Shown piece after piece: positions 1-64,000 of a stretch of 64,000 nt of DNA (positions within the stretch are counted from its first letter, which is position 1; each line of letters opens with the position of its first letter). Made by a program: the position numbers and the translations under genes. The notes below the pieces were generated by a model, which made no database searches, was not told the DNA's origin, and was given only the letters and a program-made list of their open reading frames with translations. Source of the stretch: an uncultured Clostridium sp. (lineage in GTDB: Bacteria > Bacillota > Clostridia > TANB77 > CAG-508); contig CAMJYG010000002.1 of assembly GCA_946409935.1 (NCBI GenBank), forward strand, positions 8,202 through 72,201. The letters run 5' to 3'.

Positions 1-403
1 AAAATCCTAATAAAGTTACTAATGCTGTTGTTATATGAGGATTTCCAAAAAAGCTTAATATTCCAAAATACATAAATGTACAAATTTCCGTAATAACAAC
101 TATTAAAGTAGCTGCTATAAATTTACCTAAAACAACTTTAGTTATATTAAGTGGAGATGTTAATAAAATTTGCTCTGTACCACTTTTTCTTTCTTCTGCT
201 ATTGTTCTCATAGTAAGTATTGGAACAATAAATGTTAATATTGTTGCTCCAGAATAAAATATGTATTCAAAATTTGTACTTTGATAATTAAAAACATCTA
301 TATAGAAAAATATACTAAACATAATTAAAAATAATCCTATAAATACATATCCTATTGGAGAATAAAAATATGATTTAAATTCTTTTTTTATAACTGCCCA
401 CAT
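1..403 (-). CDS. ABC-2 type transporter permease (5' part, runs off window start)
   Basis: Not in the ORF track because it leaves the window. A reverse-strand ATG at 403..401 lies one base after the stop of the upstream ATPase. My translation MWAVIKKEFKSYFYSPIGYVF... is hydrophobic and multi-TM. Confidence 0.75.
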   Translation of the reverse strand, partial: MWAVIKKEFKSYFYSPIGYVFIGLFLIMFSIFFYIDVFNYQSTNFEYIFYSGATILTFIVPILTMRTIAEERKSGTEQILLTSPLNITKVVLGKFIAATLIVVITEICTFMYFGILSFFGNPHITTALVTLLGF

Positions 404-404
404 C

Positions 405-1346
405 TTAATTATTTCCTCCTTCTATTAATTTCATAAAAGCATCCTCTAATGTACTATCTGCTTTTTTCATTTCAAATATTGTAATATTCTCTTTCGCAAA
501 TTCTGCAAAAATAGTTTTCCTTAAGTCGATATCTCCATTTGCTTCTATTGAATATTGCTTTGTTCCATCATCATTCTTTTCTATTAATTTGATATCTTTT
601 ATTTCTTTTATCTTTCCCTTTAATTTTTCAACTTTATCTTCTGTGTCTTCTACTGTTACATATATGCAATTATTAGATGTAACTTTATTTTCAAGGTTTT
701 GTGGTGTATCAACTGCTACTATTTTCCCTTTATTTATAATAATTACTTTATTACATATTTGACTTACTTCAGATAATATATGTGAACTTAAAATAACTGT
801 ATGTGTTTTCCCAAGCTCTTTTATTAAACTTCTAATTTCCGTAATTTGTTTTGGGTCAAGACCTACTGTTGGTTCATCTAAAATTAATATTTTAGGCTCT
901 CCAACTAATGCTCCTGCCATACTAACTCTTTGTTTATATCCTCTTGATAAATTTTTAGTTAACTTGTTTTGTACATCTTTTAAACCTGTTTGTTCAATTA
1001 TTTTTTGAACTTTCTCTTTTCTTTCTTTAGAATTTACTTGCTTTATCTCCGCCATATATGTTACAAATTCTTTTACTGTTAAATCTGTATATAATGGTAC
1101 TCCTTCTGGCATATATCCTATTTCTTTTTTAGCTTTTTTTGGTTTTCTTGACATATCAAAACCATCAATTATTATTTCTCCTTGTGTTGGTTCAATAAAT
1201 CCTGTTATCATATTCATTGTTGTACTTTTACCAGCACCATTTGGACCAAGTAAGCCTACAATTTCGCCTTCTTTAATTGTGAAGCTAATATCATCTACGG
1301 CTACTGCTTTTCCATACTTTTTTGTAACATTTTTAACTTCAATCAC
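405..1346 (-). CDS. ABC transporter ATP-binding protein
   Basis: Walker A GPNGAGKST, signature LSRGYKQR, Walker B ILILDEPTVGLD. GTG start with an AGGAGG SD. Confidence 0.95.
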   Translation of the reverse strand: MIEVKNVTKKYGKAVAVDDISFTIKEGEIVGLLGPNGAGKSTTMNMITGFIEPTQGEIIIDGFDMSRKPKKAKKEIGYMPEGVPLYTDLTVKEFVTYMAEIKQVNSKERKEKVQKIIEQTGLKDVQNKLTKNLSRGYKQRVSMAGALVGEPKILILDEPTVGLDPKQITEIRSLIKELGKTHTVILSSHILSEVSQICNKVIIINKGKIVAVDTPQNLENKVTSNNCIYVTVEDTEDKVEKLKGKIKEIKDIKLIEKNDDGTKQYSIEANGDIDLRKTIFAEFAKENITIFEMKKADSTLEDAFMKLIEGGNN

Positions 1347-1459
1347 AAAAAATTCCTCCTTTTAAAACCTTATAATCATTTAATCCCTAACATAGTATCA
1401 TTTTATACTTTCAATGTAAAGCATTTCACAAAAAATTCACATATTTAATATAAAACCCC

Positions 1460-1488
1460 TTGACACCCTCAACTTTTTATGCTATTAT
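1460..1488 (+). promoter_or_regulatory. sigma-A type promoter for tRNA-Arg
   Basis: TTGACA (1460-1465), 17 nt spacer, TATTAT (1483-1488), about 20 nt upstream of the tRNA. Confidence 0.7.
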
Positions 1489-1509
1489 AGTTATTGTTAT
1501 TTAGCAAAT

Positions 1510-1586
<77 letters not shown>

Positions 1587-1630
1587 TAACAGTCTTATAC
1601 GAACCCGTAGTAGTATGAGAATTAAAAAAA

Positions 1631-1660
1631 ATAATATCAGTTTTAAGCTGATATTATTTT
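1631..1660. terminator. bidirectional Rho-independent terminator
   Basis: Hairpin ATAATATCAG-TTTTAAG-CTGATATTAT flanked by an A-run and a T-run. Confidence 0.7.
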
Positions 1661-1661
1661 T

Positions 1662-1983
1662 TTATTTTAAATTTTCTGGGTTTAATGGTTTTAATTCTTC
1701 CAATACAAATCTACCATCTTTTCTAATTAATATATCATCAAAATATATTTCCCCTCCGCCATATTCAGCTGTTTGAATACAAACTATATCCCAGTGTATA
1801 TTTGATCTATTTCCATTATCACTTTCTGCTAATGCTGTTTCAGGAGTAAAATGAAAACTACCTGAAACTTTTTCGTCAAATAATGTATCTCCCATTGTAT
1901 TTTTCACATATGGATTAAGTCCAAATGCAAATTCTCCAATATATCTTGCTCCTTCATCTGTATCTAATATTTGTCTCCTTTTC
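1662..1983 (-). pseudogene. C-terminal remnant (about 105 codons) of an M29 (AmpS/PepS-type) aminopeptidase
   Basis: The frame is open from 1983 with no start. It reads ...[37 protein letters not shown]...SNIHWDIV...GGEIYFDD, which matches the conserved C-terminus of the family. The N-terminal two thirds are absent. Confidence 0.75.
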
Positions 1984-3183
1984 TTAACTATTTCCTAATA
2001 AAAATTTTTCTATATTCAAATGAATAATTCCATTTTGACTATAATCAATTTTATCCATCGTTATTACATACTTTGGATAATTATCTTTTACATAATCAAA
2101 TGCACCAAATTCTCTTTTTATTACTTCGTCACTTGATAAATAGTCTGCTACTTGTATATATTCTCTTTCCCCAAATTTATCAATAACAAAATCAACTTCT
2201 CCCTTTTCTGTCTTTCCTATATATACATCATAACCTCTTGCTATTAATTCATTATATACAATATTTTCTAATCTCCCACCTGTTTTCTTTTCTATTGGTG
2301 AACTCTTTAAAGTTAGTAATCCTAAATCTGTTAAATAATATTTTTCAAGTGTCGCCATTACACTTTTACCTCTGATATCATATCTATTAACTTTATTAAA
2401 AATAGATGATGTAGTTATATATTCAATATAATTCATTACAGTATCAACTGATGTACTTATTTTTTCATTTTTTAAATATCCAGCTATTGAATTAGAAGAT
2501 AGTATTCCTCCAACATTTTCCATCATAAATTGTATAATTCTATTTAATAAATTTATATCTTTTATACTGTTTCTTTCTACTATATCTTTTAATATGATTG
2601 CATTATATAAATCTCTTAAATACATTTTTCTCTCTATCTCGCTATTAGTATTATATATTAATGGCATTCCTCCCCATTCAATATATTCTTCTAATGCTTT
2701 TTCGGTTATTTCTTCATTTTTTGATTTTTTTAATTCTAAAAATTCTGAATATGTAAATGGCATCATTTTTATACTAATAAATCTTCCCGTTAGTACTGTT
2801 GCTAATTCTCCTGAAAGTAATTTACTATTTGATCCGGTAATAAAAATACTAACATCCATGGTTGCTCTAAATGAGTTTATAACTCTTTCAAAATCTTTTA
2901 CATTTTGAATTTCATCAAAAAACAAATAATATTTACGGTTATCTTTTATTTTCTCTTTTACATATTTATTAAATTCTTTGGCTTCTGTATATTCTATAAA
3001 ATCGTAGTCTTCAAAATTTATATATATTATATGATCTTCTTTTATACCTTTTTGTTTTATTTCTTCCATTATTTGATGTAACAATACAGATTTCCCACAT
3101 CTTCTTATTCCCATAATTACTTTAATAAGCTCGCTATCATAAGAATCTCTTATTTTTTTTAAATATAATTCCCTCTTTATCAT
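1984..3183 (-). CDS. AAA ATPase with C-terminal DUF4143/PD-(D/E)xK-like domain
   Basis: Walker A GIRRCGKS, Walker [10 protein letters not shown]-terminal motif GEVDFVI...YIQVAD. Paralog of 25384..26613. SD AGAGGTGA. Confidence 0.85.
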
Positions 3184-3440
3184 TAATTTTCACCTCTTGA
3201 TTTATTATAGCATATTATTATTCAGAAGTAAAATTTTTCTGTCTACATTCTAAAAACTTTTTATTTTTTTATCTTTTTCGACTAAATATAGAATTTTATA
3301 ATAGATTCCTAAATAAAATAATAAAATTTCGTATTTGTTAAGTTTCGGTTCAATATAAAATTTTTACAAAGAATTGCATTAACATGAAATATTTTAGCAC
3401 CAAAAAAGTGTATTAGAAAAAGGAAGGTTTTTATGCCTTC

Positions 3441-3971
3441 CTAAAATTTATATTTATATCTTTCCGAAATTTTTTGTAAAGTTTGAGTTTCTAACGCATT
3501 AGTATTTATTTTTGATAAATATTTTTCTAAAAATTTTTTTCCAATTTTAAAATGTTTCATTTCAAAATATAAAATAAATAGTATAAAATTAAGCATGTTT
3601 TTTGTTTCTAATTCAGGAATTTTTTTTATTAATAAAATCAATTCATTAAGATCATATTTTTCATTAAACGCTAAAAACATTTTATCTAATATTTCTTGTT
3701 CAGATTCATTTTCATAGGCAGCTATTATTGCATCATAATATCTCCATTTTTCATCACCTATGTTATCTTTATATTCCTTTATCAAATTTTTTATTTTTGT
3801 TATTTTTCTTCCATTATAAAAATAACAAATGCCTAATTCTTTATAGTAAAACGGAGTTTGAATCGTTTTATATATATTTGACTTTATAAGAATTTTCTGA
3901 ATTTGTTTGTAATCTATTTTTTTATTTTCAGATATTTTATTTATTTTTTTAATACATGAAATATAACACAT
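3441..3971 (-). CDS. hypothetical protein (start uncertain, no SD)
   Basis: 176-aa ORF. Its frame stays open 30 codons upstream and overlaps the end of the preceding ORF. Confidence 0.5.
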   Translation of the reverse strand: MCYISCIKKINKISENKKIDYKQIQKILIKSNIYKTIQTPFYYKELGICYFYNGRKITKIKNLIKEYKDNIGDEKWRYYDAIIAAYENESEQEILDKMFLAFNEKYDLNELILLIKKIPELETKNMLNFILFILYFEMKHFKIGKKFLEKYLSKINTNALETQTLQKISERYKYKF

Positions 3972-4017
3972 TTCATTTATATGTTCTAATAGAAAATCTT
4001 TATTAACATCATTCGTA

Positions 4018-4758
4018 TTATTCTTTAATGCAGTTATAAGTTTTTCTCCGATTTTTTATTGTATCATCATAGTTGCCAGTTATAAATAAATGTAATTCTA
4101 TATATAAATAAAATGAAATATTATATATTTGATAATTAAGTAAATTATATGTTTCAAGTATATTTTGATTAGAATATTTATAGTCAGAAAATTTTTGTGT
4201 TAAACTTTCAATGTCAAACTTTAGCTTTTTTCGTATCCTTCTGCTAAATTTTGATTTATCAAATGAATAATTAATATCGATAACATAGTCTGTCCTACTA
4301 TCAATTATATTAGATTTTATTTTAAACTCTAATAATAGTGCACAATTACTTTTCTTTAATAAAATATCATCAGAAAATTTCAAGCTTCTTTTTGTAGCCT
4401 TATAAGGAATTATATGATATTTAAAATATGAAGTTTTATTTTTAGTGTATATGATTAATTCAGTAATAAATTTTTGATAAAATTCATTATAATCATCTTC
4501 ATTGTTAGTTATTATTCTGACTAATATATCTTTTTTTGTATTAGAACGTGGAATTTTTTTTTCAGATATTATTAATATAATATAAATAAAAAAAAGCGTT
4601 AATATGCAAAAAATAATAAAAATATTTTTTATATTATTATTTATATCAATATTTGTAATTATAACTAATAATAGTACTATAAATAATAATAATATTCCCA
4701 ATAGATTTCCACTATTTTTTTTTATAATTTTTACTACAAAATCTATAAATTCACTCAT
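4018..4758 (-). CDS. membrane protein, two N-terminal TM helices plus a cytoplasmic domain
   Basis: Internal ATG at 4758 is preceded by AAGAGGAGG. The hydrophobic N-terminus reads LLGILLLFIVLLLVIIT / IFIIFCILTLFFIYIILII. Confidence 0.65.
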   Translation of the reverse strand: MSEFIDFVVKIIKKNSGNLLGILLLFIVLLLVIITNIDINNNIKNIFIIFCILTLFFIYIILIISEKKIPRSNTKKDILVRIITNNEDDYNEFYQKFITELIIYTKNKTSYFKYHIIPYKATKRSLKFSDDILLKKSNCALLLEFKIKSNIIDSRTDYVIDINYSFDKSKFSRRIRKKLKFDIESLTQKFSDYKYSNQNILETYNLLNYQIYNISFYLYIELHLFITGNYDDTIKNRRKTYNCIKE

Positions 4759-4883
4759 ATTGCCTCCTCTTTTTATATTAATGTTACTAATATTCAAATA
4801 ATAGCATAAAAATGCATAATTATCAATAACTGCATAAAAATAATAAAAACTTATCATTTTCATTTTGATAAGTTTTTTTATTT

Positions 4884-5567
4884 CTATATTTGATTTTCAT
4901 TTATTTTTTTCACTTTATTTTCTAGCTTTAAGTATTCTATAAACTCTACTATAAGTACAAGAATAAAACTTCCAAAAAGCCATTTGGCAACATTGATAAA
5001 ATATACATCAAAACCTTTAGGTAAAAATTCTATTTTTGAAATTATACCATATATTGCAAAATCAAATAATTCAAATTTTAACTTCTTTAATATATATTTT
5101 ATTCTCTCTTTTTTACCATCTTTAGTCTGTTTCATATTAATAATAATATTATTTTTTTCTTTAAAATATAATTTTATCGATAACAAGAAAAATATAAATA
5201 ATATACCTACAACTAAAATAGATGTTACAACAATTATATTTTCATTTGAAGTTAATTGTTCTATAAACGATTGTATTGAAAAAAATATTGGAAATAATAA
5301 AACAATAACAGCTATTATAAAATATCCTATATCATTCATCTTTTTGTTTATTTTAGATTCTTTTTTTGTTTCAATATCTCCAACTAAACTATCCATAGTA
5401 ACTCCAAATAAATCCGCCATTTGTTTTAAATTATCTATATCAGGAAGTGATTGACCACTCTCCCATTTTGTTACAGCTTGTCTTGATACATTTAATTTCT
5501 CTGCTAGATTTTCTTGTGTTAATTTTGATTCTTTTCTTAAATATTTTAAATTTTCATTAAATTTCAT
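4884..5567 (-). CDS. XRE-family HTH protein with C-terminal transmembrane region
   Basis: LTQENLAEKLNVSRQAVTKWESGQSLPD HTH_3 motif followed by about 4 TM helices. The second ATG is chosen for SD spacing. Confidence 0.85.
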   Translation of the reverse strand: MKFNENLKYLRKESKLTQENLAEKLNVSRQAVTKWESGQSLPDIDNLKQMADLFGVTMDSLVGDIETKKESKINKKMNDIGYFIIAVIVLLFPIFFSIQSFIEQLTSNENIIVVTSILVVGILFIFFLLSIKLYFKEKNNIIINMKQTKDGKKERIKYILKKLKFELFDFAIYGIISKIEFLPKGFDVYFINVAKWLFGSFILVLIVEFIEYLKLENKVKKINENQI

Positions 5568-6098
5568 AATAAATTTCATTCCTTTCTTTATTTCTATAAC
5601 AACTTATATCGTTATAAATTTTTATTCTTTTATTAATATTTTTATTTAAATTATATATTTTAAAGTCACAAATTTCAATAACTAATGTAGAATACTAGCT
5701 ACAAGTTAATGCTTTAATATTAACATTTTATTTTGCTTTTATAATCTAAAGTATTAACTAGTAACAAATAATAATTATACTTTAAATTAAAACTTGAATT
5801 TGACTATGTAATAATATAAAATTAATAGCACAAATTGTAATTACCTTCAATTTCATCAACTCCTTATGTTTTATTATAAAGTTTTTGATAAAAATTTAAA
5901 TAAACTATTGTTTACATTTATGCTACTATTAGTTGCATCGTCCATTTTTACATTAAATTAAATCTAAATGAATAAAAAAACTTTAAATAATTATACTTTA
6001 TGTAGTATTAAAAATTTACATAGTATATTTTTTTATTTATAATAAAAGAAACACTTTATTATATAACTTTATTCTTTAGAGGGGAATGATAGTAAAAA

Positions 6099-8714
6099 AT
6101 GAAAAAGCTTGAAAATGAAAATATAAAAAATTTAGAAAAATCAATTATAGATAATAGCAAATTAGAAATAAATAAACTTTTTAAAAAATATGAAACATCA
6201 CTAGATGGAATAAGCGTTGTTTTTGTAGATGATAAAATCGAAAAATACGGAAAAAATATAATAGATTTAAAAGAAAATAATACACTTTTTCATAGAATAA
6301 AAGAAGCATTTATAAATCCATTTAATATTGTTTTAACAATTGTTGCTATAATTACATTTATAACAGATGTTGTAATAGCAACTCAAAAAGATTATGCTAC
6401 TTTTATTTTAATTGTAAGTACAGTATTAATTTCAGCTATTATATCTTTTAATGAGCAAACCAAATCAGATAATGCTGCTAAGAAATTGAAAAAAATGATT
6501 ACAAACAATATGGAAGTAATACGAGATGGAAATCAAATTACTGTTGATATTGAAAATATTGTACCAGGTGATATCGTCAAATTATCTTCTGGCGATATGA
6601 TTCCTGGAGATGTTAGATTTATTGAAACAAAGGACTTGTTTGTCGACCAAGCTTCTTTAACTGGTGAATCAAATCCTGTAGAAAAATTTTCGGTATTAAA
6701 AGAATTTGAGACAATAACAGATATTTCTAATATAGGTTTTTTAGGTACAAATATTGTAAGTGGCAGTAGTACCGCTATTGTTTTAGCAACTGGAAATGAT
6801 ACATACTTAGGAAGTATGGCAAAATCATTATACAGCGTAAATGAAAAAAATAGCTTTGAAAAAGGAATTGATGATATAACTAAAATTCTAATTAAATTTA
6901 TGATTATATTAGTTCCTATAGTATTAGTGGTAAATTATTTTTCTGTTGGAGATATTTGGGCTTCATTAATTTTTGCAATTACAATTGCAGTTGGTTTAAC
7001 ACCAGAAATGCTTCCAGTAATAACAACATCTACATTAGCCAAAGGTGCGACTGAAATGTCAAAGAAAAAAACAATAGTAAAAAGGTTAAGTAGTATTCAA
7101 ACATTTGGGCAGATGAATATTTTATGTACTGATAAAACAGGAACTTTAACAGAAGATAAAGTTATTTTAGAAAAATACATGGATGTATCAGGAAAAGAAA
7201 GTCTAAGAATTTTAAAACATGCATTCCTGAATAGCTATTTTCAAACCGGATTGAAAAATTTAATTGATACTGCAATTATTTCAAGAGCTGAAAAAGAAAA
7301 CCTTAATATTTTAAAAGAACAATATATTAGAGAAGATGAAATACCTTTTGATTTTTCCAGAAGAAGAATGAGTGTTGTTTTAAGAGATGAAAATGGAAAA
7401 AGGCAATTAATAACAAAAGGTGCGGTTGATGAAGTTCTTTCAATTTGTTCGTATATTGATTTTGACGGTAACGCAATAGAATTAACCAGCGAATTAAGAA
7501 AGAAAGCATACCAAATATATGAAGAAAATAATAAAAATGGCTTAAGAGTACTTGCTGTTGCACAAAAAAATGAAATTCATGACGTAAATACCTTTGGAAT
7601 ACAAGATGAAAGTAATATGGTTTTAATAGGATTTGTAGGATTTTTAGACCCACCAAAGGAATCAGCAAAAGGTGCTATTGAAATTTTAAAAAAATATGGC
7701 GTAGATACTGTTGTTCTTACAGGAGATAGTGAAGGAGTTGCAATTAAAGTGTGTCAAAAAGTTGGCATCGATACAAAAAATGCACTTTCTGGCAAAGATA
7801 TAGATAATATATCAGACGAAGAATTAAAAGAAAAAGTAAAAAATTGTCATTTATTTTCTAAACTATCTCCTTTACAAAAACAAAGGGTAGTTAGAATCTT
7901 CCAAGAAAACGGAAATACTGTAGGATATATGGGAGATGGAATTAATGATAGTCCACCATTAAAACAATCAGATGTTGGAATTTCAGTAGATACAGCAGTC
8001 GATATTGCAAAAGAAACTGCAGACATTATTCTTCTTGAAAAAGATTTAAATGTTTTAGAAGAAGGCGTAATAAATGGAAGAAAAACATTTACAAATCTAT
8101 TAAAATATATAAAAATGGCTACAAGCGGAAATTTTGGAAATATGATTTCTGTAATTATTGCAAGTATTTTTTTACCTTTTTTGCCAATGCTTCCTGTTCA
8201 CATTTTAATACAAAATTTGCTTAATGATTTTGCACAAATTGGAATGCCTTATGATAATGTAGATAATGAATACATTAGTCATCCTAAAACCTGGAATACA
8301 GACGGAATAAAAAAGTTTATGTTTAACTTTGGTTTAATTAGTACCGCATTAGATTTATTATGTTTTATAGTTTTATGGTTTGTATTTGGTTTTAATACTA
8401 TAGAAAAGTCAGTAATGTTTCAAAGTGGTTGGTTTGTATTTGGAATATTATCACAAACTTTAATAATTCACTTAATTAGAACAAATAAAATGCCATTTAT
8501 AGAAAGTAAATCTTCTAAGCAATTGTTAATTTCAACCTTTGCTGTAGTTGTAGCTACTATGCTTATTGCCTTTTCAAATATTTCTGTTATTTTTGACTTA
8601 AATAAATTACCTTATAGTTATATTTTATGGATTATTATATTAATGATAATATATATATTATTTATTCAAATTTATAAAAAAATTTATATAAGAAGTAACA
8701 GAGATTGGCTATAG
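6099..8714 (+). CDS. mgtA: Mg2+-importing P-type ATPase
   Basis: 871 aa. Motifs TGES, CTDKTGTLT phosphorylation site, TGDS, GDGINDSP. MgtA-type length and N-terminus. Confidence 0.9.
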   Translation: MKKLENENIKNLEKSIIDNSKLEINKLFKKYETSLDGISVVFVDDKIEKYGKNIIDLKENNTLFHRIKEAFINPFNIVLTIVAIITFITDVVIATQKDYATFILIVSTVLISAIISFNEQTKSDNAAKKLKKMITNNMEVIRDGNQITVDIENIVPGDIVKLSSGDMIPGDVRFIETKDLFVDQASLTGESNPVEKFSVLKEFETITDISNIGFLGTNIVSGSSTAIVLATGNDTYLGSMAKSLYSVNEKNSFEKGIDDITKILIKFMIILVPIVLVVNYFSVGDIWASLIFAITIAVGLTPEMLPVITTSTLAKGATEMSKKKTIVKRLSSIQTFGQMNILCTDKTGTLTEDKVILEKYMDVSGKESLRILKHAFLNSYFQTGLKNLIDTAIISRAEKENLNILKEQYIREDEIPFDFSRRRMSVVLRDENGKRQLITKGAVDEVLSICSYIDFDGNAIELTSELRKKAYQIYEENNKNGLRVLAVAQKNEIHDVNTFGIQDESNMVLIGFVGFLDPPKESAKGAIEILKKYGVDTVVLTGDSEGVAIKVCQKVGIDTKNALSGKDIDNISDEELKEKVKNCHLFSKLSPLQKQRVVRIFQENGNTVGYMGDGINDSPPLKQSDVGISVDTAVDIAKETADIILLEKDLNVLEEGVINGRKTFTNLLKYIKMATSGNFGNMISVIIASIFLPFLPMLPVHILIQNLLNDFAQIGMPYDNVDNEYISHPKTWNTDGIKKFMFNFGLISTALDLLCFIVLWFVFGFNTIEKSVMFQSGWFVFGILSQTLIIHLIRTNKMPFIESKSSKQLLISTFAVVVATMLIAFSNISVIFDLNKLPYSYILWIIILMIIYILFIQIYKKIYIRSNRDWL

Positions 8715-8980
8715 AGCAAATCGGAAAGCCAATAAATTTGTAGTATGTTATTTTAAACTATATATTTTAATTAGCAACATATTATAAATAGCAAGGCTTT
8801 CCGTAAATTTGTTCCCGTGCGAAATTTTCGTCTAGAAAATTTCTGTGCAACGCTTAGGGCGAAGCCCTTTTTATACAATAGGAAAGGATTACTTTACTTT
8901 GAAAATAAAAAATTTTATTTTCACTTCGAGTTGCGTAGCTACTTTTGAAGCTTCATAGGGTTTCCTATTGTATAAAAAAA
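8715..8980. repeat. modular palindromic intergenic repeat, family R1 (modules B-C-D-A')
   Basis: Shares AAATCGGAAAGC...GCTTTCCGTAAATTTGTT, GCGAAATTTTCG..GAAAATTTCTGTGCAA and CAATAGGAAA..TTTCCTATTG modules with 12226-12575, 52994-53197, 60747-60788 and 63679-63754. Confidence 0.9.
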
Positions 8981-9004
8981 CAGGTTGTATAAACCTGTTT
9001 TTTT
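8974..9004. terminator. bidirectional terminator between convergent genes
   Basis: A7-CAGGTT-GTATA-AACCTG-T8. Confidence 0.75.
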
Positions 9005-9722
9005 ATTCTAATATGAATTCAGCTAACTCATCATTATATGAATTTGTTTCATATTCTAGTGATATGCTTTTGCTATCTACTGGTACTTGGAAATATACTG
9101 ATGCTTTTATTTTCTTTCCACTAGACAATGTTGATGAAAAAGTACCATTTTCTACTGACCAAAAACTATCGCAATCATATCCATCTGCATAACATGAAAA
9201 ATAAGATGAAGAAACATATTTGTTTGAATTACCTACGTTTTCAATTTCAAAATCTGCTCTTATTATTTTATATCCATCTTTAATAGTTGCATATTTATTA
9301 TAGTCTGTAAAATTTAAATCCTTTGATAGAAATGTAATTGCAAGAGTATCATTTTCAAATTTATCACCTATATAATATTTTTTGTTTATATTCTTGTTTA
9401 AAACATCTGTGCTTGAACTATTGTTATAATAGCTGTTATTTTCAATTTCTCTTACAGCTTCTTCTGCTCTGTCCATTAAACCACTTTCAGAAATTCCAGC
9501 TAATAAACCTCCTATAATAAAAACATATATAATTGTTATTATTATTGCTAAAATTGATATAATAATTCCAGCTAAACTTTTTCCTCTGTCCATTCCCTTT
9601 GCTAAAGAAATAATACCAAAAATTATTGATAATATTGCAAATATAACAAAAAATGCTCCTGCTACTGGTATAAAACTCATTATAAGTGATATAATTCCTA
9701 AAACTAATGATGCAATACCCAT
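9003..9722 (-). CDS. membrane-anchored DUF4352-like protein
   Basis: N-terminal TM helices (SLVLGIISLIM motif). The C-terminal beta-rich domain ends ...KASVYFQVPVDSKSISLEYE. SD AAGGGGG. Confidence 0.75.
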   Translation of the reverse strand: MGIASLVLGIISLIMSFIPVAGAFFVIFAILSIIFGIISLAKGMDRGKSLAGIIISILAIIITIIYVFIIGGLLAGISESGLMDRAEEAVREIENNSYYNNSSSTDVLNKNINKKYYIGDKFENDTLAITFLSKDLNFTDYNKYATIKDGYKIIRADFEIENVGNSNKYVSSSYFSCYADGYDCDSFWSVENGTFSSTLSSGKKIKASVYFQVPVDSKSISLEYETNSYNDELAEFILE

Positions 9723-9801
9723 TTTAATTCCCCCTTTTCTTCATATTTCTTCATTATTATACAATATTTATCTTTTTTTTACAATCTTTTTGTTATAAAT
9801 T

Positions 9802-10085
9802 GTTACAATTCACAACCGGTTTCGTTACTGTTCACAGCCATGATTTTATTCTTAAATGTTAATATATAAATATTTTGAAAATAAATCGAATGCAAATGGA
9901 ATATTATTAGAAATTCTTATTTTAATAAAATGAGGGATGTTCATGGAAAAATCTGCAAGATTTTTAACATGAAAGAGGCTCATTTTATTAAATTAGAATT
10001 TCTTGAATATGTAATGCAACCGAGATTTTTTGAAAAATATTATATATTAACTTGAAGCAATGCAAAATCAGCTGTGAATTGTAAC
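9802..10085. repeat. long hairpin-forming palindromic element, family R2 (copy a)
   Basis: Terminal inverted repeats GTTACAATTCACA.../...GCTGTGAATTGTAAC. Internal arms TTAATATATAA.TATTTT.GAAAA pair. Homologous to 48360-48611. Confidence 0.85.
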
Positions 10086-11542
10086 TACAAATCTTCCAAT
10101 AGAATTTCTGCATTTAATTTTGACAAATTAAATTCTTGCCAATATTTCTTCTTATCTTCATACTCTTCCTTTCCAGATTTTAAATATTCTTTAACTCTCC
10201 TAGAAATATTTTTATCTTTGGCATTTAATAACCTCAACATTTCCTGGACAGCATCTGTTCCTGTATTTTCCATTAAATAATCTATATCTATTGTCCTTTT
10301 GCCGCTATTTTCAAAATATCTATCAATATTTCTTTTGGCTATTAAATTATCAATATTTATAAAATTAAGCACTACATACATTGTTGTTACAATTATTATA
10401 CTTGATTTTAGCAAATTTATATTTTTTTCTAATATATACAATATAATAGGTATCGTTAGTATTACCTCTGTTGCTAATATAAAATATACAAATAGACGTA
10501 GATATGTATATCCATATTCTTGCTCATATAAATTCATTCTATAAAATGCTGATATTATAATAATTATTGTAAACACTATTATTAATAAGCTCATTATTTT
10601 TTTATAAATTTTAGAGTTTATTTCAATTTCTTTTTTATTTATATTTGCTACAAATAAAACACCAAAGTTTATGAAAGATACAAACATTAATTGAAAGAAT
10701 CCTTCTCTTGCATATTCCGCATAATTAAATCCTTCTGCATTACCTATTTGTGAAAATAAACTTGTAAACTGTATTGTACTAAATATTAAATAAATAATAT
10801 TTAATATTGTTAAAATTGTGTTTATTGTTATATTTTCTATTTTAATTCCGTGACTTTCTTGTTCTTCATCTTCTTGCGTAAACATTGTATTTTTTGAAGA
10901 TATATTTATCAAAAAACCTGCAAAAAATAAAAATAAAATTATTATAACAGTAATTCTTCCTGCAATATTAGTTAATCCTGCAAAACTTTTAATTTTTCCT
11001 ATTAATTCAAAAATTCCACTAAATAAATCCGCAAATATACTATCTGCTGACATCAATAAAATAATTACAATAGCTACAATTGGTAATGAAATTAATATAG
11101 CTTTTAATATTTTAAATATTTTTTCATTATTCTGATATTTTATATTTATTTTGAATTTTTTTAAATAGCTTAATACTTCAGCTATTGATTCTAATGTACC
11201 CATAATAATTGTTAGTATTTTATAAAAAAATTGTGGTATTTTAATCTTGTCTTTATTTAAATATATGCACATAATAAAAAATAAAATTATAATTGCAATT
11301 CCATTTATTTTTTTAAAAAATAAATTATTGAATATAAAATATGTAGCTCCTAATAATATTATCGGAACACTAAATCCAAGTGCTTTTTTATTTTTAATAC
11401 TATCGTTTTTGTACATAGTATATATTAATATTGCAAATGTTGCTATTACAAAAATTAATACCGATATCCCCGGTTTTTTATCCCAAAATAATATAGACTG
11501 TAGTATGCTTAATATGATACTACCTATAATAATAGAATTCAT
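10085..11542 (-). CDS. polytopic membrane protein (DUF4153/DUF4173-like)
   Basis: 485 aa with more than 10 predicted TM helices and a soluble C-terminal tail. SD AAAGGAGAG. Confidence 0.7.
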   Translation of the reverse strand: MNSIIIGSIILSILQSILFWDKKPGISVLIFVIATFAILIYTMYKNDSIKNKKALGFSVPIILLGATYFIFNNLFFKKINGIAIIILFFIMCIYLNKDKIKIPQFFYKILTIIMGTLESIAEVLSYLKKFKINIKYQNNEKIFKILKAILISLPIVAIVIILLMSADSIFADLFSGIFELIGKIKSFAGLTNIAGRITVIIILFLFFAGFLINISSKNTMFTQEDEEQESHGIKIENITINTILTILNIIYLIFSTIQFTSLFSQIGNAEGFNYAEYAREGFFQLMFVSFINFGVLFVANINKKEIEINSKIYKKIMSLLIIVFTIIIIISAFYRMNLYEQEYGYTYLRLFVYFILATEVILTIPIILYILEKNINLLKSSIIIVTTMYVVLNFINIDNLIAKRNIDRYFENSGKRTIDIDYLMENTGTDAVQEMLRLLNAKDKNISRRVKEYLKSGKEEYEDKKKYWQEFNLSKLNAEILLEDL

Positions 11543-11882
11543 ATAATTCTCTCCTTTTCTTTTATCGTTTTTCGATAACCAAGAAAAGTATACTATGTTT
11601 ATTTTTATTTGTCAATATTTTTTTATTGTTTTTCAATATTTTTCTTTTTTATCCTGATATTGCTTTTTCTAACTTTAAATTAGACAATTTCTTTCTTTTT
11701 GTATCACTATTAGTGTTACCTTAAATTCAATTTATAATATTATACGAAATTTATTTATCCATATTTTCCCTGTATTTTCAATGTAATTAAGTGTCGCTTC
11801 AGTTGCAGTATCAATGTGTTCAAGATTTTTCTTCTTATTGTTATACTTATACTAATACTTAAAATTAATTAGGAGGTTCATT

Positions 11883-12224
11883 ATGGATTCAATTTCAAAA
11901 TCAAATATTGATAAAAATTTCGGTAAAATATTACGCGATTTTCGTATAAAAAACAATCTTACTCAAGAACAATTATCCGAAAAACTTGGAATTTCATTAA
12001 AATATATTTCTAGAATTGAAAATGGAAATAATGGAATAAAAACTCAGACTCTAATAAATTATATGAATATTTTAGGTATTACTCCTGATATTTTATATCA
12101 ACCTTTTATTACCAATAAAAATGTTTCTCAAAATATTATAATTTCTGAAAAAATAATTTCGCTTACAGAAGAAAAAAAGCAGTTTTTAATTTCTATAATA
12201 GATTTATTGGCAAACATGCAATAA
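11883..12224 (+). CDS. XRE-family HTH transcriptional regulator
   Basis: LTQEQLSEKLGISLKYISRIENG motif. SD AGGAGG. Confidence 0.85.
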   Translation: MDSISKSNIDKNFGKILRDFRIKNNLTQEQLSEKLGISLKYISRIENGNNGIKTQTLINYMNILGITPDILYQPFITNKNVSQNIIISEKIISLTEEKKQFLISIIDLLANMQ

Positions 12225-12225
12225 T

Positions 12226-12575
12226 CGCAAGATTTTAATTATTCATATTCACAGCTTATAAGATTTGAAGGCCGTGCCAAATTTTCTTGGAGAAAATTTT
12301 TGTGAAAATGCGTAGAGCAAAGCTCTTGTTCTACAACAGAAAGGTCAGCATGATTTTCCTATTGTAGAACAAATCGGAAAGCTATTAAATTTGTAGTATG
12401 TTATTTTAAACAATAAATCTTAATTAGAAACATATTATAAATAGTAAAGCTTTCCGTAAATTTGTTCTGGCGCGAAATTTTCGTCAGAAAATTTCTGTGC
12501 AAACCTAGGCGTAGCCTGTTCTACAATAGAAAAGTCAGTATGACTTTCCTATTGTAGAACAATTAAAATCTTACG
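12226..12575. repeat. family R1 repeat, about 1.75 tandem units (C'-D'-A-B-C-D-A), unit about 190 bp
   Basis: Module A (GTTCTACAA...TTGTAGAAC) starts at 12328 and again at 12518. Outer inverted repeat CGCAAGATTTTAATT / AATTAAAATCTTACG. Confidence 0.9.
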
Positions 12576-12585
12576 CTTTTTCCTT

Positions 12586-13995
12586 TTATTCTTGCCAAAA
12601 TGCTTTGTATGTTTTATATGCTGAATAAATATCATATTTGCTTGTTACTTCATAAGGTGCATGCATTGACAAAACTGGAACTCCGCAATCAATTACATCC
12701 GTACCTTTATTAGCTAGTATATATGCTATTGTTCCCCCTCCGCCGATATCAACCTTACCTAATTCAGTTAATTGATATTTAATATCATTTTTTTCTAATA
12801 CATTTCTTACCCAAGCAACATATTCAGCATTTGCATCTGAAGCTCCAGATTTTCCTCTTGCTCCTGTGTATTTTACTAAGGCAATTCCTTTGCCTAAAAA
12901 TCCAGCATTTGTTTTATCTGATACAGATGCATATATTGGGTCATAACCTGCATCAACATCTGATGATAACATTTTTGAAAAACAAAATACTCTATCTAAT
13001 AAATTTGGTCTATTTATTCCTAATTTATTTAAAATTTCAGAAATAAAGAATTCAAACATATGTGATTCCATACCTGTGTTACCCATACTTCCAATTTCTT
13101 CTTTATCTGATAAAATACAAACTGCTGTATTTTTAACATTTTTTAATTCCATCATAGCTGCTAGAGATGTATATGCACACACTTTGTCATCTTGACCATA
13201 TGCTGCAACCATACTCTCATCAAACCCCATGCTTCTTGCTCTAAAACATGGAACCAATTCAATTTCTGCACTTGTTAAATCCGCTTCTACTATTCCATAC
13301 TTTTTATTTAAGATATTTAAGATATTTAGTTTTACCTTTTCAGATAATTTATCTGAATCTTTATCTTCTTTATATGGAATACTTCCTATTAGAAGGTTTA
13401 AATTTTCACCTTCAATACCATTACTTAATGTCTTTTTCATTTGCTCTTGAGCTAAATGTGGTAGTAAATCTGTAATAGTGAAAATTGGATCATTTTCATC
13501 TTCTCCAATATTTATTTCTATTTTTTCTCCGCTTGTTTTTACAATAACTCCATGTAAACTAAGTGGTATTGTTGTCCATTGATATTTTTTTATTCCTCCA
13601 TAATAATGTGTTTTAAAATATGCAAAACCTGTATCTTCATACAATGGATTTGGTTTCAAATCTAATCTTGGGGAATCAACATGTGAACCTATAATATGCA
13701 TTCCATTTTCTATAGTATTTTCGCCTATTACAGCTAAATACATACTCTTTCCTCTATTTACAAAATATATTTTGTCACCTGGTTTTAAAGATTCAAATTC
13801 CATTATATCTTTATAGCCATTTTCATCAGCTAGTTTTCTTGCTTGCTTAATAAATTCTCTTTCTGTTTTGGCTTTATTTAAAAAGTCCATATATTTTTTT
13901 GAAATTCCATAAATTTCTTGCATCTGGTTTTCATCAGCTGACTCCCATCCATTTTTTTTCTTATTAAAAAGTTTTTCTTTTAATTCTTCTCCCAT
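12586..13995 (-). CDS. M18-family aminopeptidase
   Basis: HVDSPRLDLKPNP motif and length typical of M18 aminopeptidases. Start moved to MGEELKEKL for the SD. Confidence 0.8.
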   Translation of the reverse strand: MGEELKEKLFNKKKNGWESADENQMQEIYGISKKYMDFLNKAKTEREFIKQARKLADENGYKDIMEFESLKPGDKIYFVNRGKSMYLAVIGENTIENGMHIIGSHVDSPRLDLKPNPLYEDTGFAYFKTHYYGGIKKYQWTTIPLSLHGVIVKTSGEKIEINIGEDENDPIFTITDLLPHLAQEQMKKTLSNGIEGENLNLLIGSIPYKEDKDSDKLSEKVKLNILNILNKKYGIVEADLTSAEIELVPCFRARSMGFDESMVAAYGQDDKVCAYTSLAAMMELKNVKNTAVCILSDKEEIGSMGNTGMESHMFEFFISEILNKLGINRPNLLDRVFCFSKMLSSDVDAGYDPIYASVSDKTNAGFLGKGIALVKYTGARGKSGASDANAEYVAWVRNVLEKNDIKYQLTELGKVDIGGGGTIAYILANKGTDVIDCGVPVLSMHAPYEVTSKYDIYSAYKTYKAFWQE

Positions 13996-14206
13996 TTTAA
14001 ACTCACATTCCTTTCTCGCTTCGTTTGGAAGGCACACATAGCGTTTGAAAAAAATCAAAGTAGACATTTCTAAAATTATATTTTTTCAAACTTTTCCTTC
14101 TTTTATTTTATACTATATCACTATATAAAATATTTTTCCAGTTTTTTTATAATTTATTCTAAAAAAATGGTTATACTAACTTAAAAAGAAAGGAATGTTT
14201 ACAAAA

Positions 14207-15712
14207 ATGAATTCTATATGGTTAGACTCAATAAAAAATAAAAACCAATTTGAAACTTTATCTAAAAATTTAGAAACAGACATCTGCATTATAGGAGCAG
14301 GAATGTTTGGAATAACTTGTGCATATTATTTAAACAATTTAGGCTTTGATGTTACAGTTTTAGAAAAAGATGACATATGTTCAAAAACTACTGCATTTAC
14401 TACTGGAAAAATAACAAGCCAACATGGATTATTTTATAATTATTTAATTAATTCTTACGGAAATGCATTTGCTAAAGATTATTTAGAATCTAACGAAAGT
14501 GCAATTAAAAATATAAAAAATATTATAGATACTGAAAAAATAAACTGTGATTTTGAATACCAAAATAATTATGTTTATACTACAAAAAAATCTGAAATAT
14601 TTTCTATAAAAAAAGAAGTTGATTCTGTTAATTCTTTAGGTTTTAATTGTGACTTTGTAACTAAAACCGGCCTTCCCTTTGAAATAGAAGGAGCTATATG
14701 CTTTAAAAATCAGGCTCAATTTAACCCTTTAAAATATATTCATGGTTTATGTAAAAAAATAATTAACAATAATGGAAAAATATTTACTCACACAACTGCA
14801 ATAGACATAAAAAAGGATGAACAGAATTATTTAGTATTTACAGATAAAAACTATGTTAAAGCAAAGTTTGTAATTGTTGCAACTCATTACCCATTTCTAA
14901 AAATTTCTGGCTTATATTTTACAAAAATGTATCAATCTACATCATATATTATAGCAATTGATCCTAAAAAAACATTAAACAATGGTATGTATATTAATAA
15001 TTCTGCTCCTATCTTCTCTTTTAGAACAGCAAAATTTAATAATAAAAATATATTATTAATTGCAGGTTCGGATCATAAGAGTGGAAAACCAACCTCTTAC
15101 AAAGATAGTTATGGCGTTTTAGAAGATATAGCCAAAAAATATTATCCTAATTGTGAAATTTTATATAAATGGAATACTGAAGATTGTATTTCTATCGACA
15201 AAATTCCCTATATAGGTAGCTATTCTCTTTCTATGCCAAATGTGTTTGTTGGTACTGGTTTTAAAAAATGGGGAATGACTTCTTCTAATGTAGCTGCAAA
15301 TATTATTGTAGATAAAATATGTAATAAAACTAATAAATACGAATACATGTATAATTCATCTCGATTAAAACCTATTAAAAATTTGGATGAATTTAAAAAT
15401 ATGATGGTTCAAAGCACTAATTCTTTATTTCTTGATAAATTAAAATCTCCAAATATGTCTTTTGAAAAAATAGCTATTAATTCTGGAAGTATTATTGAAG
15501 TTAATAATGAGAAGGTTGGAATTTATAAAGATACTTCTGGAGATATCCATGCTGTAAAACCTATTTGCACTCATCTTGGTTGCTTACTTTCTTGGAATGA
15601 CCTAGATAAAACATGGGATTGTCCTTGTCACGGTTCTCGTTTTGATTATGACGGAAAAAATTTATATAATCCTGCTTTTAAAAATCTAGAAGTTTATAAT
15701 TTGTCAGATTAA
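14207..15712 (+). CDS. FAD-dependent oxidoreductase fused to a C-terminal Rieske [2Fe-2S] domain (YhfW-like)
   Basis: Dinucleotide fold ICIIGAGMFG. Rieske motifs CTHLGC and CPCHGS. Confidence 0.85.
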   Translation: MNSIWLDSIKNKNQFETLSKNLETDICIIGAGMFGITCAYYLNNLGFDVTVLEKDDICSKTTAFTTGKITSQHGLFYNYLINSYGNAFAKDYLESNESAIKNIKNIIDTEKINCDFEYQNNYVYTTKKSEIFSIKKEVDSVNSLGFNCDFVTKTGLPFEIEGAICFKNQAQFNPLKYIHGLCKKIINNNGKIFTHTTAIDIKKDEQNYLVFTDKNYVKAKFVIVATHYPFLKISGLYFTKMYQSTSYIIAIDPKKTLNNGMYINNSAPIFSFRTAKFNNKNILLIAGSDHKSGKPTSYKDSYGVLEDIAKKYYPNCEILYKWNTEDCISIDKIPYIGSYSLSMPNVFVGTGFKKWGMTSSNVAANIIVDKICNKTNKYEYMYNSSRLKPIKNLDEFKNMMVQSTNSLFLDKLKSPNMSFEKIAINSGSIIEVNNEKVGIYKDTSGDIHAVKPICTHLGCLLSWNDLDKTWDCPCHGSRFDYDGKNLYNPAFKNLEVYNLSD

Positions 15713-15817
15713 TTAACGTTTAACATCTTATTGTTAAATGCGGTGTGCCATAGATTATTTTATACTAGCGTTAAAAAATACTTTATTGTCTTTTTTATAT
15801 CTAAATTGTATTTTTTA

Positions 15818-15932
15818 TTGACTTATAACTGTTTTTTTGCTACAATGCCAATAATAAATCATATATTTATATGTTTATTTTTTGTTTATTGAACTAGATT
15901 TCTCCTTATGACAGTAATCTAGTTCTTTTTTT
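15818..15932 (+). ncRNA. candidate short transcript (orphan promoter + terminator)
   Basis: TTGACT-17-TACAAT (15818-15846), then hairpin GAACTAGATT...AATCTAGTTC (15891-15925) plus T7. No ORF between them. Confidence 0.25.
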
Positions 15933-15946
15933 ATATAAATTAATAA

Positions 15947-16210
15947 GCTATTTATGTAAATTATGCTATACAAATTGGGCAAGATGTTCGACTTCTTAAA
16001 ATATGTAATTTCTGTAATAAGGCTTTTATTGCTAAAAATCCTAAAGCAGAATATGATACATATAATTGTAATAATAAGGCTAACGTTTATAAAAGTAGGG
16101 CAAAAAGCTCAAATATGGTACATACTTATAAAGGTATTGCGGTTAAATTACCTAGTGATGATATTTCAGATGATTTAGCGAAAAATCTAACTAAAAGAAA
16201 AACTAAATAA
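15947..16210 (+). pseudogene. 3' remnant (about 87 codons) of a paralog of the zinc-ribbon gene 31597..32511
   Basis: AIYVNYAIQIGQDVRLLKICNFCNKAFIAKNPKAEYDTYNCNNKANVYKSRAKSS... is near-identical to the C-terminus of 31597..32511. No start codon. Confidence 0.85.
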
Positions 16211-16361
16211 TAGAAATTGCTTTGATTTTATTGTTTTTGGGACGATTTCAGAGTATAATGTTTCTATCCTTTCAAAAGGAAATCTTTTAAGTAATTGCGA
16301 AACTAAATTTTAAAATTAAGGTGACATAGATCCAAAAAGATATCCTTTATCATTTGAAGAT

Positions 16362-16556
16362 TTGGTTAAAAATTTAAAACAACGATATCCTAATTTTAAA
16401 CAAGACCGAGATTTTCATGAATTAAATAAGAAACTTAGAAATAAACAGATTAATGGATATCAAAGATTTCTAAATAATAAAACAAAGTCTGGTACTTGTA
16501 GATGGCAGTATAGTTCAAATATATTAAATGACTTTGATAAATATTACAAAAAGTAG
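16362..16556 (+). CDS. small basic hypothetical protein (start uncertain)
   Basis: The frame is open from 16320. Its stop overlaps the SD/start of the DUF3800 gene (translational coupling). Confidence 0.45.
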   Translation: MVKNLKQRYPNFKQDRDFHELNKKLRNKQINGYQRFLNNKTKSGTCRWQYSSNILNDFDKYYKK

Positions 16557-16562
16557 GTGATT

Positions 16563-17234
16563 ATGATAAAAAGACTTAACATATTTATAGATGAAAGTGG
16601 GGATTTCGGTTTTGTAAATGGTAGTTCAGACTTATATGCTGTATCATTTACAATACACGAAAGCGATAATTCAATAGCAAACGAACTACAATATCTAAAT
16701 GACAGATTAAGCAAATTAGAATATGATGGAATGCTTCATTTAGCTTATTTAATCGCAAAAAGAGGAGATTATTCTTCTTTTGACTTAGAACAAAGACAAA
16801 AGATATTCTGGACTATATTTAATTTTGCTAGAAAAGTTCCTGTTAAATTAAAAACAATAATACTTGATAAAAGATATATAAATAGTAAAAGTCAATTAAA
16901 TAAAGCTATATCAATAGAAGTAAATAAATTTATAAATGAAAATAAGAAGTATTTAGATTCATTTGATAAAATTGTAATTTACTATGATAACGGACAAGAA
17001 ACATTAGCAACTATTCTAGATATTATATTTGCTACAAATGAGAGAGTTGAAAGAAGGATTGAATTTGATCATGTTAAAAAGAGATTATTCCAAGTATCTG
17101 ATATGCTTACATTTATTGATAAGTTAGATTATAAATTTCACAACAATATGCCTTTTACTAATGCAGAAAAATATTTCTTTAGTAATAGTGATATTCAATA
17201 CATAAAAAGAAAATTGAAAAATAAAAGATTATAA
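16563..17234 (+). CDS. DUF3800 domain protein
   Basis: N-terminal LNIFIDESGDFGF motif characteristic of DUF3800. SD AGGTGA. Confidence 0.75.
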   Translation: MIKRLNIFIDESGDFGFVNGSSDLYAVSFTIHESDNSIANELQYLNDRLSKLEYDGMLHLAYLIAKRGDYSSFDLEQRQKIFWTIFNFARKVPVKLKTIILDKRYINSKSQLNKAISIEVNKFINENKKYLDSFDKIVIYYDNGQETLATILDIIFATNERVERRIEFDHVKKRLFQVSDMLTFIDKLDYKFHNNMPFTNAEKYFFSNSDIQYIKRKLKNKRL

Positions 17235-17240
17235 CATTAT

Positions 17241-17269
17241 AAAAAGCCATTCGTTTGAATGGCTTTTTG
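17241..17269 (+). terminator. Rho-independent terminator
   Basis: AGCCATTC-GTTT-GAATGGCT followed by T5. Confidence 0.8.
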
Positions 17270-17422
17270 CGACGACTACCGTCAGCACGGGTCAGGTCCT
17301 AATCTAGTAAACTATTTCAGACCAAGTAGAATAATATCTACAATATATATTATTCCTTAATTTATTTAATTATACACCCAAAATTAAAAAATGTACATAG
17401 TTTTTTAAAATTTTATGTTTTT

Positions 17423-17680
17423 TTAACATTTTACTATTTTCTTCAATTTGTTTTTACCAAATTGAATTACTAAGCCATTTTCAATTTTTATTATTTTATT
17501 TATATCAGTTTCTAAATTAGAATTAATTTTTATGCCATTTCCTTGTATCATTCTTTTAGCTTCACCTTTAGAGTTAGCAAAATTGATTTTTATCAATAAT
17601 TCACAAATATTCATTTCGTTTTCTGATATATTAAATTCTTCAATATCTTCAGGAATACTTCCTTTGGCAACTATAATTAT
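17423..17680 (-). pseudogene. tyrS: orphan 3' fragment of a tyrosyl-tRNA synthetase gene (S4-like C-terminal domain)
   Basis: KGSIPEDIEEFNISENEMNICELLIKINFANSKGEAKRMIQGNGIKINS...GKNKLKKIV matches the TyrRS C-terminus. It has no N-terminal catalytic part and overlaps the tail of RepA_N in another frame. Confidence 0.7.
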
Positions 17681-18134
17681 TCTTATTATATTTATTATTA
17701 TTAGGTCGTAATTTTTCCGATTCTTGATTCGTAAAATTTCCGTTTCTTGAATCGTAATTTTTACGAGTCATAAAATTGCTAGTAGGTTCATGATTTATTT
17801 TACCTACATATATAATATTGTTTTTCTTAAAGCCTTGTCTTTTTTCATAAATAAGTTTGCAATCTGTTAATTGCTTAAAAGATTTTGTAACTGTTTTATC
17901 AGATAAATTTAATTTTTCTTGTGCTTCTTTTCTTGAAAATATTAGAAATATATTTCCATCTTCATCTACCCATTTATTTTGCATAGATATTGATAATCTA
18001 TCAAGTAATAATGCATATAGCAATTTACTTTCTGCTGATATATTTTTATAATATGGGTTTTTAAATAATTCTTTTGGAATTTGGTAGAAAACATTTTCAA
18101 GATATTCATTTATTTTATAAGGTATAAAATCCAT
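17649..18134 (-). CDS. RepA_N-type replication initiator (probably C-terminally truncated)
   Basis: FYQIPKELF...LSAESKLLYALLLDRLSIS...IFLIFSRKEAQEKLNLSDKTVTKSFKQL. Paralog of 38978..39577. Confidence 0.75.
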   Translation of the reverse strand: MDFIPYKINEYLENVFYQIPKELFKNPYYKNISAESKLLYALLLDRLSISMQNKWVDEDGNIFLIFSRKEAQEKLNLSDKTVTKSFKQLTDCKLIYEKRQGFKKNNIIYVGKINHEPTSNFMTRKNYDSRNGNFTNQESEKLRPNNNKYNKNNYSCQRKYS

Positions 18135-18201
18135 AGCAATAGCTCTCCTTTCAGTTTTGTTAAATTCTGCTGAAAGTATTTAAATATCAATGAATTTTGT
18201 T

Positions 18202-18265
18202 TTGCGGAACATTGCGGAACATTTTTTTATGCCTTAAAAATTTTTGCAGAACATTTTGCGGAACA
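18202..18265. promoter_or_regulatory. iteron-like direct repeats TTGC(G/A)GAACA x4
   Basis: Copies at 18202, 18212, 18244 and 18256, directly upstream of RepA_N. Related TTGCGGA(G/A) copies at 23903 and 23916. Confidence 0.6.
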
Positions 18266-18423
18266 AAATAATCGGATTTTTGAGAATTTTTTAAGATTTT
18301 TTAGAATTGAAACAAAAAAATACTATTCTCTAAAAATCCTAGAAAATAGTACTGTTGATATTGATTTGCTATTTTTAAATTCTGATGAATTCTATTAAAA
18401 AATAGCTATTTTTTGGTCGAGGT

Positions 18424-18446
18424 GACAGGGATCGAATTGGCTATAA
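18424..18446 (-). repeat. 23-nt copy of the tRNA-Pro 3' end (att remnant)
   Basis: TGGTCGAGGTGACAGGGATCGAA versus TGGTCGAGGCGACAGGGATCGAA at 39870-39892. Confidence 0.85.
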
Positions 18447-18724
18447 GCTAGTAGTATCAGTGATTATAAAATTGCTGAATGTACTTTGAATGCAAATCGT
18501 GTATTGCACTTATGCACTCGTTTTTTGTAAAAAATAAACTAGGTGTTCGCAATCCACCTAGTTTGGACATATAATCGACATCTTTCGATTAACTTAAGTC
18601 AAAAACAGTATACAACTTTTTATAATACATGTCAAATATTTATAACAAATGTATTGAAAATGTATTGAAAATGTGTATAAAATGTGATACAATACATATA
18701 ATAGAGTAATAGGAGGTGTTTAAA

Positions 18725-18994
18725 ATGGCTAAAACAGATACTTTACACATTAGAGTTGAACCAAGTGTAAAACAAAAAGCCGAAGAAACATTAAATGATT
18801 TAGGATTATCAATTACGGATGCTATTAATGTATTTTTGAATCAAGTAATATTAAATGATGGTATTCCTTTTGAAATAAGAAAACCTAAATACAATAAAGA
18901 AACTATTCAAGCAATAGAGGATACTAAAAACGGAAAAAATTTAAGTAAAACTTTTGATAGTGTAGATGAAATGTTTGAGGAGTTGGATAAATAG
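18725..18994 (+). CDS. relB: RelB/DinJ-family antitoxin
   Basis: LHIRVEPSVKQKAEETLNDLGLSITDAINVFLNQV ribbon-helix-helix motif. SD AGGAGG. Four 11-nt direct repeats (ATGTATTGAAA-like) in the promoter region 18649-18695. Confidence 0.85.
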   Translation: MAKTDTLHIRVEPSVKQKAEETLNDLGLSITDAINVFLNQVILNDGIPFEIRKPKYNKETIQAIEDTKNGKNLSKTFDSVDEMFEELDK

Positions 18995-19267
18995 TGCTAA
19001 AAGTAAGGTATAGTAATCAATTTAAAAAAGATTATAAATTAATACAAAAAAGAGGATATGATGTTAATAAATTAAAAGAAGTTGTTAAATTATTAGCAGA
19101 AGGCAATCCATTACCAGAAAAATATAGAGATCATAATTTAACAGGTAATTATAAACGGATTTAGAGAATGTCATATTCAGCCTGATTGGTTGTTAATTTA
19201 TGTTATTGAAGATGATAAAATAACATTAACAGTGTCAAGAACAGGCTCTCATTCAGATTTATTTTAA
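18994..19267 (+). pseudogene. yafQ: YafQ/RelE-type toxin gene inactivated by a 1-nt insertion
   Basis: VLKVRYSNQFKKDYKLIQKRGYDVNKLKEVVKLLAEG..LTGNYK then a stop. The +1 frame continues RECHIQPDWLLIYVIEDDKITLTVSRTGSHSDLF. Removing the C near 19156 restores GNYKGFRECH. Confidence 0.8.
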
Positions 19268-19428
19268 AAAGTTTAACTAAAATACTACACAAAAAAGTAT
19301 AGTAAAAAAAGTCTATACAAAAAAGTCTACATTGTATTATGCTTTTTGAGTGATATAATGGATATAATGAATTCATTAGGGACACGAAAATCTCGTGTTC
19401 TTTTTTGTTACTTAAAAAGGAGGTATTT

Positions 19429-19680
19429 ATGGAAAACTTATTGAAACAAGAGCTTATAAAAAATGCAGTAGCAAAGTTAGATGAGCCATGGAAAAATCTA
19501 ACTGTAAAAGATGTTGCAAAAGACTTGAAAATGGGAGAAAATCTTGCAAATGAATTATTTAAAAGAAAAGATTTTCCGTCTGTTAATATAGGGAAAACAA
19601 AAACAATATCTAAAATTGCTTATGAGTTGTGGAAATTAGAAAAAAGAGAACCTGAATATCGAAAGAAAAGAGGTTACTGA
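19429..19680 (+). CDS. excisionase-like HTH DNA-binding protein
   Basis: LTVKDVAKDLKMGENLANELFKRKDFPSVNIGK motif. SD AAGGAGG. Lies upstream of the integrase. Confidence 0.65.
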   Translation: MENLLKQELIKNAVAKLDEPWKNLTVKDVAKDLKMGENLANELFKRKDFPSVNIGKTKTISKIAYELWKLEKREPEYRKKRGY

Positions 19681-20162
19681 TGAATAATAATTGTAAGGAA
19701 ATAAGAGTCTTAACTGAAATTTTACAAGTTAAAGATTTAACTATAACTGAAAAAATAATATTATCACAAATAGATGCACTTGACCACAAAGAAGGATGCT
19801 TTGCAAGTAATAAATACTTTGCAGAGCTTTTTTTATTATCTAAAACACAAATATCAAAAATAATATCAGACTTAAAGAAAAAAGGTTGGATATCTGTAAA
19901 ATATGTAAATAAGGAAAACACAAGAGCAGTGGATAAAAGAATTATAAAAATAAATCGACCACCCTATCCAACTAGAGTTAAAGAGGGTATTAAAGCAGAG
20001 GACAATACTCCTATTAAACCACAGTTTAAAGATAATAATAAATATATAAATAATAAGAATAGTTATATGAATTATGAACAAAGAGATTATTCGAATTTTG
20101 ACTGGGAGAGTTTGTATGCAAACAACCCTGAGAATATGAAAAAATTTTATGATAATTTTTAA
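19680..20162 (+). CDS. winged-helix/HTH protein (element replication or regulation accessory)
   Basis: 160-aa ORF coupled by an ATGA overlap. KYFAELFLLSKTQISKIISDLKKKGWI motif. Confidence 0.55.
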   Translation: MNNNCKEIRVLTEILQVKDLTITEKIILSQIDALDHKEGCFASNKYFAELFLLSKTQISKIISDLKKKGWISVKYVNKENTRAVDKRIIKINRPPYPTRVKEGIKAEDNTPIKPQFKDNNKYINNKNSYMNYEQRDYSNFDWESLYANNPENMKKFYDNF

Positions 20163-20175
20163 ATGAGGAATGTAT

Positions 20176-21171
20176 ATGGCAAAAAGAAATAGAGGAGAAG
20201 GAACTATTTATTATTCAGCAGCAAGAAAACAATGGATAGGTCAATTTACTAAAACAATTGCAGGAGAAAAGATTAGAAAAAGTGTATATGGTTCCACTAA
20301 AAATGAAGTATCTGAAAAGCTATTAGATTTAAGAGTTGAAATGAAAGATATAGATTTTATTAAAGAAAAAGGTATGCCTTTAATTCAAATAATGGAATTG
20401 ATAAGAGATAAAAAATATAATTCTAATAAAATAAAAGATGGACAATATAGTAGAATCACTAAAACTATTGAAAAAATACAAAGTAGCAAAATTGGAAAAA
20501 TGAATATTAAAGATATAACTGCAGATGATATTCAAGATTTTCTAAATGATAATAAAGAATATAGCAATTCTACAATAAAGAAATTATATGAACAGTTTAA
20601 TCAAGCCTTTGAATATGCTATAAGAAATAAATACATAAAAGATAATCCAATGCGTGAAGTAATAAAGCCTAAAAGTATAAAACAAGATAAAGAGGTTAGA
20701 GCATTAACAATAGATGAACAAAAAAAATTAAGTGATTATTTATTTAAATCATCTATAAAAGATGAAAAATATAAAAATGTTTTTTTAATTCAAATGTATT
20801 TAGGTTTAAGAATTGGAGAAACACTTGCTTTAACAAAAAATGATATTGATTTAGTACAAAAATTATTATTCGTAAATAAAACAACAACTATCGGGAAAAA
20901 TGGTGAAACTATAATTGGAGATTCTACAAAAACTTATGCAGGTAGAAGAAGTGTTCCAATACCCAATTTTATGATACCAATATTTAAAGAGCAATTAGAT
21001 ATTTCAAAAAATAATAGAGATAATTATTTATTTTTAAATGATGATAAATTAATTACAAATTCTGCTTGTAATAGCAGATTAAAAAGAATTATAAATGATA
21101 TATTAGGTTGGCAAAATAATTCATTTTCTTCACATAGTTTAAGACATACTTTCAGAAGAAATTTATATTGA
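20176..21171 (+). pseudogene. int: tyrosine recombinase/integrase, C-terminally truncated
   Basis: Arm-binding N-terminus GEGTIYY..KQWIGQF, catalytic GLRIGETLAL and HSLRHTF. The frame then ends without the HxxR...Y region. Junction near 21152. Confidence 0.8.
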
Positions 21172-21356
21172 TGAAGAAGATGACGAAATGGAGTTTTAAT
21201 AATAAAGCAAGATTCCCACTTGTCCGTACAAGTGAGTTTGATCTAGTGTAAACACATAAAAAATTAGAACAGAAATTCAAATCTGTTCTAATTTTGATTT
21301 TTATTTTGTGAAGAATATCAAAAGTTTCCGAACAAGATGGCACCTGTAATTTTTCA

Positions 21357-21782
21357 CTAACCTAAATATTTAAAAACTTGCTCTGGATATATTTTTAATT
21401 CTTTATTTATAAATCTTTTAGTATCTATCCATACTGCATCAGTTTCACAATTGTCATCAATTATATGGTATTTTTCTTTATAATCTTCATCTTTTATATC
21501 AACATTATAAAATAATATTAATTCATGAGCATTTTTTCCATTATAAGTAAATATATTTTCTGAAATTCCTAAAAATTCTCCTACATTAATTTCTATATTA
21601 AGTTCTTCTTTAAATTCTCTTTTTAATGCATCCTTACTATTTTCTAAAAATTCAATTCCTCCACCTATACTTCTATAGAATATTTCATTTTTAACATTAT
21701 CATACCCTTTACTAACTAATATTTTGTTGTCTTTTTTTACCATTCCGAGAACAATAGGTCTTATTTCTTTAAATTTATCCAT
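21357..21782 (-). CDS. NUDIX hydrolase
   Basis: Nudix box GGGIEFLENSKDALKREFKEELNI. SD GGAGGG. Confidence 0.9.
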   Translation of the reverse strand: MDKFKEIRPIVLGMVKKDNKILVSKGYDNVKNEIFYRSIGGGIEFLENSKDALKREFKEELNIEINVGEFLGISENIFTYNGKNAHELILFYNVDIKDEDYKEKYHIIDDNCETDAVWIDTKRFINKELKIYPEQVFKYLG

Positions 21783-21793
21783 CCTTTACCCTC

Positions 21794-22300
21794 CTATAAA
21801 ATAAATCTATTATTATTTTCGATAATATCTATGGTTTCATTAACTGTAATATTTGAAGTATCTAATATATTTTGTTTGTTATAATTAGTATTCTTAAAAT
21901 TATTTAACAAAGTAATGCAACGCTCATGCATTTGGCAGTCTTCTGGTCTTTCTTTATCTCTCAAAAGTAAGCTTTCTTCATCTACCAATAGTACAACAAA
22001 CTTTATAGAACAATCTCTAAATTCTTCTTTCATTTGTTTTAATGGTGTAGGTGTTACAATATAATTAAATATAACATCATATCCTTCTTCTAAATAAGTT
22101 CTAATTGTGCTTATACATACTTTCCAAAATACATCTAAGTGATTTCCTTCTTTCCAAGCTTGAACATATCCACCGATTACTTGATGATATATGTCATCCC
22201 CTTCTAATAAAACAGATTTCTTTTTAGATTCTGCAATTTTTCTTGAAATTGTACTTTTACCAACTCCTGCTGGTCCTGTAATTATATATAATTTTGACAT
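21794..22300 (-). CDS. P-loop kinase-like protein (AAA_33/zeta-toxin-like size class)
   Basis: Walker A GPAGVGKST, 168 aa, starts 11 nt upstream of the NUDIX gene. Confidence 0.75.
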   Translation of the reverse strand: MSKLYIITGPAGVGKSTISRKIAESKKKSVLLEGDDIYHQVIGGYVQAWKEGNHLDVFWKVCISTIRTYLEEGYDVIFNYIVTPTPLKQMKEEFRDCSIKFVVLLVDEESLLLRDKERPEDCQMHERCITLLNNFKNTNYNKQNILDTSNITVNETIDIIENNNRFIL

Positions 22301-22315
22301 TTTATTTCACTTCCT

Positions 22316-22840
22316 TTATACATGATTAATATATTTATTAAATTCTTTGAATGTAATACCAACTGGTATTTCAAAAAATTCTTTTGTAGGGCTTTCTTTT
22401 CCACCTCTTAATTTTATATAATAATCTACTATTGTTTTTATTGCTTCTTCTTCTGATGTATATTCATAAATTCCTTTTTTCTCAAAATTAGGGTGTTCCA
22501 TATGATAAACTTTATTATTCTCATAATATAGAATAAAACAATGCATATGTTCTTCTTCCTCTAAATTTCCATAATCATCTGGCTCAAATATTCTACAGCA
22601 ATACATTTTATTTTTTATATTAATCTTATTTAACAAATAATGCATTAGATTAACTTGATCAATACATGTTCCAATTTTATAATCTAAAATTTCTTCTATA
22701 GACATTGTCCTGTAAATTTTACGAAATTCTTTCATTGTATTAAGATGTATATTTCCATTAATGTCAATCCAACCATATTCTATATTATCAGTCATAAATT
22801 TATATACATCTTGAGGGTTTTTTATTTCATTTATTTTCAT
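22316..22840 (-). CDS. transglutaminase-like/papain-fold cysteine enzyme
   Basis: GTCIDQVNLMHYLLNK (Cys) ... HMHCFILYY (His) ... HMEHP arrangement resembles the transglutaminase core C-H-D. 15 nt upstream of the kinase gene. Confidence 0.55.
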   Translation of the reverse strand: MKINEIKNPQDVYKFMTDNIEYGWIDINGNIHLNTMKEFRKIYRTMSIEEILDYKIGTCIDQVNLMHYLLNKINIKNKMYCCRIFEPDDYGNLEEEEHMHCFILYYENNKVYHMEHPNFEKKGIYEYTSEEEAIKTIVDYYIKLRGGKESPTKEFFEIPVGITFKEFNKYINHV

Positions 22841-22925
22841 CTTTTTCTCCTAATTTTCTGTTTTCACTTGTTTACAAGATTACTTATCTTATGCTCAAAT
22901 AAAAGTTATCTTTTTAGTATTTTAT

Positions 22926-23489
22926 TTAATTCATTTTCAGCTTTTTTATAAAATAATTATCTTTTTCAATCGGTATATTCATTTTTGAAATAATTGTTTT
23001 AATATTTTCTATAGTACTCCATTCCGTGTTTGGTTCAGTTTCAATTTCTATTAAAATGTCACTGTCTTTAATAAATTTAATAGCTAATTCAAATTTATTT
23101 TTATAATAAATTATATCTTCTTCTTTTATATTCATAATTTCAGTGTAATCTAATGCTTCAAATATCTTTTTGGCATCTTCTATGTTTTGAACATCACAAT
23201 TAATAGCTCTTTGACTAATAATATCACCATTTTCAGCTATATCTTTAATTTTATAAGTGATTTTTTGAACAATCTTTCCATCATCTATAATATATCTTAA
23301 AATAATTGCCTTTGATAATATTTCCCTTGTAGACAAATTTTCTATATTTAATGAAGATGGAATATAATAATAATCGTCTAATGAAAATTCTCTCCCTGAT
23401 TTAAATCCTTGTTTCTTTAAATAATTTAGTAATTCATCCCTTGAGCAAATAACTCTCACTGTTACTTCATTTTCATATTTAATTGCCAT
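22926..23489 (-). CDS. CYTH-domain protein (CyaB/ThTPase superfamily)
   Basis: N-terminal YENEVTVRV strand motif, about 185 aa, alternating beta pattern typical of the CYTH tunnel fold. Confidence 0.6.
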   Translation of the reverse strand: MAIKYENEVTVRVICSRDELLNYLKKQGFKSGREFSLDDYYYIPSSLNIENLSTREILSKAIILRYIIDDGKIVQKITYKIKDIAENGDIISQRAINCDVQNIEDAKKIFEALDYTEIMNIKEEDIIYYKNKFELAIKFIKDSDILIEIETEPNTEWSTIENIKTIISKMNIPIEKDNYFIKKLKMN

Positions 23490-23829
23490 TTTAGATTTTC
23501 CTTTCCTTATAAATTTTTATTAAATTTATTTGTGTGTAATATTACCTATTTTGCAAACATTTTAATTTTTTTTCTTAAATGGTATATCATACAAACCTTA
23601 TATTTACAATAATTTGGTGACTTTTGATTTGAATGCACAAAAGTGCATTCATTTTGTATAAGAAATATTTTTTGAATGCATTTTGAATGTACTTTAATGA
23701 ATTTTTACAGAGTTTTATAGAGTTTGAGAAAGTATGAGAAAGATTTGATAAATTTGTTTAAAACATTGATATAACTGCATTTTCTTGATACAACAAAAAA
23801 AGAAGAATTCTTACGAATTCTTCTAAATA

Positions 23830-23841
23830 TGGTCGAGGTGA
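23830..23841 (-). repeat. 12-nt copy of the tRNA-Pro 3' end (att remnant)
   Basis: TGGTCGAGGTGA, carrying the same T variant as the 18424 copy. Preceded by hairpin AGAAGAATTC-TTAC-GAATTCTTCT. Confidence 0.55.
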
Positions 23842-23944
23842 AAACATTACTAAAAATGCTAAATCTCTCTATTTATCAACATTTTGTCTATTCACTTTTT
23901 TGTTGCGGAGCAAATTTGCGGAATGTTAAGTACTTTATAATCGC

Positions 23945-24766
23945 TTAAATTCTATAAACTTCTCCTATTCTCATACCAGTTGTAAGTAATAATAAAAATA
24001 AATATTTATGTTTACATTTATAGATAGGTGTAGCTTCAAGATAATCAATAAGTTGTTTTTCTTTTTCTAGAGTAAGAGCTATTTTTTGAGGTACAACTTT
24101 TGCAATCTTCGTTTTAGGCTTTTCAATAGCATTGTAACCATCCATATAATTATCTTTAATTAAATTCTGACTATAAGCATAATCAAAAGCCCTTTTTATA
24201 ATTCTAAACCTTTCTTTAATTGTAGTAGGAGAATATTCAGCCAGTTCATTTAAATAATCTACAATTTCCAATCTACTAACTTTGTTAATAGGTTTCGTAG
24301 TAAAAGCACTCTTTTCAAGCATTTTCAAATTTGTAGTATTCTTATTGTGAGTGTTGCTATTGATTTTATGAAGTTTGTAGTCCTCCATGTAAAGTGGTGT
24401 AGCAATATCAATAATAGATAAATTTGTTTTATTAATTATTCTAGGTCCACCATTTTTATCTATATTGAGTTTTGCCTCTAATGCTAAACTCAATGCTTGC
24501 TCTTCTGTTTCTGCAACAAATGTCTTTTTTAATTCTTTTCTAGTTATTGTATCTCTACCTAGAATAACTGTAGCTTTACTTGTTTGAGAAAAGTAAAAAT
24601 TGTTACAGCCACTATCTCTACAAATATGCATTCTTTCTAAACTGTCAGCTAATTGATATTTTTTGCTTTTACATATTTCGCAATTTTCACATACACTCTT
24701 ATCAACATTCTTTTTAGGTCGAATAGAGGGGTATGTTCCATAAGTTATTCCATTAATTTTACTCAT
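23945..24766 (-). pseudogene. int: tyrosine integrase, truncated just after the first catalytic Arg
   Basis: Cys-rich N-terminus, SAM-like core-binding region (RFRIIKRAFDYAYSQNLIKDN), and TTGMRIGEVYRI followed by a stop. The rest of the catalytic domain is missing. Confidence 0.75.
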
Positions 24767-24942
24767 TTTTCTAATCCTTTCTATGATAAAATTAAAGGAA
24801 AACTCTTGCTATAATTAAATTTTATGTTATAATTATACAAGATTAAGAAACGTATAGCAAGGGTCTTCCTTGTAATTTTATTTAAGCATTAATAGTTTCT
24901 TTTGAAGGTTTAAATGTTCCAGATTTAAATCTTCTTATTTTT

Positions 24943-25131
24943 TTATTCGTTTGTTTGTGCATTTTTAAAATACTCCTTAAAAGATTCTTCCATAACAAGC
25001 CAAGACTTGCCAATTTTTCTTGCTGGAAAATCTTTTTTGTGGAATAGCTCTAAACAAGTTTGATTACCTATATTTAAGGATTTTCTAATATCTTTTGTTT
25101 CTAAAAATACAATTCCATTAAGTCTTTTCAT
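24943..25131 (-). CDS. excisionase/MerR-like HTH_17 protein
   Basis: FLETKDIRKSLNIGNQTCLELFHKKDFPARKIGKSWLV motif. Confidence 0.65.
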   Translation of the reverse strand: MKRLNGIVFLETKDIRKSLNIGNQTCLELFHKKDFPARKIGKSWLVMEESFKEYFKNAQTNE

Positions 25132-25280
25132 AAGCATTTCTCCTTTCGTAAAAATCTCAAATATATATTTTGTAAAATGTTAATATATCTTTGAGTTGCA
25201 TTGATGATATATGGATTATTAAAAAATGTCAATGAACGTTTTTTGAAACAATTTTGAAAAAATGTAAGTAAAAATATGGA

Positions 25281-25328
25281 GTTATCGACCATTTTTACAT
25301 GGTATGTATCAAAAAGTGGTCGATAACT
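25281..25328. promoter_or_regulatory. 48-bp palindrome GTTATCGACCA-N26-TGGTCGATAAC overlapping the -35 box
   Basis: A second copy lies at 26650-26696. This one ends where the TTGACA of the ATPase promoter begins. Confidence 0.7.
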
Positions 25329-25357
25329 TGACATTTTTTAAAATTTTAGGGTATAAT
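25328..25357 (+). promoter_or_regulatory. sigma-A promoter of the DUF4143 ATPase gene
   Basis: TTGACA (25328-25333), 18 nt spacer, TATAAT (25352-25357). Confidence 0.7.
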
Positions 25358-25383
25358 TATAATTAATAGAGGTGATTTGATTT

Positions 25384-26613
25384 ATGGAATATTATAGAAG
25401 AGAAAATTATTTAAAAAGAATAAGAAACTTTTATGATGACGGTAGTATTATTAAAGTTATTACTGGTATTAGAAGATGTGGAAAATCAACTTTACTAAAA
25501 TCAATTATTGAAGAATTGCAAGAAAAAGGAGTACCAGAAAAAGATATTATCTCCATAGAATTAGATAAAAAAGAATTTAAAAAAATCGTAACACCAGAAC
25601 AATTAGAAGAAGAAATAGATAAAAGAATAACAGACAATGATTTTAAATATTTATTTATTGATGAAATAGAAAATGTTAGAAACTTTGAACCTGTTATTAA
25701 TGCTTACAGAGAAGAAGGCAATATATCAGTATTTATAACTGGATCTAATTCATATTTACTTAGCGGAGAATTAATAACTAAATTAACAGGCAGATATATT
25801 GAATTTGAAATGATGCCATTAAATTTTTACGAATATATAGGAATGAAAAAATTTTTAAATAAAGAAATAAATTCAAACATTTATATAGAATTCGAAGATT
25901 TTATTAAAAATGGCGGATTCCCAGGTGCTTTGTATTATGATGAATTTGAAGATAAAATTACTTATATTTCAAGTGTTGTGCAACAGATATTTGAAAAAGA
26001 TATTAAAACAAATAATAAAATAAAAGATGTTGCATTATTTGAAGTAATAGAAAAATTCATAATAAATAATTTTGGAAGTGTAATATCAGTAAGCAGTATT
26101 TATGAATATCTAGTAAAAAAAGAAAAATTAAAAGTTGATAGAAGAACTTTAAAAAGATATATTGATATTTTAGAAAAAGCAAAAATAATTTATTCATGTG
26201 ATTTATTTGATATAAAATCAAAAATGGTTTTAAAAGGTGAGAAGAAATATTATTTAGCTGATTTTAGTATTTATTATACTCTAAATACTGATAATAGAAT
26301 AAGCTATGGACCAATGCTTGAAAATATAGTATATAATTATTTAAAAAGCAAAAATTATAATTTAAGTGTTGGAAAAATAGGGAAGTTAGAGTGTGATTTT
26401 ATTGCAAGAAAAGATTTTGATAAATATTTTTATATTCAAGTTTCTAAAACTATTGCAGATGAAAAAGTTGAAGAAAGAGAATATAAACCATTTTATGAAA
26501 TAAAAAATATGTATCCTAAATATTTGTTTACATCTGATGTTCTTTTGCAAGATAGAGATGGTGTAATAAATGTAAATATTGCTGATTTTATATATAATAA
26601 TAAAGAATTATAA
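25384..26613 (+). CDS. AAA ATPase with C-terminal DUF4143/PD-(D/E)xK-like domain
   Basis: Walker A GIRRCGKS, Walker B YLFIDEIE. C-terminal LECDFIA...YIQVSK. SD GAGGTGA. Confidence 0.85.
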   Translation: MEYYRRENYLKRIRNFYDDGSIIKVITGIRRCGKSTLLKSIIEELQEKGVPEKDIISIELDKKEFKKIVTPEQLEEEIDKRITDNDFKYLFIDEIENVRNFEPVINAYREEGNISVFITGSNSYLLSGELITKLTGRYIEFEMMPLNFYEYIGMKKFLNKEINSNIYIEFEDFIKNGGFPGALYYDEFEDKITYISSVVQQIFEKDIKTNNKIKDVALFEVIEKFIINNFGSVISVSSIYEYLVKKEKLKVDRRTLKRYIDILEKAKIIYSCDLFDIKSKMVLKGEKKYYLADFSIYYTLNTDNRISYGPMLENIVYNYLKSKNYNLSVGKIGKLECDFIARKDFDKYFYIQVSKTIADEKVEEREYKPFYEIKNMYPKYLFTSDVLLQDRDGVINVNIADFIYNNKEL

Positions 26614-26649
26614 TAATAGTTTATATGGCGATTTATCATAAAATGTTAA

Positions 26650-26696
26650 GTTATCGACCATTTTTAGGTATTACATACTTAAAAGTGGTCGATAAC
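26650..26696. repeat. second copy of the GTTATCGACCA...TGGTCGATAAC palindrome
   Basis: Same arms as 25281-25328, followed by a T-run. 36 nt after the ATPase stop. Confidence 0.75.
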
Positions 26697-26704
26697 TCAT
26701 TTTT

Positions 26705-26950
26705 TTACATTTCTTCTTCATCTTCTTGCTCACTAGCAATTTGTTTAACTGGATCAATACAAATATCATTTTCTCTTTCAAAATCTCTTAAAACTTCTCT
26801 TGAATCTCCAAGAGCAAATCTATTACACACCCATTTTATAAATAAAACAATTGTAGTGTAAAATCTATCAATTATATCACGTAATTTATTATTTTCATTT
26901 TCTAATCGTTCATATTTATCTTTATAATCAAATGGATCTATGTCAAGTTT
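26705..26950 (-). pseudogene. C-terminal remnant of a Mob_Pre-type relaxase
   Basis: My translation ...KLRDIIDRFYTTIVLFIKWVCNRFALGDSREVLRDFEREND... parallels the tail (KRFIKWLCHKFSYPSEDELVRDFEKE) of 28376..29320. Cut by the IS3. Confidence 0.6.
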
Positions 26951-27140
26951 TTAGACACATTTTTTCACGATTTTTTTAAATATTTTATTTTGTCTTTAAG
27001 GTGTTTTTCACTTATTGTGTGAAAAACACCACACAAAATTATAAAATATCTTTTGAATTGTACAATTTCAGAAATGGCATAAAGAAGCAAGTCAAGGAGT
27101 AATTCCATTTTATACATTTCTTCCATTGACAATTCTTATT

Positions 27141-27987
27141 ATGCTATGCTCTTTAAATATTCAGCATATTTTTGATTTGGCGTAATATAGCCATTTGAAC
27201 TATGTATTCTGGTATTATTATACCAACTTTCTATAAATTCAAATATAGCCATTTTCGCTTCTTTAAATGTTTCATACGTATTTACATTTACTTCTTCTTT
27301 TTTTTATATGGCATTGAAGCTTTCCATACTTGCATTATCATAGGGATAACCCTTTTTGCTATATGAATGTTTTACATTATTTTCTAATAATAAATTTTCA
27401 AATTCATTTGATGTGTATTGACTTCCTAAGTCTGAATGAAATATCATTTCCTGAGTAGTTCCTCTTGTAATTTTGGCTCTCATAAATGCTGATATTACTA
27501 GCTCGGCTGTCATATTTAATCCATATGACCATCCTATTATTTTTAAATCTAATAAATCCATCACTATTGCTAAATATGTCCATCCTGTTTCTTGGGTATA
27601 AATATATGTTATATCTCCAACCCACTTTTCACTTGGCTTTTCAGCTTTAAAGTTTTGTGCAAGTAGATTTTCTTTATTTGTGTCATCTACTTTTTTATTT
27701 CCATTATGATTATATTTTTTTACTATTATGCTTTTTATTCCTAAATATTTCATCCTTCTTGCAACTCTTTTTTGACTTACTTGTATTCCTTGTTTTTTCA
27801 GTATTTTTGTTATTTTAGGTGAACCATATCTTCTTTTTGATTTTTCAAATTCTTCTAGTATTTTCATATCCAATTCTTCATTTGCTTTTTTATAACTATT
27901 TTCTTTGTTTTGCTTATGATAATAATATACTGAATGGTGCAAATTTACAGCCTTACACAGCATTCTTATATCATACATATTTTTCAT
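27141..27987 (-). pseudogene. IS3 transposase orfB (DDE), interrupted by a frameshift in a T8/A8 run
   Basis: DDE region WVGDITYI...HSDLGSQYTS...ESFNAI then a stop at 27304. The other frame continues KKEEVNVNTYETFKEAKMAIFEFIESWYNNTRIHSSNGYITP to 27141. Homopolymer at 27298-27305. Confidence 0.75.
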
Positions 27988-28001
27988 TTCATCTATAAAT
28001 T

Positions 28002-28277
28002 TTACTTTATCTTCTGTTGTTTTGAGAATATGGCTAGTGCTTTTTTTAATATTTCATTTTCCGTTTCTATTTCTAACATTTTCTTTTTCATTTTTATTAT
28101 TTCATCATTACTTGTTATTTCACCTGTTGATGTTTTTATTTTTCCATATTTTTTTATCCAAGTTCTTATATTACATTCTGATGTGCCATATTCTCTAGCT
28201 AATTCACTTTTTGTTTTATTTCCTGCTTCATATAATTCTACTATTGTCTTTTTAAATTCCTCTGTATATGTTTTCAT
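28002..28277 (-). CDS. IS3 transposase orfA (HTH)
   Basis: EEFKKTIVELYEAGNKTKSELAREYGTSECNIRTWIKKY motif. Confidence 0.85.
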   Translation of the reverse strand: MKTYTEEFKKTIVELYEAGNKTKSELAREYGTSECNIRTWIKKYGKIKTSTGEITSNDEIIKMKKKMLEIETENEILKKALAIFSKQQKIK

Positions 28278-28375
28278 AAATCAGACACTCCTTTTTACAT
28301 TTACATAATATTATATCATCTTTTTCTCGATTCGTAAAATTTTGTGTCTATATATCTATTCTAACACCAATTGGA

Positions 28376-29320
28376 ATGGAAGAAACAAAACTATATTTTG
28401 AAGAAAGCTACAATTTCATCTGCAATTACAAAAATCTTGGAGAGAAAAATATAATATCGGCTGTAGTTCATTTTGATGAAACTACTCCACATATGCATTT
28501 GATTTACATTCCAGTAGTTCATACCAAAAATAAAGATGGAAAAGAAATTGATAAGGTATGTTGTAGGGATTTTTGGAAAGGTAGAGATAGTTACAGAAAT
28601 CTACAAAATGCTTTTTACGAATATATAACAAGCAAAGGTTTTGACTTGCAAAGAGGATTGCCTGCTGAAGAAACCAAAAGAAAAAATGAAACAATCCAGA
28701 ATTACAAGCAAATAACTAATTTTGAAAATACTAAAAAGGTATTGGAAAGCATAACATTAGAATTACCACAAACACCTAATATTAAAGAATTTAAAAGAGC
28801 TATATTTAATCGTGATGAAAAAATAGAAAATGCAATAATAAAGCCTAGAGATGAACTAATCCAAAAGCTTTATCAAGAAAACAAGGCATTGCATAAAGAA
28901 TTATCAAAACAAGTAAATACAGTGGATTTTGCTGAAGACTTCAAAGAAGATTATATAAAAATGACAGAAAAAAATGTAAATTTAAGGTTTTCAAATAATT
29001 TACTTAAAGAACAATTGGAAAATAAGGAAAAAGAACTAGAGTTGAAATATGCAAGTAAAGCTAATAATATGGAACATGAATATAAAAAAGAAATTTATAA
29101 ATTAAAGCAGGAAAATAAACACTTAAATAAAATGATAGATAAATTTAAAGTAACCTTAAAAAGATTTATCAAATGGCTTTGCCATAAGTTTTCATATCCG
29201 TCTGAGGATGAGCTTGTACGTGATTTTGAGAAAGAAACATATACTAACTTTAATTTTGAAAAACAACTTGATATAAGCCAATATAAGAAGAAAGATGATG
29301 ATTTTGATATCAAATATTAA
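28376..29320 (+). pseudogene. Mob_Pre-type plasmid recombination/relaxase, N-terminally truncated by the IS3
   Basis: Starts inside the conserved region (AVVHFDETTPHMHLIYIPVV). The N-terminal ~100 aa with the catalytic Tyr region are missing, and there is no SD. Confidence 0.7.
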
Positions 29321-29423
29321 TATGTAAATTGTAAAGGAGCAGTATTGTCTGCTCCAATTATATTTTTAATATATTAATAATTAATTGTTTTGTTGTATAG
29401 TTTTATTATTATATTTTTAAATT

Positions 29424-29855
29424 TTAATACAAATTATCAGAATCAATTCCAAGAATACAATTAGTCATCTTTTCTATTTGTTCAATAGGAAATGGCGGAT
29501 TTGCAATAGGTTTCATTGCTATAGACATTAGTTTTACAGGATTATCATCTGCAGCAATTCTATTTGATTTTAGTGTTCCGCATATTCTACATCTATGAAT
29601 AATAGCCCATTCACCATTTTTTCGAACCCAAACGCCTATTGGTTCCATAAGTCCGCCACAATCTGCTTCTCTATCACCAGGTTCATTATCTAAATGTTGG
29701 CTACAAAGACAATACGGACAGTGATTTCTATGTTCGGTTCCAGCACCAAATGGAATAACTAATCTATCGCACATTTTACATGTAAAACTTTCATCTGAAC
29801 TATTCGTTTTATAATATCCTTTTTCGTATTTTTTTCTTTTATTATCACGATTCAA
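29424..29855 (-). CDS. RNHCP domain protein
   Basis: Contains TEHRNHCPYCLCSQH and multiple Cys pairs. TTG start with an AAGGAGG SD. Confidence 0.75.
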   Translation of the reverse strand: MNRDNKRKKYEKGYYKTNSSDESFTCKMCDRLVIPFGAGTEHRNHCPYCLCSQHLDNEPGDREADCGGLMEPIGVWVRKNGEWAIIHRCRICGTLKSNRIAADDNPVKLMSIAMKPIANPPFPIEQIEKMTNCILGIDSDNLY

Positions 29856-30143
29856 TTTATTTTCCTCCTTACTAGTCAACAGAAAATAAATCAAAAAATA
29901 GCAGTACCACTAAAGTAATCTGCTTATATATAAAATTTATTTTTATTTAATATAAAAAAATAAATGTATATTCAATTACTTCTGTCAACTAAATTATTAT
30001 TCTTTTTTCCATTTTCTCACCTCCTTTTCAATATATTATATAAAATATGATAACATATTTTTATAGTCTTGTCAATATGATTATGTAAACAAGAAACGAG
30101 TTTTAATATTACCTCATATAATTATCCCATAAATAATAAAGTA

Positions 30144-30620
30144 CTAAATTATTTTGTAAACAAGTTCTATTTCATCATTTAAAGGTATATTATTTTCCCC
30201 TAATTTTGGTAAATTAGGCTTAATCTTTCTTATATTGTCAAAAGCATTACAATATAATTTTGATAAGAAAAATCCTCTTTTTTGATAAAATTTTAATGCT
30301 ATCAAATTATCATTAGTAGTTATAACTACTATTCTATCACACTTTTTTAAAGTAGCTATTTCTTTTATTTTATTTAAAAGAAAACTCCCTATCCCTTTTC
30401 TTTCTACAAAACTGTATAATGCAATAATTTCACAAATATCATCATTAATATCATATAATAAAAATCCTACCATTTTATTATTGTCTTCTGCTATAAATCC
30501 TTTAGATTTTGTTCCATCTATAATTTTATTGCGCAAAATTATTTCAGTTGCTCCCCAGTTATTAATCATTATTGTATTAATAATATTTCTATTGTATATA
30601 CTTATTTCTTTTATTTCCAT
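30144..30620 (-). CDS. GNAT-family N-acetyltransferase
   Basis: VERKGIGSFLLNKI acetyl-CoA binding motif (R/Q-x-x-G-x-G/A). Confidence 0.85.
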   Translation of the reverse strand: MEIKEISIYNRNIINTIMINNWGATEIILRNKIIDGTKSKGFIAEDNNKMVGFLLYDINDDICEIIALYSFVERKGIGSFLLNKIKEIATLKKCDRIVVITTNDNLIALKFYQKRGFFLSKLYCNAFDNIRKIKPNLPKLGENNIPLNDEIELVYKII

Positions 30621-30680
30621 ACTTACCTCTTTCTAATTTATTATTTTCTTATTACAATCAAGTTAAAATTATAAATTTCT

Positions 30681-30832
30681 GGCTAAACTTTTGCTAAATT
30701 ATAAAAATCGTTCGTCTAAACTTTGGCTAAAGTTTAATTGAGTTTTTCTTACTATTTGCCTATTTCTCAACATTTTTAATTTTTGATTTCGTCCAAACTT
30801 TTAAGAAATTCGTCTAAACTTCGTCCAAACTT
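30681..30832. repeat. cluster of six 11-nt direct repeats (C/G)G(T/C)C(T/C)AAACTT
   Basis: Copies at 30681, 30713, 30724, 30790, 30811 and 30822. Two pairs are exactly tandem (11-nt phase). Confidence 0.7.
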
Positions 30833-30839
30833 TAAATAA

Positions 30840-31640
30840 TTATTTGTTATCTAAAGTCCATACTGGATATCTATTTGTTCCAATATTTTTTAATATATGT
30901 TCTTTTCTATTCAAACTTTCACTTACTAAATATTTAATTTTTCTTTTTTTCTGTTCATCATCTAGACTATCGGGCAATTTACTTATTAGTAAGTCATCTA
31001 AGTCTTTTTTGGTTATACTTCCAAAATCCTTGATATATTTCAAAACTAAATCTTTATAGTATTGGTCATCAAATCCAGATTTTTTTGTATAAGATACTTT
31101 ATCATCTACTATTTCAGAAACACCTTTTGAAACATATATATTTGGATATCTACCTTCAATTAGGTGTCCTTTACGAAGTACATCAGATTGCTCTTTAGAA
31201 ATTGTTATATTTTTTTGGACTCTATCCAATAACATAACCGTTTCTAAACTTAAGTCACTATTTTCAAATAATACACTTGTATATTTTTCATTAATAACTT
31301 TTCCATAAATTGTAACTCTATTATCTTCACTAAAATCATAGTCAAGCATAGGAAAATATCTTGCTCTTAATTTTTCAAAACTTCTTTTTATTCCCATACC
31401 AGCAGTATCTATTAAATTTAGATTTACCATTGCTTGAGCCAAATATGTATTTCTATAATATGGTGGAATATAATCATCATTTATAATTAGAGTGTCTATT
31501 GTTGCAGGAATAAATTTTCCTTCATTAACGATTTCAACTTTATCTTTCATCTCAAGAATATTAACTCTTCCAGATACTCTGTAATCTTGGTGGGCAATGG
31601 CGTTGTTAAGTAATTCCCTTAATATACTTATATCGTATTT
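30840..31640 (-). pseudogene. HATPase_c_4/wHTH part of an AlbA_2 (Schlafen-like) ATP-binding regulator, N-terminus missing
   Basis: ILRELLNNAIAHQDYRVSG...RNTYLAQAMVNLNLIDTAGMGIKR. The frame is open upstream of the first Met with no start, and the AlbA_2 domain is absent. Confidence 0.65.
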
Positions 31641-32511
31641 ATCAATTTCTTCAGGAAATAAAGCTACTAAAAGAACTGTTAACTTGACTGAAAATATAAA
31701 TGATATCTTAGTTGATACTTTAAATATTGGAAAGAAAGTTTTTTATAAGGAAACCATAAATCAGAGTGAATTACTAGATTATTTTGCAAAATATGGCTCT
31801 TTTGGCTTTTTAATTGACCTAGCTATAAATAAATATTTCGTTTTAGATAGTAAAGTTGCAATAAGAGACGCTTTTTATTTGAATAATAAAGAAAATATTG
31901 AATTTATGGATATCGATGAATACTTAAAAATATTTTTTCCAGAGTTAAATAAGAGAGAAATTAATAGTCTGATAAAAAAATGTGAAAAAACTGCAAGTGA
32001 TACAACTAAAGAAGATTATTTAACATCTATGATAAATGAATACTTAATATATTCTGAGCATTATGCAGAACCAATTGAATTAATTTTAAATTATGCTAGA
32101 TCTTTGTATAAAAATTTAGCTACAACATTGGATCATGAGCCATCAACTATGAAATTACCTTTTTTAAGTGTAAATCATTTAGAGCATAATTTTGATGACT
32201 TATATAGAAATAATAGTTTTGGATTTATAATAAACTACCTAAAACAAGCTATTGATGTAAATTATGCTATTCAAATGGGGCAAGATGTTCGACTTCTTAA
32301 AATATGCAATTTCTGCAATAAGGCTTTTATTGCAAAAAATCCTAAAGCAGAATATGATACTTATAATTGTAAGAATAAGGCTAATGTATATAAAAGTAGG
32401 GCAAAAAGCTCAAATATGGTACATACTGATAAAGGTATTGCAGTTAAATTGCCTAGTGATGATATTTCAGAGGAATTAGTGAAAAATCTAAATAAGAAAA
32501 AAAATAAATAA
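31597..32511 (+). CDS. hypothetical protein with C-terminal zinc-ribbon (CxxC...C) and basic tail; start uncertain
   Basis: CNFCNKAFIAKNPKAEYDTYNCKNKANVYKSRAK. The first ~30 codons are antisense to the truncated gene on the other strand. Confidence 0.55.
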   Translation: MALLSNSLNILISYLSISSGNKATKRTVNLTENINDILVDTLNIGKKVFYKETINQSELLDYFAKYGSFGFLIDLAINKYFVLDSKVAIRDAFYLNNKENIEFMDIDEYLKIFFPELNKREINSLIKKCEKTASDTTKEDYLTSMINEYLIYSEHYAEPIELILNYARSLYKNLATTLDHEPSTMKLPFLSVNHLEHNFDDLYRNNSFGFIINYLKQAIDVNYAIQMGQDVRLLKICNFCNKAFIAKNPKAEYDTYNCKNKANVYKSRAKSSNMVHTDKGIAVKLPSDDISEELVKNLNKKKNK

Positions 32512-32902
32512 TAGAAATTGCTTTGATTTTATTGTTTTTTATATATTTTTAAAGTATAATAGTTACATCCTTTCAAAAGGAAATCTTTTAGAAGGGAGGT
32601 GCAACATAGTGACTTCATTTGATTTAATCTGGTGATTAATTGTGTTATTGCTTTTAAGCAATAGCAATGATGAAAGCCAAGACAAAAAAAAAGAATAATC
32701 TTTGGGAGCAGGGCGGGAAACCTGTTCTTTTCTTTTGAGCAAAAAAAATGAGATATGCGGGAACATATCTCGGTGCAAATCTTGACTTCATTTGACTTGC
32801 TAGCTAATGTTATTATAACATCTATTTTAGTATATGTCAAATAATTTTCGAATATTCAAAAATGTGTTTTAAATTTTGTAAGCGATATTTTTAAAATCCC
32901 CT

Positions 32903-33949
32903 CTATCTATTTTGAAACACCAAATTGCTAATAAATTGATTTAATTTTTTTTCATCTAAAAGTTCTACATTAACAGTATAAATTTTATCTCTGCTTGCTA
33001 TTACTAATTCGTTATCATATTTTGTTAAACCTGAATTATTAATATATCTATCTATAAAAATAGATACATCTGAATACTTATAATCAAAAACCTTTCCATC
33101 AATTTTAATTTTTCCTTCATTTGGAAAAGAAATCCTCATTGCCAAACTCTTCCATTCAGCAATCACAACGCCTAATAATATAATGTCAAATAAACCTACG
33201 AAACCTACAAATAAAAATTCCTTTATAATAGCTAAATATATGGATAAAATCATACATAGCATGAACACAATTAACAAAAACCAAAATATAATACTTGAAC
33301 TTTTTGATATTTTTATTTTTTGGTTTGGATCTTTTACACCTATAATTCTTTCTCTTCCTTCAAAAAAATTAATTAAATCTGTAGTTTTACTATCATATTC
33401 ATTTTCCGATTCTCTCCACTTTTCTTCGGATATTTCATATTTATTCTTGGTATTTAAGCTATTTAATAAAAGCGATATTTTTTCTGCACCAACACTTTTA
33501 ATATCAAAATGTATTTGCACATTCTTTTGTTCGATATATAAGTCGTATGTTTCATATGTTTCATGCATTCTATTATATTTATTATAATGTCTGTGTTTTT
33601 CACATTTTACATATATTCTTGGATATTTTGAAATATCAATTGAAGTTCTTTTGCCTAATCTATTTTCTAATATTAATTCATTTTCATCAAAATATAATGT
33701 CGATTTTTCATATAGATATCCTAATATACTAAGAATTGCAGATATTATAAATATAACAGTTTGTCTTGTATCTAAATTTTTATAAATAATTAATAATATT
33801 AGAAATAATAGAAAAATCATTAAAGGATATACCCATACAATTGATTTCATCATATTAATACTTAAATCTTTATCTTTTACACTACATATTACTTTTTCAC
33901 TACCGAAATTACTATATATTTCTCTTGCTTTTCTATCTGTAATATCCAT
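32903..33949 (-). CDS. membrane protein with two (2-TM + soluble beta-rich) modules
   Basis: Internal start with an AAGGAGGAG SD. Two hydrophobic hairpins, each followed by about 100 aa. Confidence 0.6.
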   Translation of the reverse strand: MDITDRKAREIYSNFGSEKVICSVKDKDLSINMMKSIVWVYPLMIFLLFLILLIIYKNLDTRQTVIFIISAILSILGYLYEKSTLYFDENELILENRLGKRTSIDISKYPRIYVKCEKHRHYNKYNRMHETYETYDLYIEQKNVQIHFDIKSVGAEKISLLLNSLNTKNKYEISEEKWRESENEYDSKTTDLINFFEGRERIIGVKDPNQKIKISKSSSIIFWFLLIVFMLCMILSIYLAIIKEFLFVGFVGLFDIILLGVVIAEWKSLAMRISFPNEGKIKIDGKVFDYKYSDVSIFIDRYINNSGLTKYDNELVIASRDKIYTVNVELLDEKKLNQFISNLVFQNR

Positions 33950-34161
33950 TTTCTCCTCCTTCGTGATAATACTTTTATATATAATTGATATACCATAAAA
34001 TAAAATATGTGTCAACAAAAAATACCTTTTTCAATCGATATGCTCTTATCTCTATAAAAATATTAGAAAATTAAACTTTTTTACTTTCATAAAAATTATT
34101 GATTAAAATAAAAAAATATGATATATAGATTATTAATAAAACAAAAGAAAGGAGAATTGTT

Positions 34162-34410
34162 ATGGCAGATAGAAGAATGGGAGATAGAAGAACTCCAGAT
34201 AAGGGAACTATTAATATCAAATTTAAAGACGCGGTTATAGTAATAATTGTAGCTGTTATTTTAATCATATCTATTGCTATAAATATAATTCTATGTATAA
34301 AGAATAGACAATATAAAGATAAACTTGAATTATATGAAACTGATTTTCAAAGTTCAATTATCGATTTAGATACAGAGGACTCTTTTGAATCAAATGTTAC
34401 TCAAAAGTAA
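34162..34410 (+). CDS. small single-pass membrane protein
   Basis: SD AAAGGAGA. N-terminal MADRRMGDRRTPD and one TM helix. The overlapping minus-strand ORF lacks an SD. Confidence 0.55.
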   Translation: MADRRMGDRRTPDKGTINIKFKDAVIVIIVAVILIISIAINIILCIKNRQYKDKLELYETDFQSSIIDLDTEDSFESNVTQK

Positions 34411-34605
34411 TTGAAAAGAATAAACTATAAAACACAAGTACATTCATATTTTATAGTTTATTCTTTTTATAATGTACAATTATTAATTAACAAGATAACC
34501 TTTCATCCAATTGCTGATATTTAAGTAAAAATTTGACAAATCTACATAAAAGGTGTACAATATATTTAGTTTAAAAAATATACCAAAAGATAAAGGAGGG
34601 GTATT

Positions 34606-35742
34606 ATGATTAAAAATAAAAATGTTATTTTTAAATTTCTATTAACATTAGTATTCATTAGTATTTTTACTCTTAACGGAAAGGTAGATGCAGTTAGTCA
34701 AATTTTAGGCGATGTAAATTTGGATGGAGAAATTGATATATCAGATGCGTTATTAGTTTCAAGATATGCAGAAGGTCTTACAAAATTAAGTAAGCAGGCA
34801 TTAAAAAATGCAGATGTAAATTTAGATGGAAAAGTTAATAAAACAGATGCTAAACTTATAAGCAAAAAAGATGCAGGTTACGATATACAATTCCCATATG
34901 TATTAAGATACGGAGATGTAAATCTAGATGGAAAAGTAGATATTAGTGATGCCCACTTATTGCTTCAAGCATTAAGAAAGAAAACAAATTTAAGTTCACA
35001 AGCAAAAAGAAATGCTGATGTTTACAAAGATGGAAAAATAGATATGGCTGACACAATTATGATATCAAGATTTGATGCGGGATTATTAAAGAAACTCCCA
35101 TATAGTCCACAACTTGGAGATGTTAATTTTGATGGAACAATTGACGTTGCAGATGCACTTTTGATATCAAGATATGTTAAATTTGGAGGATATTATCAAG
35201 GAAAACAAATTTTAAATTTGGCTCAACAACATAATGCAGATTTTAATCAAGATGGAGAAATAAATATGACAGATGCAAACTTAATAGCTAAGTCAGACGC
35301 AGGATTAGAAACTCAAAATTCAAGCAATTTGTCTGGGGATGTTAATATGGATGGCAAAGTAAATATTGCTGATGCTCTTATGATAGCAAGATATTTAAAA
35401 CAAGTAACAGATTTAAGCCTACAGGCTCAACAGAATGCAGATGTTGATAAAAATGGAGTAATAAATAATGCAGATGTAAATTTAATAAGTAAATATGATG
35501 CTAAACTGATAAAAACATTACCATCTAAACCTATCTTATATGGCGATCTTAATTCAGATGGAAAAGTTACAATAGCGGATGCACTAAAATTAGCAAGATT
35601 TAAAAATGGTTTAGTAGAACTTACTGAGGCACAAAAACATATAGCAGATGTAAATTGTGATGGAAAATTAGATGATGACGATATCTCATTAATTAGCAAA
35701 TATGAAACTAAACTAATTGATGTGTTACCAGTTAATCAATAA
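34606..35742 (+). CDS. secreted protein consisting only of five tandem type-I dockerin modules
   Basis: Signal peptide, then ten EF-hand-like segments (GDVNLDGxIDISDAL / ADVNxDGKxxxxD) in five pairs. Confidence 0.85.
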   Translation: MIKNKNVIFKFLLTLVFISIFTLNGKVDAVSQILGDVNLDGEIDISDALLVSRYAEGLTKLSKQALKNADVNLDGKVNKTDAKLISKKDAGYDIQFPYVLRYGDVNLDGKVDISDAHLLLQALRKKTNLSSQAKRNADVYKDGKIDMADTIMISRFDAGLLKKLPYSPQLGDVNFDGTIDVADALLISRYVKFGGYYQGKQILNLAQQHNADFNQDGEINMTDANLIAKSDAGLETQNSSNLSGDVNMDGKVNIADALMIARYLKQVTDLSLQAQQNADVDKNGVINNADVNLISKYDAKLIKTLPSKPILYGDLNSDGKVTIADALKLARFKNGLVELTEAQKHIADVNCDGKLDDDDISLISKYETKLIDVLPVNQ

Positions 35743-35744
35743 AA

Positions 35745-35776
35745 TAAAAAACTCGCACTTTGGGCGAGTTTTTTAT
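35745..35776. terminator. bidirectional terminator
   Basis: A-run, ACTCGC-ACTTTGG-GCGAGT, T6. Confidence 0.8.
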
Positions 35777-35781
35777 TTATA

Positions 35782-36033
35782 TTAAACAAGCATATTTCTC
35801 ATAAGTATAATTCCTCTTATTGCTATTATAATAAATATTACAACATATATTAAACATAACATAATACCAAAAGTCGCTTTAATATCCTTTTTTTGTTTGT
35901 TTTGCATAATTCCAAAAATGATACCAACTATCGCACAAACACTTGGAATCGCTCCAAATGATATTTTAGTAACTAATACTATAAATATCATAATAAGAGA
36001 AATGATACCTAATATTAATGATGTTAATCCCAT
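35782..36033 (-). CDS. small membrane protein (DUF4190-like)
   Basis: MGLTSLILGIISLIM motif shared with 9003..9722. 3 TM. Confidence 0.6.
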   Translation of the reverse strand: MGLTSLILGIISLIMIFIVLVTKISFGAIPSVCAIVGIIFGIMQNKQKKDIKATFGIMLCLIYVVIFIIIAIRGIILMRNMLV

Positions 36034-36062
36034 AACAGACTGTCCCCTTTTTTATCTGATAA

Positions 36063-36374
36063 TTAATTATTCTTCATATTTTTTACAAGCTTTACACAAT
36101 CAATCAAATATAAAATACCAAATATTATACTTATAAGATCACCATTTAACATCAATAAAATAGATACAATAATTCCGCATATAGCTCCATACATTTTATT
36201 ATCATTTAAGCCTATTATAGTAGCAATTATAACAAGTAATTGTGCGATACATATAACAACTGATAAAGCATTTAATGTTCCTCCCATTACTTTTAACACA
36301 AATGCTATTATTGCCAATACAAGTATCCCTACTGCAAACCATTTTGCATTTTTTACTGCTTTTTCATAATCCAT
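36063..36374 (-). CDS. small membrane protein
   Basis: 3 TM. Start at MDYEK with an AAAGGAG SD. Confidence 0.55.
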   Translation of the reverse strand: MDYEKAVKNAKWFAVGILVLAIIAFVLKVMGGTLNALSVVICIAQLLVIIATIIGLNDNKMYGAICGIIVSILLMLNGDLISIIFGILYLIDCVKLVKNMKNN

Positions 36375-36699
36375 GTAAATTACTCCTTTCATTTGTTTAT
36401 TTAATATTACTTTTATAAAAAAATAGTAACATAATAAAATTTAATTGTCAACTAGATAAAAAATATATAATTCATAATGCTACTTTAAGTTTCAGTATTT
36501 TTTATAATATGGCTTGAAATATGTTATTTTGAAATACTGTGTAATCAACCAAACGATCAAAGCAAGTACAATTTGAACAATTTACATACTTGTTTTTTAT
36601 AAATCTACTTGTTAGTTTATAAATTTAGCATGTATTCTATATATTTTATCATTAAGGTACTTCGTAATCGTTTTCAAAATTACTCAAATGTGTAAAAAA

Positions 36700-37531
36700 T
36701 ATGTCGAAAATGCTTAGCCTATTTTTGAAAAACTACTAAAAAAATTACCTTTCTCTACTTTTCTTTTTCTCCTGTTTTCCTTTTACAAATTCCTCTGCCC
36801 TTTGTTTTTCTAATTCTCTTACTTTATATTCTGCAACTAATTTTTCTAACTAATCTTACTCTTCTTGAAAAATATGGAGCTTTTACTGTAAAATGTTGTC
36901 CTCTGTCGTTTATCTCGTAACCTTTTGAATATAGTCTAAATTTAAATTCTTCGTACGTTTTAGCCTCTTTTATTGCATAATCTATATCATTTATTATCCT
37001 TTGCATTTTTTTGTCAGAACGGTTAAATTTGTCGACTTGCTTTTGTCTATAAGATTTCTGTTTTTCAGCTTTTTCTGTTTTTATAACAGATAACCCATAT
37101 TCTTCACATAGCGTATCTGATGTATCTCTTATTAGTGCAATCTATGTTTTACCATTGTGATATTTTTTTCCATCTATAAATGATACTGAATTTAGTAGGA
37201 TATGGTTATGAACATTTGCTTTGTTTATATGTGTACATATTATAATCTGATATTTATCACCCCACAATTCATATGCTAACTTTCTTCCAATTTCATTTGC
37301 TGTTTCATCTGATACTTCATTTCCATTAAATGATTGAATAATATGGTATCCTTGTACTTTATCTTCTTTATGAAAAAATCTTTTAGTTAATGCCATTTCT
37401 TCATAGGCATTTGTTTGTAGGCAATTTATTGCTGAAACTAATAGTCCTTTATCTGTTTTGTCTCCATTTTTTGCATAATCAATAACTCCATTTAAATTAT
37501 TTTTTATTGTTTTTATCTTTATTACTGCCAT
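36700..37531 (-). pseudogene. MobA/VirD2-type relaxase broken by stops/frameshifts
   Basis: N-terminal part is intact (HIIQSF...HINKANVHNHILLN histidine triad) and ends at 37142. It continues in other frames (IALIRDTSDTLCEEYGLSV..., MQRIINDIDYAIKEAK...). Confidence 0.75.
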
Positions 37532-37574
37532 CTTTTTCTCCTTCTATTTATAAATAGCATCAGTAATTTTCAAC

Positions 37575-37904
37575 TTACTTTAATTTTTGTCTTGAATAAA
37601 TTTTCTTTTCAAACTCCATAATAAAATCTTTTATTGAGTTTTTGATATATTCTAAATCTTGCCCTCTAATATATTGAAACAGGTATGAGTTATGTGTTAT
37701 TTGATTTATATTATTTGCAACTCCTGTTAACTTTCTGTGCATATCTTTTATTTTTTCAGTTGGTTGTTCCTTTATTTTGTAACCTTTGATACAACTTCTT
37801 AAAAATTCTGCTTCAGTTAGTCCTGCTTTGTCTGATTTTTGTTTTAATAATTTATTTTCTTTTGCATCTAGCCATAACTGTTTTTTTATTGTCCTTTTTC
37901 TCAA
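37575..37904 (-). CDS. mobC: MobC-family relaxosome accessory protein
   Basis: LTEAEFLRSCI...LTGVANNINQI motif. TTG start with an AAAGGAG SD. Confidence 0.75.
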   Translation of the reverse strand: MRKRTIKKQLWLDAKENKLLKQKSDKAGLTEAEFLRSCIKGYKIKEQPTEKIKDMHRKLTGVANNINQITHNSYLFQYIRGQDLEYIKNSIKDFIMEFEKKIYSRQKLK

Positions 37905-37969
37905 AATATCGTCTCCTTTCTCAAAAAAATAACAGCCATTTTTTTGACTGCTTTCTTAAATTTATAAAA

Positions 37970-38070
37970 TATTCAAAGGGGTTTGGGGAAAGAATTTTCC
38001 CCATCTAAAATTTTGGCACAAAATTTCAAGCGGTATTTATACGGGAGTATAAATGCGTTGCTTGCTTTTA
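37970..38070. promoter_or_regulatory. candidate oriT region
   Basis: Inverted repeats GGGGAAAGAATTTTCCCC and GTATTTATAC-GGGA-GTATAAATGC immediately upstream of mobC. Confidence 0.35.
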
Positions 38071-38204
38071 ATATTATAACAGCTACAATTTAGCCCCAAA
38101 TTAGCTTTACATACTAAAAACTTATTTATTTTTGATATTTTTTTGGTTCAAAAAAAGGAGAAATTTATTTCAAACTTCCCCTTAAAATTTTATTTTGATT
38201 CTCT

Positions 38205-38522
38205 TTATTTTTCTTTAATTAATCCAACATCTTTTAAGTATAAAAACATTTCTTTACACCCTAATAAGAAGATATCTTTTTCTTCATAATCTTGCATATT
38301 CATATAAATATTTATTAGCTTTTGTAACATTTTACATTCATCTTCGTCTAAAGATACTCTTATATTTTCTTCTAATAAATTTTGTAATTTTGGATATTCA
38401 TTCATTATTTTATCAAATTCACTTTTTAGATTTTTATACTTTAAATTCTTGTCAAATAAATCTATTCTTTTTTCCTCAATAGCTTCATTTAAATACATTT
38501 CATATAATCTTTTTTCTTCCAT
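38205..38522 (-). CDS. hypothetical protein
   Basis: 105-aa ORF with an SD. Confidence 0.6.
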   Translation of the reverse strand: MEEKRLYEMYLNEAIEEKRIDLFDKNLKYKNLKSEFDKIMNEYPKLQNLLEENIRVSLDEDECKMLQKLINIYMNMQDYEEKDIFLLGCKEMFLYLKDVGLIKEK

Positions 38523-38547
38523 ATTTTTTCCCTCTTTTCCTATATTT

Positions 38548-38952
38548 TTAATTATTAACGTTATAAATTATTTCTTTTAAAATTATCTCTTCCGCTCTAT
38601 TTTTTATATTATTCATACACTTTACCCATTCAAGTTGATTATTAGCTTTTAATTCTTCTGTTACATTTTCTTTTTCTGCCATTTGTTTTATTAATATTTC
38701 CATTCGTTCTTCACATTCTTCATCAATATTATGAAGATACTCATTTAATTTTAAATTCATAAATAGAATTGAATAGAGCGGTTTATTGTGTTCTTTTAAA
38801 TATCTTAATTTTAGTTTTCCATATCTTCTAATTGGATAATTTGTACTTTCTGGTGCTAAAACTAGATTTGGCACATAGTAGTAGCCTTGTCCTATATATT
38901 CTATCCCTGTTTTTTCATCTATAAATCTTTCTTTTAATTCTGTATTTTCCAT
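38548..38952 (-). CDS. TnpV-like protein
   Basis: GIEYIGQGYYYVPNL...YLKEHNKPLY...ELKANNQLEWVKCMNNIKNRAEEIILKEIIY resembles Tn4451 TnpV. Confidence 0.6.
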   Translation of the reverse strand: MENTELKERFIDEKTGIEYIGQGYYYVPNLVLAPESTNYPIRRYGKLKLRYLKEHNKPLYSILFMNLKLNEYLHNIDEECEERMEILIKQMAEKENVTEELKANNQLEWVKCMNNIKNRAEEIILKEIIYNVNN

Positions 38953-38977
38953 TTTCTAATTTCTCCTTTTACTTAAT

Positions 38978-39577
38978 TCAATTATAATTAGCATACAACT
39001 TCTCTAATTCCTCAAACTTATAATTTCTACCCTCATAATTACTTTTATTATTTCGAATGCTATAATTATATATATTATTTTTATTTATATTATTATAGTT
39101 ATTATGGACTGTTGATTTTGAACATTCAGGACTGCTGTTTTCATACTCTCCTGACTGCTTATTTTCAGCACTACTAAATTTTAATATTTTTTCATTTTCA
39201 ATCATTCCTATGGTTTTTCCTAAATAAATTATATTTGGTAGATTTTTTCCTTGCTTTTTTTCTTGTATTAGTTTACAATCTTTAAGTAAAGCAATTGCAT
39301 TATCAAGTGCTGCTCGTTTGAGATGAAGTTTTTCTTGAATTTCATCTCTTTTAAATATTACATACATATTATTTTTATCATCATAAAATTTTACTTTTGA
39401 ATTTTTATCTATCTGTTTAAATGATAGCTCTAGCCTATCGGCTAAAATAGAAAACAATAATATTGAATTTGGTGTTAGGGTTTTATATTCGTCCCTTTCT
39501 AGTAGTTCTCTGGGGACTTGTATAAAACTTTTAAAATCATTTTTCTCCCATTTTTTATATGGTGTAAATTTATTCAC
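38978..39577 (-). CDS. RepA_N-type replication initiator
   Basis: FIQVPRELLERDEYKTLTPNSILLFSILADRLELS...VIFKRDEIQEKL. GTG start with a GGGAGG SD. TTCTAGAA palindromes upstream (39610-39735). Confidence 0.75.
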   Translation of the reverse strand: MNKFTPYKKWEKNDFKSFIQVPRELLERDEYKTLTPNSILLFSILADRLELSFKQIDKNSKVKFYDDKNNMYVIFKRDEIQEKLHLKRAALDNAIALLKDCKLIQEKKQGKNLPNIIYLGKTIGMIENEKILKFSSAENKQSGEYENSSPECSKSTVHNNYNNINKNNIYNYSIRNNKSNYEGRNYKFEELEKLYANYN

Positions 39578-39869
39578 TGTTATGACCTCCCTCTATTTTT
39601 TTACTTTTGTTCTAGAATTTTCTAGAAAATAATCCTAAAACGCTTGATATGACAAGATTTCTTTCTCCATTGAAATATTTCTTACTGCTGAATTTTCAAT
39701 TTTTTCTGTTCTAGAAAATTTTTCTAGAACAAAATTTAAGACTTTAGAGGGGTTTTAAAAGACTGAAGACGGAAAAAACACATTATCTCAATTCTTTGAA
39801 ATAATGTGTTTTCAACGCTTTTGATATAATTTTCGTCCTTCTGTAGTTTCCTACAGAATTTCATATTAT

Positions 39870-39945
39870 TGGTCGAGGCGACAGGGATCGAACCTGCGAC
39901 CTCATGGTCCCAAACCACGCGCGCTACCAACTGCGCTACGCCTCG
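39870..39945 (-). tRNA. tRNA-Pro (anticodon UGG)
   Basis: Hand-folded: acceptor CGAGGCG/CGCCTCG, D stem GCGC/GCGC, anticodon loop TTTGGGA, T loop TTCGATC, encoded CCA. Confidence 0.9.
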
Positions 39946-40130
39946 ATATAAAATATCTAATATTTTGCTCAACCGCCTATATATAATATCACATTTTTTT
40001 TTACTTTGCAATAGTTTCTAAATATTTTTTATAAATATTTAATTTAATACTTGAATAATTTAATAATTCAATGTATAATTATTTATATTTATAAAGAAAT
40101 GTAATATTTCTTTATGTTTTTATAATTTAA

Positions 40131-40207
40131 GTACCTGTAGTTTAGCTGGATAAAATGGCAGGCTACGAACTTGCAGACCGGGGGTTCGAATCCCTCCAGG
40201 TACACCA
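40131..40207 (+). tRNA. tRNA-Arg (anticodon ACG)
   Basis: Hand-folded: perfect acceptor GTACCTG/CAGGTAC, anticodon loop CTACGAA, T loop TTCGAAT, encoded CCA. Confidence 0.85.
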
Positions 40208-40241
40208 AAAGAGCATATTATAATTTAATATGCTCTTTTTA
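40208..40241. terminator. bidirectional terminator
   Basis: GAGCATATTA-TAATTT-TAATATGCTC plus T5. Confidence 0.8.
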
Positions 40242-40252
40242 ACTATTCTTTA

Positions 40253-41050
40253 CTATTGCGCTATATACATTACAATTCCTATAATTCCAATAATTACAGC
40301 ACCAATTCCACCAAACAAATAAAACAATGCATTTCTATTCGAACTATTTACTAAATCATCTTCTGATTTAGTTGAAACTATAAAAGGCTTTTTGCTATCT
40401 TGTGGTTTTCCAATATGTATTTTATCTCCTGATTTAAATGCTTCTCCTATAACATATAAACTTTGATTAGCTTCAATAGTTTTTTCAGTCATTTTGAATC
40501 CTAATGTTTCAGCGCCTAACCTATTCCATGAAAACGAATTAAAAAATCTGTAATTTCCAATATTATCCTTTGGTTCAAATCTATCGAATGTTTTTGGTAT
40601 GTCTAAATTGCAACCTGTTCCATTAATTTCAAGAATTACATCCTCATTCGTACTATTATCTACCATAGAAATATACTGACTCGTTTTTTCATTAGAAATT
40701 GTGTTTTCATGTTTGTTAACTCTTGTTCTTAAATTTCCGTTACTATCTGTATATTGTTCTTTAGTTTCAGTAACTTGTATAACTTTTGATTCACAATATG
40801 CAACTTTTCTCGTAGAAAATGGTGTTTCAACCAAATTATCTGACAAAACATTTCCTTTTAGCTCAACGAATTCTCTATAATTATTTCCTAATCCATTTGA
40901 ATCCATTTGATTGAACATATCTTTTAATTCGGAAATAGTTTTAGTTTGCATAAACTTCATTTCTGTTACATGATTTTTTGTTTTTGGATATAAATATATT
41001 GCACCTACTAAACCCACAATTATTAGAACTATTGGTATTATTATTCCCAT
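40253..41050 (-). CDS. membrane protein anchored at both termini (GIDE-like topology)
   Basis: N- and C-terminal TM helices flank a ~220-aa soluble domain. Last gene of the PspA operon. Confidence 0.6.
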   Translation of the reverse strand: MGIIIPIVLIIVGLVGAIYLYPKTKNHVTEMKFMQTKTISELKDMFNQMDSNGLGNNYREFVELKGNVLSDNLVETPFSTRKVAYCESKVIQVTETKEQYTDSNGNLRTRVNKHENTISNEKTSQYISMVDNSTNEDVILEINGTGCNLDIPKTFDRFEPKDNIGNYRFFNSFSWNRLGAETLGFKMTEKTIEANQSLYVIGEAFKSGDKIHIGKPQDSKKPFIVSTKSEDDLVNSSNRNALFYLFGGIGAVIIGIIGIVMYIAQ

Positions 41051-41089
41051 AATAAAATTCATTCCTTTCTAAAGTTATACAATATGAAA

Positions 41090-41767
41090 TTAATTATTAT
41101 TGTTTCCATTCATTTGTTGTTTTAGCTTTTCTAATTCTGCATTTATGCTATTTTCTTTGTCCATTTGTGCAAATGGATCATTTTCGCTTTCTTGAACTCC
41201 AGAAACTTGTGAAAATGCATCAGCTTGAGCTTCTTTATCTGCAATTTTTTGTTCCATTTTATCCATTTTGGCAAATGCACTCTTACTATCCATATTTCCA
41301 AGTGTTTTAGCCATTTGAGATTTAGCATCAGCCATTTGACTTCTTGCAACAAGCATTGCTTGTTTACTTCTTGCTTCTTCTAATTTCTGTTTTAAAATAT
41401 CTACTTGTGATTTTATTTCATTTACTTGTGCGTCCATTGAGTTTACCATATCTTGGTATTGAGTAACCATTTTATCTTGCTTAACCTTGTTTTCAAGTGC
41501 TTGTCTTGCTAAATCTTCATTTCCTTGTTCTAAACAAGCTTTAGCCTTAGCTTGCCATATATTTGATTGTTCTTGTGCATTTTCTAATTGTTTTTTTACT
41601 TGGTTAAGACTTCCCATTGCTGTTCCTAATCCTTGTGTAGCCTTTCTTAATTGGTCCTCCATATCTATAATAATTTGTTTTACCATTTTTTCTGGGTTTT
41701 CAGCTTTATCAATTAAATCATTGATATTTGCTCTTACTAAATCACTTATTCTTTCAAAAATTGCCAT
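41090..41767 (-). CDS. pspA: PspA/IM30-family protein
   Basis: MAIFERISDLVRANINDLIDKAENPEKMVKQIIIDMEDQL canonical N-terminus and a coiled-coil body. Confidence 0.92.
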   Translation of the reverse strand: MAIFERISDLVRANINDLIDKAENPEKMVKQIIIDMEDQLRKATQGLGTAMGSLNQVKKQLENAQEQSNIWQAKAKACLEQGNEDLARQALENKVKQDKMVTQYQDMVNSMDAQVNEIKSQVDILKQKLEEARSKQAMLVARSQMADAKSQMAKTLGNMDSKSAFAKMDKMEQKIADKEAQADAFSQVSGVQESENDPFAQMDKENSINAELEKLKQQMNGNNNN

Positions 41768-41841
41768 TTTAAATTCCTCCTATTAATTTATATCTTTCGA
41801 TATATACATTTTTATTTTAAATTTATCAATTATTTTTCAAA

Positions 41842-42282
41842 TTAATTTCTTTTTTTAAACACGGTTCTTAATAATAATCCAGAACCTGCTGCAGCCATTC
41901 CAAAAATTAATATGTAATCAAACATTGATGTTGTAACAAAATTAATTTGGACACTCATAATTATACTTACAACTATAAAAATAACACTTAATGTTATTAG
42001 TATCTTTGCTCCTATAGACTTTGTATTAACAAAGTACCAGATTATGCCTATTATTAATGGTATAGTTATTGTTCCTGAAGACATGTTAAATCCCCCTATT
42101 CTCCATACATACCAACTACTATGTACCATTACTCTCTTACTAAGCATAAATAGTCCTGCACCTAATAAACAAATTCCTATAAAAAAATATAGTAAATCGT
42201 TTTTTCCTGAGCTAACACTTTGTTGCTTTTCAGCTTTTAAATTATGAATTTCTCCTAATTCAGATTTATCATCCTTTCCCAT
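41842..42282 (-). CDS. 4-TM membrane protein upstream of pspA (LiaI-like position)
   Basis: SD AAAGGAGGG. Hydrophobic helices. The function is inferred from position only. Confidence 0.6.
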   Translation of the reverse strand: MGKDDKSELGEIHNLKAEKQQSVSSGKNDLLYFFIGICLLGAGLFMLSKRVMVHSSWYVWRIGGFNMSSGTITIPLIIGIIWYFVNTKSIGAKILITLSVIFIVVSIIMSVQINFVTTSMFDYILIFGMAAAGSGLLLRTVFKKRN

Positions 42283-42325
42283 TTTTCCCTCCTTTTATAT
42301 TTTTTATATATAATATCATTTCTAC

Positions 42326-42372
42326 CAAAAAAAGTAAAGAGTTTTTTATTTTACATAAAAAATCTCTTTACT
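42326..42372 (-). terminator. terminator of the deaminase gene
   Basis: AGTAAAGAG...CTCTTTACT stem followed on the minus strand by T7. Confidence 0.7.
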
Positions 42373-42434
42373 AGTTAATATTTTTAAACTTAACCTCTTT
42401 TAGAAATGTTGATATATTAATATTTTATCTTTTA

Positions 42435-44942
42435 TTAATTATTAGCTTCCATAATATCTGGATTGTCAGCTAAAATTTTATCGACAATATTTTGTCTGAT
42501 ATTAAAAGGAATAACATATCCTCCTAAAGTTTCTGCTTTGTCAGACAATACAGGAGTGTCCTCATTTACATATATTTTAGCCTTTCCTTTTCCATTTTTA
42601 GCCTCTTGAACTAAATTAGAAACTGGTGAATTTCCATCAAAAGCCATAACTACTGAATTCCTTCTTTCAAAAATCTCGTAATTAAAACTTTTATATATTC
42701 CCATCTCATCACTTTCTATAGAAACTCTAACTCCGTCAAGTTTATCTGTTAATAAGTTCGCAGATTCTTCTTTTGAAACCATTCTAGGAATAATTGCATC
42801 TATTTCAAAATTTTTATTCAAATTTCTGCTTAAATCAATAATTTCTTTTTCATATCCTTGCATTTTATGTCCTATAACAAAATATGCCTTTTTAGCATCT
42901 ACTCTTTTTATTAATTGCTCTAAAATTTTTCTTCCTTCTTCTGTTACTTTTGTTGTTCTTCCTTTTTTATTAAAACTTCCTCCTGCAATTATTATAGGAA
43001 CTTTATTTTCTGGTAATTGTTTTATTTTTTCTTTTAATATTTCTTCTACTTCTATATTATTATTTATTCTCATTTGAACATTATTATTTTTGCTCTTTTC
43101 GTGATTTTCATTTTCTAAAACAGTTAAAGCTTCTTTTATTGTTCTTCCATTTAAAAATTCTACAAATTCTTTTGATTTTCTTTCAAAATATTCTGTTGCT
43201 TGTAAAACTACTTCATCTTCTACTCTTCTCATTTTTTCAAAATCTTCATTAGTCAATCCTAGTAGATTTTGAAGAGCTAATTGTTCATCAATTGTATCTA
43301 TACCATAGAATCCGCATCCATCAGTTCCTTGAACACATCTTACATCATTTTTTAAATATGTTTTTAAAGGATGTAATTCTAAATTACTTAAATTATTTAA
43401 TCGTACATTAGATGTTAATTGAAACTCTACAATTATATTGCCTTCTTTTAATTCTTTTAATAATTTTTTTCCTTCTTTTGAATTCAAATCAGCAGTATAT
43501 AAACCATGACCTAGTCTAACTTTTGGCATTTTTTGTCCAGGTTTTAAAGCTTCTTTTACACATTGAATAGATTTTGAAACATTATCCCTTAGACTATCAT
43601 TCTCACCAGCATGTATTCTAATTGTAAAATCTTTATCTACATCATTTACATATTCTACAAGTTCTTGAATTGCTGGTCTTAAATCTAAAATATCATTAAT
43701 TTCTTCTCCAATAAAATCACTACCCACTACATAAGGGCTTTTTGCAACTGCTTTTAATACATCTAAATTTGCTCTTAAGTAATTTCCACCTATTATTTGG
43801 TCTTTTATTATTGTTAAAGGTACTCTTCTCATGGCAGCTAAAAATCTAATTTTTACACCAGTCTCATTTTCTATATATGGCATTATTTCATGAATTTCTT
43901 CTATCAATTTAATTGCAGGCCCATTAGCCTTAACCAAATCTGTATCTGCAATTTCTATGTAATCTATACTTTGTTTTTTATATTCTCTTGCTATCCACAA
44001 AAACTTATCTTGTCTTAATGTAATATTTTTTAATTCCTCTTTTTTATTATCATCAATCATTAATTTAAGTATTCTTTTTATATCTTTTTCAGGTATTTTA
44101 TCTATTTTTTCTTCATTTAGTTCTATTTTATTTTCATATTCTATACCTTTACAAAATACATATCTATATATATATAATTTTTCAAGGTTTGTAAAAACTG
44201 CTTGTCCATCTTTTAATATTGCTAAACTATTCCTAATTTTTGCGATATTATATTCTGCATTTTCCAAGTTATTTAATATAAAATCTGCAAAATTAATAAA
44301 TGTATTATCATCTATTTTCCTTGTTAAATATTTTCCCTCTAATTTTGAATCTTTATATTGCTTTTCAACTAATTTTCTTTTTTCTAATATCTCTTTTTCT
44401 TGATTTTTAGTCATTCTTAAATTTAACTTTTTAATATAATATAATGGATATCTTAATTGATGTTTAATCCCTAATGCAATTAAAACATCTGGAGAAAGAT
44501 TTGCATTCATATGTGTATGCAAATCTGTTCTGAATTTTGATTTCTTTAAGATATAAGATTTAACAATTGTTTTCTCAATAGGTAGAGTATAGTTTTTAGT
44601 TTGTGACATCAATGTTTTGGTTATTGCTGGTATTTTTGCTTTTATTTCTATATTTCCATTTTCAAAAATATTAGCTATTTTTATTCCACCTAATCTAAGA
44701 ATATAAACAATTTCATTATCACCATTTATACTTGCAGGAATAATTCCTGTTATTATTTTCATATCTTTTTCATTTTTTACTGTTTCAACATTACATAATT
44801 TGGCTAAATTCGTTATTAAATTTCCTGTATTATGATTTGGAGTTTCAAGTACATATAATACTTCATCTGGATTTTCTTTGTATATATTAACTATTATGTC
44901 TTTTTCTTTATCTAAATAAAATTTGTTTAATAATACTTTCAT
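42435..44942 (-). CDS. large adenosine-deaminase-fold protein with an unknown N-terminal domain and a C-terminal Rossmann (SLOG/LOG/DprA-like) domain
   Basis: Deaminase motifs DLHTHMN, IRIHAGEND, RLGHG, FQLTSN, QGTDG. C-terminal PIIIAGGS, YFVIGHKMQGYE, VMAFDGNSPVSNLVQEA. Start at MKVLLNK with an AAAGGAATGG SD. Confidence 0.8.
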   Translation of the reverse strand: MKVLLNKFYLDKEKDIIVNIYKENPDEVLYVLETPNHNTGNLITNLAKLCNVETVKNEKDMKIITGIIPASINGDNEIVYILRLGGIKIANIFENGNIEIKAKIPAITKTLMSQTKNYTLPIEKTIVKSYILKKSKFRTDLHTHMNANLSPDVLIALGIKHQLRYPLYYIKKLNLRMTKNQEKEILEKRKLVEKQYKDSKLEGKYLTRKIDDNTFINFADFILNNLENAEYNIAKIRNSLAILKDGQAVFTNLEKLYIYRYVFCKGIEYENKIELNEEKIDKIPEKDIKRILKLMIDDNKKEELKNITLRQDKFLWIAREYKKQSIDYIEIADTDLVKANGPAIKLIEEIHEIMPYIENETGVKIRFLAAMRRVPLTIIKDQIIGGNYLRANLDVLKAVAKSPYVVGSDFIGEEINDILDLRPAIQELVEYVNDVDKDFTIRIHAGENDSLRDNVSKSIQCVKEALKPGQKMPKVRLGHGLYTADLNSKEGKKLLKELKEGNIIVEFQLTSNVRLNNLSNLELHPLKTYLKNDVRCVQGTDGCGFYGIDTIDEQLALQNLLGLTNEDFEKMRRVEDEVVLQATEYFERKSKEFVEFLNGRTIKEALTVLENENHEKSKNNNVQMRINNNIEVEEILKEKIKQLPENKVPIIIAGGSFNKKGRTTKVTEEGRKILEQLIKRVDAKKAYFVIGHKMQGYEKEIIDLSRNLNKNFEIDAIIPRMVSKEESANLLTDKLDGVRVSIESDEMGIYKSFNYEIFERRNSVVMAFDGNSPVSNLVQEAKNGKGKAKIYVNEDTPVLSDKAETLGGYVIPFNIRQNIVDKILADNPDIMEANN

Positions 44943-45018
44943 TTTAATTCCATTCCTTTTCTTAATACTATTAAACTTTATTTTAACATATTTTACCTTC
45001 CAAATCAATACATTATGT

Positions 45019-46149
45019 TTACTTTTTTCCTAAAACGATTTCTATTTGCTTACTTATCTTCCCTCTTTTAATATCTAAAACAACCTCATCTTCTGGCTCT
45101 TTAGTATAAATATACTGTCTTAAAGCATTCATTGTGTTTAATTCAATTCCATCTATATTATTTATAATATCACCTTCTCTTAAAGCAGTATTATCTGCTG
45201 GGCCATTTTTAGTAATTTGAGCAACATATATTCCTTTATCAAAATTAATTCTATAATTTGAATTCAAATATGGAATAACTTCTTTGTCATAAGCATATAT
45301 TCCTAAAACCGCTTCTTCGAATTTTCCATTTTCTCTAAAACTATCTATAACAGGTTTTACTATGTTAATTGGAACAGCGAAACCTATTCCCTCTGCAGAA
45401 GAAATTTTAACGGTATTTATCCCTATAACATCACCATTTGGGTATATTAATGGTCCTCCACTGTTGCCTGGATTAATTGTTGCATCTGTCTGTATTAAAT
45501 CTGTCATATATGATAACTGGTCATCTTCTTCTATCTTTATGCTTCTGTTTTTGGCACTAATTATTCCAGATGTAACTGTTCTTCTAAATTCAAATCCTAT
45601 AGGATTTCCAATTGCATAAACACTTTCCCCTACTCTAATTTTATCTGAGTCACCTAATGTAACATATTCCAAATTATTAGCATTTATTTTTATAATAGCT
45701 AAATCTAAACTAGAATCACTCCATACTACTGTTCCATCATAATTATTTCCGCTTTCTAAAGTTATATAGCATTTGCTATATTTTGTTCCTGCAACATGTT
45801 CGTTACTTAGAATATATCCATTCTCAGTTACTATAATACCTGTTCCTAGCCCTAATTCGCTTTCTGTTATTTTAGATAATATGCTATCACCTGGTTCTTT
45901 AAGCTTAGAAATTCCAACAACTTTTCTATTTGTTTCCTCAATAATATCTGCCACATTTTTACTATTTTCTTGCACTTTATCCACAGTTTGTGCTTCAATT
46001 GTGGATTTTAACCTTGTAACTTTATAATTATCATTATTTATTTCAATGTTATTATATGTAGTATATAAATAAAATCCTAATATCCACATAAATATTAATA
46101 ATATACTAACTATTATCACTTTTCTTAAATTCTTTTTATTTTTTTTCAA
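45019..46149 (-). CDS. htrA: HtrA/DegP-family serine protease with PDZ domain
   Basis: Triad contexts SNEHV, DLAIIK, GNSGGPL. N-terminal TM and C-terminal PDZ. TTG start with a GAGGTG SD. Confidence 0.9.
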   Translation of the reverse strand: MKKNKKNLRKVIIVSILLIFMWILGFYLYTTYNNIEINNDNYKVTRLKSTIEAQTVDKVQENSKNVADIIEETNRKVVGISKLKEPGDSILSKITESELGLGTGIIVTENGYILSNEHVAGTKYSKCYITLESGNNYDGTVVWSDSSLDLAIIKINANNLEYVTLGDSDKIRVGESVYAIGNPIGFEFRRTVTSGIISAKNRSIKIEEDDQLSYMTDLIQTDATINPGNSGGPLIYPNGDVIGINTVKISSAEGIGFAVPINIVKPVIDSFRENGKFEEAVLGIYAYDKEVIPYLNSNYRINFDKGIYVAQITKNGPADNTALREGDIINNIDGIELNTMNALRQYIYTKEPEDEVVLDIKRGKISKQIEIVLGKK

Positions 46150-46238
46150 ACATTACACCTCAAAATTATTATCTCCAAAATACATTTTTTTAAACAAAAA
46201 AGCGTTGCAAAATCACAACACTCTTTTTATTTTCAATT

Positions 46239-46506
46239 CAGTCATAGTTATAGATAATAGTTTTATACTATAGAATATAAAAAAGGTTGATATATAAATA
46301 TTTATGAATGTTTCGAATGTGATTGAAGAAGTTATAATCGTTTCTTTAATATAAATTAATGAGGAAGCGCGAAGTATGTAGCGAGAGGCTCGTTGATTTA
46401 TATTTTAGAAACGATATAACTTCGTAATGAACCGAGAAACTGAATAAATATTTATATCCTTTAAAACAAATTATTATGGAAAAACATTATCCATTAACTA
46501 TGACTG
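46239..46506. repeat. 268-bp long hairpin-forming palindrome, family R3
   Basis: CAGTCATAGTTA...TAACTATGACTG ends. Nested arms ATAAATATTTAT and GTTATAATCGTTTCTTTAATATAAAT / ATTTATATTTTAGAAACGATATAAC. Centre near 46372. Confidence 0.85.
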
Positions 46507-46524
46507 AAAAGAAATATAACATTC

Positions 46525-48255
46525 CTAATTTACCTTTTTCAATTCTTCATATCTTTTAACTTTTTGAGTTGTAGTTTTTGCTAAGCTTTCAGTTGTAATT
46601 GTAATGTTTTTAATATGTTTAAATATTGGTAATGACTTATTAATTTCTTTAACTTCATTCCAAATATCTTCTTTGTACTCTTCTTCGGTTTTATCTCCTA
46701 ACTTTTCTTTTATTAAATCTTTGTCATAAACTATTTTTGCACATAACATAGTATCTGTTTTACTTTGTTCCCTTTGATATACTAAACTCTCTGCTACATA
46801 AGGTATTTTATTTATTAAAAATTCAATTTCTTGTGGATATACATTTTTTCCATTTTTCAAAACGATTATGTCTTTTTTTCTTCCTGTAACATATAAAAAA
46901 TCATCTTTATCAAAATATCCAAAATCGCCTGTGCTAAACCAGCCATCTTTTAAAACTTTATTAGTTTCCTCTTCATTATTATAATATCCCATCATTACAC
47001 TAGGACCTTTTACAGATATCTCCCCTACTCCATCTTTATCTGGATTATCTATTCTAGCTTCTAAAGTATCTAATACTAATCCTACTGAGCCTGGTCTTTT
47101 TTCTTTATCTGTTTCAGCAGAAATTACTGGAGATGTTTCTGTTAAACCATAACCTTGTACTAAATCTATTCCTAAATTGTTATATCCTATTATAGTATCT
47201 TTATTCATTGGAGCAGCTCCATATAAAACCACTCTTAAGTTACCTCCAAATTGATCCAATACTTGTTTAAAAAACACTTTTCGTAAATCTATGTGACATT
47301 TTAACAATGCATTTGAAATTTTAGATACTGTATTTATTAATTTCGTTTTTCCTTGTTCTTCAATTGCATTTTGAATTTTTTTGTACATAGTTTCTAAAAC
47401 AAGTGGAACTGCAACAAATACAGATACTTTATACTCTTGTAAATTTTTTTGAATATATTTTAGTCCATCACAGAATGCAACTGTAGCACCACTATACATT
47501 CCATATAAAAACGTAATTGTACACTCAAATGTATGATGTATTGGTAAAAATGATAATAATGTGTCTGTTTCATATATTCTTACCCAAGTAGCGATTGCAG
47601 AAATATCTGAGCATATATTATATTGTGATAACATTACGGCTTTAGGCAAATTAGTCGTCCCTGAGGTAAATAGCATAATAGACATTTTTTTATTATCTAT
47701 TTCTATATTTTCATATTTTGTATCACCATTTTTTAATAACTCATATCCTTTTTCTAACAAGTCCTTATAGCTTTTTGTACCTTCTACTTTTTCATCATCC
47801 ATGCATATCAAAGTATTTACATTATTATTTGTTTCATCTTTTAATTTTGTCATTACATCAATGTATTTTTTATCAAAAATAACGACCTCTGCTTCACTTC
47901 TAGTAACTAGTGATTCTATTTCATTATCTGGTAAAGCCTTATCTAATGGCACAATTACCATATTTCCTGTTGTAACAGCCATATAAGCTGTACACCACTC
48001 ATATCGATTTTTTCCTATTAAAACTACCTTTTTATTTTCTTTGCCTAAATCTAATAGGCTTGTACTTAAAGCTTTTACATCCTCTACATATTTTTCATAT
48101 GTTACTTCTATGTATTCTGGTTCTTTTGCTGTATAATCTTTTTTATATTTATATGCCACATTTTTAGAATATTTCTCTTTTACCATTTCTAGTAGTTCTT
48201 TGTAATTGCTTATACTTTGCGCCTCATGAACTTTTCTTGGTTTTCCGTTTTTCAT
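46525..48255 (-). CDS. AMP-dependent acyl-CoA synthetase (long-chain fatty acid CoA ligase type)
   Basis: LFTSGTTNLPKAV, GYGLTETS, TGDFGY...GRKKDII motifs. Confidence 0.88.
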   Translation of the reverse strand: MKNGKPRKVHEAQSISNYKELLEMVKEKYSKNVAYKYKKDYTAKEPEYIEVTYEKYVEDVKALSTSLLDLGKENKKVVLIGKNRYEWCTAYMAVTTGNMVIVPLDKALPDNEIESLVTRSEAEVVIFDKKYIDVMTKLKDETNNNVNTLICMDDEKVEGTKSYKDLLEKGYELLKNGDTKYENIEIDNKKMSIMLFTSGTTNLPKAVMLSQYNICSDISAIATWVRIYETDTLLSFLPIHHTFECTITFLYGMYSGATVAFCDGLKYIQKNLQEYKVSVFVAVPLVLETMYKKIQNAIEEQGKTKLINTVSKISNALLKCHIDLRKVFFKQVLDQFGGNLRVVLYGAAPMNKDTIIGYNNLGIDLVQGYGLTETSPVISAETDKEKRPGSVGLVLDTLEARIDNPDKDGVGEISVKGPSVMMGYYNNEEETNKVLKDGWFSTGDFGYFDKDDFLYVTGRKKDIIVLKNGKNVYPQEIEFLINKIPYVAESLVYQREQSKTDTMLCAKIVYDKDLIKEKLGDKTEEEYKEDIWNEVKEINKSLPIFKHIKNITITTESLAKTTTQKVKRYEELKKVN

Positions 48256-48359
48256 AATCTCTTCCCTTTCTAAAAAAATTTAACATGCCAATTGTATAAT
48301 AAAATATACAAAAAATCAACCATAATTTCATGTAAATGAAAGAATATATGTTACTTGAT

Positions 48360-48611
48360 GTTACAATTCACAGCTGATTATAAATTAGAATAGCTTCAAG
48401 TTAATATATAATATTTTTTGAAAAATGCGAATTGAAAGTGAGCAAGTTAGAAATTCTAATAAATTTTATGGAAAGAGTTCATTTTCGAAGAAAATGGAAG
48501 GGAGCCATAAAATTTATGTGAATTTCTTACGCAGTTCAGCTTGAACGAGCGTTTTTGAAAAAATATTATATATTAATTTGAAGCAATGTCAAATCGGCCG
48601 TGAATTGTAAC
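48360..48611. repeat. long palindromic element, family R2 (copy b)
   Basis: GTTACAATTCACAGCTG.../...CGGCCGTGAATTGTAAC. Homologous to 9802-10085. Confidence 0.85.
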
Positions 48612-48652
48612 AATATTTTATGAAAATTACCATGCTTTTCATGCGACTTCTA

Positions 48653-48682
48653 TTGACATTTTCACCTAAAGAAAGGTATAAT
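48653..48682 (+). promoter_or_regulatory. sigma-A promoter of the NRPS gene
   Basis: TTGACA, 18 nt spacer, TATAAT. Confidence 0.65.
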
Positions 48683-48717
48683 TTGACTAGCACTTTTACT
48701 TAGAAAAAGGAGAAAAA

Positions 48718-51700
48718 ATGGAAAAGGATGTTTATGAATTAACAAATGCTCAAAAAAATATTTGGAATACAGAATTATTTTATAATGGTTCAAATATAAA
48801 TAATATTTGTGCTATTATTAATGTATCTGAAAAATTAGATTTTAATATTTTGAAAAAAGCTATAGATTTAACTGTAGAAAAAAATGACAACTTTCATATA
48901 AATTTTGAAATTAAGGATGGGCATTTATATCAATCTTTTGATAACATACCAAATTATACAATAGATTTGGTAGAATTGCAAAATGAATCTGAATTAAATA
49001 AATTAGAAAGAAAAATGAAAAATCATATTTTTAATATTTTAAACGCAGATTTATTTGAAATAAAAATGTTTAAATATCCAAATTCCTCTGGTGGAGCAAT
49101 AATTAACATACACCACCTTATAGCCGATTCTTGGACTATAGGATTATTAGCAGAAGAAGTAATAAATAAATATTCTTATTTATGTAGTAATATAGAATAT
49201 AATAAAGAAAATTTTTCATATAAAAAATTTATTGATGAAGAAAAAAATTATTTAAATAGTAATCGTTATCAAAACGATAAATTATTTTGGGGAAATTATT
49301 TAGACAATATACCTGATCCTGTTACAATTCCATATATAAAGAAAAATGTAATAAAGAGAAATAACTATAATGCAAACAGAAAAATTTTTACATTAGATTT
49401 GGAAACAGTAAAAAAACTTCATGATTTTTGTACAAGTAACAATGTTTCTTTATTTGGCTTACTTTTAGCTGTTTATTCATTATATATTGGTAGAGTAAAT
49501 GACTCTAATGATTTTATTATCGGAACACCGATATTAAATAGAACATCAAAAAGTCAAAAACAAACTATGGGTATGTTTGTAAATACAATTCCTCTACGTA
49601 TACACTTGGATGAAAACTTAAAATTTTCAGAATTTATACCGGAAATATACACAAATTTTATGGCATTATTAAGACATCAAAAGTATTCATACCAAGATAT
49701 TCTAGAAGATATAAGAAAAAAGAAACCTCAAATGCCAAATCTATATAAAGTTCTTTTATCATACCAAATAACTAAAATTAAATCAGATAATTGTCTAGAT
49801 TACTATACAAAATGGAGATTTAATGGTTATATTTCTGACAATATTGATATACATTTTTTTGATATTGATGATTTAGGGAAAATAAATATAGCATATGATT
49901 ATAAGATTTCTAAATACAATGCTGAAGATATTAATGAAATTCATAATAGAATTATATATATAATTAATCAAGTAATTGAAAATCCAGATATTCTATTGAA
50001 AGATATTATACTTTCAACACCTAAAGAATTAAAAAAAATATTACACACTTCATTGAAAAATGATTGTTTATATCCAACTGGAAAGACAGTATCTCAATTA
50101 TTTGAAGAACAAGTACAATTAGTCCCTAATAATATCGCAGTAAAATTTAATGAGGATTTTATTACTTATGATGAGCTTAATAAAAAATCAAATCAATTGG
50201 CACATTATTTAAGAAACAAAGGAATTAAACCAAATGATGTTGTCGCCCTTAGATTAAATAAGTCTCTTGAGATGATAATTGCAATACTTGGTATTATTAA
50301 AGCTGGTGGATGTTATCTTCCTATAGATTTATCATATCCTCAAGAAAGAGTTTCTTTTATGCTTGAAGATAGCTCTGCAAAAATGTTTCTAACAAACGAG
50401 CAACATAAAGATGATTTATCTATATCTATTGAAACTTTTTTATTAGATATAAATGAATCTAATGAAATATACAAAAATGATACCAATAATCTACTTTGTG
50501 TAAATACACCGGAAGATCTTATTTATATAATTTACACCTCTGGTTCTACTGGAACACCAAAAGGAGTTATGCTATGCCATCGTAATGTTGTTAGGTTAAT
50601 AAAAAATGATAATTTCCAATTTGATTTTAATTCAAACGATGTATGGACAATGTTCCATTCTGTTGCATTTGATTTTTCGGTATGGGAATTATATGGTTCA
50701 TTATTATATGGCTCTAAGCTTATATTAGTACCCGAGCTTACCTCAAAAGACCCTAATAAATTTCTGAGTTTATTAAGAGATGAGCATGTAACAGTATTAA
50801 ACCAAACCCCTACTTATTTTTATAATTTATTAGATATGGAATTATTGACTCCTAATAATGATTTATCAATTAGATATATTATTTTTGGTGGTGAAGCTTT
50901 AAATCCAAGTTTATTATTACCTTGGAAAGAAAAATATCCAAATACGAATTTTATTAATATGTATGGTATTACAGAAACAACAGTTCATGTTACATATAAA
51001 AAATTAACTGATAAAGATTTATTATCAAGCAATTCAAATATTGGAAAACCTATACCTACTTTAACAACATATATTATGGATAAAAATCTTCATATTCAAC
51101 CTTATAATGTAAAAGGAGAAATATGTGTAGGTGGATTAGGTGTTTGTAAAGGGTACTTAAATCGTCCTGAATTGAATAAAGAAAAATTTGTTATAAATCC
51201 ATATAATCCTGATGAAATATTATTTAGGTCTGCCGATTCAGCAATACTTACTCCAAATGGAGATTTACATTATGTAGGTAGAATGGATAAACAGGTAAAA
51301 ATAAGAGGATTCCGCATAGAAATTGGAGAAATTGAGAACAAATTATTAAAACATCCAAATGTTAAAAAATGTGTTGTATTACCAAAACAAAATGGTAGTG
51401 CAGACTCATTTTTAGTAGCATATATTGTTGCCAAAAAAGAAGTCTCTTCTGATGAATTAAAAGACTATATACGAAATTTAGTACCATCCTATATGATACC
51501 TAGCTATTTTGTATTTTTAGATAAAATTCCAATTAATACAAATGGAAAAACAGATAGAAAAGCACTTTTAGAAATGGATATTCAGGTTGATACAAACAAA
51601 AAATATATTGCACCACGAAATGATTTTGAAAAAACTTTCCAAATGATTTTAGAAAAAAATTTACAAATTAAAAAAATAGGAATTGATGATGATATTTTAA

Positions 51701-52998
51701 ATTTAGGTGCAGATTCTTTAACATTAATGAGAATAACCATTGAATTGTTAGAAAAAAATTATATAGTAAATATCCAAGACATATATGAACAAAAAACAAT
51801 ACGCAGAATTTCGGATAACTTCTTCTACCCTAAAAAGTCAAATGTTTACAAATTTAAGCCAGAAAAAGATATTTATTATAATTTTGATGAAAACTTTTCT
51901 TATGATAAATTAACACCTAAAAATATAATGTTAACAGGTGCTACAGGATATTTAGGAATACATATTTTAAATGATTTAATAAACAGTACAAATTGTAATA
52001 TATATTGTTTAATAAGACGTAAAAATAAAACAAGTTCAAAAAAGCGTTTACTTGATAAGCTATCTTACTATTTTGGCGAAGCACTTAATAACTACATAGA
52101 TACACGTATTCATATTTTAGAAGCAGATATATCTAAACCAAAATTTGGCCTTTCTGAAGCTGAATACAAAGAACTTGGTCAAAAAATAGACTTAGTAATA
52201 CATTCAGCCGCTATTGTAGACCACTATGGAGACAAAGATTTATTTGAATTAATAAATGTTATTGGAACAAATAATATAATTGACTTTTGTAAAAACTTTT
52301 CAATCTATTTAAACCATATTTCTACAACATCAATTTCAGCCTCACTTCCTAATGTTGAGAAACCTGTTGTATTTGATGAACATACACTTTACATTGGTCA
52401 AGATTATTCTAATAATATTTATATTGAAACCAAATTTGAGGCAGAATATAACGTTTTACAAGCACTTTTAAAAACAGATTTAAAAGCATCAATTTATAGA
52501 ATTGGAAATATTAGTGCAAGATATACTGACGGAAAATTCCAAGAAAATGATACTAAAAATGCATTTTTAAATAGAATTATAACACTTTCAAAATTAGATT
52601 ATATACCAGAATCATTTGCCAATTTAGATATTGATTTTAGCCCAGTTGATAACTGTTCTTCAATTATTACATTATTAGTGATGTTAAAAAGCAGTTACTC
52701 AAAAATATTTCATATTTATAATAATAACTCTATGAAATTAATAGATGTAGTTAATTATATAAAAGATAAAAATAATCCTACTAAAATAATTGATGATCAA
52801 AAATTTTATGATTATATAAAAATAAAATCAGATATTCTTGGAATAATAAATGATTTAACAAGCAAATCTTCTCCATATAATAACAATATAATTATGGATA
52901 ATTCATTTACAATAAATTATATGGAAAAATTAAATATTTCTTGGCCTAAAATTGACCAAATATATTTAAGTAAATTTTTTAAAAAATACTTAACTTAG
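48718..52998 (+). CDS. single-module NRPS: condensation-adenylation-thiolation-terminal reductase (C-A-T-R)
   Basis: C: IHHLIADSW. A: YTSGSTGTPKGV, GRMDKQVKIRGFRIEIGEIE, NGKTDRKAL. T: LGADSLTL. R: LTGATGYLG and YIETK. Confidence 0.92.
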   Translation: MEKDVYELTNAQKNIWNTELFYNGSNINNICAIINVSEKLDFNILKKAIDLTVEKNDNFHINFEIKDGHLYQSFDNIPNYTIDLVELQNESELNKLERKMKNHIFNILNADLFEIKMFKYPNSSGGAIINIHHLIADSWTIGLLAEEVINKYSYLCSNIEYNKENFSYKKFIDEEKNYLNSNRYQNDKLFWGNYLDNIPDPVTIPYIKKNVIKRNNYNANRKIFTLDLETVKKLHDFCTSNNVSLFGLLLAVYSLYIGRVNDSNDFIIGTPILNRTSKSQKQTMGMFVNTIPLRIHLDENLKFSEFIPEIYTNFMALLRHQKYSYQDILEDIRKKKPQMPNLYKVLLSYQITKIKSDNCLDYYTKWRFNGYISDNIDIHFFDIDDLGKINIAYDYKISKYNAEDINEIHNRIIYIINQVIENPDILLKDIILSTPKELKKILHTSLKNDCLYPTGKTVSQLFEEQVQLVPNNIAVKFNEDFITYDELNKKSNQLAHYLRNKGIKPNDVVALRLNKSLEMIIAILGIIKAGGCYLPIDLSYPQERVSFMLEDSSAKMFLTNEQHKDDLSISIETFLLDINESNEIYKNDTNNLLCVNTPEDLIYIIYTSGSTGTPKGVMLCHRNVVRLIKNDNFQFDFNSNDVWTMFHSVAFDFSVWELYGSLLYGSKLILVPELTSKDPNKFLSLLRDEHVTVLNQTPTYFYNLLDMELLTPNNDLSIRYIIFGGEALNPSLLLPWKEKYPNTNFINMYGITETTVHVTYKKLTDKDLLSSNSNIGKPIPTLTTYIMDKNLHIQPYNVKGEICVGGLGVCKGYLNRPELNKEKFVINPYNPDEILFRSADSAILTPNGDLHYVGRMDKQVKIRGFRIEIGEIENKLLKHPNVKKCVVLPKQNGSADSFLVAYIVAKKEVSSDELKDYIRNLVPSYMIPSYFVFLDKIPINTNGKTDRKALLEMDIQVDTNKKYIAPRNDFEKTFQMILEKNLQIKKIGIDDDILNLGADSLTLMRITIELLEKNYIVNIQDIYEQKTIRRISDNFFYPKKSNVYKFKPEKDIYYNFDENFSYDKLTPKNIMLTGATGYLGIHILNDLINSTNCNIYCLIRRKNKTSSKKRLLDKLSYYFGEALNNYIDTRIHILEADISKPKFGLSEAEYKELGQKIDLVIHSAAIVDHYGDKDLFELINVIGTNNIIDFCKNFSIYLNHISTTSISASLPNVEKPVVFDEHTLYIGQDYSNNIYIETKFEAEYNVLQALLKTDLKASIYRIGNISARYTDGKFQENDTKNAFLNRIITLSKLDYIPESFANLDIDFSPVDNCSSIITLLVMLKSSYSKIFHIYNNNSMKLIDVVNYIKDKNNPTKIIDDQKFYDYIKIKSDILGIINDLTSKSSPYNNNIIMDNSFTINYMEKLNISWPKIDQIYLSKFFKKYLT

Positions 52999-53197
52999 GC
53001 GTAGCCTGTTCTACAATAGAAAAGTCAGTATGACTTTCCTATTGTAGAACAAATCGGAAAGCTAATAAACTTGTAGTATGTTATTTTAAACTATAAATTT
53101 TAATTAGCAAAAACTTTAAATTAGCAAAGCTTTCCGTAAATTTGTTCCCGCGCGAAATTTTCGCCAGAAAATTTCTGCGCAACGCTTATGGCGAAGC
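52994..53197. repeat. family R1 repeat (D-A-B-C-D), one unit
   Basis: About 55 nt are identical to 12505-12562. It contains the NRPS stop codon and ends about 20 nt before the kinase start. Confidence 0.9.
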
Positions 53198-53218
53198 AAG
53201 AAAGGAATGGAATTTAAA

Positions 53219-55264
53219 ATGAAAAAAAAAATTGATATGTGCTTTGTCCGCATTATATGCCTATACTCTTTTATCCCTATATTGATTGTAACTATTTTAT
53301 ATCCTATACTTCCTAGACTATTAAATTACCCTGCAGATAGTATTGACAATCAATTTCAAATAAAACTAGATGGCATTACCTATACTGTACAATATCTCTT
53401 CCTAATAATTTTGGTAGTATTTTTTAGCCTTATAATTTTATTTATTAGAGCATATCGTATGTATAAATTAACTTCAAAAATAAATACAAATAAATTATCA
53501 CAAAATGAAACTCTTTCTACTTTATATAAAATTAGAGCATTTTGCTACAACACACCATATTTATTATATTTTTTGGAAATATTTATACCATTAATTTTTT
53601 TACCTTTAACACTTTATGCTTTAAAGGCATATCCAATTGCTATTTTGAAAATATGTTTAGTATATATATCATTCCTTACATTAGCATCTGTAATAACATT
53701 TATTTTTGCAAAAAATGAATTTGGATATATATTAAATTTATTAAGTTCAATGTATCCAAAATTGATGAAAGAAATAGAAATACAAAACTCAAATAATAAA
53801 AAAAGAGCTATAAAATCGCTTCCAATTAAGCTGATTTTACAAATTTTACCTTTAGTTCTTGTAACATTAATATTTCTTTCCTTAATTAGCTATCAGCAGT
53901 TGAGTAAAGAAATTGGAGATGTTTATTACAATTCTTATTATGTATTATATAATAATACTTTTGATAAACATTTTTCATCTGTAGAAGAGGTAAAACAAAA
54001 TTTAATAAATCTACAATTATTAGATAAATCTCATAAATATTTTATAATTTATAAAAACGGAGATTATTATACTTCTGACAATAGTACCTTAACTAATTTT
54101 TTTGTTGAATACACTCTACAAAAATCAGAATCGCAAAATAATCATACTTTTGATTATTATTGCCTGGACAATGAAGGACTAGCATTTAAATGCAATCTTT
54201 CTGATGGAAGTTACTGCTATGCTGGAATATATTACAATATATCACAACCTATTTTCTTAAAGTTTATAGTCTCTTGTGACGTAATATTATGTTTTATAAT
54301 TTTTATAATACTTATTTATATTTCATTTTCACTTTCAAGAGAAATAAAAACAGTATCTACAAAGTTAAAGAAGATTGCTTCATCAAATAAAAATGATATA
54401 AATTTAGATGAAACTTTAACAATAACCTCTGAAGATGAACTAGCTGACCTATCATTAGCATTTAACCTAATACAAGGATTTACAAAAAATAATATTGATG
54501 AAATAAAATCTAGTCAAACAACATTAATGGAACAAGAACGTTTAGCTTCGCTTGGTCAGTTAATAGGTGGAATTGCACATAACTTAAAAACGCCTATAAT
54601 GTCAATTTCTGGAGCTGCAGAAGGTTTAAATGATTTAATAACAGAATATGACACTTCAATTGATGATCCAGAAGTAACAAGTTTAGATCACCATGACATT
54701 GCAAAAGATATGTATTCTTGGATTACCAAAATAAAAACACATACAGAATATATGTCAGATGTTATAACTGCAGTAAAAGGACAAGCAGTAAATTTATCAA
54801 ATGAACAGGATATATCATTCACAGTAGAAGAATTAATAAAAAGAGTTGATATTTTAATGAAACATGAACTTAAAAATGCTATTATCTACTTAAATATAAA
54901 AATGCTCGCAAATGAAGGAATAACCATAAATGGCGATGTAAATAGCTTAGTTCAAGTTATAAATAATATGATTTCTAATGCTATTCAAGCATACAATGGT
55001 AAAACAGAACAAAATATAGATTTAATTATAGACCAAAAAGAAAATAATTTAATAATTTCTATAAAAGATTATGGTTCTGGAATACCAGAAAAAGTTAAAG
55101 AAAAACTATTTAAAGAAATGATAACAACTAAAGGAAAAAATGGTACAGGTCTTGGTTTATATATGTCTTACTCTACTATCAAAGCTCATTTTAATGGTGA
55201 TATTAAAGTTGAATCTGAACAAGGAAAAGGTACTACTTTTAGTATAATTTTACCATTAAACTAA
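53219..55264 (+). CDS. membrane sensor histidine kinase
   Basis: Multi-TM N-terminus, H-box GGIAHNLKTP, N-box NNMISNAIQA, G-boxes DYGSGIP and GTGLGL. Confidence 0.9.
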   Translation: MKKKIDMCFVRIICLYSFIPILIVTILYPILPRLLNYPADSIDNQFQIKLDGITYTVQYLFLIILVVFFSLIILFIRAYRMYKLTSKINTNKLSQNETLSTLYKIRAFCYNTPYLLYFLEIFIPLIFLPLTLYALKAYPIAILKICLVYISFLTLASVITFIFAKNEFGYILNLLSSMYPKLMKEIEIQNSNNKKRAIKSLPIKLILQILPLVLVTLIFLSLISYQQLSKEIGDVYYNSYYVLYNNTFDKHFSSVEEVKQNLINLQLLDKSHKYFIIYKNGDYYTSDNSTLTNFFVEYTLQKSESQNNHTFDYYCLDNEGLAFKCNLSDGSYCYAGIYYNISQPIFLKFIVSCDVILCFIIFIILIYISFSLSREIKTVSTKLKKIASSNKNDINLDETLTITSEDELADLSLAFNLIQGFTKNNIDEIKSSQTTLMEQERLASLGQLIGGIAHNLKTPIMSISGAAEGLNDLITEYDTSIDDPEVTSLDHHDIAKDMYSWITKIKTHTEYMSDVITAVKGQAVNLSNEQDISFTVEELIKRVDILMKHELKNAIIYLNIKMLANEGITINGDVNSLVQVINNMISNAIQAYNGKTEQNIDLIIDQKENNLIISIKDYGSGIPEKVKEKLFKEMITTKGKNGTGLGLYMSYSTIKAHFNGDIKVESEQGKGTTFSIILPLN

Positions 55265-55442
55265 GTTTCAGTATTTTTTTTATAAAACCCTTGATTTTTA
55301 ACAATTTTATTAATATAATTTAGAAAAGTGATATTATTCGTACTAAAAAGTAAGAAAATATAGAATATTTTGACTAAAATCATAGTATTTTCTTATTTAT
55401 AAACATTATAGTATCATAATTAGGTTTTTAAGGGGTATTATT

Positions 55443-56507
55443 ATGAGAAAAGGGTTGCAGAATGCTGTAAATAATTTAAATAATAACTACAAAATTATTG
55501 CAGTAGACGATGAAGAAGGAATTATAGATTCTCTATCTATATTTCTAAAAAGGTCTGGCTATGAATTTACTGGTGTTACAAATCCTGTTGAAGCAATTGA
55601 AAGAATACGAAATGAACATTTTGATTTAATGATACTGGATTTTATTATGACTCCAATTCATGGTGACCAAGTTGTTGAAGAGATTAGAAAATTTAATAAA
55701 GAACTTTATATTTTGTTACTAACTGGCCATAAAGATTTGGCTCCACCTTTAGAAACCATAAAAAGATTAGATATTCAAGGATATTGTGAAAAAAGCGATA
55801 AATTTGATCAATTATTATTATTAATTGAATCTGGAATAAAATCAATTTCACAAATGAATGAAATTAAAAAAGTAAATGATGAATTAAAAAGTACTTATGA
55901 ATTACTACAAAACGCATATTTAGAAAGTATACAAACATTAAGATATACAGTTGATGCAAAAGATAACTATACAAGAGGTCATTCTGATAGAGTTTCAGAA
56001 TACTCTGTTTTAATAGGTAATGCATTAAATCTTCCAGAAAAAGATATAAATACATTAAAAATTGGTGGATTATTCCACGATATTGGAAAAATAGGTGTAC
56101 CAGATAGTATTTTATTAAAAGAAGATAGATTAACCGATGATGAGTATTCAGAAATAAAAAATCATCCTTCTATAGGTGCTCACATTTTGTCAACAGCATC
56201 AATTTTCAATGATATTATTCCAATTGTTAAACATCATCATGAAAAATATGATGGTTCTGGTTATCCAGGAAGGTTGCGTGGTAACGAAATTCCTTATTTA
56301 GCAAGAATAACAACTATAGCAGATAGTTTTGATGCAATGACTTCTAGAAGAACTTACCGTGATTCACTTCCAATAGAAGAGGTTATAACCGAATTTGAGA
56401 AGTGCAAGGGTACTCAATTTGACCCAGAACTAACAGATGTGTTTTTGGATATTATTAGAAATAATTATGATAAGATTTTAGAAATAAAAGAAAAATATAA
56501 AGCATAA
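55443..56507 (+). CDS. response regulator with HD-GYP phosphodiesterase domain
   Basis: REC (IIAVDDEEG...LMILDFIM) plus HD-GYP (GLFHDIGKIGVP, HHEKYDGSGYP). Confidence 0.9.
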   Translation: MRKGLQNAVNNLNNNYKIIAVDDEEGIIDSLSIFLKRSGYEFTGVTNPVEAIERIRNEHFDLMILDFIMTPIHGDQVVEEIRKFNKELYILLLTGHKDLAPPLETIKRLDIQGYCEKSDKFDQLLLLIESGIKSISQMNEIKKVNDELKSTYELLQNAYLESIQTLRYTVDAKDNYTRGHSDRVSEYSVLIGNALNLPEKDINTLKIGGLFHDIGKIGVPDSILLKEDRLTDDEYSEIKNHPSIGAHILSTASIFNDIIPIVKHHHEKYDGSGYPGRLRGNEIPYLARITTIADSFDAMTSRRTYRDSLPIEEVITEFEKCKGTQFDPELTDVFLDIIRNNYDKILEIKEKYKA

Positions 56508-56545
56508 AAAATTGCCAAAGGGACGCCCCTTTTGGCAATTTTTTT
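56506..56545. terminator. bidirectional terminator
   Basis: TTGCCAAAGGG-ACGC-CCCTTTTGGCAA plus T7. Confidence 0.85.
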
Positions 56546-58724
56546 AAACTTTCATTGAAAGCCCTACTTTTTGTCTTTCCATATCTATTTTTATAACCTT
56601 AACTTTTACAACATCACCTACTGAAACTATATCAGACGGATTTTTTATAAACTTATCACTCATTTCAGAAATATGAACTAGACCGTCGTGCTTTACACCA
56701 ATATCTACAAATGCACCGAAATCTATTACATTTCTTACAGTTCCTGTTAATATCATTCCTTCTTTTAAGTCTTCTAATTTTAATACGTCACTACGAAGTA
56801 TTGGTTTTGGCATATCTTCACGTGGGTCTCTACCAGGTTTTGATAATTCTGCTATTATATCTGATAATGTCATCTCCCCTATTTCTAGCACCTTTGCTGT
56901 TTCTTCTACATTTATAGTTTTTAATTTATTTCGTAATTCTTCTAATCTTTCTTTATCTTTTAAATCTTCTTTATTAAATCCAATTTTTTCAAGCAATTTT
57001 TCTGTTGCTTCATAGCTTTCTGGGTGAACTGCTGTTATTTCTAACGGATTATCTCCATCTAAAATTCTTAAAAAACCAGCACATTGTTCAAATGCTACTT
57101 TCCCTAGTTTTGGAACTTTTAATAACTGTTTTCTGTTTTTTAATTTTCCATTTTCATCTCTATATTTTACAATATTTTTAGCAATTGTACTATTAATTCC
57201 AGAAACATAAGATAATAATGAAGGTGTTGCAGTATTTACATCTACTCCAACTTTGTTAACACTATCTTCGACTACACCTGTTAAGCTTTCTGCTAATTTC
57301 TTTTGGTTAACATCATGCTGATATTGCCCAACACCTATAGCTTTAGGGTCTATTTTTACAAGTTCTGCTAATGGGTCTTGTAATCTTCTTGCTATAGATA
57401 TTGCTCCTCTTATAGACACATTAATATCTGGATATTCTTCTGTTGCAAGCTTTGATGCCGAATAAACAGAAGCTCCTGCTTCACTTACTATAACATAATG
57501 TACAGGTCTTGAAGCTTCTTTTATCATATCTGCAACAAACATTTCAGATTCTCTTGAAGCTGTTCCATTTCCAATTGCTATCATATCTATTTTATCTTTT
57601 TCAATTAATTTTAGTAGTTCTTTTTTAGCTCCCTCAACATCATTTTGTGGTTCTGTAGGATAAACTGTTGTGTAATCTAAAACTTTACCAGTTTCATCAA
57701 TTACTGCAATTTTACAACCTGTTCTATATGCAGGGTCAAATCCCATAACAGTTTTCCCTTTGATTGGAGCACCTAGCAATAATTGTTTTGAATTTTGTCC
57801 AAATACTTTTATTGCCTTTTCTTCGGCTTTTTCTGTTAGGTCTGAGCGAATTTCTCTATCTATTGATGGTTCTATAAGTCTTTTAAAGGCATCTAAAATT
57901 GTTTCTTTTAACATATTTGTAAACTGTGTTTCACCTTTTATTATATCTCTTTCAATATATGCTAATATTTTTTCTTCTGGCTTTTCTATTTTTACCTTTA
58001 AAAATTCTTCTTTTTCCCCACGATTAATTGCAAGTATTCTATGACTTGGAATATATTTTATAGCTTCTTTATAATCATAATACATTTCATAATTAGATTT
58101 CTCATCTTTGGCTGCTTTTGTTTCTATTAATGCTTCTCTATAACATAATCTTTTTATTTCTTTTCTATATTTCGCATTATCAGAAATATCTTCTGCAATA
58201 ATATCTAAAGCTCCTTGAATAGCTTCTTGGCTACTATTTACAACTTTATCTTTATTCTCCCTGTCTTCTTCAGAAAGACTATCTATGTTTATATATTCTT
58301 TTGCTATTTCTTCTATAGGTTTTGTTTCTTTTTGTTCTATAATAATTTGTGCAAGTGGCTCAAGCCCTTTAGCTTTTGCTACTGTAGCCCTTGTTTTTTT
58401 CTTTTGCTTATATGGTCTATATATATCTTCAACCTCTGCTAATGTTTTACCAATTGCTACAGCTTGTAGAATTTCATCTGTAAGTTTTCCTTGCTCATCA
58501 ATTGACTTTATTACTTCAGCTTTTCTTTGTTCAAGATTCCTTAAGTAATTTAACCTTTCACCTAAATCCCTAAGTGTTTCATCACTTAATCCTCCTGTTA
58601 CCTCTTTTCTATATCTTGCAATAAATGGAATTGTATTCCCCTCATCTATTAACTTTATAGTGTTTTCCACTTGTGAAGTTTTTATATTTAACTCTTCTGC
58701 TATTATTTTTATGATTTTTTCCAT
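56544..58724 (-). CDS. tex: Tex-like transcription accessory protein (S1 RNA-binding)
   Basis: 726 aa. N-terminal IPFIARYRKE motif, YqgF/HhH region, C-terminal S1 domain GTVRNVIDFGAFVDIG. Confidence 0.92.
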   Translation of the reverse strand: MEKIIKIIAEELNIKTSQVENTIKLIDEGNTIPFIARYRKEVTGGLSDETLRDLGERLNYLRNLEQRKAEVIKSIDEQGKLTDEILQAVAIGKTLAEVEDIYRPYKQKKKTRATVAKAKGLEPLAQIIIEQKETKPIEEIAKEYINIDSLSEEDRENKDKVVNSSQEAIQGALDIIAEDISDNAKYRKEIKRLCYREALIETKAAKDEKSNYEMYYDYKEAIKYIPSHRILAINRGEKEEFLKVKIEKPEEKILAYIERDIIKGETQFTNMLKETILDAFKRLIEPSIDREIRSDLTEKAEEKAIKVFGQNSKQLLLGAPIKGKTVMGFDPAYRTGCKIAVIDETGKVLDYTTVYPTEPQNDVEGAKKELLKLIEKDKIDMIAIGNGTASRESEMFVADMIKEASRPVHYVIVSEAGASVYSASKLATEEYPDINVSIRGAISIARRLQDPLAELVKIDPKAIGVGQYQHDVNQKKLAESLTGVVEDSVNKVGVDVNTATPSLLSYVSGINSTIAKNIVKYRDENGKLKNRKQLLKVPKLGKVAFEQCAGFLRILDGDNPLEITAVHPESYEATEKLLEKIGFNKEDLKDKERLEELRNKLKTINVEETAKVLEIGEMTLSDIIAELSKPGRDPREDMPKPILRSDVLKLEDLKEGMILTGTVRNVIDFGAFVDIGVKHDGLVHISEMSDKFIKNPSDIVSVGDVVKVKVIKIDMERQKVGLSMKV

Positions 58725-58851
58725 TTTATTATTATTCCTTTCCTATTTTTTCTTTTTGATGTTTTTGGGTGTTTTTGGGGACACCTTCCCCAAACACCTC
58801 TTTGTCATAATTTGTTATTCAATATTAAAATTAATAAATTAAATGTTCAGA

Positions 58852-60201
58852 CTATTCTTCAAAAATTATACTCTTAAAATAATCTATATCTTGGTAATTT
58901 CCATACAAATCTCCTCTGTATGTATAAATTATTCCACAATAATCATTTTCTAAAGTTTCTATATACATTATATAATCCATACTATTTTTTTGGCTTGCTT
59001 TAATAATATAACACATTCCATATTTCGATTTATAATTTCCCATTTTTGAAAAATTAATATATTTACTATTATTCAATTTTCTCTCATTGCTATTTGAATA
59101 TACAAATTTATATATTTCATCAAATATTGCCTGATCTTTAGATTCTTTATTATCTTTATAATAAAAGTCTACCTTTCCTTTTGAATAATTTGTTTCTTTA
59201 TTTAAATCTGTGTCTGGAATATTAAATTCAAATATTTTATCACTATTATAATCATAAAAAAATTCAGTTTTGTATTTAACGAAACTTGAAATGCCATTAC
59301 TTTGATCTAATATTTTATATCTCGTAGCTATTAATTCTTTATTATCAATTGAATAATATTTTAAAATAAATGCACCATATTCTATATTTTCTCTCTTTGC
59401 ATTTTCTTTAACTTTTATTGTTTCCCCAGTTTCAATTATCTTATAAATATTTTCATTAAACAATATATCTCTTTTGATAAAATTTACTTTTCTAAACTCT
59501 ACTTCATCATAATATTTATCTTGTGAAATTATTTTTTTTAAATTTTCTTCTTTATATTTATCATATTTTATATGTAAACTTAATCCCTGTATAAATAATC
59601 CACATAATAAAATTACTGCGATTATTATATTAGTTATTATTCTTTGATTTATTATTTTTATATCTTGTTGTATATCTTTTAAATCGCATATAAGATTATT
59701 TATTTTATTATAACTATTATATGCATAGTATGGAATTCTAATTTTTTCATTATCTTTAAATTTTATCAACATCTCTCTATCTGGTACTCCAATTAAGAAA
59801 GCTATTGGAGTTGCAATTAAAATATACGCTATAGCAAAAAAAGCATTTGCAGCAGTAAAACCGATTACATCTTCCACATCTTTAATTCTCGTAATTTCAC
59901 TAATTCCAAAGAAAAAAAACAACAACACAAAAATCACAATACTTGTCCAACATATAGATATATAGCCTTTTCCTCTTTTAAATTTTACACAGTCTATATT
60001 ACTTATACTAGATTTTTTTTCTTTATGCATATTTCTTTCACTCTTTTTTTGTCCAAAACCACTTCTCTCATATATTTTTCTTTTATAATTAATATATATA
60101 CTATCATGATTTAATATAACTTCTGCTTTTTCTTCTTCTTTACTACTTGAATATCTTTTTGCATATATTACATTTGTTTCAAAATTATATTTAATACTCA
60201 T
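58852..60201 (-). CDS. hypothetical membrane protein
   Basis: Start at MSIKYNF with an AAGGAG SD. Three or four central TM helices and a large C-terminal soluble domain. Confidence 0.6.
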   Translation of the reverse strand: MSIKYNFETNVIYAKRYSSSKEEEKAEVILNHDSIYINYKRKIYERSGFGQKKSERNMHKEKKSSISNIDCVKFKRGKGYISICWTSIVIFVLLFFFFGISEITRIKDVEDVIGFTAANAFFAIAYILIATPIAFLIGVPDREMLIKFKDNEKIRIPYYAYNSYNKINNLICDLKDIQQDIKIINQRIITNIIIAVILLCGLFIQGLSLHIKYDKYKEENLKKIISQDKYYDEVEFRKVNFIKRDILFNENIYKIIETGETIKVKENAKRENIEYGAFILKYYSIDNKELIATRYKILDQSNGISSFVKYKTEFFYDYNSDKIFEFNIPDTDLNKETNYSKGKVDFYYKDNKESKDQAIFDEIYKFVYSNSNERKLNNSKYINFSKMGNYKSKYGMCYIIKASQKNSMDYIMYIETLENDYCGIIYTYRGDLYGNYQDIDYFKSIIFEE

Positions 60202-60306
60202 TTTTAACTCCTTGTATTCTTGCATAAAGTTTTCATTTCAAAGATATTATATCATAATTCTTATGTATTGTGAAATGTACCACAAAACATTTTTTTTATA
60301 CCTATT

Positions 60307-60666
60307 TTAATTAATTTTAAACAAATAAATAAGGACAAATCTAGCTAAAGTAATTACGGAAACAAATATAAGAACAGCGGGAAAAATATTTATTTTAAAT
60401 TTATGAACATATCTATCAATAAAAAATAGCACAATAAATCCCCACCATAAAAAAACAGTATAATTTTCTTTAAAAGCATTTTCAAATTGCCCTTGAAACA
60501 TATATATTGTTGCATGAGTAAGCCCACACCCGGGGCAATTTACGTTGAAAATAGCCTTTATTGGACACAATGTTGAAAACATAGCTTGCATAAGTACTAA
60601 ATATGCAATTATAAGGCATATTGCCAATCTATTATTATATATATCTTTTTTTAATTTATTTATCAT
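60307..60666 (-). CDS. DUF2752 domain membrane protein
   Basis: CPIKAIFNVNCPGCGLTHA motif. Confidence 0.75.
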   Translation of the reverse strand: MINKLKKDIYNNRLAICLIIAYLVLMQAMFSTLCPIKAIFNVNCPGCGLTHATIYMFQGQFENAFKENYTVFLWWGFIVLFFIDRYVHKFKINIFPAVLIFVSVITLARFVLIYLFKIN

Positions 60667-60746
60667 AAAAAATTCCTTACCCTGCAATTGTTTATACCAA
60701 TCATATTTACACATGCAATATAAAAAGTGGTCTAAACCACTTTTTA

Positions 60747-60788
60747 CCCTATAATAGAAAAGTCAGTATGGCTTTCCTATTATATAAA
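60747..60788. repeat. solitary R1 module A hairpin
   Basis: CCTATAATAGAAAAGTCAGTATGGCTTTCCTATTATA. Confidence 0.75.
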
Positions 60789-60789
60789 T

Positions 60790-61044
60790 TTAATACATTG
60801 ATGGCACTTGTACTGCTGAATTAAATACTGCTGTTCCAATTCCTAACATCAATAAAACAATATATATTAGAATTACAACACCTAATATAATTAATTGTGC
60901 TCTTGCCCAGTTAATTAAGTTTCTGTTTCTTACTGCTCCACATGCAAATACTATTGCTAAAATTAATCCTACACATGGAATAGCAAATAATAGTTGAAAT
61001 CCTATAAATTTTCCTACTGATAGTGGTTGATTTTCTTGATCCAT
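60790..61044 (-). CDS. small membrane protein
   Basis: Start at MDQENQ with an AAGGGGGG SD. 2-3 TM. Confidence 0.6.
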   Translation of the reverse strand: MDQENQPLSVGKFIGFQLLFAIPCVGLILAIVFACGAVRNRNLINWARAQLIILGVVILIYIVLLMLGIGTAVFNSAVQVPSMY

Positions 61045-61231
61045 ATTATTCCCCCCTTTTTTATTCATTATAATTCTAATATTTTTGTCTTTTTTTGTCA
61101 ATAGTAACTTATTTTTCAAAAATTATTTAAAATCTATTGATTTTCTCCGTTTTTCGTGTTATTCTTAAAGTATAGATTGTAAAATTATGACTAAAATTAT
61201 CGAAAAATAAGTAAAAAGGGGGGAATTTATT

Positions 61232-61498
61232 ATGGATAAAAAAACAACAAGCTGGGTAGCTTATCTTACTTGGATTGGTTTAATTATAGCTTTTTGTGCT
61301 GGAGATAAAGAAGGTGCTAAATTCCATATAAATCAAGCGCTTGTAATCTTCTTATTCTCTTTATTGTCTATTATTCCTTGTGTCGGATGGATATGGGGTA
61401 TATTTATGATAGTATGTTGGTTTATGGGATTAATAGCAGCTATAAACCAAGAAGAAAAACCAGTACCATTAATAGGTGGAATTAAAATATTAAAATAA
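61232..61498 (+). CDS. small 3-TM membrane protein
   Basis: SD AAGGGGGG. KFHINQALV motif. Confidence 0.65.
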   Translation: MDKKTTSWVAYLTWIGLIIAFCAGDKEGAKFHINQALVIFLFSLLSIIPCVGWIWGIFMIVCWFMGLIAAINQEEKPVPLIGGIKILK

Positions 61499-61589
61499 AG
61501 CTATTGAAAAATAGCTTTATTTTTCGCCTACTTAATATTTTAGTTTTTTATATACTTTATTTTTGTCTTGGGGAGGATTATTAATTTTT

Positions 61590-61973
61590 ATGAAAAAAAT
61601 TAATTACACTTTTATTTCTATATATATTACATATATATTAATTATTTTTTTAGGAATTATATATTTTTCAATTCTAGAAAAATATATTCCGATTCCCAAA
61701 TGCCCTTTTTATACTCATTTGGGTATTTTTTGTCCTGCCTGTGGTGGCACTAGAGCTATTATTTCCCTTTTGAATTTTGATTTATTATCTTCTTTTTTTT
61801 ATAATCCTATTGTTTTATATACAATTTTCTTTACAACTTTATATTTAATTACTGAATTAATAAATTTATTTTTTAATAAAAAAATAAATATCCCTTTTAA
61901 TTTTATCTTAAAATTTGGAATATTTATTTTATTTTCTAATTGTATAATTAAAAATATACTAATCTTATTTTAA
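61590..61973 (+). CDS. DUF2752 domain membrane protein
   Basis: CPFYTHLGIFCPACGGTRA motif. Paralog of 60307..60666. Confidence 0.75.
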   Translation: MKKINYTFISIYITYILIIFLGIIYFSILEKYIPIPKCPFYTHLGIFCPACGGTRAIISLLNFDLLSSFFYNPIVLYTIFFTTLYLITELINLFFNKKINIPFNFILKFGIFILFSNCIIKNILILF

Positions 61974-62000
61974 TTATTTTTTTATATTATATCACTGTAA

Positions 62001-63584
62001 TTATTCAATTCCAAGATATTCATTATATGTAACTTCTCTATCAATAACATTTCCATCTTCTTTTATGTCTATGATTCGATTTGCAACTGTTTGAGTCAAT
62101 TCATGGTCATGTGAAGTAAATAACATGTTTCCGGTAAATCTTTTCATTCCTTCATTAAGTGATGTTATGCTTTCCATGTCTAAATGGTTTGTTGGCTCAT
62201 CAAAAATTAAGAAATTTGCTCCAGATAACATCATTTTAGAAAGAACACATCTTACTTTTTCTCCTCCAGATAAAACACTTACTTGCTTTAATGCTTCATC
62301 TCCAGAAAATAGCATTCTTCCCAAGAAACTTCTTACATAAGTCTCATCTGGATCTTTTGAATATTTTCTAAGCCATTCTGTAACATTTTCATCTGTTTCA
62401 AATAAATAATTATTATCTTTTGGAAAATAATTTTGTGAAATTGTCGTTCCCCAAATTAGCTCGCCATCATCTTGCTCTATTTCTCCAGCTATAATTTGAA
62501 ATAAAACTGTTTTTGCAATTTCATTATCTGCTAAAAATGCAATTTTATCTCCTTGTTTTACATCAAAAGAAATATTATCTAATACTTTTACACCTTCAAT
62601 TGTTTTAGAAATATTTTTTACTCTTAATATTTCCTTACCTGGTTCTCTTTCTGGTTTAAAATCTATATAAGGATATTTTCTATTAGATGGTTTTATTTCT
62701 TCTAATTCAATTTTTTCTAATGTTTTCTTTCTAGAAGTTGCTTGTTTAGATTTAGAAGCATTTGCACTAAATCTTGCAATAAAATCTTGTAGTTCTTTAA
62801 TCTTTTCTTCCTTCTTTTTGTTTTGCTCTCTAGCTTGTTTTAATGCTAATTGGCTTGATTCATACCAGAAATCATAATTTCCTGGATAAACTTTTATTTT
62901 ACCAAAATCAACATCAGCAATATGTGTACAAACTTTATTTAAAAAATATCTATCATGTGATACTACAATTACTGTATTTTCAAAATCCATTAAAAAATCT
63001 TGTAACCAATTTATGCTTTTTAAATCTAAGTCATTTGTTGGCTCATCTAATAATAATACATCTGGATTTCCAAATAAACTTTGAGCAAGTAAAACTTTAA
63101 CTTTCTCCTTTGCTTCTATCTCTTTCATCATTTTATAATGATTATCTGGACTAATCCCTAAATCATTTAAAAGTGTTGCAGCATCAGCTTCTGCATTCCA
63201 ACCATCTAATTCCGCAAATCTTTCTTCTAATTTTGCAGCTCTCATTCCATCTTCTTCTGAAAAATCTGGTTTAGCATATATTTCATCTTTTTGTTTCATT
63301 ATATCATATAATTCTTTATTCCCCATTATTACGGTATCAATTACTGGAAATTCTTCAAAAGCAAAGTGATCTTGCTTCAAAATAGATAGTCTCTCTCCTT
63401 TATCTAGGCTTACGTCACCTTTACTTGGTTCTATTTCTCCTGATAAAACCTTAAGGAAAGTTGACTTTCCAGCTCCATTTGCTCCTATTATACCATAACA
63501 ATTTCCTTTTCCAAATTTTATGTTTACGTCTTCAAATAACACTCTTTTACCAAATCTAACAGTTACTCCATTTGCACTTAGCAT
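62001..63584 (-). CDS. ABC-F family ATPase (two ABC domains, no TMD)
   Basis: GANGAGKST, LLLDEPTN and LSGGEKVR motifs with a charged linker (KKKEEKIKELQDF). Confidence 0.9.
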   Translation of the reverse strand: MLSANGVTVRFGKRVLFEDVNIKFGKGNCYGIIGANGAGKSTFLKVLSGEIEPSKGDVSLDKGERLSILKQDHFAFEEFPVIDTVIMGNKELYDIMKQKDEIYAKPDFSEEDGMRAAKLEERFAELDGWNAEADAATLLNDLGISPDNHYKMMKEIEAKEKVKVLLAQSLFGNPDVLLLDEPTNDLDLKSINWLQDFLMDFENTVIVVSHDRYFLNKVCTHIADVDFGKIKVYPGNYDFWYESSQLALKQAREQNKKKEEKIKELQDFIARFSANASKSKQATSRKKTLEKIELEEIKPSNRKYPYIDFKPEREPGKEILRVKNISKTIEGVKVLDNISFDVKQGDKIAFLADNEIAKTVLFQIIAGEIEQDDGELIWGTTISQNYFPKDNNYLFETDENVTEWLRKYSKDPDETYVRSFLGRMLFSGDEALKQVSVLSGGEKVRCVLSKMMLSGANFLIFDEPTNHLDMESITSLNEGMKRFTGNMLFTSHDHELTQTVANRIIDIKEDGNVIDREVTYNEYLGIE

Positions 63585-63678
63585 TTTTAACATTCCCTTC
63601 TAAATAAAAATTTTTTCTTAAAGTATTATACAATATTTTCCAATACTTTTCAAGGATTTTATATCTTTTGATTTTTAT

Positions 63679-63754
63679 GCCAAAATTCTGTGCAACGCAT
63701 AGATCGAAGCTCATTATCTACAATAGGAAAAGATAACTTTCCAATTGTAGATAA
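63679..63754. repeat. R1 repeat fragment (C partial-D-A)
   Basis: AAAATTCTGTGCAACGCATAGATCGAAGCTC plus hairpin ATCTACAATAGGAAAAGATAACTTTCCAATTGTAGAT. Confidence 0.8.
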
Positions 63755-63840
63755 AATACAAAAATAGTAAAAGCATATTTTTTATCTTTTACTATTTTTA
63801 TAACAGTATTATTTTTTTGTTACTTGTAAAATATCTTAAA

Positions 63841-64000
63841 ATTAATCATCAAATAATAATTTAATTCCCCATAATCCTGAAATTCCAACTAAAGAATATA
63901 CTATTCTAGAAAGTACTGACATTTGTCCAAATATTGCAGCAACTAAATCGAATTTAAATAATCCTATTAATCCCCAATTTATTGCTCCAATAATAATTAA
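63841..64000 (-). CDS. DUF378-like small membrane protein (3' part; start beyond window end)
   Basis: My translation is ...IIIGAINWGLIGLFKFDLVAAIFGQMSVLSRIVYSLVGISGLWGIKLLFDD then stop. Confidence 0.65.

Follow-up and report, generated by a model that had tools for sequence, protein, structure and literature searches.

A deaminase of the adenosine/AMP-deaminase fold joined to a predicted SLOG domain in uncultured gut Clostridia

The gene and its flanking DNA

The stretch of DNA analysed here (the window; 64,000 nt from an uncultured Clostridium sp.) contains a complete gene for a protein that joins a deaminase of the adenosine/AMP-deaminase fold to a C-terminal SLOG domain, designated here ADA-SLOG (Table 1). 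The open reading frame listed for this region extends on the reverse strand from a TTG codon, at 45008, to 42435 (857 aa), and contains an ATG at 44942 from which a product of 835 aa is deduced. The ATG is taken as the correct start because a protein from the public databases, P0001, is also 835 aa long and 100% identical to the deduced product, and because relatives are 830–845 aa. The identical database protein indicates that the ORF, first proposed as a gene from its sequence, is real, and its composition agrees with that of the surrounding DNA. Source annotations label the product as an adenosine deaminase; it is 2.5 times the size of Add and contains three additional modules. No NCBIfam model reached its cut-off with this protein, and its Pfam coverage comprised only the deaminase domain. 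The AlphaFold2 model of the 835-aa protein had a mean pLDDT of 87.3 and a pTM of 0.88.

The gene is preceded by htrA and followed by genes for a 146-aa membrane protein, pspA and a GIDE-domain protein. The terminator and the 76-nt gap to htrA described in the sequence-only reading were both borne out: the length of the gap was confirmed from the sequence, and the hairpin downstream of the gene, followed by a run of U, is stable (−16.5 kcal/mol, z = −4.4), with none of 200 shuffled sequences being as stable. The spacer contains a single promoter-like match (9 of 12 positions, 45008–44980) in AT-rich DNA, and promoter-like matches occur in the region at chance frequency (67 found vs. 61.6 expected from shuffles). 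An Rfam search of the spacer retrieved no element, and neither a purine riboswitch nor any other known cis-regulator tying the gene to purine metabolism was found.

PADLOC and Pfam scans of 44 window ORFs agreed with the claim that no RdrA, TIR, cyclase or CRISPR partner is nearby, since none of these appeared among the best 25 families listed per scan; the same holds for Thoeris, HAM1 and SIR2 families. The window protein itself had no PADLOC match at E ≤ 1 and no Pfam match to CARF.

Table 1. Features of the ADA-SLOG locus, in window coordinates.
Feature	Position	Strand	Description
ADA-SLOG fusion CDS, complete	42435..44942	-	835 aa plus stop; ORF list, identical database protein, AlphaFold2 model
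N-terminal domain	44538..44942	-	Residues 1–135; mainly beta strands plus three helices in the model
Adenosine/AMP-deaminase-fold TIM barrel	43248..44537	-	Residues 136–565; Pfam PF00962, Foldseek
Zinc/catalytic residues	44505-44525 (H142, H144); 43596-43622 (H444, E447); 43503-43517 (H479); 43317-43331 (D541)
Enlarged helical segment, K/E-rich	43974..44492	-	Residues ~151–323, between barrel strands 1 and 2; model
Long helical linker	43008..43247	-	Residues 566–645, joins deaminase and SLOG; helices 565–597 and 602–617 in the model
SLOG (LSDAT/TRPM- and LOG-like) Rossmannoid domain	42438..43007	-	Residues 646–835; model, Foldseek, Pfam
SLOG glycine loops	42975-42998 (PIIIAGGS); 42849-42884 (IGHKMQGYE); 42594-42650 (FDGNSPVSNLVQEAKN)	-
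Intrinsic-terminator-like hairpin, then U run	42326..42372	-	63 nt past the stop codon; sequence and folding
Spacer from htrA to the start codon	44943..45018	-	76 nt; purine-rich AAGGAATGGA ahead of the ATG

Domain composition of the protein

The central TIM barrel belongs to the adenosine/AMP-deaminase superfamily and is predicted to be active as a zinc deaminase. With Pfam A_deaminase (PF00962; cut-off 27 bits) it scored 69.7 bits (E 3e-19; residues 318–572 plus a second stretch), and the motifs on which the first identification of the deaminase was based were located as DLHTHMN (residue 140), IRIHAGEND (441), RLGHG (476), FQLTSN (507) and QGTDG (538). All or nearly all of 111 family members, which span around 25% identity, retain the zinc and catalytic residues H142, H144, H444, E447, H479 and D541, and these align to the canonical residues of 6n9m. 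In Foldseek searches the barrel matched 6n9m, 1add, 2pgf and 8qch with a probability of 1.0 and target-normalised TM values of 0.65–0.74; matches of the model to ADA, ADAL and Cad1 deaminase domains reached E ~1e-9, with target TM values in the same range, those to Cad1 domains having E values of 6e-8 to 6e-7. By profile search of the PDB the domain is nearest to classical adenosine deaminases (best E 4e-15), with the enzymes from Salmonella, Vibrio and Plasmodium as the nearest solved relatives (E ~1e-15 to 1e-12). Two canonical positions are changed: the second Asp of the "TDD" motif (Asp296, mouse D296) is an invariant Gly (G542) in the 111 family members, and Asp19, a ligand of a ribose hydroxyl in canonical ADA, is replaced by Asn in the window protein.

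The barrel is preceded by a beta-rich domain without a Pfam match at E < 0.04, which corresponds to the unrecognisable N-terminal domain of ~140 aa in the sequence-only reading; its mean pairwise identity in the close clade (80%) equals that of the catalytic core. The K/E-rich helical insertion described after the HxH motif was recovered as an enlarged segment of approximately residues 151–323, with 27% K+E vs. 21% across the whole protein, and the Pfam ADA profile picks up again at residue 318 (profile position 78). However, this segment is not a pure insertion, because F250, E254, Y257, R260 and K265 are invariant in the family. The helical linker between deaminase and SLOG shows the lowest conservation of all segments, with 63% identity in the close clade.

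Modelled alone, the C-terminal domain adopts an alpha/beta fold (pLDDT 79, pTM 0.82). Foldseek retrieved as its best matches the N-terminal domains of TRPM8, 2, 3 and 4 (E 9e-5), together with LOG phosphoribohydrolases (E 6e-4 to 1e-3), several of them with bound AMP, and a Moco carrier protein, all with a probability of 1.0; over the three groups, E values ranged from 9e-5 to 1e-2 and TM values from 0.5 to 0.6. Pfam LSDAT_prok was matched by 12 of 28 C-domains from the family (best E 7e-6), with further matches to LSDAT_euk (4), YAcAr (3) and LDcluster4 (3); the SLOG bit scores of full-length relatives, where given, are below the gathering cut-off, and the window protein itself had no significant Pfam SLOG match. 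PDB profile matches to TRPM were marginal (E 0.3–1.2) and located on the signature loop, where the family motif TGGTNxGVEK aligns with TGGTNTGVMK from TRPM. The structure search and the profile matches of relatives support a SLOG fold for the C-terminal domain, as had been suspected from its glycine-rich loops, with the LSDAT/TRPM and LOG branches as the nearest.

The motifs behind that suspicion are all present (PIIIAGGS at residue 649, YFVIGHKMQGYE at 687 and VMAFDGNSPVSNLVQEA at 765), and the loops come after model strands E648–653, E686–690 and E764–767. Residues P649, G654, G696, G770, Q779 and N783 are invariant among 111 sequences, and G691 and S656 nearly so. The domain is not vestigial, because in the close clade it is conserved as strongly as the catalytic core (identity of 0.76 vs. 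0.81). Nevertheless, loops IGHKMQGYE and DGNSPVSN from the window protein diverge from the family consensus TGGTNxGVEK and GGGxxVSD, so that this particular member could bind its ligand differently or not at all. The 835-residue protein joins an intact ADA domain to a predicted nucleotide-binding domain of the TRPM/LOG type (SLOG).

Distribution and genomic context of the family

At least 80 species of uncultured gut Clostridia, counted as species-level genomes, have an ortholog with 60–85% identity, and it is on these positive species that our use of the term core gene rests. The identity of the neighbouring HtrA (65–77%) is similar to that of the ADA-SLOG orthologs. Gut metagenomes from humans and animals contain the family in abundance, and it is large, with over 5,500 matching clusters at 90% identity and 783 at 50% identity; no relatives were found in collections of phages, plasmids and IMG/VR viral contigs.

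The neighbours are housekeeping genes that vary with the lineage, including those for a TadA-like deaminase, an M23 peptidase, Der, Ffh, YlxM, TrmD, L19, RimM, RNase Y and PheT. No partner gene proved to be conserved when 81 loci with relatives were compared; besides having variable neighbours, the gene is typically flanked by gaps of about 100–600 nt on both sides, and its description as stand-alone thus holds in its own clade. The lack of a conserved partner, together with these gaps, points to an endogenous ligand. Genes for TadA-like or ComEB-like nucleotide deaminases adjoin it in around 23 of the 81 loci, and YjbM-type small alarmone synthetases are encoded immediately upstream in six, within 6 kb in eight, and also in one distant locus. 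A patchy or island-associated distribution, one of the outcomes contemplated beforehand, is not what we found, the gene being lineage-wide and placed beside housekeeping genes. Of the opposite pattern, universal presence in conserved synteny with purine genes, only the lineage-wide presence was seen, the synteny being variable and not specific to purine metabolism. These results indicate that ADA-SLOG is conserved in uncultured gut Clostridia as a stand-alone gene of the chromosome, and is not part of a mobile phage-defence island.

A distant branch, with 25–30% identity, is found in several phyla, where its genes form conserved clusters with those for PGDYG, NUDIX and small uncharacterised proteins. 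NUDIX proteins, one of them Nudt16-like, adjoin these distant relatives in five of nine loci, and inosine triphosphatases of the Ham1 and YjjX types are found beside a distant relative in one locus. These multi-gene contexts, accessory in appearance, look like those of conflict systems: they are variable regions in which integrases, recombinases and methyltransferases occur together with conserved partner genes. The contrast between a stand-alone core gene in one branch and multi-gene clusters in the other would allow the domestication of a conflict system to be put to the test.

Function and relation to known systems

Our best explanation, which we hold with evenly balanced confidence, is that ADA-SLOG is a stand-alone, chromosomally inherited and ligand-gated purine deaminase, with gating by its LSDAT-type SLOG domain and with a role in the purine pool more likely than one in mobile defence. 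The most likely substrate of the deaminase would be an adenine nucleotide (AMP, ADP, ATP or dATP), converted to its inosine form, and not free adenosine; hints of a nucleotide substrate or ligand come from the Asn and Gly at the Asp19 and Asp296 positions and from the NUDIX, Ham1/YjjX and YjbM neighbours. Free adenosine is still a possible substrate, because by profile the ADA domain is nearest to classical nucleoside adenosine deaminases. The SLOG domain of TRPM2, N-terminal and also of the LSDAT type, binds ADP-ribose; that of the window protein may bind a small nucleotide, either ADP-ribose-like or a different adenine or guanine nucleotide of the cell's own making, and its ligand could turn the deaminase on or off by way of the long helical linker, a change in oligomeric state, or both. 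The role would be the control of the adenylate/purine pool in stress, growth arrest or adenine-to-guanine interconversion, and we consider this more likely than defence by a mobile system because the gene behaves as a core gene in its lineage. Such gating would explain adenylate-pool control in a gut lineage with reduced genomes. Against this explanation speak the diverged SLOG loops of the window protein, the lack of a known cis-regulator of purine metabolism at the gene and the contexts of the distant branch, which look like conflict systems.

With the distant branch included, a broader proposal can be made, if only tentatively and with considerable doubt: SLOG-gated adenine-nucleotide deaminases would be a class not described before, forming conflict systems with PGDYG, NUDIX and small helical partners in several phyla, one branch of which became fixed as a core gene of gut Clostridia; an ADPR-type signal would trigger conversion of ATP/dATP to ITP/dITP, either as built-in immunity by abortive infection or as a switch to dormancy. 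If so, this would be the fourth architecture among deaminase-based immune effectors, after RdrB, Cad1 and KomA, and would link TRPM-type sensing of ADPR to nucleotide deamination.

The sequence-only reading saw in the protein a candidate defence effector in the style of ThsA and Cad1, an idea with which the lineage-wide orthologs, the housekeeping neighbours and the lack of PADLOC matches and of phage or plasmid copies disagree, as does an insignificant profile match to Cad1 chains in the PDB (E 0.4–0.9). A Cad1- or ThsA-like immune role with a signal made elsewhere is possible. In its explicit form, which we judge unlikely, ADA-SLOG would be an anti-phage abortive-infection effector whose SLOG domain senses an immune messenger (a cADPR isomer or ADPR derivative, from a TIR or other enzyme encoded elsewhere in the genome), arresting the cell by conversion of ATP/dATP to ITP/dITP. 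Sensor-plus-ADA immune effectors have precedents in Cad1 (PMC11645235) and RdrB (PMC9994260), as has a SLOG sensor in ThsA (PMC7272460), and this idea is also favoured by the Foldseek matches to Cad1 deaminase domains, by the system-like distant branch and by the location of the window gene, which has a tRNA pair at a distance of 2.2 kb and an integrated mobile element at ~2.9 kb, with variable mobile elements starting just downstream in the loci of relatives. Conversely, neither the families listed for the 44 window ORFs nor the 81 loci offer a partner, the orthologs have the lineage-wide distribution described above and were not found in the collections of phages, plasmids and viral contigs, and the PDB profile search retrieved no RdrB chain at E ≤ 1.

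An ordinary, constitutive adenosine or adenine deaminase of purine salvage, with N-terminal and SLOG domains serving only for oligomerisation or stability, is improbable. It would accord with the annotation and the nearest solved relatives, with the adjoining TadA- and ComEB-like deaminase genes and with the behaviour as a core gene in bacteria with small genomes that plausibly rely on salvage. However, the protein remains far under all NCBIfam cut-offs for Add equivalogs (47–55 bits vs. 216–459 for TIGR01430 and PRK09358), which, with the Gly at the position of Asp296 and a residue other than Asp at that of Asp19, led us to reject canonical Add, and SLOG loops that are invariant over ~25% identity in a domain constrained like the core are hard to square with a mere scaffold. 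Least probable is a bifunctional enzyme in which SLOG acts in series as a LOG- or PpnN-like nucleotide N-glycosidase (e.g., AMP to IMP to hypoxanthine plus ribose-5-phosphate), since, although AMP-bound LOG enzymes are among the best structural matches and the Asp of GGGxxVSD, present in most members of the distant branch, sits by motif alignment at the catalytic Glu of the LOG motif PGGxGTxxE, this position is not invariant family-wide and is Asn (DGNSPVSN) in the window clade, the LOG element MHxRK was not seen in the alignment, and by sequence and profile the domain is nearest to the LSDAT/TRPM branch, whose members bind ligands and are not known to be catalytic.

We found no description of ADA and SLOG combined in one protein in the searchable literature, consistent with what the sequence-only reading had supposed. 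The closest enzymes for the deaminase, by profile and Foldseek, are Add and ADAL (MAPDA, N6-methyl-AMP deaminase), which share its TIM barrel and its HxH/H/E/H/D site; ADAL has Asn, and not Asp, after the HxH motif, as does the window protein. LOG and PpnN share the SLOG fold and its glycine loops after strands 1, 2 and 4 (E ~1e-3, TM 0.5–0.6), but they are free-standing, whereas here the domain is fused to a deaminase; a LOG-type phosphoribohydrolase was rejected because of the Asn at the catalytic Glu position across the close clade, which was placed by motif alignment and not by structural superposition.

RdrB, owing to insertions, is much larger than Add. It is only lately that enzymes deaminating ATP or dAMP to inosine nucleotides have been recognised as bacterial immune effectors, in RADAR, Cad1 and Kongming. 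RdrB from RADAR (PMC9994260) and KomA from Kongming (bioRxiv 10.1101/2024.12.20.629578) are, like the window protein, enzymes of the ADA fold, and act on adenine nucleotides (ATP/dATP and dAMP), but both are devoid of a SLOG domain. RdrB was discarded by the lack of a PADLOC match or RdrB chain at E ≤ 1 and of RdrA among the window families listed, and KomA because the flanking genes are not KomB (HAM1-like) or KomC (SIR2), neither family being listed for the window. Cad1, the CARF-fused adenosine deaminase of type III CRISPR systems (PMC11645235, PMC12669630), resembles ADA-SLOG in combining a Rossmann-like nucleotide sensor and an ADA-fold effector in one large polypeptide, and the deaminases superpose in Foldseek. 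Its sensor, however, is an N-terminal CARF, whereas that of the window protein is a C-terminal SLOG; the window protein has in addition the N-terminal domain and the enlarged helical segment, and its gene is core-like, with no CRISPR family listed in the window, while Cad1 is a CRISPR accessory. The absence of a CARF match and of a listed CRISPR family, with the insignificant profile values, argue against identity with Cad1.

ThsA from type I Thoeris is a SIR2-SLOG protein whose SLOG domain is a proven sensor of cADPR-type signals (PMC7272460), and therefore also unites SLOG and an enzymatic effector in one polypeptide. The effector is SIR2 there and a deaminase here, and the SLOG domain of the window protein groups with LSDAT/TRPM and LOG by Pfam and Foldseek, with no ThsA entry among its best 50 structural matches; a ThsA-type effector was also rejected because no ThsB/TIR is among the window families listed, there is no PADLOC match and no neighbour is conserved across the 81 loci. 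The best structural match of the C-domain is the N-terminal MHR1/2 region of TRPM (LSDAT_euk/LSDAT_prok), with TGGTNxGV(E/M)K as a common loop, although TRPM proteins are ion channels, whereas the domain here belongs to a soluble deaminase and its loop in the window protein has diverged to IGHKMQGYE. SLOG is a sensor both in Thoeris and in an animal channel gated by ADP-ribose, TRPM2, and, if it gates the deaminase, ADA-SLOG would provide a compact, single-protein model of a TRPM-type ligand pocket controlling an enzyme, as well as a route to a new endogenous or immune nucleotide signal.

Domain architecture of the ADA-SLOG protein

The minus-strand ORF from 45008 to 42435 in the window encodes, from the ATG at 44942 (ORF list), an 835-aa protein with an adenosine-deaminase (ADA) and a C-terminal SLOG domain. 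This start was fixed because public data contain a 100% identical protein of 835 aa, as well as hundreds of relatives of 830–845 aa. All the motifs quoted in the sequence-only reading were found where it had placed them, and it was also right about the 76-nt spacer to the upstream trypsin-PDZ (HtrA-type) gene and about the terminator hairpin (-16.5 kcal/mol, z = -4.4), which is followed by a U run. Shuffles give as many promoter-like matches as this 26% G+C DNA around the gene, so that a promoter of its own is only putative; the gene's G+C content is that of its surroundings, and an Rfam scan of the window and eight relatives' loci found no riboswitch or leader 5′ of ADA-SLOG.

An AlphaFold2 model built on a 111-sequence alignment, covering the two branches of the family, was confident (pLDDT 87.3, pTM 0.88) and predicted the domain order listed in the table. 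With Pfam, the window protein matched A_deaminase only (E 3e-19), and Foldseek grouped its barrel with ADAL, adenosine deaminases and the deaminase domains of Cad1. Residues H142, H144, H444, E447, H479 and D541 are fully or almost fully conserved across the 111 sequences, and an invariant Gly takes the place of the canonical second Asp of 'TDD'. The helical 'insertion' within the barrel holds invariant F250, E254, Y257, R260 and K265, and is therefore taken as a functional part of the enzyme. The N-terminal domain of the window protein, searched alone against Pfam and PDB, gave nothing significant, nor did it appear among the best 50 Foldseek matches listed, which were all to the deaminase domain.

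Likewise, no significant Pfam or PDB match was obtained with the window C-terminal domain by itself, and its SLOG signal emerged solely through relatives and structure prediction. In single scans of 28 C-terminal domains from the family, Pfam LSDAT_prok ('SLOG in TRPM, prokaryote') matched 12 (best E 7e-6), LSDAT_euk four, YAcAr three and LDcluster4 three, all of them SLOG families. A profile of the domain gave only marginal TRPM matches among PDB sequences; a separate model of residues 629–835 (pLDDT 79, pTM 0.82) matched, with probability 1.0, the N-terminal domains of TRPM8/2/3/4 (E 9e-5 and up), as well as LOG phosphoribohydrolases and the Moco carrier protein. These matches bear out the SLOG-like assignment first made by eye and, as judged from relatives and predicted structure, the C-terminal domain is a SLOG domain. 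The family loop 'AYxVTGGTNxGVEK' aligns to TRPM 'AWIITGGTNTGVMK', and the loop glycines G654, G696 and G770 (three loops), together with Q779 and N783, are invariant. The loops of the window clade depart from the family consensus. Within the close clade, identity is 0.76 in the SLOG domain versus 0.81 in the catalytic core, conservation that we call equal. The deaminase is intact in its catalytic residues, the SLOG pocket is constrained and the helical connector, as modelled, is rigid.

Coordinates of features in the window, in the ADA-SLOG protein and in loci (L) of its relatives
Feature	Position (strand)	Remark
AAA_14/DUF4143 ATPase paralogs	1984-3183 (-), 25384-26613 (+)	40% mutual identity
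Second RepA_N protein	17649-18134 (-)	37% identical to that at 38978-39577
Related protein pair	20170-21171 (+), 23945-24766 (-)
NUDIX tblastn match	21507-21731
Dockerin protein	34606-35742 (+)	378 aa
Mobile-element remnant	37142-39577 (-)	RepA_N replication protein, TnpV, truncated MobA/VirD2 relaxase
91-aa ORF	39736-40011
tRNA-Pro	39870-39945 (-)	tRNA pair adjoining remnant
tRNA-Arg	40131-40207 (+)	tRNA pair adjoining remnant
Terminator hairpin	42326-42372
ADA-SLOG gene	42435-44942 (-)	835 aa
Hairpin, ~100 nt	46325-46426
NRPS-like gene	48718-52998 (+)	1426 aa
N-terminal domain	residues 1-135	beta-rich (AlphaFold2 model)
TIM barrel	ends ~565	HxH (142/144) on first strand (AlphaFold2 model)
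Expanded helical region	residues ~151-323	within barrel (AlphaFold2 model)
Two long helices	residues 565-617	AlphaFold2 model
Alpha/beta domain	residues 646-835	AlphaFold2 model
YjbM-type synthetase	L055:5349-6107	close clade
YjbM-type synthetase	L095:10474-11121	distant branch
PGDYG-domain genes	L085:6414-6929, L089:6082-6750 (-), L091:5333-5977	distant branch
~150-aa helical protein genes	L091:8445-8885, L093:7465-7926, L095:7182-7640, L087:10900-11367	distant branch
NUDIX/Ham1-like/NTPase_I-T genes	L090:8597-10251, L092:8624-11239, L089:10213-10737, L093:9230-9688, L094:9300-9755, L091:1-133, L091:13696-14226	distant branch

Distribution and gene neighbourhoods in the close clade

Clusters at 90% identity matching the protein number 5,573, the best 120 being full-length and at least 74% identical; with 50% clustering, there were 783 clusters at E < 1e-3 and 147 at E < 1e-30. 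When a one-genome-per-species collection was scanned with a pattern from a 9-sequence alignment, 470 matches were found to encode an ADA-SLOG relative. The best 80 of these are 60–85% identical and every one is from an uncultured gut Clostridia MAG (including Clostridium sp. CAG:440, Ca. Scatovivens, Ca. Merdicola and UMGS1672/1673), with human, rabbit, goat, chicken and others as hosts. One ortholog cluster (78% identity) comprises 260 sequences, with entries in 636 blocks of the collection.

Genes on the minus strand of the window follow the order AMP-binding ligase, HtrA, ADA-SLOG, a 146-aa membrane protein, PspA and a GIDE-domain protein, beyond which lie tRNA-Arg, tRNA-Pro and then the mobile-element remnant. 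Neighbourhoods were counted in 84 loci of relatives, 81 of them for immediate neighbours. No neighbour is conserved throughout the close-clade loci and the flanking gaps are typically 100–600 nt on both sides (81 loci); as the sequence-only reading had anticipated, no dedicated signal generator is seen nearby among the families listed for the window, and the gene behaves as a core gene of its gut Clostridia lineage. Identity of ADA-SLOG to the window (62–85%) tracks that of HtrA (65–77%), as expected under vertical descent. Co-function with htrA was considered and set aside: about 20 of the 84 loci have HtrA within ~3 kb, and in only three of 81 does it adjoin ADA-SLOG. A link to the downstream genes was also rejected: leaving aside L001, which duplicates the window segment exactly, the 146-aa gene is kept in one of 80 genome loci, and pspA and the GIDE gene in none of the 80.

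Other neighbours within the same ~3 kb among the 84 loci include M23 peptidase (16 loci), TadA-like deaminase (14) and NRPS (11) genes; elsewhere, ADA-SLOG lies beside genes for Der, Ffh, YlxM, TrmD, L19, RimM, RNase Y, PheT or a P-type ATPase. A dCMP deaminase (ComEB-like) is a further neighbour, as is a small alarmone (ppGpp) synthetase of the YjbM type. The synthetase gene is directly upstream in six of the 81 loci (L040, L047, L051, L056, L060 and L070), within 6 kb in eight close-clade loci, and downstream in one locus of the distant branch.

Opposite the mobile-element remnant, on the other side of the ADA-SLOG region, is a single-module NRPS-like gene (condensation HHLIADSWT, adenylation YTSGSTGTPKG, carrier LGADSL, terminal reductase GATGYLG), and in 11 relatives' loci a related NRPS gene is likewise placed with respect to htrA. 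The spacer that separates htrA from the AMP-binding ligase gene contains a long, nearly perfect hairpin. It came up solely through sub-threshold matches, on both strands, resembling plant miRNA precursors, and probably represents a terminator or palindromic repeat.

Some 2.9 kb separate the remnant from the stop codon of ADA-SLOG, and the orthologs in locus L002 and in loci L003/L004 are directly followed by differing mobile elements; the region 3′ of the gene is therefore an integration hot spot. In this region, an ORF of 91 aa is simply the tRNA-Pro gene in translation. A second RepA_N protein and a related protein pair, which may be the two Pfam DUF2752 matches, suggest a second integrated element at ~16–25 kb. 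The window also encodes a protein with five type I dockerin repeats (Pfam E 7e-62), unusual in a small-genome gut Clostridia MAG, which hints at cellulosome-like assemblies.

Partner genes in the distant branch

The distant branch comprises 505 proteins (E < 1e-10), 25–30% identical to the window protein and with its same N-domain/ADA/SLOG layout, from MAGs labelled as Azospirillum sp., Alphaproteobacteria, Ignavibacteriales, Christensenellaceae, Bacilli and Clostridia. Nine independent loci were examined. A gene for a PGDYG-domain protein (PF14083) is directly upstream of ADA-SLOG in three of them, from different phyla, with 34–50% mutual identity among the products. A ~150-aa helical protein is encoded in five of the nine, overlapping the ADA-SLOG stop codon in three of these; two loci of the close clade, L006 and L057, also have homologs, at 5–6 kb from ADA-SLOG. 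Proteins of 165 and 293 aa are common to three of the nine loci, one locus having them fused (404 aa), and in two, genes for a 91/92-aa protein and a large NUDIX protein (460/772 aa) follow directly downstream.

NUDIX genes adjoin or lie near ADA-SLOG in five of the nine loci, and one is Nudt16-like, a family of IDP/ITP hydrolases; additionally, one locus has Ham1-like and YjjX-type (NTPase_I-T) inosine triphosphatases within 6 kb. These neighbours suggest the handling of inosine or ADP-ribose nucleotides, and the distant loci look like a multi-gene system for nucleotides of this type. Integrase, recombinase or methyltransferase genes occur near four of the nine, and relaxase/TnpV near one. 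Tblastn searches of the window revealed no homologs of the PGDYG, 150-aa or 165/293-aa partners, and the sole NUDIX match is 20 kb from ADA-SLOG.

Proposed mechanism and comparison with known systems

The SLOG domain would bind a cellular nucleotide, and this binding would gate the deamination of an adenine nucleotide by the ADA domain. An ADP-ribose-like ligand is favoured because of the TRPM-type affinity of the domain and the NUDIX partners of its relatives, with alarmones as an alternative because of the recurrent small alarmone synthetase neighbours. We propose, with moderate confidence, that ADA-SLOG is a ligand-gated deaminase answering an endogenous signal.

The ThsA/Cad1-style candidate of the sequence-only reading holds in its ADA plus SLOG architecture and fails as to membership in either system; a Cad1/ThsA-like immune role, with the signal made elsewhere, appears rather unlikely. 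PADLOC had no match for the ADA-SLOG protein, and the matches listed for 44 window ORFs were limited to two AAA_14/DUF4143 ATPases and generic cross-hits (ABC ATPases, trypsin, HTH domains). The ATPase pair (candidate family PDC-S01, best E 3e-150), at 17 and 39 kb from ADA-SLOG, gave the strongest defence matches, and the sole non-generic ones, among the 25 window families listed. Likewise, a contig scan and tblastn found no ADA-SLOG relatives in IMG/VR viral contigs, GenBank phages or PLSDB plasmids. That the protein is a constitutive salvage deaminase is improbable. By sequence profile, the solved proteins nearest to it are classical adenosine deaminases of bacteria and Plasmodium (E 4e-15), which favours this reading; scores far under the cut-offs of the NCBIfam Add equivalogs speak against it. 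A SLOG domain that is itself catalytic, as in LOG, is very improbable, since the loops of the window clade have an Asn at the site of the LOG catalytic Glu, which argues for a binding module.

In the sequence-profile search of solved proteins, Cad1 was marginal (E 0.4–0.9) and no RdrB chain matched at E ≤ 1. We found no description of an ADA-SLOG fusion in the literature, though the paper defining SLOG (Burroughs et al., NAR 2015) may list one; LSDAT retrieved only TRP-channel and unrelated papers. ADA-SLOG resembles Cad1 in having a sensor and an ADA domain in one protein, and ThsA in joining a SLOG sensor to an effector, but it falls outside both, as well as outside RdrB (RADAR), KomA (Kongming) and canonical Add; we class it as a sensor-domain-fused adenosine deaminase.
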